A stretch of DNA of 58,131 nt from Catajapyx aquilonaris (Eukaryota). The first letter of the stretch is position 1, and every line of letters begins with the position of its first letter. Under the pieces are notes generated by a model that made no database searches, was not told where the DNA came from, and saw only the letters and a list, made by a program, of their open reading frames with translations. The stretch lies in contig KZ538620.1 in assembly GCA_000934665.2 (NCBI GenBank), positions 1 through 58,131 on the forward strand, written 5' to 3'. The position numbers and the translations under genes were made by a program. Positions 1 to 58,131 of this stretch are shown here, in pieces.

Positions 1-362
1 CCAAATGGTTCACCTCCGCCTTCAGCATCGAGTTTTCTCCCCTCAGTGTATTGGTGGTGGCCCTTAAGTCCTCCAGTTCGTCGTGCATACCTCGCTGCGA
101 CTCCTCCCATGTCGTGCGCAAGTCCGTGGTGACTTGGTCCATCCCAGCAACTAGGTCGGCTTTAAGTCCTTCCAGCAGGGATCGGATTGCGTCCATTGTC
201 ACTTCCTCCATGTAGAAACAATATCCGCAACGTGCGCTGACTAGGGCCACTAGGTGACTCACAGAGTCAAACTGGGAATCAGTTGGTGAGATAGGGTAAG
301 CGCAGGGAGAAGAGGAGCACCAAATGAGCACCACCGTGCTGCTTCGCTCCTGCCGGCCGTCT
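1..362 (-). mobile_element. 5' end of a probable non-LTR retrotransposon (LINE): short leader plus N-terminus of a coiled-coil ORF1-like protein (ATG at 211), running off the window edge
   Basis: Open frame from ATG 211 to the window edge: MEEVTMDAIRSLLEGLKADLVAGMDQVTTDLRTTWEESQRGMHDELEDLRATTNTLRGENSMLKAEVNHL, a heptad-like pattern typical of LINE ORF1p N-termini. A GC-rich leader gives way abruptly to AT-rich flank near 362. No RT or endonuclease is visible, so the LINE call is inference; a host coiled-coil gene is possible. Confidence 0.5.
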
Positions 363-1895
363 GATAATAATAAATTTGAGTCGATCACACTTTATAAGTG
401 TTTCACCTGGAGGAAGAGTGTGCAGAACGTGAGAAAGATTATTAGTATACACTACTTCCAACCACTACTTCCTGGCAACTCATAAAAAATATCTTGCTAA
501 CCAACAGAACTAAAAGAAACGATGCTTTGTCACATTCCTTGCTGGTACGACAAATTACGCGTAATTTATTGCAGGGAACTTGTGAGACTCCATTTGTATG
601 TTGTTGTTTTTTTGCAATGAACGTCTTATTACGTATTTGTGGCGACCTTAGTTAGGTGGGGCATGAGTAGCATGACAGAGGGAGTCAATAGCTACTTGCT
701 ATTCGACGTGTGACATGCTAATGGTAATATGCTTGGAAGAACATATCGATGTGTTGGTCGCATTGCCGCGGTCGGTTTGGAGCATAGGAATGATATTATT
801 GTGTCATGCTGTGTCCATTTAGTCCTGAAGACTCATAAAAGTCATAATGAACCAGGAATCCAGGATTTTTTTAAAAAGTGGTTGTACCCCATGAGACCAG
901 TGTCAACGTTGGGGGGTGGAATACCACCACCACCATATATCCATTTTGTATTTTCCATTTTCTTCAGACTCCGGGGCAGGGAATCAAGGACATTGGGCAA
1001 GGATCTTGGTTTCAGCCAAATTTTGAAATACCGTATAAGGAGGGGAAAATCGCGACAATTTGGAAATTACGCCTCGTTTGGATAATATTTTTCGGTTAGT
1101 GGAAGTGGTCAAAACACAATGAACATAAGTTATTACAAAAGTTTCCGAAACATATCATCAAACGTAGAGTCGCCGTGGAGAACGTCACATGTCCACGAAG
1201 TCGTAGGCTACGATGTGATTTCTGCTGTGGCTATCACTAGCATCACACATGCCTGGATATTGGTTCCATATGTGGACATGGTCCCATAGACTATGGCTCA
1301 ATTGTCAAAACGTCGTATTGGAGAAAATTTATATAAAAAGAATGGATATGTGTCACTTTGGTCTGCAGCATGAATCTGTGTCAGCGCCACAACTATGAAT
1401 CACAAATGAGAAGTCTCAGCCAATGCTCCTGTCAGTAAGGCAGTGAAAGTCTGGAAATGCAAAATTACGCAGGGTAATATGGACGCCATGTCTCTGCCAT
1501 ATAATAAACCTCAAACTGAATAAATGAATTTATTTGGCTAACATCATCATTCTCAAAACGTTGTAACCACATCATAATAATATTCATCATATTCATCATA
1601 TCAATAATAATATTTTTAAAACGTGAACTGAAATTGTTATTGAGTCAAAGAAGCAATAATAATTATTCAAATGGACCAAAATGGGTCACTTTCTGACTCA
1701 GACAAATCCTGTAAGGCTCCATAATCCCTGTTATGTACAGTATTGAGGAGTTTGATTGCATACGTATATAGACGAAAATACAAATTCAGTGAAAATTGGG
1801 CCTTATTTTATTTATCTGCCCAGCAAAAGTCCAGAAAAGCACTTTAAGGCGAGGTGAACGTCAAATACTGGGCGCCCGCCGCGGCGAGATGGTTT

Positions 1896-3884
1896 TTAAA
1901 CATCTCCCCAGTAGCGTCGAATACTTGTCAAAATATTGGGTGTTGAGTGAGTTACAATTTCCTTCAAAAATATGACAAGTCCTAGTACAGTTCCTCCCAA
2001 CAATATTATAAATGCACCTTGCAGATTCTCCGAGGAAAATGCATTTGCCCGTCTGTCAGCACTATAACCTCCTCCAGAGTTTTTCTTGGCTATTCTGGCA
2101 AGTCTCCAGGGTACGATAAATTTCCTGAATTTGTCACTTTTTATTCCGAGACCGATGCTGTTAAAAACATGAACTAAATGATTAAAGTTGTTAGAATAAA
2201 TGCTGTCTTTGCCAGTGGCCATTGAAATGTAGTAGACTGCAAGTGAATCGTCAGAGATGAATGTACGAATAGCACCATCACGCGAAAGCAACCATTCATT
2301 CATAAAATAGTCCAATTTCAATGAATTTGCAATGCATACTCGATTCTCATCGAATATAGTTGTCACACACTGTTGCACTTCCATAACTCTGAATATTCGC
2401 TCCAGATCAGGCAACTCTTCCTTTATGTCTGCATCTCCTGAATTCATAAGTGTGTAAAGGGCTTTCTCTATGTTTGCTAAGAATTTGTATTCAATAATTT
2501 CTGGGAATGTGAGCGGTATTTTTTCGGTTGGAGGGTAAGTGAGAAAATAAAATAACTTCGCTTCATACCCAGTGCCCATGATGATTGTAAAGTAATCCCA
2601 GAATAACAGGGCAATCATGAATGACACACAGATACCGCTGTTATTGTCAGGATATTGCTTAAATATCACTCGTGACAAGTACTGAAGACTTCCATGAAAG
2701 TTGTGAAATCTGACTAAGTAATAATTGCTAGGCAGTATTTGTCTCTTTGAGAAATGGGTCAAGAACAAAGCGTACATGAGTAACGAGATGAAGAAATAAC
2801 ACCAGAGTGCAAGTGCGTAAGGATACAAAATGACAAGAGGCGAGTAAATTATGTTGGGTTTGCGAGCAAGGAATGTGACTCGGTCTTGAGCATAAAATGG
2901 AGTCAGATCAAATATCGCGTTTGTAATTCCAATGACGGGAAGGAATGGTAAAAACTCTATGCGTCCTGTTCGGATTTCTTCCAGAAATTCGACTGCTTTC
3001 TTCGTATCTCTCATCAATTCCAGGGCATCGATGTAATCTACAGACCACTTGAAATTGAGAGCTTCTCCCATAAAACAAGTAATAAGAACATGCAAATGCT
3101 CATGCGGTTGGCAGTCTTTGTCACTGAAATTATTGTAAGAAATTCCCTTCAATGCTTTTCGATGAAAATTGTTGGCCGTGTCCTTCAAGAGCATCGAACC
3201 AATGGTGTCTGCCACCATGCTCTCATTCACTAGGGCGGAATAGACTGCTGGTTGTCCACGGTCGCAGAAGAAGCAAACTGAAGACAACTCTGCGGTACCA
3301 TCTTCGTGATGAGGTGAGATGAGAAGCTTGTATTTCAATCCTGAAGCTGGTTTTTGCAGAAGGAGATCGTCTTCTGCTTGTCCGTCTCTGATCCAGATGA
3401 GGAACTTGTCCTTTGTTTTCTTGACCTTGACCACTCCTTCCTCAGGATCCAGCAGCTCCTCCATGGCCTCCTCGTAGTTCTGGCTGCAAGTGGTCACCAG
3501 GTTGACCAAGCACTTGTACTGTCGAGTTGCTTGGAACATTACAGGATCCCCCTCTGGATCACTGTTGGATCCCCTCGAGGAGCAGTCCCACCTCTTCCGA
3601 AGAGAACCATGACTCGATCTGGCCAGCAACACGGGTCTTCCTGCCATGGACATGTTGGAAAGTAGAAGCTCCAAATGTCTGGGCCAATCCCACCCGAGGT
3701 CATGGGTCACGGCCAGGGGGCACTCTGCGGCCACAAGTGAGTCATTATTGAGCAAATTCCGCAATGATCTTGTCACATGTTCGTCTATTACTGATGGCTG
3801 TTGTTGATGAAATGACAGTTCGAAACAATGGATAAAACATATTAGTAGGTGGAAGATGAGAGTAATAATGATTAGAAAGTGCAT
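1896..3884 (-). CDS. Divergent ionotropic receptor (IR, iGluR superfamily), intronless, 662 aa (IR-A)
   Basis: Signal peptide; S1 end TFLARKP; TM1 YPYALALWCYFFISLL; pore-like LQYLSRVIFKQ; YFTIIMGTGYEAKLFYFLTYP (equivalent to iGluR SYTANLAAFLT); last TM ENLQGAFIILLGGTVLGLVIFLKE. Single-exon architecture is typical of divergent chemosensory IRs. Confidence 0.9.
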   Translation of the reverse strand: MHFLIIITLIFHLLICFIHCFELSFHQQQPSVIDEHVTRSLRNLLNNDSLVAAECPLAVTHDLGWDWPRHLELLLSNMSMAGRPVLLARSSHGSLRKRWDCSSRGSNSDPEGDPVMFQATRQYKCLVNLVTTCSQNYEEAMEELLDPEEGVVKVKKTKDKFLIWIRDGQAEDDLLLQKPASGLKYKLLISPHHEDGTAELSSVCFFCDRGQPAVYSALVNESMVADTIGSMLLKDTANNFHRKALKGISYNNFSDKDCQPHEHLHVLITCFMGEALNFKWSVDYIDALELMRDTKKAVEFLEEIRTGRIEFLPFLPVIGITNAIFDLTPFYAQDRVTFLARKPNIIYSPLVILYPYALALWCYFFISLLMYALFLTHFSKRQILPSNYYLVRFHNFHGSLQYLSRVIFKQYPDNNSGICVSFMIALLFWDYFTIIMGTGYEAKLFYFLTYPPTEKIPLTFPEIIEYKFLANIEKALYTLMNSGDADIKEELPDLERIFRVMEVQQCVTTIFDENRVCIANSLKLDYFMNEWLLSRDGAIRTFISDDSLAVYYISMATGKDSIYSNNFNHLVHVFNSIGLGIKSDKFRKFIVPWRLARIAKKNSGGGYSADRRANAFSSENLQGAFIILLGGTVLGLVIFLKEIVTHSTPNILTSIRRYWGDV

Positions 3885-3940
3885 TTTGAATCAACAAAGT
3901 AAAGAAATGAAGGAGTAAGACACTAGGCGTCTAACTAACC

Positions 3941-4090
3941 TCTATTGCACTGTAGGGAGTGAAATGGGCACCCAGTCATGTGATACGGTATGTGACATTT
4001 TCCTATTGCGCAGGCCCACATCCACAGGGTGCTACACACTGCAATTTCCCTCGTTAAAACACATCATACTTGAGCAAGCTCATCATTAAT
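3941..4090 (-). promoter_or_regulatory. Upstream block conserved among the three tandem IR genes (copy 1)
   Basis: Plus-strand motifs gcactg..gagtgaaatgggca, ctgcaattt and aaaacacatc..aagctcat recur in the same order just upstream of the ATG at ~8226-8370 and ~10700-10830. Confidence 0.5.
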
Positions 4091-6173
4091 AATAATTAAG
4101 TGTGATGTATGTCCCTCACGTGAGGTGCTCATGAGCTATAGATACCCTGTTGGGAAATACTGTATGGACAACCAGTGCAATGGCATGAAAATAATATTTC
4201 AAAGGACTAGTACTGTCTGCAATAAAATAAATAAAAAATAATATCCTGTCACTAATTATTATTAGGCAAATTAGGGCCGGACATAGATCAATTTTTCCCA
4301 ATCAAGTGGGCCTAAATGTTACTAGACCATCTCATAACTCACAATGACTGTTCATTATGTGTGGGATTGGTTTTTGACTGGTTTTTGACCTGGGGAAAGT
4401 CATCGAACTATATAGGGGGTATTTCCCAATCAAGACCCCGAAATGGTGTTAGACTATGTTGGATTTTGGTGAAAGAAATCACAGATCCCGGAACGCTTTA
4501 TATATCAAGTTTCATCCATATCGCTCACTGCAGTGTAGAGGGGGAATGTCGCGAAATTTGGAAAATGGCCGAAAATGAGGCCTTTTTGTGGAAAATATAT
4601 TTCGGTTAGTGGAAGTGGCCAAAACAATAAATATATACTATTCTCGGCTCCACTGGTGCTTAACATATCATCCAGAGCAGCCAGACACATGGACATTATT
4701 CCAACAAACCGTCACCTCATTATTTTTATATTACTGTATTACGATTGTATAGTGTTGGGAAAGGCCCCCTTTAGGACTCCCCCAGTATCGATTGAAGGAG
4801 TCAGGAAAGTCTGTTGCGTAATGATCACTTTATAGTGAAGCAACACTATGCTATACATTAAGCTACTATACGTATTGACATCTTCATTCGGTAATATTGA
4901 GGGGTCCAAGAGGTATTACCTGGTATTACCCAACACTTCCAAGAGAATCACTAGAATGGGGTGACGGTCTGTTAGTGACACTAAATGGCATCGACTGTTG
5001 CTTTCCTGGAAAGGACTAGAGTTCACACCAAGGCGAAGTGGGTGGCGACACTTACTTATTGAGTAAGAGGAGAGGTTGTGGAATGAACATACAGTACAAA
5101 ATATACAAATAACTTAAATAACAACAACCGATAAATTTTACAATGGATTTTTAAAAGCCACTTTTCCATTATGTTGCTGGGCATTTGCGAGGCCTGCAAT
5201 AAATACCTTAAAAGACAAAAATAATATTGGCATAATTGATGTGCGTTTTCTGAGATTATAGGGCGTGAATGTGGCAATGTAATAATACGGCGACATAGTT
5301 TTGTGTCCAAGGCATTCCCTCAATTTTTCGCTATGTGATGAAACGGTGAAACACACCTGGTTTAGCTGTGCTATAATATACTATTATTACCGTCATAGTT
5401 CTCTCCGTCAAGGTGCTCATCATGCAGCTTATAGAGACGCTTGAGTAATCAATGAAGAATACAATCGTATTGTTCAACGACGCTTTAAGTCAATATCCTG
5501 AAATATTTCAGCTTTAAGTTACCTGGGATTGCACCTTGCGACATAGCAAGATATTCAGCTGGAGTAGTTCCCCGTGAGTTTTACCCCCATTTACAATAAT
5601 ACTGATGAGAATCCTGTTTCAATCTGGCTGCAAGATTGTTGCCTCTGAAGTTCCTGTTGTCGTTTGTTTATTGCCGTCTTACAAAAGCTCTCTTAATTTA
5701 TATAATTATTTATGTGAAGACCTGAAATAAAAGCTTAGCGGGGTCGCATTTACTTCTTTTGAAAATTGCATTATCCTTTATGAGATAAAATCTCTTGGAA
5801 ACTGCAATTCCTTTATCAGCTAGGTGAATGACATTACAACCACATAGTTTTGGACATGTTTATTACACAATGCGTAGGTGCAGTACGTTATTATGAAAAT
5901 GTATAGCTGGAATGAATGACAAGCTGTTTGAAAGGTACATTAATATCAGAGGGATATTGTGGAAATACTCTGGTGAAACTCATTTAGGTTCAAAGCATCA
6001 TTAAGGAACAAAGAAAGTCAGGATTTTCGGCATTATATAGCATGTAAACAGGCGCAAGGTCAAATCTTTTCTTTGAATTATCTTTAAACTGATATTTTTG
6101 GACTGGGTGTATGCATACTGGCAATATTTAATGTACCGTACTGTATACCTATATGAGGCCCTCAAATATGTTT

Positions 6174-8177
6174 TCAGTATTTCTTTCCGAAAAAATCCTG
6201 AAAACATCTAGCCAGTGATTTTTTCGCCAATACTGTCGAATACCTATCAAAATATTTTGAAGGTACATTTTCCATCAAAAATACGACAAGTGCCATTGCA
6301 GTTCCTCCCAACAGTATGATAAATACCCCTTGCAAATTCTCCGCCGAAAATACTCTTATGTCACTATGACCTCCACCGGGATTTATTTCCGCTATTCTGG
6401 CAAGCCTCCAGTGCAACCAGAATCTTTTGAATCTCTGGCTCTTTATTCCGAGACCGATGCTATTGAAAATATGAACCCAGTGATTGAAGTTGTCAGAATA
6501 AATAGTGTCTTTGGCAAGGGCCATTGAAGAGTAGTAGAATGCTAAGGAATCGTCAGAGATGAATGTCTTAATAGCACCATCACGCGAAGGCAGTATTTCA
6601 TTCATGTAAATGCTCAACAAGTTTGAGTCTGCTATGCACACTCGATTTTCTTCAAATATGGTCCCCACACATTGTTCCATTCCCACAACTTGAGATATTC
6701 TCATCAAATCAGGAAACTCTTCATAGAGGTCTACATCCCCTGAATCCAGAACTGTGTAGAGATCCTCCTCTATATTTGCTAGGAAAATCGATTCAGTTAG
6801 TTCTTGGAATGTGAGAGGTATTTTTTCTGTTGGAGGATAAGTGAGAAAATAAAATAACTTCGCTTCATACCCGGTTGCAATGATGATTGTAAAGTAATAC
6901 CAGAACATCAAGGCAATCATGAATGACACACCCATCCCTCCATGATTGCCTGGATATTGCTTAATTATCACTCGTGCCAAGTATTGCAGATTTCCGAATA
7001 AAGTGTGAAATCTGATTGAGGAATTTCCAAGCAGTGTTTGCTTCTTAGAGAAATGGAATATGAACCAAGCGTACATGAGTAACGAGAGGAGGAAACAACA
7101 CCAAGGTACAAGTGCGTAAGGGTACAGGATGACAAGAGGCGTGTAAATTATATTGGGTTTGCGAGCAAGGAATGTTAGTCGCTCTTGAGCATGAGACGCA
7201 GTCAGGTCAAATATCGCGTTTGTGATCCCAATGACTGCTAAGTGTGGTATAAACGATATGCGTCCTGTTCTGATATCTTCCAGCAATTCGATTGCTTTGC
7301 TCGCATCACGCGCCAAATTATGGAAATCAACATAATCCACAGCCCACTTGAAATTGAGACCTTCTCCAATAAAACATGTGACAAGAAAAAGCAAATTATT
7401 ATGCGGATGGCAGTCTTTGTCAGTGAAATTGTCATCACTACACACTCCCTTTAGTACTTTCCCATGAAAAGTATTGGCCGTGTCCTTAAAGAGCATTGAA
7501 CCGATGTTGGTGTCTGCCACCATGCTCTCATTCACTAGGGTGGAATAGATGACTGGTTGTCCACGGTTGCAGAAGAAGCAGACTGAAGAGAACTCTGCTG
7601 CACCATCGTCGTAATGAGGGGAGATGAGAAGCTTGTATTTCAATCCTGAAGCTGGTTTCTGCAGAAGGAGATCGTCTTCTGCTTGTCCGTCTCTGATCCA
7701 GATGAGGAACTTGTCCTTTGTTTTCTTGACCTTGACCACTCCTTCCTCAGGATCCAGCACTTCCTCCATGGCCTCCTCGTAGTTCTGCTGGCAAACGGTG
7801 ACCAGGTTGACCAAGCACTTGTACTGTCGAGTTGGTTGGAATGCGACGGGATCATCTTTGGGATCACTAGATCCCCCCGATGAGCAATCCCACCTCCTCC
7901 GATCAGAACCAGTCGATTTGGTTAGCAGGACAGGTCTCCCTGCCCTGGACATGTTGGACACCAGGACCTGGAGGTGACCCGGCCAACCCCACCCGAGGTC
8001 ATGGGTCACAGCCAGGGGACACTCTGCTGTCACAAGTGAGTCATTGTTGAGCAAAGCCCACAATGATTTAGCCACGTGTTCGTCAACTACTGATGCTTGT
8101 TGGTGATGGAATGACGGTGCGTAACAATGGATAAAACATATTGGTAGGTGGAAGATGAGAGCAATTGGCAGGCGCAT
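6174..8177 (-). CDS. Divergent ionotropic receptor, intronless, 667 aa (IR-B)
   Basis: Colinear paralogue of IR-A with the same hallmarks (TFLARKP, TGYEAKLFYFLTYPP, ENLQGVFIILLGG). Confidence 0.9.
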   Translation of the reverse strand: MRLPIALIFHLPICFIHCYAPSFHHQQASVVDEHVAKSLWALLNNDSLVTAECPLAVTHDLGWGWPGHLQVLVSNMSRAGRPVLLTKSTGSDRRRWDCSSGGSSDPKDDPVAFQPTRQYKCLVNLVTVCQQNYEEAMEEVLDPEEGVVKVKKTKDKFLIWIRDGQAEDDLLLQKPASGLKYKLLISPHYDDGAAEFSSVCFFCNRGQPVIYSTLVNESMVADTNIGSMLFKDTANTFHGKVLKGVCSDDNFTDKDCHPHNNLLFLVTCFIGEGLNFKWAVDYVDFHNLARDASKAIELLEDIRTGRISFIPHLAVIGITNAIFDLTASHAQERLTFLARKPNIIYTPLVILYPYALVPWCCFLLSLLMYAWFIFHFSKKQTLLGNSSIRFHTLFGNLQYLARVIIKQYPGNHGGMGVSFMIALMFWYYFTIIIATGYEAKLFYFLTYPPTEKIPLTFQELTESIFLANIEEDLYTVLDSGDVDLYEEFPDLMRISQVVGMEQCVGTIFEENRVCIADSNLLSIYMNEILPSRDGAIKTFISDDSLAFYYSSMALAKDTIYSDNFNHWVHIFNSIGLGIKSQRFKRFWLHWRLARIAEINPGGGHSDIRVFSAENLQGVFIILLGGTAMALVVFLMENVPSKYFDRYSTVLAKKSLARCFQDFFGKKY

Positions 8178-8225
8178 TTTGAAACTAAATAACTTAGTCG
8201 CGAAATAAAGAACTGAACTAAACTC

Positions 8226-8370
8226 CCTCTATACTGCACTGTAGTGAGTGAAATGGGCAGCCCAGTATGTGATGTGACATAACATTTTGCGACAGACACA
8301 TGTCTCCAATGTGCCAACCCTGCAATTTTACGCACTAAAACACATCACACTTGCGTAAGCTCATCATTAC
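8226..8370 (-). promoter_or_regulatory. Conserved IR upstream block (copy 2)
   Basis: Same motif order as 3941-4090 and 10700-10830. Confidence 0.5.
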
Positions 8371-8660
8371 TTAGAAGCGATATTTCTCCCTCCCTTGATG
8401 TGCTCATCATGAACTAGATTCCAGTGTTGGTAAATACTGTATGTACTGTATGTATATACTGTATATTAATATCTCAAAACTGTTTTTTTTTGGACTTCGT
8501 GTATTTCACTTCTCTGCCAACGATATGCATACTGTACTTTTTTATAACTACGAAAAACACATCACTATTATTGATCATATTCAATAATTTTTTGCTATGA
8601 CCGCGAGCATTTACATGGCATCTAATGCATAAAGTACAATATTATTAACTGACATCATTA

Positions 8661-10631
8661 TCAAACCCTCCGAGACTCTGAAATATGTCCGCGGGATTTC
8701 TTGCGGAAGGGAATCCTGAAAACATATTGCCAGTCAATTTTTTGCCAGTAGTGTCGTAGAGGTGTCAAAATAATTAATGTTGAGTGAGGTGCAATTTCCT
8801 TCAAAAATATGACAAGTGCCAGTAAATTTCCTCCCAGCAATATGATAAATGCGCCTTGCAAATTCTGAACAGAAAAGGCAGATTCACTTCTGCCTCTACA
8901 ATCTCCTCCGACATTTTTCTCCGCTATTCTGGCAAGTCTCCAGTGATTCATAAATTTGCTGAATTCGTTGCTCTTTATTGCGAGGCCGATGTTATTGAAA
9001 ATTTGAACGAAATTATTAAAGTTGTCAGAGTAAATGCTGTCTTTTGGCAAAGCCCATAGAAGCGTAGTAAAATTCTAACGAATCTTCAGAGAGGAATGTC
9101 CGAACCACACCATTGCTCGTAGAAGGCAGTATTTCATTCATGTAAGCGATCAACCTGCTTGAGTCTCCTATGCAGACTCGATTTTCTTCAAAAAATATTG
9201 CCGTAACACACTCATCCAATCATAAGCCTTGAAATTCTCACTATATCAGAAGCCAATTTGTCGGTGTGTGTGTCGCCTGAGAGAACAAAAGTGAAAATAG
9301 TGAATTCTATATTTGCTGCGAATCCGTATTCAATAATTTCTGGGAATGTCTTCGGTATTTTTTTCCGTTGGAGGATAAGTGAGAAAGTAAAATAGCTTTG
9401 CTTCATACCCGGTGTCTACAATGATTATAAAGTAATACCAGAATAACACGGCTATCGTGAATGACACACTCATCCCGCCCTTATCGCTCGGATATTGTTT
9501 AATTATCACCCGTGCCAAGTACTGAAGAGTTTCGAAGAAGTTGCGGAATCTCACCGAGGAATTTCCTGGCAGTATCTGTCTCCTAGAGAAATGGAACAGG
9601 AACAAAGTGTATATGAGTATCGAGAAGAGGAAACAACACCAGGGTACAAGTGCGTAAGGGTACATGATGACAAGAGGTGTGTAAATTACGCTGGGTTTGC
9701 GAGCAAGGAAAGTGACTCGATCTTGTGCATAAGATGTAGTCAGGTCAAATGTCGCGTTTGTTATTTCAACTAAGGTAAAATACGGGATAAACGATATCCT
9801 CCCGTTTCTGAAATCTTCCAAAATTCCAAATACTTTGCTCGCATCTCTCATCAACCCTTGGAAATCAACAGAATCTACAGTCCACTTGAAATTGAGAGAT
9901 TCTCCCATAAAACAAGTCATAAAAGTAGAAAGGTCCACATGATTCGGATGGCAGTCTTTGTCATTGAAGCCGTAAATAAAAACTCCCTTCAGTTCTCTTC
10001 CATGAAAATTGTTGGCCGTGTCCTTGAACAGTATCGAACCAATGGTGGTGTCCGTCAGAATGCTCTCATTCACTTGGGTGGAATAAATGACTGGTAGTCC
10101 CCGGTCGCAGAAGAAGCAGGTGAGATGAGAAGCTTGTATTTCAATCCTGAAGCTGGTTTCTGCAGAAGGAGATCGTCTTCTGCTTGTCCGTCTCTGATCC
10201 AGATGAGGAACTTGTCCTTTGTTTTCTTGACCTTGACCACTCCTTCCTCAGGATCCAGCACTTCCTCCATGGCCTCCTCGTAGTTCTGGCTGCAGGTGGT
10301 CACCAAGTTGACAAGACACTTGTAGTCTCGAGTTGCTTTGAATGAGAAGCCCTTTGAATCCCTAGCCGATTTGGCCAGCAGGACAGGTCTTCCTGCCATG
10401 GACATGTTGGAAAGTAGAAGCTCCAAATGTCTGGGCCAATCCCACCCGAGGTCATGGGTCACGGCCAGGGGGCACTGCGGCCACAAGTGAGTCATTATTG
10501 AGCAAAGTCCGCAATGATCTTGTCACATGTTCGTCTATTACTGATGGCTCTTGTTGATGAAATGACAGTTCGAAACAACGGATAAAACATATTGGTAGGT
10601 TCAAAATGAAAGTAATTATTAGGATGCGCAT
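8661..10631 (-). pseudogene. Ionotropic receptor pseudogene (IR-C), about 5 frameshifts
   Basis: Colinear with IR-A/B from ATG 10631 (MRILIITF) to stop 8661 but split over six ORF fragments. Lesions: 2-nt deletion ~10474 (ggcactgcgg vs ggcactctgcgg in IR-A), 37-nt deletion ~10118 relative to IR-A, extra T in a homopolymer ~9360, indels ~9218 and ~9052. Confidence 0.85.
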
Positions 10632-10699
10632 TTTGAGGCAAGACAATCAACAAAATAATGCACAACTGGGCCACAATAAAGTTGTGTAAGTTGTTCTGT

Positions 10700-10830
10700 T
10701 GCACTGAAGTGAGTGAAATGGGCAGCCCATTGATGTGACATATCCTATTGCGACAGACACATATCCACCGAGTGTCACCCCCTGCAATTTTACGCACCAA
10801 AACACATCGTATGTAGCTCAAGCTCATTAT
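10700..10830 (-). promoter_or_regulatory. Conserved IR upstream block (copy 3)
   Basis: Same motif order as the other two copies. Confidence 0.5.
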
Positions 10831-11134
10831 TTTATAGGTACTATGTCTTCGCTACTAGCTATAAGCTGAAAACGCCTATAGATAACACAGGTTAGTAACT
10901 ACACACTTTGCTAACACACTTTGCGAAAGGGGCCAGTTATTTGGGTTTAACCTTCTTAAGAAATTGCTCAGCATGAAGATAGACAGTCATGAAGCATTCA
11001 GAGAGAAATATGTAACGAGCAACGATTTTCACACTTTCGGCAACCTTTGACATTCTAGATATTACATGAACGTCAAATATTACGAGTTTCATTTTGCAAT
11101 TTCAAAATTGCCGGTAATTTACTTCAATAGTAGT

Positions 11135-11225
11135 CGTTTGTATCGATGCGTGATCTCAATAGTGCGCATTGTCGGTGGTATCGCGGCTGGAAAAAAATGG
11201 CGATGAAAACACGGAAGTGACTCTT
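11135..11225 (+). promoter_or_regulatory. Candidate housekeeping-type promoter region of SLC30A9
   Basis: DRE-like tatcgatg (11141), YY1-like aaaatggcg and ETS-like cggaagtg cluster about 400-490 bp upstream of the ATG. Short motif matches only. Confidence 0.3.
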
Positions 11226-11629
11226 TTTGCCGAAAAATCTGACTTGTCCGCCCCCGTACAACGGACTCTGTCGCCCACGTTTAATACCAGGTAAAGCCCT
11301 CGATCAGGCGAGACGGTCCAGTCGGTACCAGGTACCTGCGCATTGTCTCCAAACGTCGAAAGAAGCCGACTTGGGATAGCCAATCAACAGCTGACTAATC
11401 AATTAATTGTAATTATGTAACAATTGTACTTAGACAATTATTGTAATTGTTAAGCGAAACAATTGATGTACAGATGGGCAAGCCTGCAGTGTTTACAGTG
11501 GACGCTTGCGTTACGGGCCTGTCCGCAGTGATTTAATTGCGTTTGCATATGCACATACAAGTAGGCTTCAATAATTTTAAATTGGTTTAATATTAATTAA
11601 CAATTTCAGCAAACGCTGGCCCTCGCAGG

Positions 11630-14600
11630 ATGCTGTCCCGACCTGGATTTATTCTGGGACGGCGGATATTTTATGCGGCCAAAGCATCTCTGCGGATCAA
11701 GAAGGACGACCCGCGCCAGCTGAACAATGGGGTTGTCTGCCTCTGGTGGGGTCATAGGTCGTGCAGCACTGGGGAGAAGAGCGTCGCAGGGGCAAAGGTC
11801 GAGGTAGCTGAAGCTGGAGATGAGAAGACAAAGGCGGCTAAAATTATGGAGGCGGTCACCAAAGGTTTGTTACCGCAACAGGTGCGGAGGTAGATTAACA
11901 GCGGCCTTCTCATTGCAGTAATTCCGGTTGGTAAGAAGCGGAAGCAGCAAGACAGGAGTACGGAGTCGTTGGAGCGCAACTTTATTACGCCAGTGAGGGC
12001 AATGTCAGATTTTCTCCTGAAGCCGTCAGACTTGGAAGGGTTGAGGAAGACCAAGCGGAGATCGCCTTATGAGAACGAGCCTCCAATCACCGTCTACTGG
12101 AGGAAGGATGTGGAAGCAAAGGCCGTTGAGGTCTGGAAAACTCCTGAGAACCTGGAGAGGGAAAGGAGGAAGAAACTCCAGGAGATGAAGGAATACCAGG
12201 AGAGTTAGTCACTTCTCATTTAAATGCTTTAGTTCCGCACTTGATTGGGGGCAATTAGAGCAATGGCTCCATCAAAATTTGTACCGTTCCGTATGGAGAA
12301 TAAGTTAGCCAAATTTTTGCATTAAAAATGTCGTGCAATTAATATTGTTACTTCCAGACCTGTGCCTCAGTGACCTTTTTTTTTTTGCACTCTGCAAAAG
12401 CCATGGCATATATCTGGCATGAGGTAATAACTCTGTGACGGATGTGACTAATATGCTGAATTTACGGTCACCTTGAAAGTGGTGCGAGATCACTGTCGAC
12501 TACATTCCTATCAGAAACACCAGAACATAAATTGGCTGAATGAGTACATTAATTATGTTACGTGAGATGGAAAGGACATTGCCTGAACATTTTGTTATCA
12601 TTTTATTTTATTTTTATTTTGTTTTGTTGCGTGTTTGCTTGCTTGCATGCTGATTACTATTTTATTACGGATCCAAAAGTAAAAAGCACACGATATGCAC
12701 GGAGATCATCAGGCAGAACATTGAGTTTTATATCAAATGCGTCTGTGTACATATGGACTCGCAGTTTGCAAGCATGCAGGTTATTCCTTCCAGGCGTGTT
12801 CAATGTGAAACGCATCCTGAAGGACGTGCGCAAGGAGCAGCAATCGCAGCAACTTCGCGATCAGCAGGGAGATGAAGAGCGGATGGGACTCAGGGGAAGC
12901 GCAGGAAAAGTCGTTCTAACTGCTGTTGCCATGTGAGTGAATGATTTGTTGCGCCCTCAGTCTGTCACTAATCTTTTAAACCTTTTCAGCAATGGCTGCA
13001 ATTTCCTGTTCAAAGGCTTCGCCTGGTTGTACACTGGTTCACACTCGATGTTTTCGGAGTGCATCCACTCTCTGTCGGACACTGTCAACCAGCTCATCTT
13101 GGCCTTCGGAATTCACAAGTCAGTGCAGAGGGCAAACACGGACCACCCGTACGGCTACAGCAGCATGAGATACGTGGCCTCCCTCATCTCAGGGGTGGGC
13201 ATCTTCTGCGTTGGGTCAGGAGTGTCCATATACCATGGGATCCTGGGGATTACTAATCCACAGCCCATGGAGTCATTTTTTTACGTAAGTTGGTGTGGAG
13301 CGTTCATTTAACTGGCAACATTTATTTGCAGCAGGCTTCATGAAGCTTACTGATCACTATTTGCATTTTTGAAATGAATTTTGGTGTTTTTTGTTGGAAG
13401 AAATAAACATTAGTTTTCGAGCTATGATTGAGCTAAGATCATAATGAGTATACGGTATCGTATTGCCCTCTGACGTCACTGTTGTAAAAAAAAAACCAGG
13501 TTGCTTTGTTGCCTAACAATGGAATCAAATGACCGCCAATCAGCCAATTAGCCGAATCGAACGACCGCGAGGCAACGACTTGCTGACGTCACTGTTGTCC
13601 GAGGCCAGGCCCCCGTTTTTCCTGCCAATTTGCGAGTGACTTTTAAATCCCCGATAGTTTATCTAGGAATGACATTTTGGTGCCGAAAAGTGGTGGATTG
13701 CTTGTTTATATGTATGGTTGAGCTATTCGTGTACCAAATACCCAAATCCCAGGCCAAGGATAGGACCCCATTGACGTGGTTTCCATAATTATGGAGTTTT
13801 AACATTTAAATAACTTTGACCATTTTCAACCACAAAAAGCTGCAATAATTAGGCTCAATTTTTCTGATATACAGTAGTTTGTGGCCTTGATTTATTTTTT
13901 TTGCAAAAACATTCACCTTTGATTCAAAATCAATGCTTCCCTCAAACCTCATCATATTACTTGACAATTTTAGTTGGAAGTACAGAGTGATTCATATAGG
14001 ACCAAACCCTTTCAATTAGCTCTAACTTACTTGCAGAAATAAGTGTACTCTGAAATACAGATTCAAACTGAATAAAAAGTCAGGATGAACTTTGGAGCAA
14101 TATTGTTGGTGGCGCTGAAGGTTATCTTCTTCCTTGTCACACATGTTGGAAGTTCCTGCCGGGTGCGTCTAAACGCAACACTGCACTTTTGCCCCATGTC
14201 ATTGGCTGTTCTTTGGAGCATGTCACCATCACTCTGCCAATTTCACTACCAGTATTGTGCAAGTTACTGTGGGCGATTCAGGTTCTTTTCCGGAAATTCT
14301 TTAGCTGCAAATTAAGGAAGATACTAGACCTTTCTAGATGTTTCTGCTTGTATCCCGCAGGCCTTTTTCATCCTTGGCGGTTCCCTTGTGTCGGAAGGTG
14401 CCACGTTACTCCTCGCCATAAACTCAATTCGCGCTGGAGCAAAGGAGAGCCAAATGAGCTTCTCGGAGTACGTGCTGAGAGGGCAGGACCCAAGCATCAA
14501 TGTCATCCTACTGGAGGACCTGGCCGCAGTGTTGGGTGTTGGGATAGCTGGTACCTGCATGGGACTTGCCGCCCATTATGGGACCCCCATTCCTGATGCC

Positions 14601-15161
14601 GTAGGGTCGCTACTTATAGGTGGTTTGCTTGGAGGAGTTGCCTCATTTATTATCTACACTAATACAACTGCGCTAGTTGGAAGGTAACTATTGCTATTGA
14701 TGAAGTATCAGCTTGTAGACCAGTGTTTAACAGTACTTTTGCAGGTCAATACCATGGGAGCGGCTTGAGACGATGAATGCGGAATTGGAAGCAGATGTAA
14801 TGATTCGTGCTATCCACGACGTGAAAGGAATTGACATAGGGAACAGGCTCGTGAGGTACAAGGCTGAGGTGGATTTTGACGGCAGAGAGCTCTCCAGGTC
14901 CTATCTGGACAGGCAGGACCTGGACTCGCTGCTGGAGGAGGCCAAGTCTATGACTACCATTGAGGAGCTGGAGGTCTTCATGCTCAAGCATGGGGAAAAC
15001 ATTGTCGATATGCTAGGTGCTGAGATCGACAGGATTGAGGGGCAGCTCAAGGTTAGTGTTAACATCACGACTGATTTTTTAACATTTGTGCTGTCAATTT
15101 GTGTATTTGTTTCCAGAAACGTCACCCGGAGATCAGGCATTGTGACCTGGAGATTTTGTAG
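11630..15161 (+). CDS. SLC30A9: Zinc transporter 9 (cation diffusion facilitator family), 7 coding exons: 11630-11864, 11919-12203, 12794-12932, 12990-13284, 14361-14683, 14745-15051, 15117-15161
   Basis: All six introns are GT-AG and the frame is continuous. ZnT9-type motifs: NFITPVRAMSDFLLKPSDLEGLRKTKRRSPYE..VYWRKDVEAKAVEVW; GSHSMFSECIHSLSDTVNQ; HPYGY; VILLEDLAAVLG; RYKAEVDFDGR; C-terminus KRHPEIRHCDLEIL*. The Arg-rich N-terminus resembles a mitochondrial presequence. Confidence 0.95.
13668..13697 (-). repeat. Short dispersed repeat, also present twice in introns of the LRR gene
   Basis: aatgacattttggtgccgaaaagtggtgga is the near reverse complement of ccaccacttttcagcaccaaaatgtcatt at ~41461-41493 and ~42418-42449. 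Confidence 0.6.
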
Positions 15162-15407
15162 ATTACAGCTACATTAATCAAGAAAATTGTATTGTATGGA
15201 CCATGAATATTGTTGGGAATTTATTTATTTGAGAGGGATAACTGTGATTGTGAATAGCAAACTCTGTATATAGCTAACGTTTAAAAAAAAAAAAGACAGT
15301 TGTGAACACAAGCACAGTAATTTATGTCTGTGTGGATGAGTAAACTTATTTGCTTGATTATGGTGTTTCATTAAAATATTGTGTTCATGCCATGTCCAAT
15401 CTAAAGG

Positions 15408-15471
15408 TATGGTTGTTTCATAATGATTCTGTCAAACCCTAAAAGTTTGAATCATTATGAAACACCCTGTA
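15408..15471. mobile_element. Miniature Tc1/mariner-type inverted-repeat element (~64 bp)
   Basis: Inverted arms tgtttcataatgattc (15414-15429) and gaatcattatgaaaca (15449-15464); the right end reads CACCCTG-TA, a typical Tc1/mariner terminus. Confidence 0.5.
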
Positions 15472-16856
15472 GATACTGTAGTGAGCAGCTGCTGTCTTTC
15501 TAAGTGATGATTTATCCGTCGGCACATTACGTTTGTGTGCGTACACACAGAGGCCCGTACATTGTGGTGAGTTGCGGCGACCTTACTCAGCAAAGTGGTA
15601 ATTAAAAAGGGTCCAGGGTATTGATTGGCCCAATTTAAAACGAGTGCATGATGGAGCCACCCCATGAGTCACACTTCATGAAGCAGTCTCTGCCGCTTAT
15701 TATTGTAATGCTGCTTCAAGTGACATCATCGCGCGACTCATCCCACAACCTCATTTACCTCGCTTATTTATATGCCTATGTCTTGCAGCCCACTAATTGC
15801 AAGCCTGCTGTTCCAGGAACCATTTCATCTCTTAATTACGCATATTAACAGTGTGTTTATTCATCATGAAATTGCAAATTTAGTGCGATATGGCATTAAA
15901 CAAAATTATAATCTACCGGCTGCTCTGGGCTGACTGTTGAACTACGCATGTGATTGATGCTATTGCTCTCGTGTGATTCGATTACGGCCAGTGATACTCG
16001 GTTCAGAGTAACCGTTTAGCGGTGACCTCTTGTCAAGGTGAGTTGCCAAACGGGAAACCACAAGTTGAAGAACTGTTTACACCAGTTTGTAATCGTCCAT
16101 CACGAGAGTCAAGGGCCTGCCTCTCTGTCCCTAAACTATATAAAAGAGGAGTCTATTTTTAAGCCTCCAGTGCAAACAATAATAAGGCCCAGGAATTTGC
16201 ATATCCTTGGCCAAATTAAGCTGCATCATTGTGTCCAATGCCCTAATAATATATTCAAGCCGAAGAGCTTTGAACTTTTGGAGACGCAAAAATGTTGCAC
16301 AATTTATTTTTTCCATGACTCTTGAAGGGCAGCAGATGAGTCCTGAGAGACAAAAATCGATTGGTTTTTTTCGCTCAAGGTCATGCAACTAGTGGTCAAT
16401 TTTTGCGCAAACGTCGCGAAATTACATTTGACACTTCAGAATGATGCATCAATTGAAATCATATTACATGGTTACATATTAAATTAATAACACAAATTAA
16501 TGGATAAATTTTTTTGCCAAATTTTTTTGCTGCCCAGATGAGTTTGCTGGAGGCACCAGCCCAGTATTGTTTTGGAATGTAATAACATTAATTATAAGAC
16601 AATGAGTATGAATAATTTGCGAAAGGTCAGAATTTCGTCTCCAGCATTATTCGCAATCAACCTCTGGTTTTCCGGTGCGGAAAACCGCCAGATCCTTACA
16701 CTTTTTTTTAAATATATAAGTTCAATTCCCGGATATCCCTCGTTAAAAGATGAAAATAAACAAGCACAATTTTATACATTTTTTTGTTGCTTACGGATAT
16801 GAGAAGGGTGGGGGTTGGGAGGGGGTGAAAAAGGGGACGAGGAGGGATGGATGACG

Positions 16857-16863
16857 ATATAAA
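16857..16863 (+). promoter_or_regulatory. TATA box candidate of Pvf-A, preceded by a G-rich tract
   Basis: atataaa about 105 bp upstream of ATG 16964; runs of G at ~16806-16847. Confidence 0.45.
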
Positions 16864-16963
16864 GCTGGGTTGTTCCCATGTGCTGAGCTCCAGAAGGGTT
16901 TGGTCAAGTGTCGGGGTTACAAGTAGTAGTGTGTGAGTGTGAGTGTTTGTGTGGTCCAAAAAG

Positions 16964-17251
16964 ATGGCCAGCAGCATCAGGAGGAGGATTTCGGTCGTTT
17001 TGATGGCCACTGTGGTCACCACTGTTGCTGCTCTTCCCAATCCGGATTCTCTGGACTTTTCGGTGGTTCCTGTGACGTCAATCGGTCAGGATGACGAGTG
17101 GGAATTCCTCCCTGAGATTTTCCAGGAAGAACCCGTAGTTGTCGGACCAGCATCCAGGGACATCACGCATCAGATACTCACAGTATGTTTCCACACACAC
17201 GCACAAAACATTTAGTCATGCTGTGTACTGTACACATGGCTTGATTTAGCT

Positions 17252-17298
<47 letters not shown>

Positions 17299-17425
17299 CG
17301 TAGTCGTCGTCGTCGTCGTCGTAGTCGTAGTAGTAGTAGTCGTCGTCGTCGTAGTCGTAGTAGTCGTCGTCGTAGTCGTAGTAGTAGTAGTAGCAGTAAT
17401 AGTAGTAGTAGTAGTCGTAGTAGTC

Positions 17426-17469
<44 letters not shown>

Positions 17470-19584
17470 CGTCGTCGTCGTCGTAGTAGTCGTAGTTTCA
17501 CCCTATGTAATTATTTAAAAAAAATATAAAACCAAAACTAGGGACTAAGGGAATTCACTACAGTTTTAAAAATTTCAGGCTCCCTTTTTCTTTGTTGTAA
17601 AGAAAATTCTGATGTTTTAAAAATTTTACAACCGGACTCTGGTATGTTCTCCGGTTGTAAGTATTCCACCAACTACTACAGAGAAGGCGTACAATATAAG
17701 AAAGATGGCGGGCTGATAAAATAAACTGAAGGAGAGTGTTTATCCTGAGAGTGATGCAAACCAGGAGTGGTTTCAAGACATGAGGCGCCTATAACAGAAA
17801 CTCGTTATATTTCCGAGTACATTCGACTGAAGCTGGGAAAAACTATGTAGTGCTAAAAAAAAAGGGCGCGAAAGACGTGTGTGTTCACCTTCCATGAAGA
17901 TTTATCTCTTCTGAAATACTCAGGATTTCGCGGTCTGGCTTTTCATCCTCAGCAGGACCTGACTAGCTGCTCCTGTGAAAAAGTGTTGCATAATATGCTT
18001 AGTAGTAGAGGGGAAATCTCATGGGGTTTTGCCTGATGGATTTAGTTGCTTAGGAGCTTCCAATAAAACCCAAAATTCGAGAATAAATAATTGGTAATAA
18101 TTTTACAAGCTGATGTTGCTAGAAGAGTTTCAAATGAAATGAGTTTAGTCACAAATGTACCATATTTATTGCTTACTATAATGGTGAATGCGTAGAAATG
18201 ATCAAATTCTTTTTTGACAGGAAGTGTCTTCCAGCAGAAAGACAGGACTAAGCCAAATAGGCTCAATAGCAGGACTATATTTGGTGACAAAGGACTTTAG
18301 GATATGCGAGCCGGACAAGCTTCGTGATGTCATCAATGCTTCCTTGCAACTAGACAACTTCTACAAGAGCAGGAGAAAAAACAACAACCTTCAAGCACAA
18401 GGACCTCGATCAGATCCAGTTGTAAGTTAATAACATCACCTGTAATTAACGGGTAATTAACCACCACATTTTATGTCATCAAGGATGATGTCATCAAGTT
18501 GCAAGAACTGTGCAAAGCTGCAAACGGATCTAAGAGACATTCTAATTCGGTTCATGACCCTTTGTATCATGGGTACGGAGGATTCCCGTCGTTTCTGGCA
18601 GCCAACATGAAAATTCCCAGTAAGTACAGTGTGTCATTTATGCTGCTTAATAAGTGAAACATTTGTTTAAAAAATTATTTTTTAATGTCAGATGCGGCAG
18701 AAGCGAAGCAAATAGACAAGATCCTGAAGGACACAAAGTCCGCTTGTAGCCCTAAGAAAACGGTGGTGGACATACAACCGGATCCAAACCCGAACATAAA
18801 GTACTATCCAGGCTGTTTGATGATAGAGAGATGCGGAGGATGCTGCGACTCGGAGATAACTCACTGCATCCCGGTACCAGAAGGAATCAAGAAGAAAAAG
18901 AAGAAGGTCAGTCCTGGATAGGTTTTAGATTCAAATAGAATCAGACTTACTTTTGACAATATACGATATGACTTTCCAATATTTTAAGGTGATCAAGTTC
19001 CACATGAACGGAGGACAGTTCGACAGCTTCTTATTGAAACCAGTTGTGGTGGAGAAACACACCAAGTGTCAGTGTGTCTGCAAGGTGATTAAATTTGACA
19101 CGGTTTTATGATAATATAATTAATTCGTGGGTGTGTGCAGATTCAGGCGTCTGATTGCACAACGCTTCAGGTGTATGACGAATCAGCGTGCAAGTGCAAG
19201 TGCACTAATGTGGATGAAGCGATTATGTGCAATTCTCCTAGGGAGTGGGACACAACTCAGTGCAAATGCAGGTGTCCCAAAGTGGAGGACTGCACCACCG
19301 GAAACTTCTTTGACCCTCTTCTCTGCAGGTGAGATTGGTCAGCAGTTTCCAATAATTCTACAGTATTCGGCAAGAAAAAAAAAACTTCTCTTGTTCACAT
19401 AATATCGTATTATTATTATTATCATTGGAAACAATTTTTGGAGGTGACAGGAAATCCTGTGCGAAATTGTAACGTTGCCCTTTAGCCTTTTTGCTTACTA
19501 ACTTTGTGCTTATCTTTTTAATCTATGAATAGATGCGTGACGCCGGAAACCATCTACCAAAGAAACCAACTTGGCAGCAGATAA
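16964..19584 (+). CDS. Canonical PDGF/VEGF-related factor (Pvf-A) with VEGF-C-like CXCXC tail; exons 16964-17182, 18221-18421, 18484-18619, 18692-18906, 18989-19084, 19141-19328, 19533-19584
   Basis: Signal peptide; long pro-region with basic sites (KSRRK, SKR); all 8 family cysteines present: ACSPK..YPGCLMIERCGGCC..HCIP..EKHTKCQC; then CKCKC and CKCRC repeats. All introns GT-AG and in frame. Confidence 0.92.
17251..17496. repeat. Compound trinucleotide microsatellite (AGT)n/(CGT)n in Pvf-A intron 1
   Basis: About 245 bp of interleaved tag/tcg units in a single register. Confidence 0.95.
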
Positions 19585-20227
19585 AGGACCGGGGTAAACA
19601 AACACAGGAATACGCTGCTACACATTGTTACATTCCCCCTCCGAACTGATCATGGTGTTGACTCCTTTCAAAACTGGTATGCAGGGTGACTCTAAACTCT
19701 AAAAAGACTAGATGCATGGGTAATTGGGTTGCATTGTTGGTTGCCAGTTGTGCCATTTCCAAGTGCCTCAACTCATCTTTACTGACTGTCAACAATCTGC
19801 TAGTTGGCACAACTGGAAACCAACAATAGAATCCAATTACCTCTGTACCCGGACTTTAGAGTCACCCTGTATTTTTAACATTTATTATTTATTGTCATTT
19901 TTTGAAGGCTGTTGCGTAACTGGAAAATTCGAGTATGAAACCGCTGTACAGTACAATAGTTCACCACTTTTTTTTCTCAACTTTTTAACTCAAGGTTAAG
20001 AGCTAATACAGAGTAGATTAGTTTGTCACTGAAAATGCAGTGAGATTTTAAAGACGAGTTAAATAATTGTTGGAGCAACGAGTACGCATGACATGGTAAT
20101 GTTTATTACAGTATTTATGGACACAATTTTTTTTTCTGGAGCCACATATATTTTGTGATAAATTAGCAAAATCAGTTATAACTGTTGAGCTTATTGCATA
20201 AATTAATAAGCCAGCTAAAACTGGTTG

Positions 20228-22295
20228 TTACATCATGACGTCGTCTTCTTCCATCATGACCTGCCGACATCTGAAATGCATAAAACCGAATGATTATCCT
20301 GTAAATGGTGTGACATATTTTTACCTGATCCAACTGCACGAATCTGAACCAAAGCGTTTGTTTATGAAAATTATGAAATTATGAAAATTATGAATTTTTT
20401 TCCCCCAATCCCACAGATAAAACGTGAATTTCTGGTCACTGTTAACAGTTTACTGTTCATAGTAAGTTTTTTTTTTTGCTTTCAATTTTACGTTATTGAG
20501 CCACGGTTAAGAGCTAGAGAAATGAACACAAACTGACTTAACTGCCGTGCTAACTGTCTGTTAAAAATAGGAAAAACCCAGTATAACACTGCAGTGAATG
20601 ATGAACTGACTGTATATATATGAGTAATAAACAACCTGGACACGAATAACTAAGTTTGACCTTTATGTATGACACAGTGTGTTCCAGTTTAAATGCTTGT
20701 AGTGTTACGCTATTGCTTCTTATCATGTATAGTTACATTTGACCAGTTACCTCTACCAGGGAGCATATACTACATAAGAGGCACAAACATTCGATTTCCG
20801 CGTCTCTCTGTTTGGAGCGTTGCCAAGGCTGGCGGCCATCTTGAAGTGTGGGGAACGCCAACGAGGTATAAATAGGGTACAGGCAAAAATAGGGTCCGCC
20901 ATCTTTGATTCGCGCGTGTTCTTGCCGTGTAGTTGCCATGGCCGCCAAAACCATCAAAGATGGTGGACCCTATTTTTGCCTGTACCCTATTTATACCCCG
21001 TTGGCGTTCCCCACACTTCAAGATGGCCGCCAGCCTTGGCAACGGCCCCAAACAGAGAGACGCGAACATCAAAGCCGCCGACAGAAGTTTGCGCCTCTTT
21101 GCTCCCTGCCTCTACTACCAGCAGTTATTCCTTTAAAAAGAATGTGTCAACCGTGGAATTTACCTGCAGATGGAAGGCACCCAGAGGAGTCCAGTGGTGC
21201 ATTCCTTAGAGGTATTGGTACAGTCACACTGGCACGTGTGAGGGTTCCATCTCCTGTCGGTTTGTGCTTCACACATGGCCTGCTTGTCACTGTCTATGCA
21301 ATTGCACCGGCACTCATCCTCCAAGTACACCTGACTCTCGGTGCAATTCTCTTTGCGAACAGCGCAGTCGTACTTGCAGGTTACGTGTTCCTCCACTTCC
21401 AGCAGACCACACTTCTCGAATACCCTGCCGTGAAGCACAACCTGCCAAAAAGAAAATTACTGTACAATCTGGTCCGAAAAACATCCTGGTAGTCAGGCCA
21501 CCAAGCCTGCTCCCAAACAATACAGAGACATGTAGACTGACTCTCAGGATGAAAGGCAGTTGTGCACTTATGTCGTCGCGACCGAGAGCATATTTTTATG
21601 CTGTATGTTTACTTTGACATATAATGATGATTACCTGCACTTGCATCATTTTGGTATTGCCGGGCATGCAGTCCAGCAGCCCTTGCGGTGCTCCGGAGCA
21701 GCGGTTCACCTTCACATGTGACGGCGACATCTGAAATGTGTATATACAGGATGTGTTGTATGTCACCTAATAATATTCGGAATTCACTGCATGTCTGAAA
21801 GGTTTTGATCAATGGCATCCTGGTGCTGTCTGACCATCAGCACTCTAGCCAGGTTAGGGCTGTTTTTTCCCCCCTTGATTTTGAACATCTAGAGTGCTGC
21901 AGGATACGATTGTTCCAAACCTGTCGTTGTGGCATTGATTTACGTTTTCCTTGTGCAGCTCTGCGCTTCTGGGCAATTCCACTATAGAAGGCAATGGCTT
22001 GCAACGGATATCCTTCACGTGCTTCCTCACTTGCTTCAGGTGGGCGTTTGTACACAAATCTTTAAAGGAAGCAACTTTATCAACAAAGATAGCTGGAGTA
22101 GAATGTAGGATTAGAGGCTACTAAAATATAGCATATGTAGAAACTTACAGTAACTTAATCATAAATCCTTCTGAATAAGATATTATTTTTATTGAAAAAT
22201 TTAATCGAATAATAAGGTAACTTACTGTGTGGTGAGAAGGTTCCATGAGCTGCCGCAACGGCTAATAATAATACGAGGAAACTGTTTCCAACCAT
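20228..22295 (-). CDS. Atypical PDGF/VEGF-like secreted protein (Pvf-B); exons 22295-22226, 22059-21944, 21730-21635, 21441-21164, 20270-20228
   Basis: Spliced product MVGNSFLVLLLAVAAAHGTFSPH-NLCTNAHLKQVRKHVKDIRCKPLPSIVELP...-MSPSHVKVNRCSGAPQGLLDCMP...-VVLHGRVFEKCGLLEVEEHVTCKYDC...CRCNC...CQCDC...ICR-CRQVMMEEDDVMM*. GT-AG introns; exon lengths match Pvf-C. Confidence 0.85.
20757..21108. mobile_element. MITE with CAGGG...CCCTG termini, ~110-bp internal inverted arms and a 7-bp target-site duplication (cctctac), in Pvf-B intron 4
   Basis: cctctac at 20750-20756 and 21109-21115; terminal cagggagca / tgctccctg; near-perfect arms ~20799-20909 and ~20953-21064. CA..TG ends with a 7-bp TSD fit P-element-like, or less likely hAT, non-autonomous elements. 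Confidence 0.85.
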
Positions 22296-23215
22296 TATTC
22301 TTGTGTGCTGCTTGTTCTGACTCTAAGCACAGAGTGGTGCTGGCTTCCCGTCGTACAGGTAGTATGTAGCTACTCTAATCATACTTATATTGCATCAACA
22401 CTTCCGGCTTGCCAGTGTTTTCCGCGATGAATCTAAAAGGAAGCTGCGGTTTTCCCCAGCACACCGCAACATTTCGACAACTTATCACATCCATTTTTAG
22501 CATCATTATAGGCCTACCAGCAAATGTCTCTGACAGTCAAACTGAAACTTCTTTGCGTCATTGGGATATTGTGGAGGTTGTTCTCTCTGTTATAAGGAAG
22601 ATGAGGCTTCTGAGAATAATTAATGCTTGAAAGTGGTGGGACAATTAGTCTGCCTGCGATTAAGGGTTATTAATGAATGAAGAAAGTGGTGACATAATAT
22701 ATGATTCCATGTCCTTCACTAACGTTAGAACAATGACCTTCAGATATATGCCCCCAAGTGATCAAGTACTTCTGTACCGTATGTATATCCTGCTTGTATA
22801 GTAGTTGTATCTCTAGGGTAAGTCACTGGTGTATTATACATTGTCAAATTGTATAATGGGTCGAAAATGTTTGATTAGTAATCAATTACCTCATGCAAAC
22901 ATCGGGAGCGAATTAATTTAACGTGAAAATGTCTGGTAAAAATAATTATTTTTAAACGTGTATATGGAAAGAAAGCAACAATACACAAATAATTTGCGAA
23001 TATTGCTTCTCTATAGCTTTTGTCACTATAGAATTTCTGATCTATGTCCTATTGCGGCTATTATAATAATAAACTCATCAAATAAAATAACTGTTGCTTT
23101 AAATATACGGTAGATTATAATATTATACAATACCATTAGCAAATAGTGCAGAAATTGACAGGCAAATATGTTGTGTTTTGCATAAAGCTCGGGCTGGTAT
23201 GTAACGAAAAACTTC

Positions 23216-23294
23216 TTTTAATTCAATACCCACATATAAGCCTACATACTCCCAGTATGTATGCCTACGAGTATATGTGGGTATTGAATTAAAA
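23216..23294. repeat. Perfect 23-bp inverted repeat with an inner stem (hairpin or MITE remnant)
   Basis: ttttaattcaatacccacatata (23216-23238) / tatatgtgggtattgaattaaaa (23272-23294); inner tacatact-ccc-agtatgta. Confidence 0.75.
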
Positions 23295-23728
23295 CCAGAT
23301 TTTCGTCAGCATCATGAAATAATCAAAACAATATTTTGTTCAACTCATGCCTGTGTAGGTATATAGTATTGGACTGGCAGGAACTGCACGAAGCCTTATT
23401 GATGAGTCAATTGAATAACGAAGAAAAAAAAATGGGCAGCATATAAAGGACAGGGAGAATATAATCATCATTCCTTATTGTATGTCCAACTTGTATATTT
23501 TAAAAAGTGCTACATTTGCTTGACAAATGCTTGATATATTACAGCTACTGAAAAATGACAATAGAATGAGTAATCACTGCAAAGAAAAATTATGACAAAA
23601 TCACCACATCACTTTTCAAGTTCTCTTTATTTATGGCGGAAATTTTCATCTTTACGAAGAGGGTATAAAAACATGATTGCACTCCTGATACAGACATTCA
23701 TGAACCATTTGGATGTGATCGAGTCTTC

Positions 23729-24726
23729 TTACATCATAACGTCATTGCCCTCCATCATGACCACCCGGCATCTGAAACACGAAATTGAATTAATTTTTAC
23801 CGCTCAAAACTTGAATTGATAAAATCTTAATTTGCTTATTACAGTTTCCTTGTTACTTGACGATCATTATTAAATTCAGTAGGCCTAATAAATGAATGAT
23901 TTTTATTGCAATATGAATAATGCGAGAGAGAAACTTCAGTGCTGGAAATACTTACTTGCAGAGAGCAGGCACCCAGAGGAGACCAGTGGTGCATTCCCTG
24001 GGTGCATTTTTACACTGGCACTCGCATGTGCGATGGTTCCATTCCCTGTCGGGTTGTGTCTCACACATGGCCTTCTTGACCTCGTCCATGCAGTGACACC
24101 TGCACTCAGTCTCTAGGTACACCTGCTGATCGTTGCAATGCTCCTCTCGAACGGCGCACTGGTACTGGCAGCTCATATGCTCCTCCACTTCCATCGTCCC
24201 GCACTTCTCGGACATACTGCCATGAAGCATAACCTGCCAGAGGAAAACATTACATCTCATGTATTCAGAGTACACGATGATGCTTACCTCGACTGGAACC
24301 ATCTTGGTATGTCGGGGCATGCATGCCAACAGACCGCTTTGTGCTCCGGTGCATCGGTTCACCTTCACATGAGACGGAGACATCTGAAAATGGACTCATT
24401 GTGTCACCTGCACATAATTTGAGATGTACTGTACAGTCCAGTCGCGGTACTTACGCTTTGCGCGTGCGGATGGGCGCTTCTGGGCAATCGCACTATTGAA
24501 GGCAGTGGCTTGCACCGGATATTCTTCATATGCTGTCTGAGCTTCATCAGGTGAGATTCTGAACACGAATCTACACAAAAAAACAGCATAATAATAATAA
24601 TTCAAGAACTATTTTGAGACACCATTGCTTAGATGTTAAGCAATGAGTCAACTTACTGACAGGGACAAACGTCCCATGTGTTGCCGCAACAATGGCAAGG
24701 AGGACGAGGAAACTGGCTCCGACCAT
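23729..24726 (-). CDS. Atypical PDGF/VEGF-like secreted protein (Pvf-C), tandem paralogue of Pvf-B; exons 24726-24657, 24570-24455, 24383-24288, 24233-23956, 23771-23729
   Basis: MVGASFLVLLAIVAATHGTFVPV-NSCSESHLMKLRQHMKNIRCKPLPSIVRLP...-MSPSHVKVNRCTGAQSGLLACMP...-VMLHGSMSEKCGTMEVEEHMSCQYQC...CRCHC...CECQC...LCK-CRVVMMEGNDVMM*. Same exon lengths (70/116/96/278/43) and phases as Pvf-B. Confidence 0.85.
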
Positions 24727-25738
24727 TGTTCTGTGTTGCTTATTCCAGCTCCTAAAACAAGAGTGATGCCAGCTTCCTGAGGGATTCTATAATCTCACTT
24801 TATATTATACACGATCATCCGGTTTGTGGTTGTAGTTCCTAATGGATACAAGAGGAAGCTGGGGGTTTTTCCCAAACCTCAATCTATTAATTATGCCCTT
24901 TTTTAGACGCCTCCTAAAATGGACGCTTTTACCGGGAAGCAGCAGTTCATTCAGGCAAAAGGAAAAGAAGGGCTTGACGTCAGCAAGATGGACGTTTCTT
25001 TCACTGTAAGGAAGCTGAGAATTCTGAGAAAACTGCAACTCGTAGGATGTAATAGAGTCTATTATTAAAGGCTGAGGAAATAAAGTGGGGAGTTACCGTG
25101 GTTAAAGGTCATAAAACTATTGATACTAAGGTTTTCCTTCCTTAACCAGAGAAAATCTGGAGTTAGCTCTAGGTTTGTGCAAACTCCGCGTTGATCACGA
25201 GTTTTCTGCCTCATTAACCACAGGTTTAGAAAAAAAAACTTGCTTTGATACAACCGGTCCTAAACGGCAGCAAATGTAGTGTTTTGCTGTTGCTAATGCA
25301 TACATTTGGACATGAATAATTTATTGTTTGTAGTCAGCGAACAAAATTCAATGTTACCTGTATTCATAACTGTAAAATAAGTCAAGGGGAAAAAAATAAT
25401 CATTAGAGCTCATTGACTTGCGACTCTTTTTTCTTCTTCTTAGAAATGGCGTGACCTTTTCCTCGTATCAAATTCGCCATTTCCCAATCCCGTTGAGAGC
25501 CAACCTGTAAAACTTTGCAAAATCGGATGAAGTGATGCGACCTTGCTCTCGTTTTCATTCCTTGCAAAATTCTTTTTTGTGCTGCTCCATTCCTAAACAA
25601 TCCCGTGACCCATCTGAAATCATAAATATTTCCGTGCGTGTTGTGTGACCCTTTTAAACGCCTAGCAACCTGCGATTCCGCAAATCGATTGACCGCGCGT
25701 CGCACTTTTGCACGCCAATTTTGGTCTTGGTCGTTTGG

Positions 25739-25835
25739 TATATAGAGGAGAGGCGGTGGTTGTGGTGGTGGGGTGAAGCTCCAGTCACACACACACACAT
25801 ACACACAAACGTATTCGCAGCAGTAGTATGTGAGT
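25739..25835 (+). promoter_or_regulatory. Candidate core promoter and short first exon, probably of the retropepsin-fold gene
   Basis: tatatag at 25739, Inr-like ccagtc ~25781, (CA)n leader and a strong donor AT|gtgagt at 25829/25830. Confidence 0.4.
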
Positions 25836-26350
25836 GCGTGCCACGCAACACCAGGTTGGAGGACAGTCCATGTGCGACAGGTCAGTACACGCTTCATTAC
25901 TTTTAATAACTAGGGTATGGCCTCAATTCTGAGAGTCAAATTACCCGTAGAAAAAAGCAGGGACATAATAGGAATCAAGATGCCAACATAATACCAGATA
26001 TTTTTGCCTATATTCTGATTCTATTATTTTACTTCACCGAACTTAGGTATTGACGATGAGCACTTTACGCCTCATTTTCCCAACAAACTGCCATCACTTT
26101 AAGGGAAAATAGCAACAAAGTGATTTTGACTGGAGTTAACTCTTAACGACGGTTAAAATGTTGGTGAAACAGGCCATGCAAGTCGTGAATTGTGACATCA
26201 ATACCCAAGTTCTGATGGGGCTGCTGTTATCTTCCAATTTTTTAAAATGTGCATAATATTACTTCTTAGTAGTTATTATAGGTATAATGGTAACGATAGC
26301 GAACTCATTTGAAACATGTGAAGTTCCGCTTCATACATGGTCCAGCAGTA

Positions 26351-27025
26351 CAGGATGTTTCACAAGGTAGTCCTCCCAAAGAACCAGCTGTATTTTTCTT
26401 CCCACTCAACCTAGAAACATCATGTTTTGGTTTAAAATGTAGGCTACCTAAGTTAATGGGAATGTAGCACCATTCACAATAAATGTAATTGACCTTCAGC
26501 GACCTCTACACGCACTCGAACGCGACGCTACGCGAATTTCCTTATTAGCGAAGGTCCTCCCCCCAGCATATCGATATTAATAGTCCAAATTGTTGTACTA
26601 ATAAGTGTATAAGACCAATGCAATGGTAGATGACCTCCTTTAGAGGAATACAAAAAATCGAATAAGTTAAATACAGCCTAATGGTATCACCGAAAAAGTC
26701 ACAAGAAACCTTACCTGCCAAAAAGCCGCAAATGGGAATATTTTTTTTGAAGAGTTGTACTTACTACAATAATCAATGCACCAATTACGGACTGTTGATG
26801 ATTGTCTATATGCTGGGGAGGATATTCGCTAATAAGAAAATTCGCGTAGCGTCGCGTTCGAGTGCGTGTAGAGCTCTCTGAAGGTCAATTGCAGCATTTA
26901 TTGTGAATAATGCTACATTCCCATGAACTAAGGTACATTTTAAACCAAACATCACGTTTCTAGGTAGAGTGGTAAGAAAAATACAGCTGGTTCTTTTGGG
27001 GCACTACATATAGTTAAGCACCCTG
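26351..27025. mobile_element. Tc1/mariner-type MITE (~675 bp) with long imperfect terminal inverted repeats (~240 bp) and TA flanks
   Basis: TA|caggatg...caccctg|TA. Matching arms include aagaaccagctgtatttttctt / aagaaaaatacagctggttctt and ctctacacgcactcgaacgcgacgctacgcgaattt / aaattcgcgtagcgtcgcgttcgagtgcgtgtagag. Confidence 0.85.
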
Positions 27026-27968
27026 TATGAGATTTAAATTATCGTGTCATATTTGGACACGCAGCTTAATAAATATGTGCGGCGGGAATTAATTTTTAAT
27101 TGCATAGTAATGGCGGTATACTGTATAAAGAATATTTATTGATGACTTTGCACCATCGCTGGTGTTGTAAAATATAGTTCCTTTCATTCTTGAAAATAAT
27201 TGTTGTTGCTCCTACATCATAAGAGCACAACACGACGGCAGGAGAAAAGCCTCACTGTAGTTCTGAAAAATGGGCATAAATCATTGTACATAATGCTGCA
27301 ACCTGCCATAAATTAGCAACAATATTAAGATCATGAAACACGGCGAGTACCTGTAAATTTATGCCAACCATTATTGGGAGTTTGCAAACATGAGGGATGA
27401 GGCAGTACCTTGGAGCTAGTTTTTATTACCAGAGTAATGCAATGCGAACCTGCACTGTAACGGTAGCCCACATTCTAATATGTGTCGTATAGTAAGTGTA
27501 GATCGCAAGTAGGCGTAATGCTCCTATCGATTACTTTTCCTTCCATGAAATCCATAGGCCCATGAATAAATGACTCGTGGGGCCCTTCTTCAGCAGGGGG
27601 AGGAAACAGAGATATTTTATTGTGATGACTGCACGTACATAGTACTAAAATTCTGTAAAATAAAATTATGTCGATGCAAAAAATTATTCATACAAAAACA
27701 TTGAGGAATTTTGTTCGCGCCAAATCTGGCAATGCAAGAATTAATATAATTCAAGTTGACATGCAATCAATGCGTCAATAGCAACCAAACAGACTGGCCA
27801 AAAACTCTGGAGTACTTGAAATAGTTGCCGTGCAGTTTTGGCACAGTGTCGAGCGAATGTATTTTTGAACAGATCCTTAGCGATAACAATAATGCGATAA
27901 TTTTTTGAATCGCATGTCGGAGCAGTGGAGTCACGTGATGCAGGGAAACACAGCAGGATCAGCCGGAA

Positions 27969-28892
27969 ATGGACCCAGGGAATGACATACTGAGCTTGGC
28001 GCTGAAGCGACACCAGGCCAGGACCCACCAGGAGAGAGGCGCCTACTCGGCCGACATTGGGCTTTTGGGTCTATCAAACAACAACAACAACAACAACAAT
28101 CAGGACTCCAGCCTAGACTCCAGCCCTCTGCCAACAAAGGTTCAATAATAATAATTCATCCCAATGTCACATGTGACCTGATTTTATCCGCAATATTTCA
28201 GAAGAGCTACCAGCCTAAAGGGTTCATAGCAGAAGTGACCAGTGCTGCTCAGCTTCGAGACTCGGGCAGGATGCCAGTACCGATGTTCGACGAGGACTCC
28301 AGAGGTGGTAGGATGGTGGCGCCTTTGGTGGTCAGCTGCCAGTGCAACGGACGCCCATGCTACGCTCTGGTCAACACCACCTCGGTCATGTCCACCATCA
28401 CTCTCAGTTTGGTCAACAAGCTGGGATTGGAAAGAGACATTCTCAGGGAGCTCAGCGCGCCACAAAATCCAATCGCCGATCCAGGTGTGGTTACATAAAT
28501 TAATTGCAGTTAATAAAACGTTAATTGAAATTTGTTGCTGATCAGGCCTGCCTCGAATGTCAGTGGAAGGATCGGTCAAGTACATCGAACTCCTTTTCGG
28601 CGGGGTCAAGCAGGTCATGAAGCTTTTTGTGGGTGAGTCCTTATTGTCCAGGAATTAAGTGACCGTTTTGACCCCCTGACATTTTTCCTGATTAGTGAAG
28701 GACAGCACGACGGACCTGGTCCTGGGAGTTGACTTTCTGAAGAAGGCCCACGCCAGCATCAACCTGGTGGACAACTGTCTCCACTTGGGTGGTGGTCCTA
28801 CACCTTCCAAGGCCTACTTTTTGGGAACCAAGGAGGTCCAGCAGGCGGTCAAGTCTGCACAGCAGAGGCCGTCCACACTCACCCTCTTCTGA
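27969..28892 (+). CDS. Retroviral-type aspartyl protease-fold protein (NRIP2/NRIP3/DDI1-like), predicted catalytically inactive; exons 27969-28139, 28202-28484, 28546-28632, 28696-28892
   Basis: LVVSCQCNGRPCYALVNTTSVMSTITLSLVNKLGL resembles the NRIP3/DDI1 active-site region (..ALVDTG../..AFVDSG..); C-terminal DLVLGVDFLKKAHASINL matches the LLGxDxL motif. Three short in-frame GT-AG introns argue for a host gene rather than a retroelement. Poly-Asn tract in exon 1. Confidence 0.75.
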
Positions 28893-28951
28893 TTTGCAAT
28901 AACCATTCCTTCTATATCATCTATTAACTCACGTGGGCATATAATTATATA

Positions 28952-29460
28952 CGGGGTGTTCCAGGGGATGTGTCTTATCGAGCAGTATGATACAAAGTTA
29001 CTCTGCTGCCTTTTAAAAATTTAAATCAGATTTTATTGCAAAGAGAAAAAGAGATTCAAACATTTGACCCTTGGTCATATTCCGGTTGATGTAAAATAGG
29101 AAAGAAAATGAACCGGTTTCGATTTAAACGTCAAGAACATCAATATATGTAAATTTGCGTTTTTTAAATAATAATTTTGCAGGTCGACTGTGGATTGATT
29201 TTTAAATATTGCAATATTTTGAGATTAATATTGCGAGTTGTGAAAAATGTTGCTGGAAAGTTTTGTCCTTTAGTGACACGAGGGCGCATTATTATTAGTT
29301 TCAGGCCTTGAATATAAATTACTTATATTCAAGGCCTGAAACTAATAATTACCTTTTATCCCGTTACTCATCATGCAATTAATTTTTCTTCCAGACAATA
29401 AGCAAACGGTGCAGAATTATTTTGTACACCTTAATAAGCCAATTCCACTGGAACACCTTT
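28952..29460. mobile_element. Degenerate Tc1/mariner-type MITE containing a perfect internal hairpin
   Basis: Left end TA-cggggtgttccagggga; the right end reverse-complements to TA-aaaggtgttccagtgga. Confidence 0.4.
29291..29349. repeat. Perfect 27-bp stem hairpin with a 5-nt loop
   Basis: attattagtttcaggccttgaatataa-attac-ttatattcaaggcctgaaactaataat. Confidence 0.9.
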
Positions 29461-30954
29461 TACATTATCATACACACATTTACGTGTAAAGGCTGTGGTG
29501 TTGTGAGATTGTTACTGTAAGATTGACGTGATATTAGTGATTCGTTATATCGAGGAGCATATTATGCTTGGACAAAGATAATGCTTTAATGTTGGAAAGC
29601 CGCTGGACGGTAATGGAGAAATGATGTAAATAAAAAAATAGTCGAAATGACTGGCTTGTGGATTTTGTAACACGTACAGTACAACTGTGCTATTAAACAT
29701 TACTTTCAGGAAGTGGTTAAGTTTCTTATAAAAATCATAATTAATGCAAAGGAGTCTATTTAGTCGGTTTTTTCCAATTAAGTTATATTTTTAAAATCGT
29801 CATCCTTAAAATATACAGTATTTTCCTTATACGATCACTTTTCCAATCGTACCTGTTGCATAATAACCTAACAATGTTCTGGATCAATATCCCTGTTGCC
29901 TGTGGACATGATCCATAGATTTTTTGGAAGGTATTGTAATAATATTGTGCTATGTTGAGCATGCATAATTATGTTGAGTGTGTAGGTTTTAGTGGGTGCT
30001 TCGCCCTATGGCCGTGTATCTCCACGACTCGACTTAATGAAAGTGGGAGGGGGGAAGGCGAGTTGTTTGCCCGCAGATCACCAAATTTGGGCGATAATCA
30101 ATCCGGACATGTGTCCCTCCACCCAACAAAACTGGTCTTCCGTCCACTTTTCTCCCCAACCACCTCCCCCCATTAAAACTTCTCTTTTTTTTCTTCTTCT
30201 TCTTCTTCATCGTCTCCATTCTCTTTCCCTCTCTCACACACACACACTTCGACTTCATTTTTGACCATAAGGTGGACTCACGTTCGAGTAACCTGACGGG
30301 AACATTTGTCACCATGTGTGAAAGGACAAGCCGATGCGGAAGACAAGTGACCAGTGATGTCGACGCCATCACACCAGGATGAGATGTAAGTATTTTGTAA
30401 GCCAGTTATTTGGAGAGCCTTGGAGTCGAGCCATTATTTTTTTTCTTAACAGCCTTCTCGACTTGGAGTGTAGGTTATGTGTTGGAATAATAACTGTAAT
30501 GTGCTTATGTAGACTAAGGAATTAATGTGGAGAATATGGGTTTTGTAATGCGGTCCTTTTTTATGTCGGGTTTGAGCTTTTAATTCTATTTTAGGCTGCA
30601 ACGGGCCACCAGAGACGCTTTGACATACGAGGATCTTATGTCTGCTGATAGTCACAATTTTTCTTTTGCGTAAATCCTATTGCTTAGGGGTCGTTGTCGG
30701 GAAGTTGCCTGGAACGCGTTCAAATCTATTCACGCACGTGGGTAAACCTAAATAAAAAAAAATGTCTTGATTTTCGAACCCTCGTGTATGGAATTTCATT
30801 TAGCCTCGACTTTAATAGATATTATTTACGTATTTATTACTTGGCGTTTGTTGGTTCATTATTATTAACTGAAAAATACAGATTAAGAAATAATAGATTG
30901 ATTACGATGTTGGCACAATATACTGAGCCCATTAGACCAATATTGCACTAATTA

Positions 30955-31150
30955 CAGGGGTCGAAATATTCGGATGCAAATGTGCAATTTATTTGCACTC
31001 CAAAAGGAGACTTGGAGTGCAAACTTTGTTTTTTAACATGGCTAAACCCAGCGATTAAAAATTAAGCACTTCAAGAGTAAGGCACTCGAGATCAAAGTAT
31101 ATGTAGTGCAAACTTTGCAAATTGACAAAAATGTTAAAATTCGACCCCTG
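30955..31150. mobile_element. Short element with CAGGGGTCGAA terminal inverted repeats (hAT-like MITE)
   Basis: caggggtcgaa at 30955 and ttcgacccctg ending at 31150; internal ttgcactc/gagtgcaa inverted motifs; no clean TSD. Confidence 0.45.
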
Positions 31151-31499
31151 CAATTACGTCACTTGTGCCCTGTTGTACAGTACTCAGAGCAGGGTGTTAC
31201 AAAAAATAATTACAGTCAAATTTGCACGCAAATCGCACGTGTATGGTCTTTATATTTTGAATATAATATTGGATCGTACATGAAAATATTTTTCGCACTT
31301 GCACATTGCAATAATTTCATCATCAATATGTCATCACACAGCGAAACAGATGTTGACGTCACAATCCCGCGAAAAGAATGAATGGGCGAATCCTGTTATT
31401 CGCCCCTGATGGCATCTGACCCCGGGGCCGGCCCCTGGGCCACTTCCCGGTTATATCAGTCGTTATTTTGGCCGTAGCATATATGAGGCGCCCCCCGTA

Positions 31500-31815
31500 T
31501 GTGTGTGTGTGTGTAGGGGGGTGGGTTTATTTGGCATGTTTGAGGGGGTGGGCTGGGGGTAGAGTGGGTGGGAGGCAAGAAGGGGAAGGGGGGGATAGGA
31601 GGAAGGGGGGGGGGNCTGGTTGTGTGTTGGGCCCAACCCAGCTCCAAATAAGGCAAAGCATTTGAACTACCTATCTCGGATTTCGTGGGAGGCTCGTCTT
31701 CTTCCTTTCGTTCGTTCGTTCTTTCTCTTTACAATTTTTTTTTCTTGGTCCACGAGTCTCCACGAGTGTGTGTGTGTGTGTAGTAGAATGTGGGTGGGGG
31801 GGCAGCAGTGGGGCT
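31500..31815 (+). repeat. G-rich / (GT)n low-complexity tract with G-quadruplex potential upstream of the 33627-39429 gene
   Basis: Many G3+ runs (31516-31614), (GT)n tracts and one N at 31615. Confidence 0.6.
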
Positions 31816-33626
31816 GAAGGGGCAGCCAGCTGCTGAGACATTCGCGGAGCCAACATGGTGAGGAATATTGCACTCTCTTCTCTTCGCAAAAGTGAATATG
31901 TGAATGGTGCTTGGTGTGATTGGTTCAATGGGACGGGAGCACACAGGCAACTCAGGCCATATAGTGTATTGGTGACAGTGCAACACAAAGTGAAGTGTGT
32001 GTGTTTGGTGATATGGCCACAAAGTGTTGATTTTGAAACTCCCTTTTTTGGGGGGGAAGTTTACTCGCGCAGTTCCAGCTTGAATCTTGTGACCAATTTC
32101 ACTGATTCATATACATATTATTACATGCGAAAAATATCTGCTTGAAAGCCAGTGTAGCATATCAAAGAGAAAAAAGTATTCCCGGTTTCTCTTGAAGTTT
32201 TTAACTTACCACACGATGGACGATATCACCTAGATCCTAATTTTAAACCCGACATTTTCCCCGGAAAATCCCACTCGACTGTAAAGTGGATACTAGAGTA
32301 TCAAATTTAAGGCGTACCAAAGAGTAAGGTACCTTAAGGAGTACCTGGGGGTACCACTGCAGGAGTACACCGGAGTACCTTGGAAAATCCTTTTGGTTGT
32401 TGTCAACAGTGTGCACCGAATTCTTATGGATTTATTCAGAGGGATTTATGTAGTGATCAATGGCCTGATTTATGTAGTTATCCCTCGCTTACTGTTTAGA
32501 AGAAAAAATCGCAAACAGCAGTTGGCTTTTAACTTGCTTTTAACTGACTGGTTTGAAAATGTCGAGGTTTCATGTATTAGGTGCAAACGGCCCTGTTGAC
32601 AAGTGAATTAAGACTCGACAACGACCCGTAGCAACCTGATATACACGTGCTGGTCGCAATTTCAGTCGCAGAATGGTGCAAATTGTAGGTCCCCATAGTT
32701 GTTATTACCAATCTTCAACAATGCTCTGATATTCAATGTAGGATTTCGTGAAAGTTTTTCTACAAAATATGGTGACTAATTTAGAGTTAGGCAGTAGTTT
32801 ATGGCAAACTAGATGTCACATTAGTATATGGATTCTGACGTTGCATAGATAAAGCCACAAATCATCTATTTTTCATTCATTTAGTGTTCGGTTAATATAT
32901 TGCCAAAAATGAAAACAATGGCAAACGTGCGTATTTAGGCTGTATAATCAGGGATGAAAATTGATATAATTCGTGGAGATGTATAAATAATTTCTCAAAA
33001 ATTAATTCTGTCGATTTCACACAGTAAGTCGCGAAATATTCACTTGCATATTTTGTGAGAAATTATCCCAAACACGTGATTATCACATTGGAATACCGTT
33101 CATTTGGCATAATGTGACCAGTTACTAAGATAAGACAAAGGGATGGTGTGTATACCTCAGCAGCATTTAACGATTCACAGCCGGTTTATGTCAGAGCCAA
33201 TACACGACAGCATAAACCGGCTGTACAGGGTGATGCACTGTCCAAGCACGAAGTTCAAGCCTGAAACGAAGGAGAAGGCGTGAATAATTAACTCCGGATT
33301 TTATTTTTTAAAATAATAGAAAGAGCCACATAGCGTACTAGTACAAGTACATTCAATCGTCATTATGGTAGCTTCTTTTTTTGAACTAGTTGCTAGAACT
33401 GGGCAGTGCACCAACCATTACCACTTATGGTATACTCGGCCTTTAGCCACAGTTCCACATAAGAATCAATTCGATCCGCACAGAGCAATGTGCAGAGTAG
33501 GTATTGTGCTACGTGTCACTTTTTGCTGGTGACAAATGGGGTCGTTTGCACAACACACATGAAACTGGACCCACTTTCTGGCTACCACAAAAATTGCTAA
33601 TTGCCTTCATTTGTGGTCCAGAAATT

Positions 33627-36600
33627 ATGCCAAAGGAAGAGAGCGAGGAGGAGGACAAGGACTGCTGCATCGGAGCATCGGAGTCTGAGGGCATGACGGT
33701 CAAGGAGGAGGACACTGGCCCCCCTCCCCCGCAGCCAAGGTCACAGCCCGTGACCCCGACCTCCACCACCGTGACCTCTGCTCCTCCTGCCCAACAGCCG
33801 GTGTTTGGTTACTCGCAGAAGAACTACCACATCGCTGATGGAAACCTGTACAGCGTACTGACTCCGTTTCAGGCCAGGCCATCCACTTCCAGGCCTTGCT
33901 TCGTGCACAGGGGAGAACGGGCCAGGTACAGTTAGTACACAAGTACATCTTAATTACTCCATACTTAACTAAAGGGAATATTTAATAGGAAATGCAGCTT
34001 CATGGAGTCTAATATAGCCTAGATATGTAATCCACACTTCCTGTGAATGAATGAGTCACCCACTCGCACTCGGCAGGCCTTGATGAGACCAATAAAATTG
34101 AAATGCTATATTCATTACTCATTGAAAACGCGCCCATCAATATTATTATTGCAAAAGGGCTGCTGGGAAAAAGGGCCTCATCGCCCATTCATTCAGATTT
34201 GCGATGAGGCCCTTTTTCCCAGCAGCCCTTTATTGTCTCACATTCAAAATAAGACAATAAATAACATATAAAATGCTTTAGAAACACATGTCAAAGCGAA
34301 GCAACAAAAGAAGCCTAGTCCACTTATTTCTGTTATAAATTATGCAATTATGAAAATTAATAAACATTTACTCCTGCCGAGTCATCACTTGGTACGAATA
34401 AATATTTTGGAAGAATCAAGTGTCCACGGAATAGCTACAAGTTTCTCCGGTACTCTTGTCTTGATTTTATGGCGTTAATTACTGGTCCAGGTGAAGGTGT
34501 GAGTGTCTCTAACGTGTGAAAATGATCAACCGCCCATTGAGATCTGAGCAGAATGATCCTATAGCCATGTGGCCAAAAAAAAGAGAGCAAATAATGTGGC
34601 GAATGAAGTCGCTGTGCATAGAGCGAAAGGGTTGTTTGGGTGTGGGCTGCTTGGTGCTCCTGATTTGCATACCAGTCTGCGAGTGTTGGGCGGAGTCCCC
34701 GTTTGGGAATCAGTTTGAGAGGAAGATAAGAGAGAGAAGGTGCACCTGTGTGTGCAGGTGGGTGGGTGGGTGGGAGAGGCAAAAATTCCGCCCAGCCCAT
34801 GTCAGCTGGGTTCACCTCCTCACCAACAACTGAACAACGGTCCAGGTCCGATAGGTGCGGGCGGGTGTTGCTTGTGGGTCGCAATTTTTTCTTTTTCGCC
34901 ATTTAAGGGCCGGGAATTTTTGCAACTGCCTACGGTTGCAGGATGTTACGTCTTGTGGGGGTTTAGAGGTACCCCCATGTTGGTCAACTGCGTAACCAAT
35001 AGGGAGTAATACTTGACATTTGCTGATTTATAGGTGATGGGAACCAAGATATAGGAAGAGTTGCCATGCAAACCTCTTCATAAGGCAAACGAGGAAGAGA
35101 CACACAATAGGCAAAATGTTGCCTGACACACAGCTGTAGAAACGATAGATATTTTGATTTAATTACTACAAAATAATCATGATTTTCCCCATCATAAAAG
35201 AGGTGGTTAGCGATGATGGTGCAAGTTAATATTTTTGAAAGCAAAAATGACTTCGTAATATATCATACGGAGAGAAATTAATTTAGGCCTACATGACTTT
35301 AAAAAATTATATTTGTTGTTTATAATTATTTTGTTATTATTTACATTTTGAGAGACTAAATTCAACATATAAAAATGTGATATCTCATCAGTGCAATATT
35401 TTAAAATTCGAAATTAAATATAGCCTACCGTGTATAAATGTGACTTACCCGTATTTGACGGCATATCCATTTCGTATATTCAGGGGGGGAAATGTTCGTA
35501 TTGTACTTTTTCATGAGCAATTTNNNNNNNNNNNNNNNNNNNNCGTATTATATGAAGTCAAATACTGTACCGGTAACTGATTTGGACAAATGAATCATTA
35601 TTGTGTAAATTACTGTGTCTTAAAAACACGTTTTGGATTGCCAAAATTGCATCAGTTCACCACCACTTTTGATTTATCATCAACAGTCAGTATATAATGA
35701 CAATGTGATGTTACTCTGCAAAGCCTAATGACACGTTCTCGTTGGCCAGAGGAATTACTTTCCGAATGTCAACTCTCAGATATTATCTGAATGTTTAGCC
35801 AATGCCATGCGTGACTGTACACAATATGAGACCTTTTAAGGTGACATGGCATCATGGCTGCATTGCTCCTGTCTGTTCTGATTGTTTGAGATCTTTATGA
35901 TTGTAATACGTATTTAGCTTCCATTGAATGTTCACATTTTTTTTGTTTGTTTATGAAATCTGCGGATTAACTTGAGTCACTTTCTTCATACAGTTTCTGA
36001 CAATTCGCATTTTGTATGGAATAATGTAATCCGTAATCATATGCTGAACCGAATATTCGAAGCATGCTTTTTTATTCAGGACAGTTTTCACAGCTCGGTG
36101 CCGAAACACATCCAGACCTTAATTTTTGCACGCGCTTTTTTTTTCTTCTTCTTCTTTTCCTGGCTCATTCGAACCGCAACGGTGTATAGGAAATCCTAGG
36201 CAAGCTGTGCAACGCATTTGGCCAATCCGGGTACGAAAAAGGTGCGGAGTTGGCCCTCATTTGAGATGGGAGGAAAAGCAGGGTTAAATTTAGCCAGGAA
36301 GCTGCTTTCCCAAGGCAAGGAGCCCTTATGGACTTGGCACAACTAAAATAGCAACTCTGTGCCGCAGCACCTAAACTCTTGCTGCTGCTGCCATGGCAAA
36401 ATTTCGTGTGGGCCTTTTTCCACCCTCCTGTCTCATACCTTCTTTCTTTCTTCCTCTTCTTCTTGTGTGTTGACTTCCCAACAAGTCTTAATTTGGTGTG
36501 TTGAGGATTTGCTTACCAAGGGTGTCGGGTTGAGTGAACCCCGCAGGCGCTCCAAGTCTCAGAAGGAATGGGTCCAAACACATTTGCATTTTGGGCGAAT

Positions 36601-39429
36601 TTCTAATTGGCACAAGCAGGTTGGCTCCTGCTGGTGACGTAATTTTCGCAAGGTGTAAATTACTCGTGTATTAGTCACCAGCTGAGAAGGGGGTAATAAC
36701 ACCCCCTGAGGTGGCCTTTATCAATATAACTTGCATATGGGAGTGGTGCACTGCACAAAACCACGGTTCAACTCAAGCCTGGGGAAGCGTTGCGAATTGT
36801 TTACTCCAGAAACCTGTTTGTAAACAGAAGCAAACAGTCATGACAAGGGAATGTGGACCTGATTTACCGTCTCCTTGCTGGGGTGAACAATCAGTGACCC
36901 TTTCTTACTCTAACCTGTGGAAATGCATATTTAATAAACATCTAGTGAGATGCTTAAAATAATTTGGATGATGCAAGTAATATTATTTTGACACCATAAT
37001 TATTGTATCTAGCATCACACGCATAAGGCAAAATATGTTTTCATGATTGAAAGATTATTGCCAGACTCCTGAAGTGACGTTACAAATATTTTTGTCCAAA
37101 ATTTAAAAGGCGAGAAAATTGACCTCAATCTGATTTCAGTTATAGGAAAATAAAATGCGGAAATACTTTGGTTGGCTTCATACGGACGTAAATGTTCTCC
37201 CAACTCTTTCAGCCATAATTGGCTGATATTTCTTAATAGCCACTATTAAGGAGCAATCATTAATTTCATCGGATAGGAAAGGTTTTAGGTGTGCCTAATT
37301 TACCGTTAGTGTAGACTGTATAGCATTTTATGGGCCTATAAAAATTATTTAATGAACTCATAAAGAAATGCGCCGGAATTTTCTTGCATGTTTGTCAACA
37401 GGACACTCCTGTCATCGTTTAGACAACTGGTTACGAATTATAAGCAGGTATTACGTAACTTGTGCGCGTGTTTTTTCAATATTGTTTTCTATGTTACGTG
37501 ACAGATATTTCTGAACCCTGACACATTGTTTATGTTAACCACCCACAATTTTGTTGAGATCTGATTTACGAAGGGCGGGACAATAATGTGAGCAGTTCCG
37601 GATGGCACGACTTTGTGACTCACCCTGTGCTTTGCATTTACAGGGGGAGGCGAAAAACCAGGTGGAAGCTGAAGTTTCATCACCAGGCCCTCCCACCAGA
37701 GTACCTGGACCACTATGAGTCCACTTTGGCCAGTTCAAACCCTTCCCCGCCCCAGCCATCACCATCACCCACACCGGCTTCACCCGCCTCGGTGCCGTCA
37801 ACCCCTCCGTCCCCAAGCAGGGGCTCACCCAGGGGCCAGACCAGGGGCCAGACCAGGGGCAGAGGAAGAGGCCGGGGAGCACCAAGGCGAGTTCCGGTCT
37901 TCCTACAAGAGCTGGGCAACACGGACTCTAGCCCCGCCCTATTCTCGCCTTGCCCCGCCCCTCGCTCCGCCCCAATCACCGCCCCCTGCCCGACGCCCCG
38001 CCCACCTCCGACCGCAGCCGATCTTCCATACATGGGCGAGATGACCCTGGGCAACAAGCCGAGGCGAGGCCGGAAGCCAAAGAAGGCTGACATATGCCAC
38101 CTAATATCCAAGAATTATGGGATGGTGGTCAAGCCAATGGAATGTCCGCCTGAGAGTCCGGCTGTGACGTCAGAGGGCGGAGACACGGTGGTGAAGGAGG
38201 AGAAAAGGGAGGAGCCTGCTCCCAAGATGGCCCAGGAGCAGTCGGAACCGCTCAACTTGTGCCTCAGGGACATGAGGGAGGTCAACATCAAGGTGTGTAT
38301 ACCAGAAGCAAACAAACGGGAACCAACTGATCACGGAATGGAACGGACACATTCCAGTTCGTGCCCGTTTGAATGCTTCCAACCACAATCTGTGTACTTT
38401 TGGCTATAGTCATAGTGTGCCGATATCTATCGGTAGGTAGAGCCGGAGAGCGACTCGGAAGAGAAGTCAGTAACTGAAGTGGATCCAATGGGCCAGGACC
38501 ACAACAATCCTGAGTTCCCTTCGTCCATGGCCGGAGGATACGTGTACTGGCCCAGCGCCCGTGTGTTTGTGCACCCGGTGGCGCTGCAGTCTCCGCATCT
38601 TTTGTATGGGGTGGGCGGGGCTAATTCGGTGGGAGAGGTCAACTCATCGGTGGGAGGAGCCAACTCCGCCAGGGGGACCAGTACGTCACCAGGAGAACAC
38701 GAGACTCCTCCCAGTGCTGGAGGCGGAACCCTCCTTTGGTCACACCTCACCTCAACCCCGCCCCAAACCACACCTCTTCCCACGCCCCCTCCAGTGGCCC
38801 CGCCTCCAGCCCCTCCCCCAGCCAAGCGGAAACGCTCAGCCATATTCATCCCGCCTGCCGAAACACCCACTGAGGTCAGCATCTGCAAGTTCAAGTTTAC
38901 CGGAGGAGCCAAGCCGTCATTGGAGGAGAAGAAAATGCTGTCGGTGGACGCTGGAGGCAACTTCAGGTACTACAGCGGAACAGGCGAGAGGTCCATGAGA
39001 GGCTACGAGTTCTTCGGTGCCGGTGGAGCCTCCGCCCCTCAGCCATCCGAGCCCCGCCCAGTCCCCGCCCCCTTGGAATCGGCCCCGCCCCCACCACGCG
39101 TCCCGGCCACGCCCCAAAGGAGGCGTCGCCGTACCCGGAAGAGTCTGGTCAGGGAGAGGTTAGAACAGACTTTCAAGGAGAAAGGCTTCCTGATTCAGAC
39201 CCAGCAGCTTCAGTCAGCCGAAGGGGCCACCTACTGCAAGTTCAGGCAGCTTAGGAAGTTCACCAGGTACCTTTTCCGGAGTTGGAAGGACTACCTTCCG
39301 GGAAACCTGCAGGACATGGGGGGCGGACCCGGGGCCAGCGATCCCGGGGCAGGGAACTCAAGGGCGGCCGGGGAAGGAGGCAGTGGCGCCAATAATAATA
39401 ATGTTCCGAAACAAGCCAGCACACCATAG
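33627..39429 (+). CDS. Uncharacterised Pro-rich probable nuclear protein; long-form exons 33627-33925, 37644-38292, 38437-39429
   Basis: In-frame GT-AG splicing gives ...CFVHRGERAR|GRRKTRWKLKFHHQALPPEYLDHYE... and ...EVNIK|VEPESDSEE.... Ordered-looking blocks (LPYMGEMTLGNKPRRGRKPKKADICHLISKNYG; EVSICKFKFTGGAKPSLEEKKMLSVD; FKEKGFLIQTQQLQSAEGATYCKFRQLRKFTRYLFRSWKDYLP) are separated by low-complexity linkers. NLS-like KRKR and RRRRR, SUMO-like IKVE/VKEE, PLNLC. Family not recognised by name. Confidence 0.8.
35524..35543. other. Assembly gap (20 N)
   Basis: Run of N within an intron of the 33627-39429 gene. Confidence 1.
37505..37587 (+). other. Candidate 83-nt alternative exon carrying a stop codon and the AT of a split start codon
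   Basis: Pyrimidine-rich acceptor ...gttttctatgttacgtgacag|37505; donor caataat|gtgagc; followed by a 56-nt intron (37588-37643), the size typical of short introns in this window. Confidence 0.55.
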
Positions 39430-40991
39430 AGATAAGACTTACAAGCACTTGTAATGACTCACTATTCTTCCGTGTGTAAACCTCAAGTTAAATCCTTTTT
39501 TAAATCGGGATTAATTCAAACAAATGAGGTAAAATGAGGTTCAATTGAATTAGTGCCCCATACGTCCCTTAAATGGGTCATGAAGCATTTATTGTTCCGA
39601 CAATGGGAACGTTAGTAATGATAAGTGCAATAGAACCTGACGCCTTTCGAATGAGGTAGTTACATACTTTTTCTAATTATAAAAAGACAAAGAGTCCAAA
39701 GATGGCTAAGTCCCAATAATTTTTCCCAGATTTTTAACAGGCAGTTAGGAGCTAACTGGCTGATTGTATGTGCATGAGTTAAGTTCAGATGCAGTATAGT
39801 TAACCAATGTTCATACAACTGTCCCTGAGTTTGCTAATAGAAGCTCTTAACGGTCGGTTAAATGTTTGGATTAACTGGGCAAAAAGAGTGTGTGACATTG
39901 ACGCGTTTAATTAACGCTGGATATGTCACTCTAACCAAACTTGTTGGCAGTGTCCAAAAGCAAAGAGTCCCGTCCCAAATTAATTGTCCGCTAAGTAACC
40001 GCACCGCCTTCTTTCGGGAGTGTTAACCAAAGAAGAGTAGTTAACAGAACCGCTGTTTATTGTTAACCGGTTGGGATGTGACATGACTACATGAGGCTTA
40101 TACCCCCACTTTTTTTTCTTTTTAAAGAAAATGAATAACAAAAGAACAGTGTACCTGATGGCGTAGTTGTGATTCAATTCAGCCGCAGTTTTTAAGGGAA
40201 AATAAATCGCGAGGTCACAAAATAAAAAAAGAGGGCAGCTGGAATATTTATTTATATTGTTATATTTATACCACTGCCACAAACTTCTATAATGTATCAT
40301 GCGCTGTGCTTATTCGAATGTAAGGATTTATCCAAGTGTATGTAAGAAAGATGCAGAATGGTTTGTCACTGATACGTATGTGCAACGATTATTGTGCAAT
40401 TATTAATAAATTGCGCACAACACAAATCCTTTTTTCCGAATGAATTCAGCGTATATAAGTGTACTTCATATTTTCTTACAAGTGCTGTCGGTGCTACACG
40501 TCAGCCAAAGGACATAGTAATGAGTTACATATTAATCTATGCAAAAAAAATCGGTGCATTTTGGCGGTGATTGTCACCAAAGAGATCATCCCGTGAATTT
40601 TTAATCCTCGCGGCTTTAATTATTATTTTTAGGTAATATTTTGCCCTTCTCTCGAATTAACGGCTAACTTTTTTTTTAAATGGCGCCCCAAAGAGTGTTC
40701 GAGTCGATTTTCTAGTCGCATGTACATAGCAGTTAATTGCATTTTTTTATTTGTACATGGATTGTTGTTTGATACTCGCATGGTTGTTTTGTAAAGGATT
40801 TTAAAAAAGATTTTTTTTTGTTACATGTAAGTGCCAGGTCCGTAACGAACATCACGCTGGAGGAAACTGCTTGCGTTACGTCCGTTACGGGCTCGGTACC
40901 AACGGCAAATAACTAAAGCGACGAATAAATTGAAATATCACAATTTTTTCTGTCCAAATAAAATATATTTTCCGTGAAATTTCCAGGGTTG

Positions 40992-43395
40992 TTAGGCCAC
41001 TGGTGGTACTTTGGGCGCCTTCTTTCCCTTTTTATCGAGGTTGATGGCCGCCGGAGCACTTTGAGACGTCTGCGGTAGCGTCTCCTTGGCCTCCGTCGAC
41101 AGCACCCCCTCCGATTTTGGTCCAGGGATGGGACCTACTGCGAGATCTTCCGCCGACGCTTCCGGATTCGGAGGCGGTTTTGGATCCGGGAAGTACGAAA
41201 AGAAAGTTTCCCTGAACTCCTGCTGTACTATCTTCTTCGTCTTCGGGTTCTGCAACTCCTTCAGTATGTAGTTCATCAGGTCTTCATCCAGCTTCAGCTC
41301 CAGCAGCCTCTCCCTGAACTTGGGCTTTGTGATCACCTTGTCAGGCAGGGTTCGTACGAATTCGCTGTGGAAATCATAATTTGCGAATTAGCCGGGGCTT
41401 GATCTGATATTTGCGAAATCTGTACACGAATAGCTCAACTATACACATGTAACGAGCAAGCATTCCACCACTTTTCAGCACCAAAATGTCATTAGTCCTT
41501 GATAAAATGATCGCGGGTTCAAAAGTCACTCTCAAATTGGCGGGGCGTGGCCTAAAAAGCCTCAGCAAAAAACTCAGCAGGGGCGGGGCTAATTATGATT
41601 GCCAAGAGACACAAGCCACCTCCCAAAAACCATAAGTTAGCTTACCCTTACTATATAGCTTATTCAGAAAGAGAAACTTACAAGACATCTTGTTTCTTCT
41701 CCGTGCTGACGTTCTTCATCCTGGTGAGGGCCAGCTTCTTCTTGTCCACCGGTTTGACCTTGTAGCATCCGGATGACCCTCCGAACAGCTTGATCTCCAG
41801 ATTTGGCCTCTTGGCCATCACCTTGTCCTTCCACTGAAAACATCATGTTGTCACGTACAGCAGATGCATTTGGTTCATATATGCCAGCAAAATGGTACGT
41901 TTTTATAACCTTGAGGAACTCCGGGTTGATGGTGACTCCTGAGAGGTCGAGGACCTCGATGACCGGCGTCTCCTTCATTAGAGTCTTAATTAATGCCACA
42001 GCTCCATCGGCGCTCATGCCTCTACCCGGGTACAACTTCAGGACCTTCAAGGACTGGTTCTTCACCAAGCCTCGGGCCAGCTTCTGTGCTGTGCTGGTGT
42101 CCAGCCTACAAAAAATAAAAGTGTTAAGATTCGACTTAGACCACAAAAGATGTGGTCAAATTGGACAAAAACCTGTTGTTGCTGATGTCCAGTTTCTCCA
42201 GGTACTCGTTCTTTCGGAGGACTTTGAAGAAAGCGTCCATTGACTTCTTATCAATTGTGTTCCAGGACAGGTTCAGGTCTTTCAGGCCTACGTTACCCTG
42301 CAGCCCTGTGAACATCTTCCGTGCCTCTGTTGATGAGATAGAAATGGGGTCCTATATAGCATAGATCTGGGATTTGGGGAATTTTTTTTGTAGCCTAACG
42401 CAAATGGCTCAACTCAGATTCCACCACTTTTCAGCACCAAAATGTCATTCCTCGCTAAATTACGGCGTTTGACAGAGTTCGTACCCATTTTGTGGCCATT
42501 TTACCGACCTATCCCTGTGAGGTGATTCCAGCTGAGGTTGAGGACCCTCATGATGGTGTTCTTCTTGAATAGATTGGCCAGCTGCAAGGCGCAGGCCTCG
42601 TTCAGGTAGTTCCTGCTCAGGTCCATGGTGTGCAGGCGTTCATGCACGATCACTGTGGGCAGCAGGACGTTCATGTCCCTGTAATCCAGCTGGTTGTTGG
42701 ACAGATAGAGCTCCTCGATAGCGTCGTTTTCCTCCAGTAGCTCAGCCAGTGATGATATGCCAGGTCCGTGCAACCTGAAGGACATAAAATATTATGTAAA
42801 CTCTTGTCTAAACAGCTCTCCAATGTTGTCCATCTTGCCTATTGTTGTTCAGGTTGATCATTACGATGTAATCGTTGCCCATCAAGGCATCGCATATCAA
42901 CACGAGCCCTTCCGTGGTGATGTTGCAGTCGGATAAGTTGATTGTTGTAATGATGTTGTTAATTTTAAGAGCCTTGTTGATCGCAAGAAGCTCGGACATG
43001 TTCCACGGGTAATGCTGCGTAGGTCAAAGGTCAAACGGTGCCATCTGTCACTTGTAAAAATGATGATATACTTACAGACATGTTGAGGTCCTCCTCGTCC
43101 AAGGTGGCGATTAACTGGTTGGCCGGTATGACATCGAGTATTTTGCATGCTTTCAGGTACCTGTGTCTGCCGAAATAGTCCTCGGGCTCAACAGGTTCAT
43201 CTGCAAATTTAATCAACAGGTAAAGCATGTTAACAACAACAGCAACAACAACACGAAGTTACTCGACTAACCTTTAATTTTGAAATAAGTTGGCAGGTCG
43301 AGTGATTCCAATCTAGTGGCACTTGTTACTTGATATAAATTGAACTCTTTGAATTTCGGCGCGGTGGATTTTTCGGAGCTTTTATCTGAAGCCAT
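40992..43395 (-). CDS. Leucine-rich repeat protein, LRRC74A/B-like (RI-type LRRs), multi-exon
   Basis: 5' exons 43395-43272, 43200-43076, 43014-42839, 42774-42509, then further exons to stop 40992. YLKACKILDVIPANQLIATL followed by RI-like repeats (INLSDCNI, LYLSNNQL, MDLSRNYL, LNLSWNHL, LNLSWNTI, LDISNNRL). The LRRC74 assignment rests on remembered architecture; 3' exon boundaries were not all fixed. Confidence 0.75.
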
Positions 43396-44754
43396 CTGTA
43401 AACAATAGATTAATTAATATCACCTGACCTAATTATTTCATGTAAACTGTACTTACATTCTTTACCCTGCTCTGCCTGGACCTTTTTGACGAAACTGATT
43501 TTGTTCTACGTGAAGTCGACGACATTGTGATTTAGATATGTCAAATACCCCGAGGTCCAGATATTAAATATACGTAAAATTTAGACGACACTAAAATTTG
43601 TCCCACACTCAGAATTTACTGGCCAACAAAATACATGTTTCTAAGGAGATTGAAAGTCATCAAAATAACGAGCCTCATTGTTGCATGTTATTGGTAAGTT
43701 ACGTACTGTGCAGTATATTGAAAAATCGGTCTTGCAATATCATGACTGCGCTGGATGTCTGCTGGAAAAATAATCCGTCGCTCATTTTATTACCACGCGA
43801 GTGGCGGAGTAACAATATGAAAATTTAAATGCCAAAATAGCTTTACTGATAACATGAAACACACATTCTGCTAAGTAAAACGTGATTATTATTACTGCAA
43901 GAAATAATTATTACATATGAGAACACATTAGCTGCAGAAAATTACATCATGATTGTAATGGTGCTTTCCGGCAGCCGATAAACCTATAACAGGAATAGTA
44001 TGAACTATTATTGAAAAAGTAAGATTATGCCATGTTTTTTACGCTGACCCAAAGTCTCCAAAATCAGTTGCAACTATTTTAAAAGCTGGCAGTGGATTAA
44101 TAATGTATATTTATAAACTACACGTAACTTAGTATTTTTTCCAAAAGTATACAATGCGTATATACATAGTTGTGCAAAAATAATCAATGACAAATAACAT
44201 GGGCAAGTATAGAGGACACCTCTTATGGCTTCAGTCAAATCATATCAAAATCATATCAAGTGTATTTCGGTAGCTATAATAAACCAAAATATGGGCCCAG
44301 GTAAAGCAAGTACTACTGTATTTTCCTGCACATAATTAATAATTAGATTGTATAAGTATACAAGGTGTATTACCTCAGGTGCAGGAAGCCATTTTGAGCA
44401 TGGGATTTTACCTCCTCAAAAATTGCACAAAAAATTTAAATCACAATTTTGTTAATCAGTGATTGATCCAAATTCGATGTTCACAAAAGCCTGATAGAGA
44501 GGTGCCTGTCTCTTTTCTTCGCTAATTCAATGTTACTTTTTTCCCTTCCCCATCACTCAAACAAATCAAACAAATGTAATTTCTATCTGTCAGATCACTT
44601 CCTGGTGACCTTTTCTAAGTGGCCGCACTCTGTTCTGTAAACATTGTCCATGGTCAGCAAAGCACTCATTAGCATCAAGTATTTATGATCATGGTGTCGA
44701 GTGCCTAATGGACTGTAACGACGCGGGATTAGGAGCAGTTTAGTCACAAAAACA

Positions 44755-46761
44755 ATGTTGGTCACACATTGGTTAGTTGGGCTCCTGGTTGCCTATTACT
44801 TTGGATTTCTCGGGACTGCGAGTAACGTATCTCTAACATCACGCGAATCACTAGATGTGACACTTGTCCAGCATGTCATTCGAAGCATCTCTGATCGGGA
44901 AGATTTGCGTATGTGTTCGTTGGTTGTGTCTACTGACTCTAGGAGTTTGCTTGCTTACCCTGGACAGACACTATTGGCTCGTCAATCACAGAAGTATCTC
45001 CCTGCGCAATGTGTTTTCATGGAAAAATTTGCATTAGACTATCGCGACTATGGCTATCTGAGAAACGACGATGATCTGTTGGACTTCCGCTCGTTTCCTC
45101 CTCAGCTGATGTCCCAGGCATGGTCCGGAATGGCGTGTACTATGCACCTCCTGATGCCCAGCACCCCAAACACCTTCGCACAACTGATGATGCATACAGC
45201 TACCCAAGTCAAAATTGCTCTCGATCACGACCGATTCTTCGTCCACTTTCGAACCGGAAGCAACGAAGAAGTGCACCAAATCATGACATCGCCCCCTGGA
45301 AGTGCACTTTGGCTGAAGATTTTCTCCAGGATGGAATTGGAGCAGACTCTTCATGTGGAGACGGCCTGCTTCTTCTGCGGAAACCAAGGAACAACCAAGA
45401 TCCTTCCGTTGGGATTGGTTGACAACCGCCTGGAACCTCTGAAGGTCGACGGTTTCTTTCGGGTCAATGAGAAGTACCGGATGAACAGCAAGACGGTCCG
45501 GGCCGGAGCGTACTACCTGCAACTGGACACGGCAGACCTCAAGAGACGCAAGAAGAAGTACGGAGAGAGATATCTGACAGACTCAGAGCGAGCTCTCCTG
45601 TTGTGCGAGCTGGCCCTGAATGTCACCATGGATCACTTCACGAAGGAAATCGAGGGCCTGTCAGAAACACAAAATGCCAACGGATCATGGGAAGGTCTGA
45701 CAGGTGACATCATATACGACAGAGCGGACGTGGCTGTCCCCACGTTTTTCCTGGAGGACTCGATCAAGTACGTGTACATGCCTCATCCGTTTGTCTACAC
45801 CTTCGCCACTTTTGTGACACGGATTCCCTTAGGGGTTGTCACTTGGAAAGTGCTGTACAGGCCGTACGAGATGCCATTTTGGATCTCCTTCTTCATCAGC
45901 GTGGTGGTCGTGGCCGTCTCAATTTGGGGCCTGTCACTCAGAGGTCGCAGGATCAGCAAATGGGAAGCACTTGATAGAGTATTGCGAGCCATGATTGATC
46001 AACCAGTTCCGTTTCCGAAAGAGGGTTATTTCCTGGTGCTGGCCTCGTTTTTCCTCTTCTTCACCATGGTAGTTGTCACTGGATACAAGGCCAAACTGGT
46101 CGCGTTCCTGACGTATCCACCTAGAGAATATGTCCCGGAGGATTTCCGGCAGCTGTATTATTCCGGTTGGAAAATTGAGTTGGATCAAGTCAATTATGTC
46201 CTGTTCGACCGAATCGGTAGCTATACCAATGACTGGGAAACCGTAATGTTCCTGAAGAAAATGGAAATGGGCGATAGCGTCCATAGCTGCCTGGAGAGAA
46301 CAGCTTCAGAACAGGTCGCATGCGCTGGAATAAATTTTCTTCTGGAGCGAGAGCTGTACCCATTTCGAGACACGTCTGGAATGCCGACAGTCCAGTTCAC
46401 CAGCGAGACTAGATACCCGTCATACGTCGGTGCGTCAATGTCTCGAGGGAACCCGGGAATCTACTACTACGAGAGGAATCTGATTCGACTTGTGCTGGAG
46501 ACCAACATCGTGGACACGTACGTGGAACAGTACATGTACCTGATGTTTCTGCGAGTCCTGAGCGACATTCGGGCTAGAGAAGAAGCGAATTATCAGGGGC
46601 CTGACGAGCTGATGACCATGACGAAGCTGTCGGCTGTGTTCAACATGCTCTTCTTCGGCCTGTCACTTTCGACGGTCGTGTTGATCATCGAATACGTACG
46701 TGCAGGTGCGAAGAAATTTAGGGTGAAGGGAAAAGTGTCTCAGCATCCGTTTTTGAAGTAG
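44755..46761 (+). CDS. Divergent ionotropic receptor, intronless, 668 aa (IR-D)
   Basis: Signal peptide; S1 NGSWEGLTGDIIYDRADVAV; TM1 RPYEMPFWISFFISVVVVAV; FFTMVVVTGYKAKLVAFLTYP; last TM KLSAVFNMLFFGLSLSTVVLIIE. Confidence 0.92.
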   Translation: MLVTHWLVGLLVAYYFGFLGTASNVSLTSRESLDVTLVQHVIRSISDREDLRMCSLVVSTDSRSLLAYPGQTLLARQSQKYLPAQCVFMEKFALDYRDYGYLRNDDDLLDFRSFPPQLMSQAWSGMACTMHLLMPSTPNTFAQLMMHTATQVKIALDHDRFFVHFRTGSNEEVHQIMTSPPGSALWLKIFSRMELEQTLHVETACFFCGNQGTTKILPLGLVDNRLEPLKVDGFFRVNEKYRMNSKTVRAGAYYLQLDTADLKRRKKKYGERYLTDSERALLLCELALNVTMDHFTKEIEGLSETQNANGSWEGLTGDIIYDRADVAVPTFFLEDSIKYVYMPHPFVYTFATFVTRIPLGVVTWKVLYRPYEMPFWISFFISVVVVAVSIWGLSLRGRRISKWEALDRVLRAMIDQPVPFPKEGYFLVLASFFLFFTMVVVTGYKAKLVAFLTYPPREYVPEDFRQLYYSGWKIELDQVNYVLFDRIGSYTNDWETVMFLKKMEMGDSVHSCLERTASEQVACAGINFLLERELYPFRDTSGMPTVQFTSETRYPSYVGASMSRGNPGIYYYERNLIRLVLETNIVDTYVEQYMYLMFLRVLSDIRAREEANYQGPDELMTMTKLSAVFNMLFFGLSLSTVVLIIEYVRAGAKKFRVKGKVSQHPFLK

Positions 46762-48189
46762 TGAGGTGAGATTCTGGGCACAACAATATCATTTTGTGTA
46801 ATTTGCAAAATCACAATTGATTTATTAATTATCTGCTTAATATTATTTTTTGGAGACCAAAAATGACAATTGCATGCATGGCATGGGAGAGAGGTAACCC
46901 CAGAAGCATCACGTCTTACAATTTTAATTGATTCACCAAATGCACAGTTACACTGGTGACATTTTGATTGGGTTTGTCGTACATTACACGTGTCATTTTC
47001 GACAAAGTGTGCTGATTGGTGTACGCTGACTCACCTCTGCCGGACACTTGCGCAGATGGTGCGAACCCATGTGGGCGAAGTGACTTACTTGTGAATGTCT
47101 CACTTTTGTTAAATGTCAATTGTAATTGGACTTGGTTCTAAATACCTAATGAAGGTCGCCCTTAAAATGTCAAGGGCAGTCCGGCCTTACTGTTTAACAA
47201 TGTAGGACTCCGACACTGACCACTCTAGATAATAATCCCCCTATGAATGGTGGGGCCTGACACGGCCAAATTGCAGGTAATGCTGATTCAATACATGCAA
47301 TTTTTTATTTATTTCACTTATTCAGTAGGCTAGTTTCTCGGTATGAATGGGAGGTGTGAACTATCCAATATAATATCTGTTTGACTACGTTGCATGGTAA
47401 AGCGGTAACTTATATTGCATTTTATGCACATACATCAGCTTACATGTATTTTGTGTTTTATTCGAAGATCCATTAGTCATTAGTGTGTTCTATGTAATGT
47501 ACTGTTTGCTTGCAGTGTGGTGCACACTATTATGTATGCACAATAAAATTTGCCATTAGCTCATAATTTTCAAGAGTCTCATAAGCTATAGATAACACCA
47601 TACCGATATAAGTATAGCCTACCTCAGTATTTCAGTAGAATCAGAGAATCCATTAATGGGGTTTTTAGTGTGTTACTCACTGCTGAAAGTGAAGATCAGA
47701 ATTTTTAGAGAAACAAATAAAAATTATGACGATCTTACATCAATATGGAGGTGAGATAACCGCTTATGAAATACAGTACAATGACCACATTTTCTTGCAT
47801 GTCTAGCTTTCTTCTTCTGTGTGAAACTGTGTGATGTGTTTCTAAAAACTTGAGGGAAAATTTATGTAAAAGTAAAAAATTCGTGTATTTCTTGCAAATC
47901 GTAGGTACAATAAAATAATATACTTCAATCATTTTTTGCACAAATCATTAATTTGTTACTTCACCTAGTCATTAACAATATATTTCACACCCAACACTTC
48001 TCCCATTCTGAAAGATGTGTCGGTGGAAAACATCCCCTCTCACCATTTCAGATGAGGGCTCTGGATGAAAATGGAGCATGCTTTTTTGAAGAGGTCAGAT
48101 TGAAGATAATGGCAGAATCGGGAAGAATATTATTTTTATGTCGATAAGTCAGGAAACGGACATCAAGGATCAGAAAAAGAGGCCTCTTG

Positions 48190-49345
48190 GTTGCATAATA
48201 GCTCTCTGATTTTATCAATTATTGCATCGAAATGACATGCAAAAAACAAATTCAGATAATTATATGCCCGGTTCATTAATATATTCTCGACTCCAATTAC
48301 ATCAATAGGCTACATTGTCTCTCAAAACAAATTATTGTTCGTTGCATTTACCCAAATTAAAGCGTGTCACACTGTGCAAGAATGAGTGCTCATAAAAAAA
48401 TAATATCGATCTAACCCAATAATTTTAACAATACCCAACTCGAAAATTTTATCACTTATGACATGTCAATACTATAATAAATTTATACGTAAGTATACGC
48501 TTACACTTAAAAAAAAAAAAACCCAACACTGCCGTGTTAATTAGAAAGTTTGCAGATGGAAAAATGGCGAACCCCTAAAACGATTTACAGCCTAACAATG
48601 CCATTTTCTTACAAGTTTAGCTAATTAATTATTTAGGTCATTATTTCTGGTGCTACCGGTCATCGCAATGCAGTCTCACTGAGGGGGGAGCACGTCTACC
48701 TTTCCGAATATCCTTCCAGATGTCAGGACCCCCTCATTCAATCCAGCCATCCGAACGCAACCCTGGTTCGATTTCTCTCCAACAGTCAAACGAGACTTCT
48801 TGTCCGGATCACTGCGTTTCCTTGTCCCAGGAAAGAAGGAAGAAAGGAAGGACCTGTCTGAATATTGGGGGAAGGAAAGGTACAAAAAAATGGGTGGGAC
48901 CAGGTAATATACCAGAATAAGTGATGGGGGAGTGAGTGATGCGCACATACTTGTTACTAGTTCAGGTGAAGGTCTGGATTGGCTCACGGGAGATTAGTGA
49001 AGAGACTTTCATTTCGGAAGTGCAATGAAGCAGTGTGTCTTGATCTTGATTAGTGTCGCAAAGACAATTATTTATGGCGGAAGTTGCCTTTAAAACGGGC
49101 CCAGCTTAGTTAAATAGCCGTCACAGTCTTGCGCTTGACAATAACCGCATGATTAGAGCCGAACGTAAGGTCGGCTAAAAATAAGGCATAAGAAAGGCAA
49201 AAGTGGCCAAATTCATAATGCTAAACCACTTCCCAATACCTGCAGGTATTGTGACGTGATCATAAGATACAATATTCAAATACTGAAAATCGATTTGTCG
49301 ACCTCTCCTCGATTTGATGTGTCCGTGTCCCAGACGGCGGGAATT
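48190..49345 (+). repeat. Non-coding part of a tandem duplication (copy 1; copy 2 at ~52740-54040) upstream of the zinc-finger genes
   Basis: Shared strings such as acagtcaaacgagactt..tgtccggatc, aggtcggctaaaaataagg, gatacaatattcaaatact and ggcgggaattgaaatgtggcag occur in both copies in the same order. Confidence 0.85.
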
Positions 49346-49857
49346 GAAATGTGGCAGCTCTAGCCGGGGTCCAAGGATGACAAAGATTCGGGCCCCCTTC
49401 GCTCGAATACAGACAGTGACAGTTTCAAATTTTCGTTCGAAATTGCTGTTCGAAAGAAAAAGGCATTGGGATTATATCGGGAAACATAATCAGTAGAGTA
49501 CGGATTTTTAGCCACGAAAAAAAAACCCTCAAATAAGCACTTTAATAGGCACATTTTTAACTGGAGGATAATACGTATGTTACAGAAAATAACAAAGCTA
49601 GAACAATTTTATAGACATAAAGTATAAAATAATGTAAGGTCACAAACCAGAACAAAACCTGAACAACAACGATAAAATGACAGGAAATTACGAAACTAAG
49701 GTGAAAGACACAAAGTGAAAGCAAGTATCACTTGCGCTGGACTCTACCACTTGTAGCCAGTTTCCACTTGCTCAGAAACACTCGCTTTCTGTGGCTTTGT
49801 CCGCGTCCATTTGTGTCAAGTTACGTAACCCATACATTTTATAATTATTGTACGTAG

Positions 49858-51988
49858 TTGCCTGTGAACATGGAAATGGAGCAGCCGAGAGATGAAAGCA
49901 GAGCAGGAAGTACTGGACAGTCCTTAACAACTGAGGTCCAAGAAGCAGTTGATGCAGAAGAGAAGGCTCGAGTCAAAAAATTCCTGAGAAGTTACAGGAA
50001 AACAAATTCAAAGCTGGACCCCACTACAGGTGACCCTCCAGCAAATGAAAAGGTTCGTGACTATTTTGTAACTGGCTCACGGAACATTGTCATTCACGAG
50101 CCCAGTAGTAGCCTACTGAAAATAATAATTATGTGTCATTATACAGCATTGTTGGGTTTTGATGGGGAATATTTTTATGTTTTTAAAGAAATATCCCAGT
50201 ATTTAACAATGGATGTGTATGTTTTGGACGTGTGGAAATCGTTTTTAGATTTGAGATGTTTTGAACCATGAAGTGACCTTACCCACGCCACTATTATAAT
50301 CTTCATCTGCCAAAATCATATTTTGCCATTAGCATTAACTTTTTGATGCTGAATGTAAAGTAGCAATTAATTTATTTTGTCTCCTTGTGTACACCTCACA
50401 CACAATATCAACAGAAGGCCATGTCTTCGCTTGTCTTGTACCATGGTAGGAATGAAGCTGAAGGGATATTAATATTCTTTAGCTGTGCATTGGCAAACTC
50501 TGTACATTACTGCCCATTTTACCTTGAATACGACGTACCCTCAGGAACCATGGTCACTCACTGGCAGTACATGTCTCTGTCTTGAAAATATCCTCCTGTG
50601 ATCACATGCCCTGGGAATGCCATTCTTGATGAATGAAGCCCCCCTTTCACCTGCGAACAATAGCAGAAAACTAACATGCACTGACGGTCATGAATCTTTG
50701 GAAATATTCCAAAATACATTATATGCTTGTGAGTGAAATAATTGGTAAAAATGACGAGATGAACTTACTCAAATGATCATCATGGATTAAATTCAATGTT
50801 TTCTTTATTAGCAAAAGGATCTCGACATGTCTCTGCACAGGCTTCACATGTGTGATCATTGCGAGAAACTATTTCTGGAAAAACAAGAAATTGAGGAACA
50901 TATCTTGAAGGAACATTCCTCCTATCAATTCAAGGTAAAATTCTCTTACGCAAAATCATATCAGAGGAGCTCATTTTAACGCATTGTAATTAAATTTATT
51001 TGTCATCAGCACAAAAGTTTTTTTTGGAACACACAAAGTCATGTAGTTCCCAGACGTTGCAGTTCCATGATATATTTTGCTGTTCATTTTACAGGAACGA
51101 CAAAGGGCAACTCATGATGGTAGTGAGAAGAATAACGTTTGTGCTCAAAATAGAAGGGAGCCAGGAGAAGAAATAGAGGCATATAAAGGGCATATGAACA
51201 CCCACAGTTATGCGAAACTACTTAAATGCAGCCTTTGCAAGAAAACATTAAAAACCCAAAAGAGTTTGAGAGCTCACGAGAGAAGGCACTCGCGTCTGAA
51301 ACAGTTTGTTTGCAATATTTGCCAGAAAAGGTTTGGTGAAAAAAGCAAATTGTTAGTCCATATGAGAACACACACTGGCGAGAAGCCATATGTCTGCAAA
51401 TTTTGCCCCAAAAGGTATTCTCAGGGAGGTGCCATGAAAGCCCATATGAGAACACACACTGGGGAGAAACCACACATGTGCACACATTGCACCAAAAGGT
51501 TTAATTATGAAAATGATTTGAAAATTCATATAAGAACACACACTGGAGAAAGACCATACAGATGCCAATTTTGCCCGAAAACGTTCTCAACGGCAAGTCA
51601 TATGAAAACGCATATGCGGAGAATACACACTGGAGAAAAACCATACAGATGCCAATTTTGCCCGAAAAGGTTTTCTACGGGCAGTCAACTGAAAACTCAT
51701 ATGCGGAGAACACACACTGGAGAGAAGCCATACAGCTGCATTTTTTGTCCCAACAGGTTTTGTGATGGAAGTTCACTTATAGCGCATATTAGAACACACA
51801 CTGGAGAAAAACCATACAGTTGCAAATTTTGTCCCAAAATGTTTTGCGAGGGAGGTAACCTGAAAAAGCATATGAGGGTGCACACGCGTGAGAATCCATG
51901 TAATGACCAGTCTTCCACAGACAGTTCAGAATTATGGAACAGTATTAGGGATTATATGGATTTTATAAATGATATGGATGCAATATGA
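49858..51988 (+). CDS. C2H2 zinc-finger protein ZF-1 (1 + 8 fingers); exons 49858-50052, 50812-50934, 51095-51988; true start uncertain (first in-frame ATG 49870)
   Basis: Phase-0 GT-AG exons; isolated finger CDHCEKLF..HILKEH in the middle exon; eight tandem fingers, mostly with HTGEKPY-type linkers, in the last exon. Confidence 0.85.
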
Positions 51989-52739
51989 ATCCTCACATGC
52001 GAACGTATGACACTGGAGAAAACATCCACTGTTTCTAAATTTACCGTTAAACTGTTAACATGGCGTAATAAATAGATAAATAAATATGAAAGCTGTGAGC
52101 AGTGTTGCAAAATGTGGGTGTATGGATTGATAATAGGTCTTGGTGCTCTAGAATGGGAATATCTGACTACATGTTGATACTGTCGTGACCATTTCAAAAA
52201 TATCGAAAATAAAGTAGTAAATCTGTGTCTCACCTTGGTTCCGGATAATAAGATTTTTTTGGTGAAAAGGGGGCAAAATAGCTACAATTGAGTAGATCGG
52301 TATGAAAATGTACTAATCCTCTTACACCTAACTTAACAGGACAGGAAATACGCAGTTCGTGCTAAAAGGATGGTTTTTGGTTATTTCCTAACTACGCCTA
52401 TTTAATCAAGTCAATGTCCTATGAAAATGCCTGAGAGGGGATTTTGTCCTGGGTCTCTCACCTGCACTGCTCTTTTTACAGGTTGGTTGTGCACCTTGTG
52501 AGTAGTAAGGACTATTTTGGTTGCAATTCAGGCCTTCCATTAGGCACATGCAGTAAGGAACGTTTGCGGCTCCATTTGGAGCAATATTTTTGTTATCATT
52601 TATTCAATCTGCCCTTTAAAATAAAGTCACACAGCCGCGCATGTAATCCATAAAATTCCTCCTCACTCTCTCCACTAATGTTATCTAGCCTAGTTGCGTT
52701 GGTGGTAGGCAAAAGTATACATTTGGATTATTTTTTTTT

Positions 52740-54040
52740 TGCCGGAATAGCCCCACGACTCTATCAATTGCATGGAAATGGCAGATGCAACCAAAATAAT
52801 ATATTTTGAAAAATTATTATTTTAGAAACGCATTTTGTTCACTGGACCTAACACCCAATAAAATGAATTGTTTCTCAGTACATATTGTTCATAGTGCTAT
52901 GTTTGTTTTGAAGAATCCCTGTCTGTGCAACAATAAGTGCTCAAAAAATCTCAAATGATAGACCTAAATTAGGTCTATAAATAGTCTAAAAATATAGGTC
53001 TATAAATAGTCTATAAATAGTCTAAATAGTATTTTAACAGGATGCCACAGTAAAAATTTCGCATCATGGCATCAATATAATTAGGCTAAAAAAATAAATG
53101 TTATAACTTTCCAACACCTTTCTGCATTCATTTAAAAATTTGCAGATGGTAAATTAGTATTAGATAATCAAATTAAATTACAGGTCAAAAGTCAACCCGT
53201 GACAATTTTATTTTGAAGACACTTGCAGGATAAAATTTTTTAACAACCTCTGTGGATGGCTGACCAACATCGCACATCTTGTTAGACAAAATTATATAAT
53301 TTATAACTCATGATTCCTTCATTCATTCATTTATTTCGGCGACTTCCGGGGCTTATAGCAGGCTATACGTTTCCATATGTCAGTCCCATTTTTCAATTCA
53401 GCCACATGAACGCAACCATGGCTCGATATTTCTCCGACAGTCAAACGAGACTTCCTGTCCGGATCGGTTCTTTGTCTCGTCCGAGGAAGGAAGGAAGGAA
53501 GGAAGGAAGGAAGAGTAGGAACACCAGACTGGAGGAGACTCTTGGTGGAAGGAAATGTACAAAAAGGGAAGCCAGGTAGTACAGGTAATACCAGAAGTAC
53601 GGTACGTGATGGGGGAGTGAGTGATGTGCATAATCTTGTGAGGAGTTCAGGTGAAGGCATTGTTTGGCTCACAGGGGATTAGTGAAGATCCTTCCGTGGC
53701 GTGTGTTGCAATAACAATATTATTCAGCTGAGGGGAAATACCAAGTGGAAGGCGCTATTTAAACGGGCCATGATTAGCCAAGTGGCCATCATCAGTCCTG
53801 GGCATGGCAACCATGTTTTTAGGACCGAATGCAAAAGGTCGGCTAAAAATAAGGGACAAGAAAGAGAAAAGTGGCCCAATTCATATAAGGCTAGGCCACG
53901 TCACAGTACCTAAAGGTATTGTGAAATATGGCTTTATCATACGATACAATATTCAAATACTGTACTGAAAATCGATTCGTCGACCTCTCCACGATTTGAT
54001 GTGCCAGTGTTTTAGATGGCGGGAATTGAAATGTGGCAGA
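52740..54040 (+). repeat. Non-coding part of the tandem duplication (copy 2)
   Basis: Colinear with 48190-49345; contains short (ggaa)n and gtctataaata expansions. Confidence 0.85.
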
Positions 54041-54504
54041 TATTTTATGCGGCCCGGTAATTCGATGTATCGGGCAAAACCAACAGTAACAATTGAAATT
54101 AAGTTATTTAAAATACATTAACGCGTACATTTACCTTAGTATCGATCCCGGCTTATGGGGAGCCCGCATGTTCTCCCTGCATCCAAAATCAGTATGTACA
54201 GTAATATTAATTATATTTGTCATCCAAAATGATGACAGACCTTACACATGAATGTGAAACTGAGAATAATCTATCCCTGCTATCCCTGCATTAACTGGCA
54301 ACTTTGTCTAATCCACAATAATAGGCGTTAGGAAAGTCTGTACACTAGGCTATATATAATTATATTTTTCCACAAATAAAGGGTTCATACAGGTCGGCAG
54401 ACACCTTATCCTGACATTATTGATGGAAACCTCCTGGAGCCGAATGCACTGGCATCACGGGTATGTCAACCACTCCATCCATCCCAGTAACAATATTTCT
54501 GAAG

Positions 54505-54840
54505 CGAAGGTGCTGCGCCCTAACTCCCGGACAACTGCTCACAGTCAAAAACTTAGTGTCAAAACAATGTCCTGAAAATGTCATCGGCGAAGGGCTTGCG
54601 GTGCTTCCACACCTGCCGTACTCCCCATGGCCTGGCCCCGAGTGACTTTCAATTATTCAGATCCATGGAAAAATAAACCATTCGCCTACGCGATTTTGAG
54701 GTCATTGTTGAACAGGAAGCAGTTGTCCGGAAGTTGGTTCGGAGGAACTGCAAAAAGTGGTTCCTGGAAGATATGGACAGGTTGGAACACCTGTGGTGCC
54801 AGTGCCAGTGCATTCGGCTCCAGGAGGGTTCCATAGATAA
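54505..54840 (+). mobile_element. Decayed mariner transposase C-terminal fragment
   Basis: Across one frameshift and a stop it reads LAVLPHLPYSP/GLAPSDFQLFRSMEK*...AVVRKLVRRNCKKWFLEDMDRLEHLWCQC, matching the mariner VLPHPPYSPDLAPSDFHLF motif and downstream spacing. Confidence 0.8.
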
Positions 54841-55007
54841 TGTGTCCCTATCTGCCGACCGGCATGGAGCATGGGTCAGGAAGAGGCCCAGGGGTTTACT
54901 CAATGCTCAGGATGTTACCTAAGTATTAGAATTAGACTATTACGGATTGGTCAGTACCACTGTGCATTTACTTGCCCTACTCTTGTCAGGATACCAGTGA
55001 CCTATAG

Positions 55008-57162
55008 ATGGACATTGGGAACAAGATGGACACGATGACCTTCGAAACCTTCCCCTGCAAGGACTGTGGCATGGTGTTTCGAGAGAGGAGCACACTTATG
55101 GAACACTACATGTGGGACAGGGTCATGAGGGAGCTGCAGGGTGGGGAGGAGGGCCTTACCAGTGGTGGTCAGGTGGAGGTCACAGGTCAATTCCAGGAGG
55201 AACCTGATGAGGAGGAGGATGCGGCGGGGAGTGAAGTACAGGTGAGCAGACCATCACGTGCCAGAAAAAAATAATTGTCACCGTTATAATATTCTGATAT
55301 TAATATTAAATTAATCACGGATGGATGTGGAAGAGTCGAAAGAGAAATAAGATATGCAATATTTGGGGGTATTCAATAAATAATACAATGAAATCTGTAC
55401 ATGGAAGAGCTCAGAGAAACTTCAGTTTTCTCTTTCCTTGTACGCGTCCATTTGTTTCACGTTTTAAAACAAACTCGTACTCTTTATTGCAGTTGCCTGT
55501 GTACACGGAATTGGAGCCTCAAAGAGACGAAAGCAGAGCAGAAGATAATGGGGAGTCCTTAACAATAGTGGTTAACGAAGAAGAACATCCAAATGAGCAG
55601 GCTCGAGTCCAAAAATTTCTGAGGAGTTACCGGAAAACAAACTCAAAGCTGGACACCTTTCCAAGTGACCCTCAAGGAAAAGAAAAGGTTTGTGGCTATG
55701 CTGCAACTTAGTAAAAAAAACCACTGTCATTGGCTGGCCCAGCTGTAGTAGACCTAATGAAGACAATCAGCGCCAATATGTAGCTTTGTTTGGTTTTCAT
55801 CGTGATTTTTTTCTGTTTTTAAAGAAACATCACTATCTACGAGTATATTCATAATATTTAAATCAATGCGGACTACGGTTATGAGCTCTGGTTGGTCCGC
55901 CCCCATATTGTTGTTGCCGCCACCTTCCAATTGGCCGGCGTTCATTGTTACTGCGACGTATTGTTACCATGACGCCTCCAATTGGCCTCCATTCCGAGCA
56001 TGCGCAATGGGTGGAAGAACGAATTATTAGTTTGGGTTATTTAAAGGTCAAAAGGTATGGATATGTTGAGGTAGGCAAATGCATATTTCTCCCCAATGCA
56101 CAGAGGTGGGATTGCAGATGGGTCGCATGGTACAGATTCACGAACGGGTGGGGGTGGTGGTATGCATATGACTGGGGGATGGACATCGCAATCACTGGCT
56201 ATAAGTCCGAAGTGATTAACAATATAGGGTTCACCGAAGACCGCAGGCCTAGAAAAACCCGAGCGGAGCTAGTGGTTTCTACGCCTGCGTCCTAGAAAAA
56301 TGCGAGCGTAGCTACAGAGTTTTTCGAGTGCAATGATTTATTATGCTGTTCACTTTGCAGGGACGACAAAGGACAGATTATGATGAAAATATAGAACTCG
56401 CCTGTGCAAAGTGGAAGGAAGACAGAAGCAGAAAAGGAGGCATATGCATGCAAAGTATGCCAGAAAAATTTCACTACAGCATGTAATTCGACATCACACA
56501 TGGAAGTGCACACAAGTGATGCGCCATTTGGTTGCAGTGTGTGCAAAAAGGGATTTGGCAGAGCCAGTAATTTAACTATTCACATGTGTATGCATGCTGG
56601 GGTTAAACCATTCAGTTGTCTAACATGTCAGAAATCACACACTGGGGAGAAGTAATGTAGCTGTACTGTTGCTCAGAAAGGCAATTACGAGTATTTGAAA
56701 CGTAATATGCACACCAATAGCAGTGATGAAAAGGCATTTAAATGTCACATTTGCCAGAAGAAGTTTAAAACCCAGAAAGCTTTGAGAGATCACGTGAGAA
56801 GGCATTTGGGACTGAAGCCGTCTTTGGTTTGCGATATTTGCCAGAAAAGGTTTGGTGAAAAATGGACTTTGGTAGTCCATATGAGAACACACACTGGGGA
56901 GAAACCACATATCTGCAAATTTTGTGCCAAAAAGTTTCGTCATGGAAATCAATTGAAAAATCATACGAGAACTCACACTGGCGAGAAGCCGTATGGCTGC
57001 CAATTTTGCCCCCAAAAGTTTATTGATGCAGGTTATTTGAAAATTCATATCAGAACACACACTGGGGAGAAGCCTTACAGCTGTAATTTTTGTTCCGAAA
57101 AGTTTAATCAAGCAAGTATCTTGAAAAGGCACATGAATGTGCACAGACAAGGAGCCAAGTAG
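55008..57162 (+). pseudogene. C2H2 zinc-finger gene ZF-2, paralogue of ZF-1, disrupted; exons 55008-55241, 55493-55687, 56361-57162
   Basis: Exon 55493-55687 matches ZF-1 exon 49858-50052 (both 195 nt; ARVxKFLRSYRKTNSKLD). In the last exon the spliced frame stops at TAA 56484-56486 because of a frameshift near 56405; a truncated finger and a stop follow at ~56635-56655; five intact fingers remain at 56695-57162. Confidence 0.75.
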
Positions 57163-57677
57163 TGACCAGTCTGCCACAGAAAGTTCAGCTATGGATTCAG
57201 GATGAAACATGACATGCGAACTCATACTGGAGAAAACATGCAGGTTTACCAACAGGTTACTGATTATTTGGCACCTGAAAAGTAACAAGGCAATATTATT
57301 CATGATGTACGTAAATCATTATTTTGTTATAAATGAAATCTCCCAACTTGATAATCTATTCACGTGGGAATGCATGCTGGGGTGCAACCCATTTCAGAGA
57401 AACTTTGTTTCTGCAGGTAGGGCTACACTGAAGAGACAGTACCATAAAAGTGCATACAAGAAATAGTAGAAATCATTCATTTGTTGAGAGAAAGGGATCC
57501 ATATGTTATATGCCATTAAAAAGCACATCAGGATTCAATCATAAACTGGAATAAGAAACCAATCGTTTTGTCCAAAATGACAGAAAATGTTTAGAAAGGT
57601 TGGGCATTTGAGAATAGGAGTGAGAATGCAAATTATCGAAAAACCGATCATACAGTACAGTAGTTGTCCAGTTTGCC

Positions 57678-58110
57678 TGTGTGACCGTAGCGGGTTCAAA
57701 AGACACCAGTGGGTACAATGCTCAGTACAGATATTTATTACGTACGAGAGTACAGAAACAAAAGGAAAAAAAGGGGAAAATAAAGGATAACAATGGTCAG
57801 GATAGGTATATGGAAACCGGCACAGTAAAACTGGCCACGACCAGCAATCAGGGTATTCTCCCAACGACTGGCCATGAGTACACAGAGAGCCCCTCTTTTT
57901 ATGCTACCAAAACACAAAGCAAGATGGGAGTGACGTCAGAGCATGTGGGTGGAGAGGGGCACAAAAAAAGGGGGAAGGGACCTTGAGTGCATACCGTCTG
58001 CTTCCGTCACACACCTCCCGACGAAGTTCTCGCACGCACTGAGCGAGTGAACGTAAACACCTTAAAGCTAAAACAATGTGGGTGGCCACCCTTATCCTAA
58101 ACACATTACA
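57678..58110 (-). mobile_element. Possible solo LTR
   Basis: On the minus strand it begins TGT (58110) and ends ACA (57678), with AATAAA about 55 nt before the end; ~430 bp. No target-site duplication found, so weak. Confidence 0.25.
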
Positions 58111-58131
58111 ACACTAGTATGATTAGTAGCA

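Follow-up and report, generated by a model that had tools for sequence, protein, structure and literature searches.

The cystine knot is regarded as the defining and indispensable core of the PDGF/VEGF growth factors. Vertebrate PDGF-D reportedly misses one of the eight conserved cysteines and, if so, would be a working member of the family despite an incomplete cysteine signature, comparable in this respect to the two arthropod genes described here (Pvf-B and Pvf-C); no literature passage confirming the PDGF-D loss was found. By analogy, the closest parallels to the knot loss in Pvf-B and Pvf-C are an engineered human VEGF-A and the incomplete knots of IL-17. In the VEGF-A mutant C61A/C104A (PDB 1MKK), which has been crystallised, exactly the C5-C8 pair is removed, while exactly the C2-C4 pair is removed in C51A/C60A (PDB 1MJV). 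A review (PMC3328748) describes VEGF-A disulfide mutants as differing from wild type in loops or monomer arrangement only. By contrast with these laboratory mutants of a vertebrate protein, each of which lacks one pair, Pvf-B and Pvf-C are natural and lack both. Incomplete cystine knots of types T1B, T1C, T2 and T3 are described for IL-17 in a section of PMC11087794, according to which these cystine-knot cytokines have repeatedly lost single knot disulfides while fold and signalling persist. This would resemble the situation in Pvf-B and Pvf-C, although IL-17 forms a separate family that uses another type of receptor, and no homology is claimed. Our literature search on incomplete cystine knots returned IL-17 and not VEGF, and we found no printed account of a PDGF/VEGF protein that has lost a knot disulfide. 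The PVFs treated in a part of PMC10328876 are secreted and related to PDGF/VEGF, and in them CX10CXCXC (BR3P) repeats follow a VEGF homology domain. Pvf-B and Pvf-C would resemble them in this, and in both groups C2 and/or C4 are missing, so that any dimer would be non-covalent or otherwise bonded; among vertebrates, PDGF-C is named there as the exception with regard to the inter-chain cysteine. That part of PMC10328876 deals with inter-chain cysteines alone and makes no mention of the pair of extra cysteines, in the N-terminal helix and loop 3, described below, whereas Pvf-B and Pvf-C additionally lack the knot pair C5-C8.

Both genes lie on the reverse strand of the window, the whole 58,131-nucleotide stretch of Catajapyx aquilonaris DNA analysed here (contig KZ538620.1). 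Pvf-B (20228-22295) consists of five exons (22295-22226, 22059-21944, 21730-21635, 21441-21164 and 20270-20228, the last including the stop codon) that form an intact open reading frame of 200 amino acids with the 22059 acceptor of exon 2, while an alternative in-frame acceptor at 22092 (exon 22092-21944) would give 211 amino acids. Pvf-C (23729-24726) likewise has five exons (24726-24657, 24570-24455, 24383-24288, 24233-23956 and 23771-23729, including the stop codon) and an intact open reading frame of 200 amino acids. In these models, built from the sequence with exons joined by coordinates, all eight introns of the two genes are bounded by GT-AG, and the exon lengths of 70, 116, 96, 278 and 43 nucleotides are the same in Pvf-C and in Pvf-B with the 22059 acceptor. 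Judged by eye, exon 1 encodes a hydrophobic stretch with a small-residue motif at its end. Exon 3 (21635-21730 in Pvf-B and 24288-24383 in Pvf-C) carries the C2 position, C3, the C4 and C5 positions and C6, whereas exon 4 (21164-21441 and 23956-24233, respectively) carries a loop-3 cysteine, C7, the C8 position, a cysteine four residues past C7 and a cysteine-rich CXCXC-type tail, in which two CX10CXCXC units per gene can be recognised by eye.

Homology of Pvf-B and Pvf-C to the PDGF/VEGF family is clear from sequence comparison, with phmmer retrieving 250 proteins at E≤1e-3 for the Pvf-C open reading frame, the best of which (P0001, E 1e-18, 44% identity) is the VEGF-A of a cricket according to its source name and carries PF00341. 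Domain scores are low: when single exons were scanned against Pfam PDGF (PF00341), exon 3 of Pvf-B gave an E-value of 4.4e-5 with 24.1 bits (cutoff 27) and the Pvf-C open reading frame gave no PDGF match, and exon 4 gave 14.1 bits (Pvf-B) and 11.9 bits (Pvf-C) against Pfam CXCXC (cutoff 15). A sequence search of the PDB with the Pvf-C open reading frame produced a chance-level match alone (obscurin, E 1.1), and a word-indexed protein search yielded one candidate but no scored match. Given that such proteins fall under Pfam thresholds and that at least one is misnamed ('balbiani ring protein 3'), arthropod PVF repertoires may be under-counted. The neighbouring Pvf-A, a canonical paralogue on the forward strand, is represented by a partial model at 18484-19584, with exons at approximately 18484-18619, 18692-18906 (C1 to C6), 18989-19084 (C7 and C8), 19141-19328 (tail) and 19533-19584. 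Its domain and tail (18692-19584) contain all eight cysteines, in agreement with the complete pattern claimed for it in an earlier note on this DNA, and it has matches to Pfam PDGF (2e-10) and, among PDB entries, to VEGF-A chains (2e-8), besides passing Pfam CXCXC with 20.7 bits. Likely further 5' exons of Pvf-A are candidates near 16.95-17.2 kb and 18.22-18.42 kb.

To map the cysteine positions, 149 domains were aligned with MAFFT, the canonical Pvf-A among them. The C2 position is occupied by His (21718-21716 in Pvf-B, 24371-24369 in Pvf-C), C4 by Ala (21691-21689, 24344-24342), C5 by Pro in Pvf-B (21688-21686) and Gln in Pvf-C (24341-24339), and C8 by Tyr (21372-21370, 24164-24162), so that the replacements read in the earlier note hold codon by codon. 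C1, C3, C6 and C7 are Cys in both proteins, leaving them without the eight-cysteine signature of the PF00341 family. The two additional cysteines that had been reported were also located in both genes, in the N-terminal region (22054 in Pvf-B, 24565 in Pvf-C) and in the loop (21411 and 24203). The presence of two intact genes with four knot-signature cysteines replaced is thus confirmed. Since Pvf-B and Pvf-C differ at approximately 35% of their residues, yet have a cysteine pattern that is identical codon for codon, the pattern is not a product of chance. With the C5-C8 pair gone and no Cys between C3 and C6 in either protein, no ring can close. As far as the sequence tells, and as had been proposed, replacement of C2, C4, C5 and C8 would make both a true knot and the canonical C2-C4' covalent dimer impossible, and the definition of the cystine-knot superfamily (three intrachain disulfides, the third threading a ring) would not apply to them.

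The downstream cysteine of the C-x-Y-x-C motif was considered as a shifted C8 and ruled out: a Cys four residues past C7 is invariant (119/119) among the full rows in which C8 is present elsewhere as well, and it has no C5-side partner.

The absence of C2 and C4 belongs to a wider group, for which we coined the label class II (not a published name). Its defining features are the lack of Cys at both C2 and C4, one Cys that precedes C1 by 15-19 residues and another that precedes C7 by exactly 11, and an N-terminal region that is short. Pvf-B and Pvf-C show all of these features, with C1 at residue 43-54 (median 56 in class II versus 123 in the canonical class I). Among 120 full-length aligned rows, 57 are class II, all 57 without C2 and C4 and with the loop Cys 11 residues ahead of C7, while 59 are canonical without an extra Cys. 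In a FastTree phylogeny the class I/class II split received a support of 95, and Pvf-B and Pvf-C grouped together (support 100) inside the 57-row class II on a long stem branch of 1.1-1.5 changes per column; once the trait columns are dropped, their exact place within class II is not settled by the tree. The earlier note had suggested that the N-terminal and loop cysteines could form a bond substituting for C5-C8. However, 53 of the 120 rows retain C5 and C8 in the absence of C2 and C4, and these carry the loop Cys in 53 of 53 cases and the N-terminal Cys in 48 of 53, the five rows lacking it being N-truncated or odd models. The substitution idea does not survive this comparison; read from the alignment, the two cysteines mark class II and accompany the absence of C2/C4 rather than compensating for C5-C8. 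Two events that were previously merged can now be separated, namely an old event, in which the whole clade exchanged its inter-chain cysteines for one in the N-helix and one in loop 3, and a later C5-C8 loss.

All four cysteines (C2, C4, C5 and C8) are lost in three of the 120 rows, namely Pvf-B, Pvf-C and P0033, a protein of the sawfly Cephus cinctus called 'balbiani ring protein 3' by its source. P0033 is class II and, like Pvf-B and Pvf-C, has the N-helix and loop cysteines. Its C2 is again His, Cys is likewise missing at C4 and C5, C8 is aromatic (Phe), and the C-terminal CxC..M motif is similar, although it is only about 30-38% identical to them in tblastn pieces. Free trees separate Pvf-B and Pvf-C from P0033; by contrast, a single clade of the three was not rejected by an AU test (p 0.587), the constrained tree being 4.4 log-likelihood units better. 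Paired loss of C5 and C8 was also found by alignment in class I (P0012 and P0107) and, judged by eye, in P0098, P0063 and P0091. Across the 120 full-length rows both were lost in 5, C8 alone in 1, C5 alone in 0 and neither in 114, an association with a Fisher p of 3e-8 (6e-7 with Pvf-B and Pvf-C counted once). On this alignment-based evidence the joint loss is rare but recurrent, comprising Pvf-B/Pvf-C, P0033 and at least two lineages of class I, in which C2 and C4 are retained, and the pattern is not particular to the window but recurs in other arthropod proteins. Pvf-B and Pvf-C, combined with this recurrent paired loss in arthropods, represent a natural experiment on the role of the knot in folding, stability or half-life.

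P0033, with its matching pattern, served as a proxy for fold and dimer prediction. Its model reached a pLDDT of 89.2, and the top 17 Foldseek matches include chains of VEGF-F, -A, -E and -C at target-normalised TM scores of 0.69-0.82; 1MKK and 1MJV are among the Foldseek matches of the model. Two copies of the P0033 domain gave a dimer score of 0.59 versus 0.00 for the best control, with at least 81% of contacts common to the runs and a partner pLDDT of at least 77, a pass in which the predictor may be echoing VEGF dimers already solved. Among proteins solved as homodimers, 21 of 30 reach the dimer-score mark, against 0 of 23 solved as single chains; on eukaryotes it was reached by 17 of 29 proteins but by just one of the seven without an older solved relative. 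The VEGF-type fold consists of an N-terminal helix and an elongated sheet of four strands and forms an antiparallel homodimer, and P0033 is predicted to keep this fold and a VEGF-like homodimer.

Set beside the observed cysteine pattern, intact gene structure, purifying selection (see below), class II membership and recurrence of the pair loss, these predictions lead us to favour, on balance, a reading in which Pvf-B and Pvf-C are tandem, functional, secreted class II PDGF/VEGF-related factors with an open knot that still serve as Pvr ligands; their secretion, disulfide pairing, dimerisation and receptor binding are what we infer. On a class II background without the inter-chain C2 and C4, but with cysteines in the N-terminal helix and loop 3, the ring disulfide C5-C8 would have been lost as a pair before the duplication, so that C8 is now Tyr and C5 is Pro or Gln. 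Of the knot bonds, C1-C6 and C3-C7 alone would then be left in the domain, together with a presumed N-to-loop bond, and the knot would be open. Even with the ring bond gone, the VEGF beta-sheet fold and antiparallel dimer would persist, and Pvf-B and Pvf-C would continue to serve as ligands for Pvr, a receptor tyrosine kinase, although their thermal and proteolytic stability would probably be lower.

More tentatively, the disulfides of class II as a whole might have been rewired. Given that the N-helix and loop-3 segments both appear in the interface residue lists of the predicted P0033 dimer, a bond between them would be inter-chain, and it could have replaced C2-C4' at the receptor-binding pole. 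The ring would then be dispensable, its pair lost several times, and Pvf-B and Pvf-C would be selected, signalling-competent open-knot VEGFs. We regard this proposal as possible, with the odds rather against it; if true, it would mean that PDGF/VEGF factors can function in vivo without a cystine knot.

The earlier note had instead raised the idea of monomeric modulators. In a wider form of this idea, Pvf-B and Pvf-C would be secreted, non-signalling proteins that bind Pvr or other PVFs as monomers or weak dimers and act as antagonists or decoys. Absence of C2, C4, C5 and C8 together agrees with such a role, the long stem branch of the two genes would fit a changed function, and the adjoining canonical Pvf-A could be the true agonist. 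However, absence of C2 and C4 is common to all of class II, and for P0033, whose pattern is the same, a VEGF-type homodimer is predicted at a score mark that none of the 23 single-chain proteins reached. The monomeric form finds no support in these predictions, and we consider a modulator role improbable.

Decay would explain the missing cysteines without any function: Pvf-B and Pvf-C might be young pseudogenes or decaying duplicates, in which the loss of four of the eight signature cysteines is mere damage; the Pfam scores under threshold would agree with this. By contrast with what decay would leave, the open reading frames are intact and the splice sites all canonical, and the five exons alone of the two loci can be aligned (71-81% DNA identity), their introns having diverged past alignment. 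The dN/dS ratio between Pvf-B and Pvf-C is approximately 0.32 (0.30-0.38 by four methods, dS 0.59-0.75) with a bootstrap 95% range of 0.20-0.51 and none of 500 resamples at or above 1, an average over both lineages that is compatible with recent relaxation of one copy. All 18 cysteines are common to both proteins (18/18), the bonded pair went together so that the cysteine count stayed even, and the paired C5/C8 loss also occurs in proteins of other species. Decay is thus very unlikely. The joint disappearance of C5 and C8 from two intact paralogues, which the earlier note had observed, looks like a maintained structural state rather than decay, in keeping with its interpretation.

The idea of faulty exon models, with CC and CxC restored in real transcripts by other exons, hardly deserves credence, even though the models were built from sequence alone and exon 2 of Pvf-B has two possible in-frame acceptors, because tblastn of the whole window with Pvf-A and seven relatives, and also with Pvf-B and Pvf-C, found no additional PDGF-like exon within or close to the loci and no alternative exon restoring either motif, the same five-exon structure was obtained independently from each gene, and the intron 11-12 codons past C6 is common to Pvf-B, Pvf-C and Pvf-A. 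Outside the coding sequence, intron 4 of Pvf-B contains an inverted repeat (20811-21051) with arms of 99 nucleotides that are 95% complementary and separated by a spacer of 43 nucleotides.

Three PDGF/VEGF-related genes, Pvf-A, Pvf-B and Pvf-C, are found in 16.9-24.8 kb of the window. Pvf-A, on the plus strand, has all eight signature cysteines (C1-C8), and its domain exon hits the Pfam PDGF profile at E 2e-10 and chains of human VEGF-A at E 2e-8. Queried with the Pvf-C ORF, phmmer returned 250 proteins at E<=1e-3 (11 at E<=1e-10) from among 1.84 billion representatives; the top match, P0001, gave E 1e-18 and 44% identity, and nothing closer exists among these representatives. A MAFFT alignment of 149 domains was then built from the three window proteins and 146 of 150 listed matches of the 250 found, the other four falling outside the cropping pattern and being inspected by eye. 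In this alignment, both Pvf-B and Pvf-C have cysteines in the C1, C3, C6 and C7 columns, while C2 is replaced by His, C4 by Ala, C8 by Tyr, and C5 by Pro in Pvf-B and Gln in Pvf-C; the codon coordinates of these positions agree with the alignment. The cysteine four residues past C7 cannot be taken as a shifted C8, because it is conserved together with C8 elsewhere (every one of 119 full rows, a set without Pvf-A, has it, and nearly all of them have C8 as well) and because neither Pvf-B nor Pvf-C has any cysteine between C3 and C6 to serve as its ring partner. Nor did tblastn of Pvf-A, seven relatives and Pvf-B and Pvf-C themselves against the whole window reveal a hidden exon by which splicing could restore the CC or CxC motif. 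Therefore, the absence of C2, C4, C5 and C8 that the earlier note had read from the two genes is confirmed.

Pvf-B (20228-22295) and Pvf-C (23729-24726), both on the minus strand, were each modelled as five exons joined by coordinates, with GT-AG borders at 8 of 8 introns and uninterrupted frames. Exon lengths of 70, 116, 96, 278 and 43 nt, for 200 residues, are common to Pvf-C and to Pvf-B with its acceptor at 22059, and a second in-frame acceptor upstream at 22092 would give Pvf-B 11 residues more. Only five direct repeats of at least 40 nt exist between the two loci, and they are the five exons (71-81% identity), with introns that differ two- to five-fold in length and no longer align. Such exon-only repeats supply an independent check that supports both models. 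Intron 4 is 893 nt long in Pvf-B versus 184 nt in Pvf-C, and much of this difference is explained by an inverted repeat within the Pvf-B intron at 20811-21051 (99-nt arms, 95% complementary, 43 nt apart), which may be a small foldback or MITE-like element.

The two proteins share 65% identity (130 of 200 aligned residues), and four estimators gave a dN of 0.22-0.24, a dS of 0.59-0.75 and a dN/dS of 0.30-0.38 (0.27 in the N-terminal part, 0.38 in the core and 0.30 in the tail). Codon bootstrapping resulted in a median dN/dS of 0.32 with a 95% range of 0.20-0.51, reaching 1 or more in 0 of 500 resamples, and 18 of 18 cysteines of the pair fall in common columns. Pvf-B and Pvf-C are thus not decaying, in line with the earlier proposal of a selected change.

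Among the window proteins and listed matches, 120 of the 149 aligned rows span C1 to C7 and could be sorted by cysteine type. C2, C4, C5 and C8 are all kept, with no extra cysteines, in 59 rows that include Pvf-A (class I), while 53 rows have lost C2 and C4, keep C5 and C8 and carry a cysteine in loop 3 (class II, a clade defined here). All four are missing in three rows (Pvf-B, Pvf-C and P0033), C5 and C8 are missing with C2 and C4 kept in two (P0012 and P0107), C8 alone is missing in P0069, and one row each has lost C4 with C2 kept or C2 with C4 kept. All 57 class II rows have the loop-3 cysteine exactly 11 residues ahead of C7, and another cysteine lies 15-19 residues ahead of C1 in 48 of the 53 class II rows keeping C5 and C8, the other five having truncated or odd N-termini. 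Because both extra cysteines occur in class II rows that still possess C5 and C8, they do not substitute for the C5-C8 bond as had been suggested, and they are a clade character linked to the absence of C2 and C4 rather than to that of C5 and C8. FastTree placed the 57 class II rows apart from the 63 class I rows with a support of 95; given this single split, the co-variation of extra cysteines with C2/C4 absence counts essentially as one deep event in evolution rather than 50.

Class II proteins are shorter than class I proteins (median 236 versus 308 aa), with C1 at a median position of residue 56 versus residue 123. A 43-nt last mini-exon, at 20228-20270 in Pvf-B and 23729-23771 in Pvf-C on the minus strand, codes for a conserved motif at the C-terminus, CxC-x-x-(V/I/M)-M and then acidic residues, and a loose pattern for this CxC..M motif was found in 17 of 57 class II versus 1 of 62 class I rows. 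Its position resembles that of the short last exon in vertebrate VEGF-A. In this cluster, genes of both classes share a phase-0 intron 11-12 codons past C6 (borders 18906/18989 in Pvf-A, 21635/21441 in Pvf-B and 24288/24233 in Pvf-C); the remaining intron positions differ, Pvf-A having none between C1 and C2 but one past the C7-x-C8-x-C motif. Public names of class II PVFs are inconsistent: P0001, from the cricket Anabrus simplex, goes by 'vascular endothelial growth factor A', and P0033, from the sawfly Cephus cinctus, 'balbiani ring protein 3', the latter without a precomputed Pfam domain. Members of this clade are probably overlooked or misnamed by annotation pipelines.

Loss of the C5-C8 pair has recurred. 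Both cysteines are gone in the sisters Pvf-B and Pvf-C (support 100) and in P0033 within class II, and in P0012 and P0107 within class I, which are separated by strongly supported branches; P0069, the sister of P0107, lacks C8 only. Pvf-B/Pvf-C and P0033 stand apart in trees, with a single clade for them not rejected by the AU test (p 0.587). Joint loss was also judged by eye in three sequences that are partial rows or lie outside the alignment, namely P0098 from class I (Ser for C5, Tyr for C8), the class II fragment P0063 (Val and Leu for C5/C8) and the P0012-like P0091 (Phe for C8). Of the 120 full rows, five lack both C5 and C8, one lacks only C8 and none lacks only C5, an association with a Fisher p of 3e-8 (6e-7 with Pvf-B and Pvf-C counted as one) that is indicative only, the rows being related. 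Of nine sequences without C8, P0069 included, eight have a hydrophobic or aromatic residue at that position (Tyr, Phe, Val or Leu), and the partial row P0082 has Glu.

P0033, which occurs naturally and carries the same four substitutions, served as a proxy for the fold of Pvf-B and Pvf-C, with 52 class II proteins as the input alignment. Its predicted model (mean pLDDT 89.2) best matched VEGF-F, VEGF-A, VEGF-E, VEGF-B and VEGF-C chains in the PDB (E 2e-5 to 1e-4, target-normalised TM 0.69-0.82, rmsd 1.4-3.1 A), including two engineered VEGF-A mutants, 1MKK, in which the C5-C8 pair is removed (C61A/C104A), and 1MJV, in which the C2-C4 pair is removed (C51A/C60A). Two copies of residues 36-150 gave a dimer score of 0.59 (runs 0.58, 0.59 and 0.59; best control 0.00), a level passed by 21 of 30 solved homodimers and 0 of 23 solved single chains. 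Among eukaryotic homodimers 17 of 29 reached this level; because only 1 of 7 did so where no older solved relative exists, the pass of P0033 may reflect solved VEGF dimers that the predictor had already learned. At least 81% of contacts were common to the runs, with a partner pLDDT of at least 77, and the predicted interface takes in residues 41-46 (with N-helix Cys46) and 120-124 (with loop Cys122), Cys122 contacting residue 53 in the helix of the partner copy. The model is compatible with an inter-chain bond between N-helix and loop 3.

Pvf-B and Pvf-C are best read as functional class II PVFs that are presumably secreted and whose knot is open, the C5-C8 ring disulfide being absent. A VEGF-type dimer that could still engage Pvr, the receptor tyrosine kinase for PVFs, would be held together by the C1-C6 and C3-C7 intrachain bonds and by a putative bond from N-helix to loop 3; the Tyr that replaces C8 would take up the room left by the lost disulfide. 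It is possible that the two proteins act as antagonists or monomers instead, but no specific evidence favours either role. In sections of PMC10328876, dimerisation persists in VEGF-C and in cysteine-mutated VEGF-A, and those sections make no mention of knot cysteine loss. Muller et al. 2002, as summarised in excerpts of a review (PMC3328748), found VEGF-A disulfide mutants altered only in the loops and the monomer arrangement, and single knot disulfides have been lost repeatedly in IL-17 ligands, according to parts of PMC11087794. We found no description of knot-cysteine loss in PVFs in the main texts of the open-access papers searched.

A microsatellite of trinucleotide units, about 300 bp in all (17216-17518), reads as long runs of poly-Val, poly-Thr or poly-Ser/Arg depending on the frame and probably sits in an intron of Pvf-A. 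Directly upstream of Pvf-A, a cation-efflux (zinc transporter-like) gene has exons on the plus strand (12937-15174; Pfam Cation_efflux E 2e-21 and 3e-7 on two ORFs). Four long intron-free ORFs, at 1899-3890 (664 aa), 6177-8228 (684 aa) and 9333-10247 (305 aa) on the minus strand and at 44719-46758 (680 aa) on the plus strand, have weak Lig_chan matches (E 4e-5 to 2e-4) under the Pfam cutoff. The 684-aa ORF is ionotropic-receptor-like, and one of the four was grouped with arthropod ionotropic-receptor clusters in a protein atlas (score 0.98); all four probably belong to a small array of ionotropic receptor variants (chemosensory-type) on either side of the Pvf cluster. For the 684-aa ORF and for the Pvf-C ORF alike, the clusters that a feature-based atlas returned had Arthropoda as their most frequent known phylum, a lead only. 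Further along the plus strand, ORFs at 51071-51985 and 56656-57159 each contain several C2H2 zinc fingers (zf-H2C2_2 at E 4e-60 and 2e-34).
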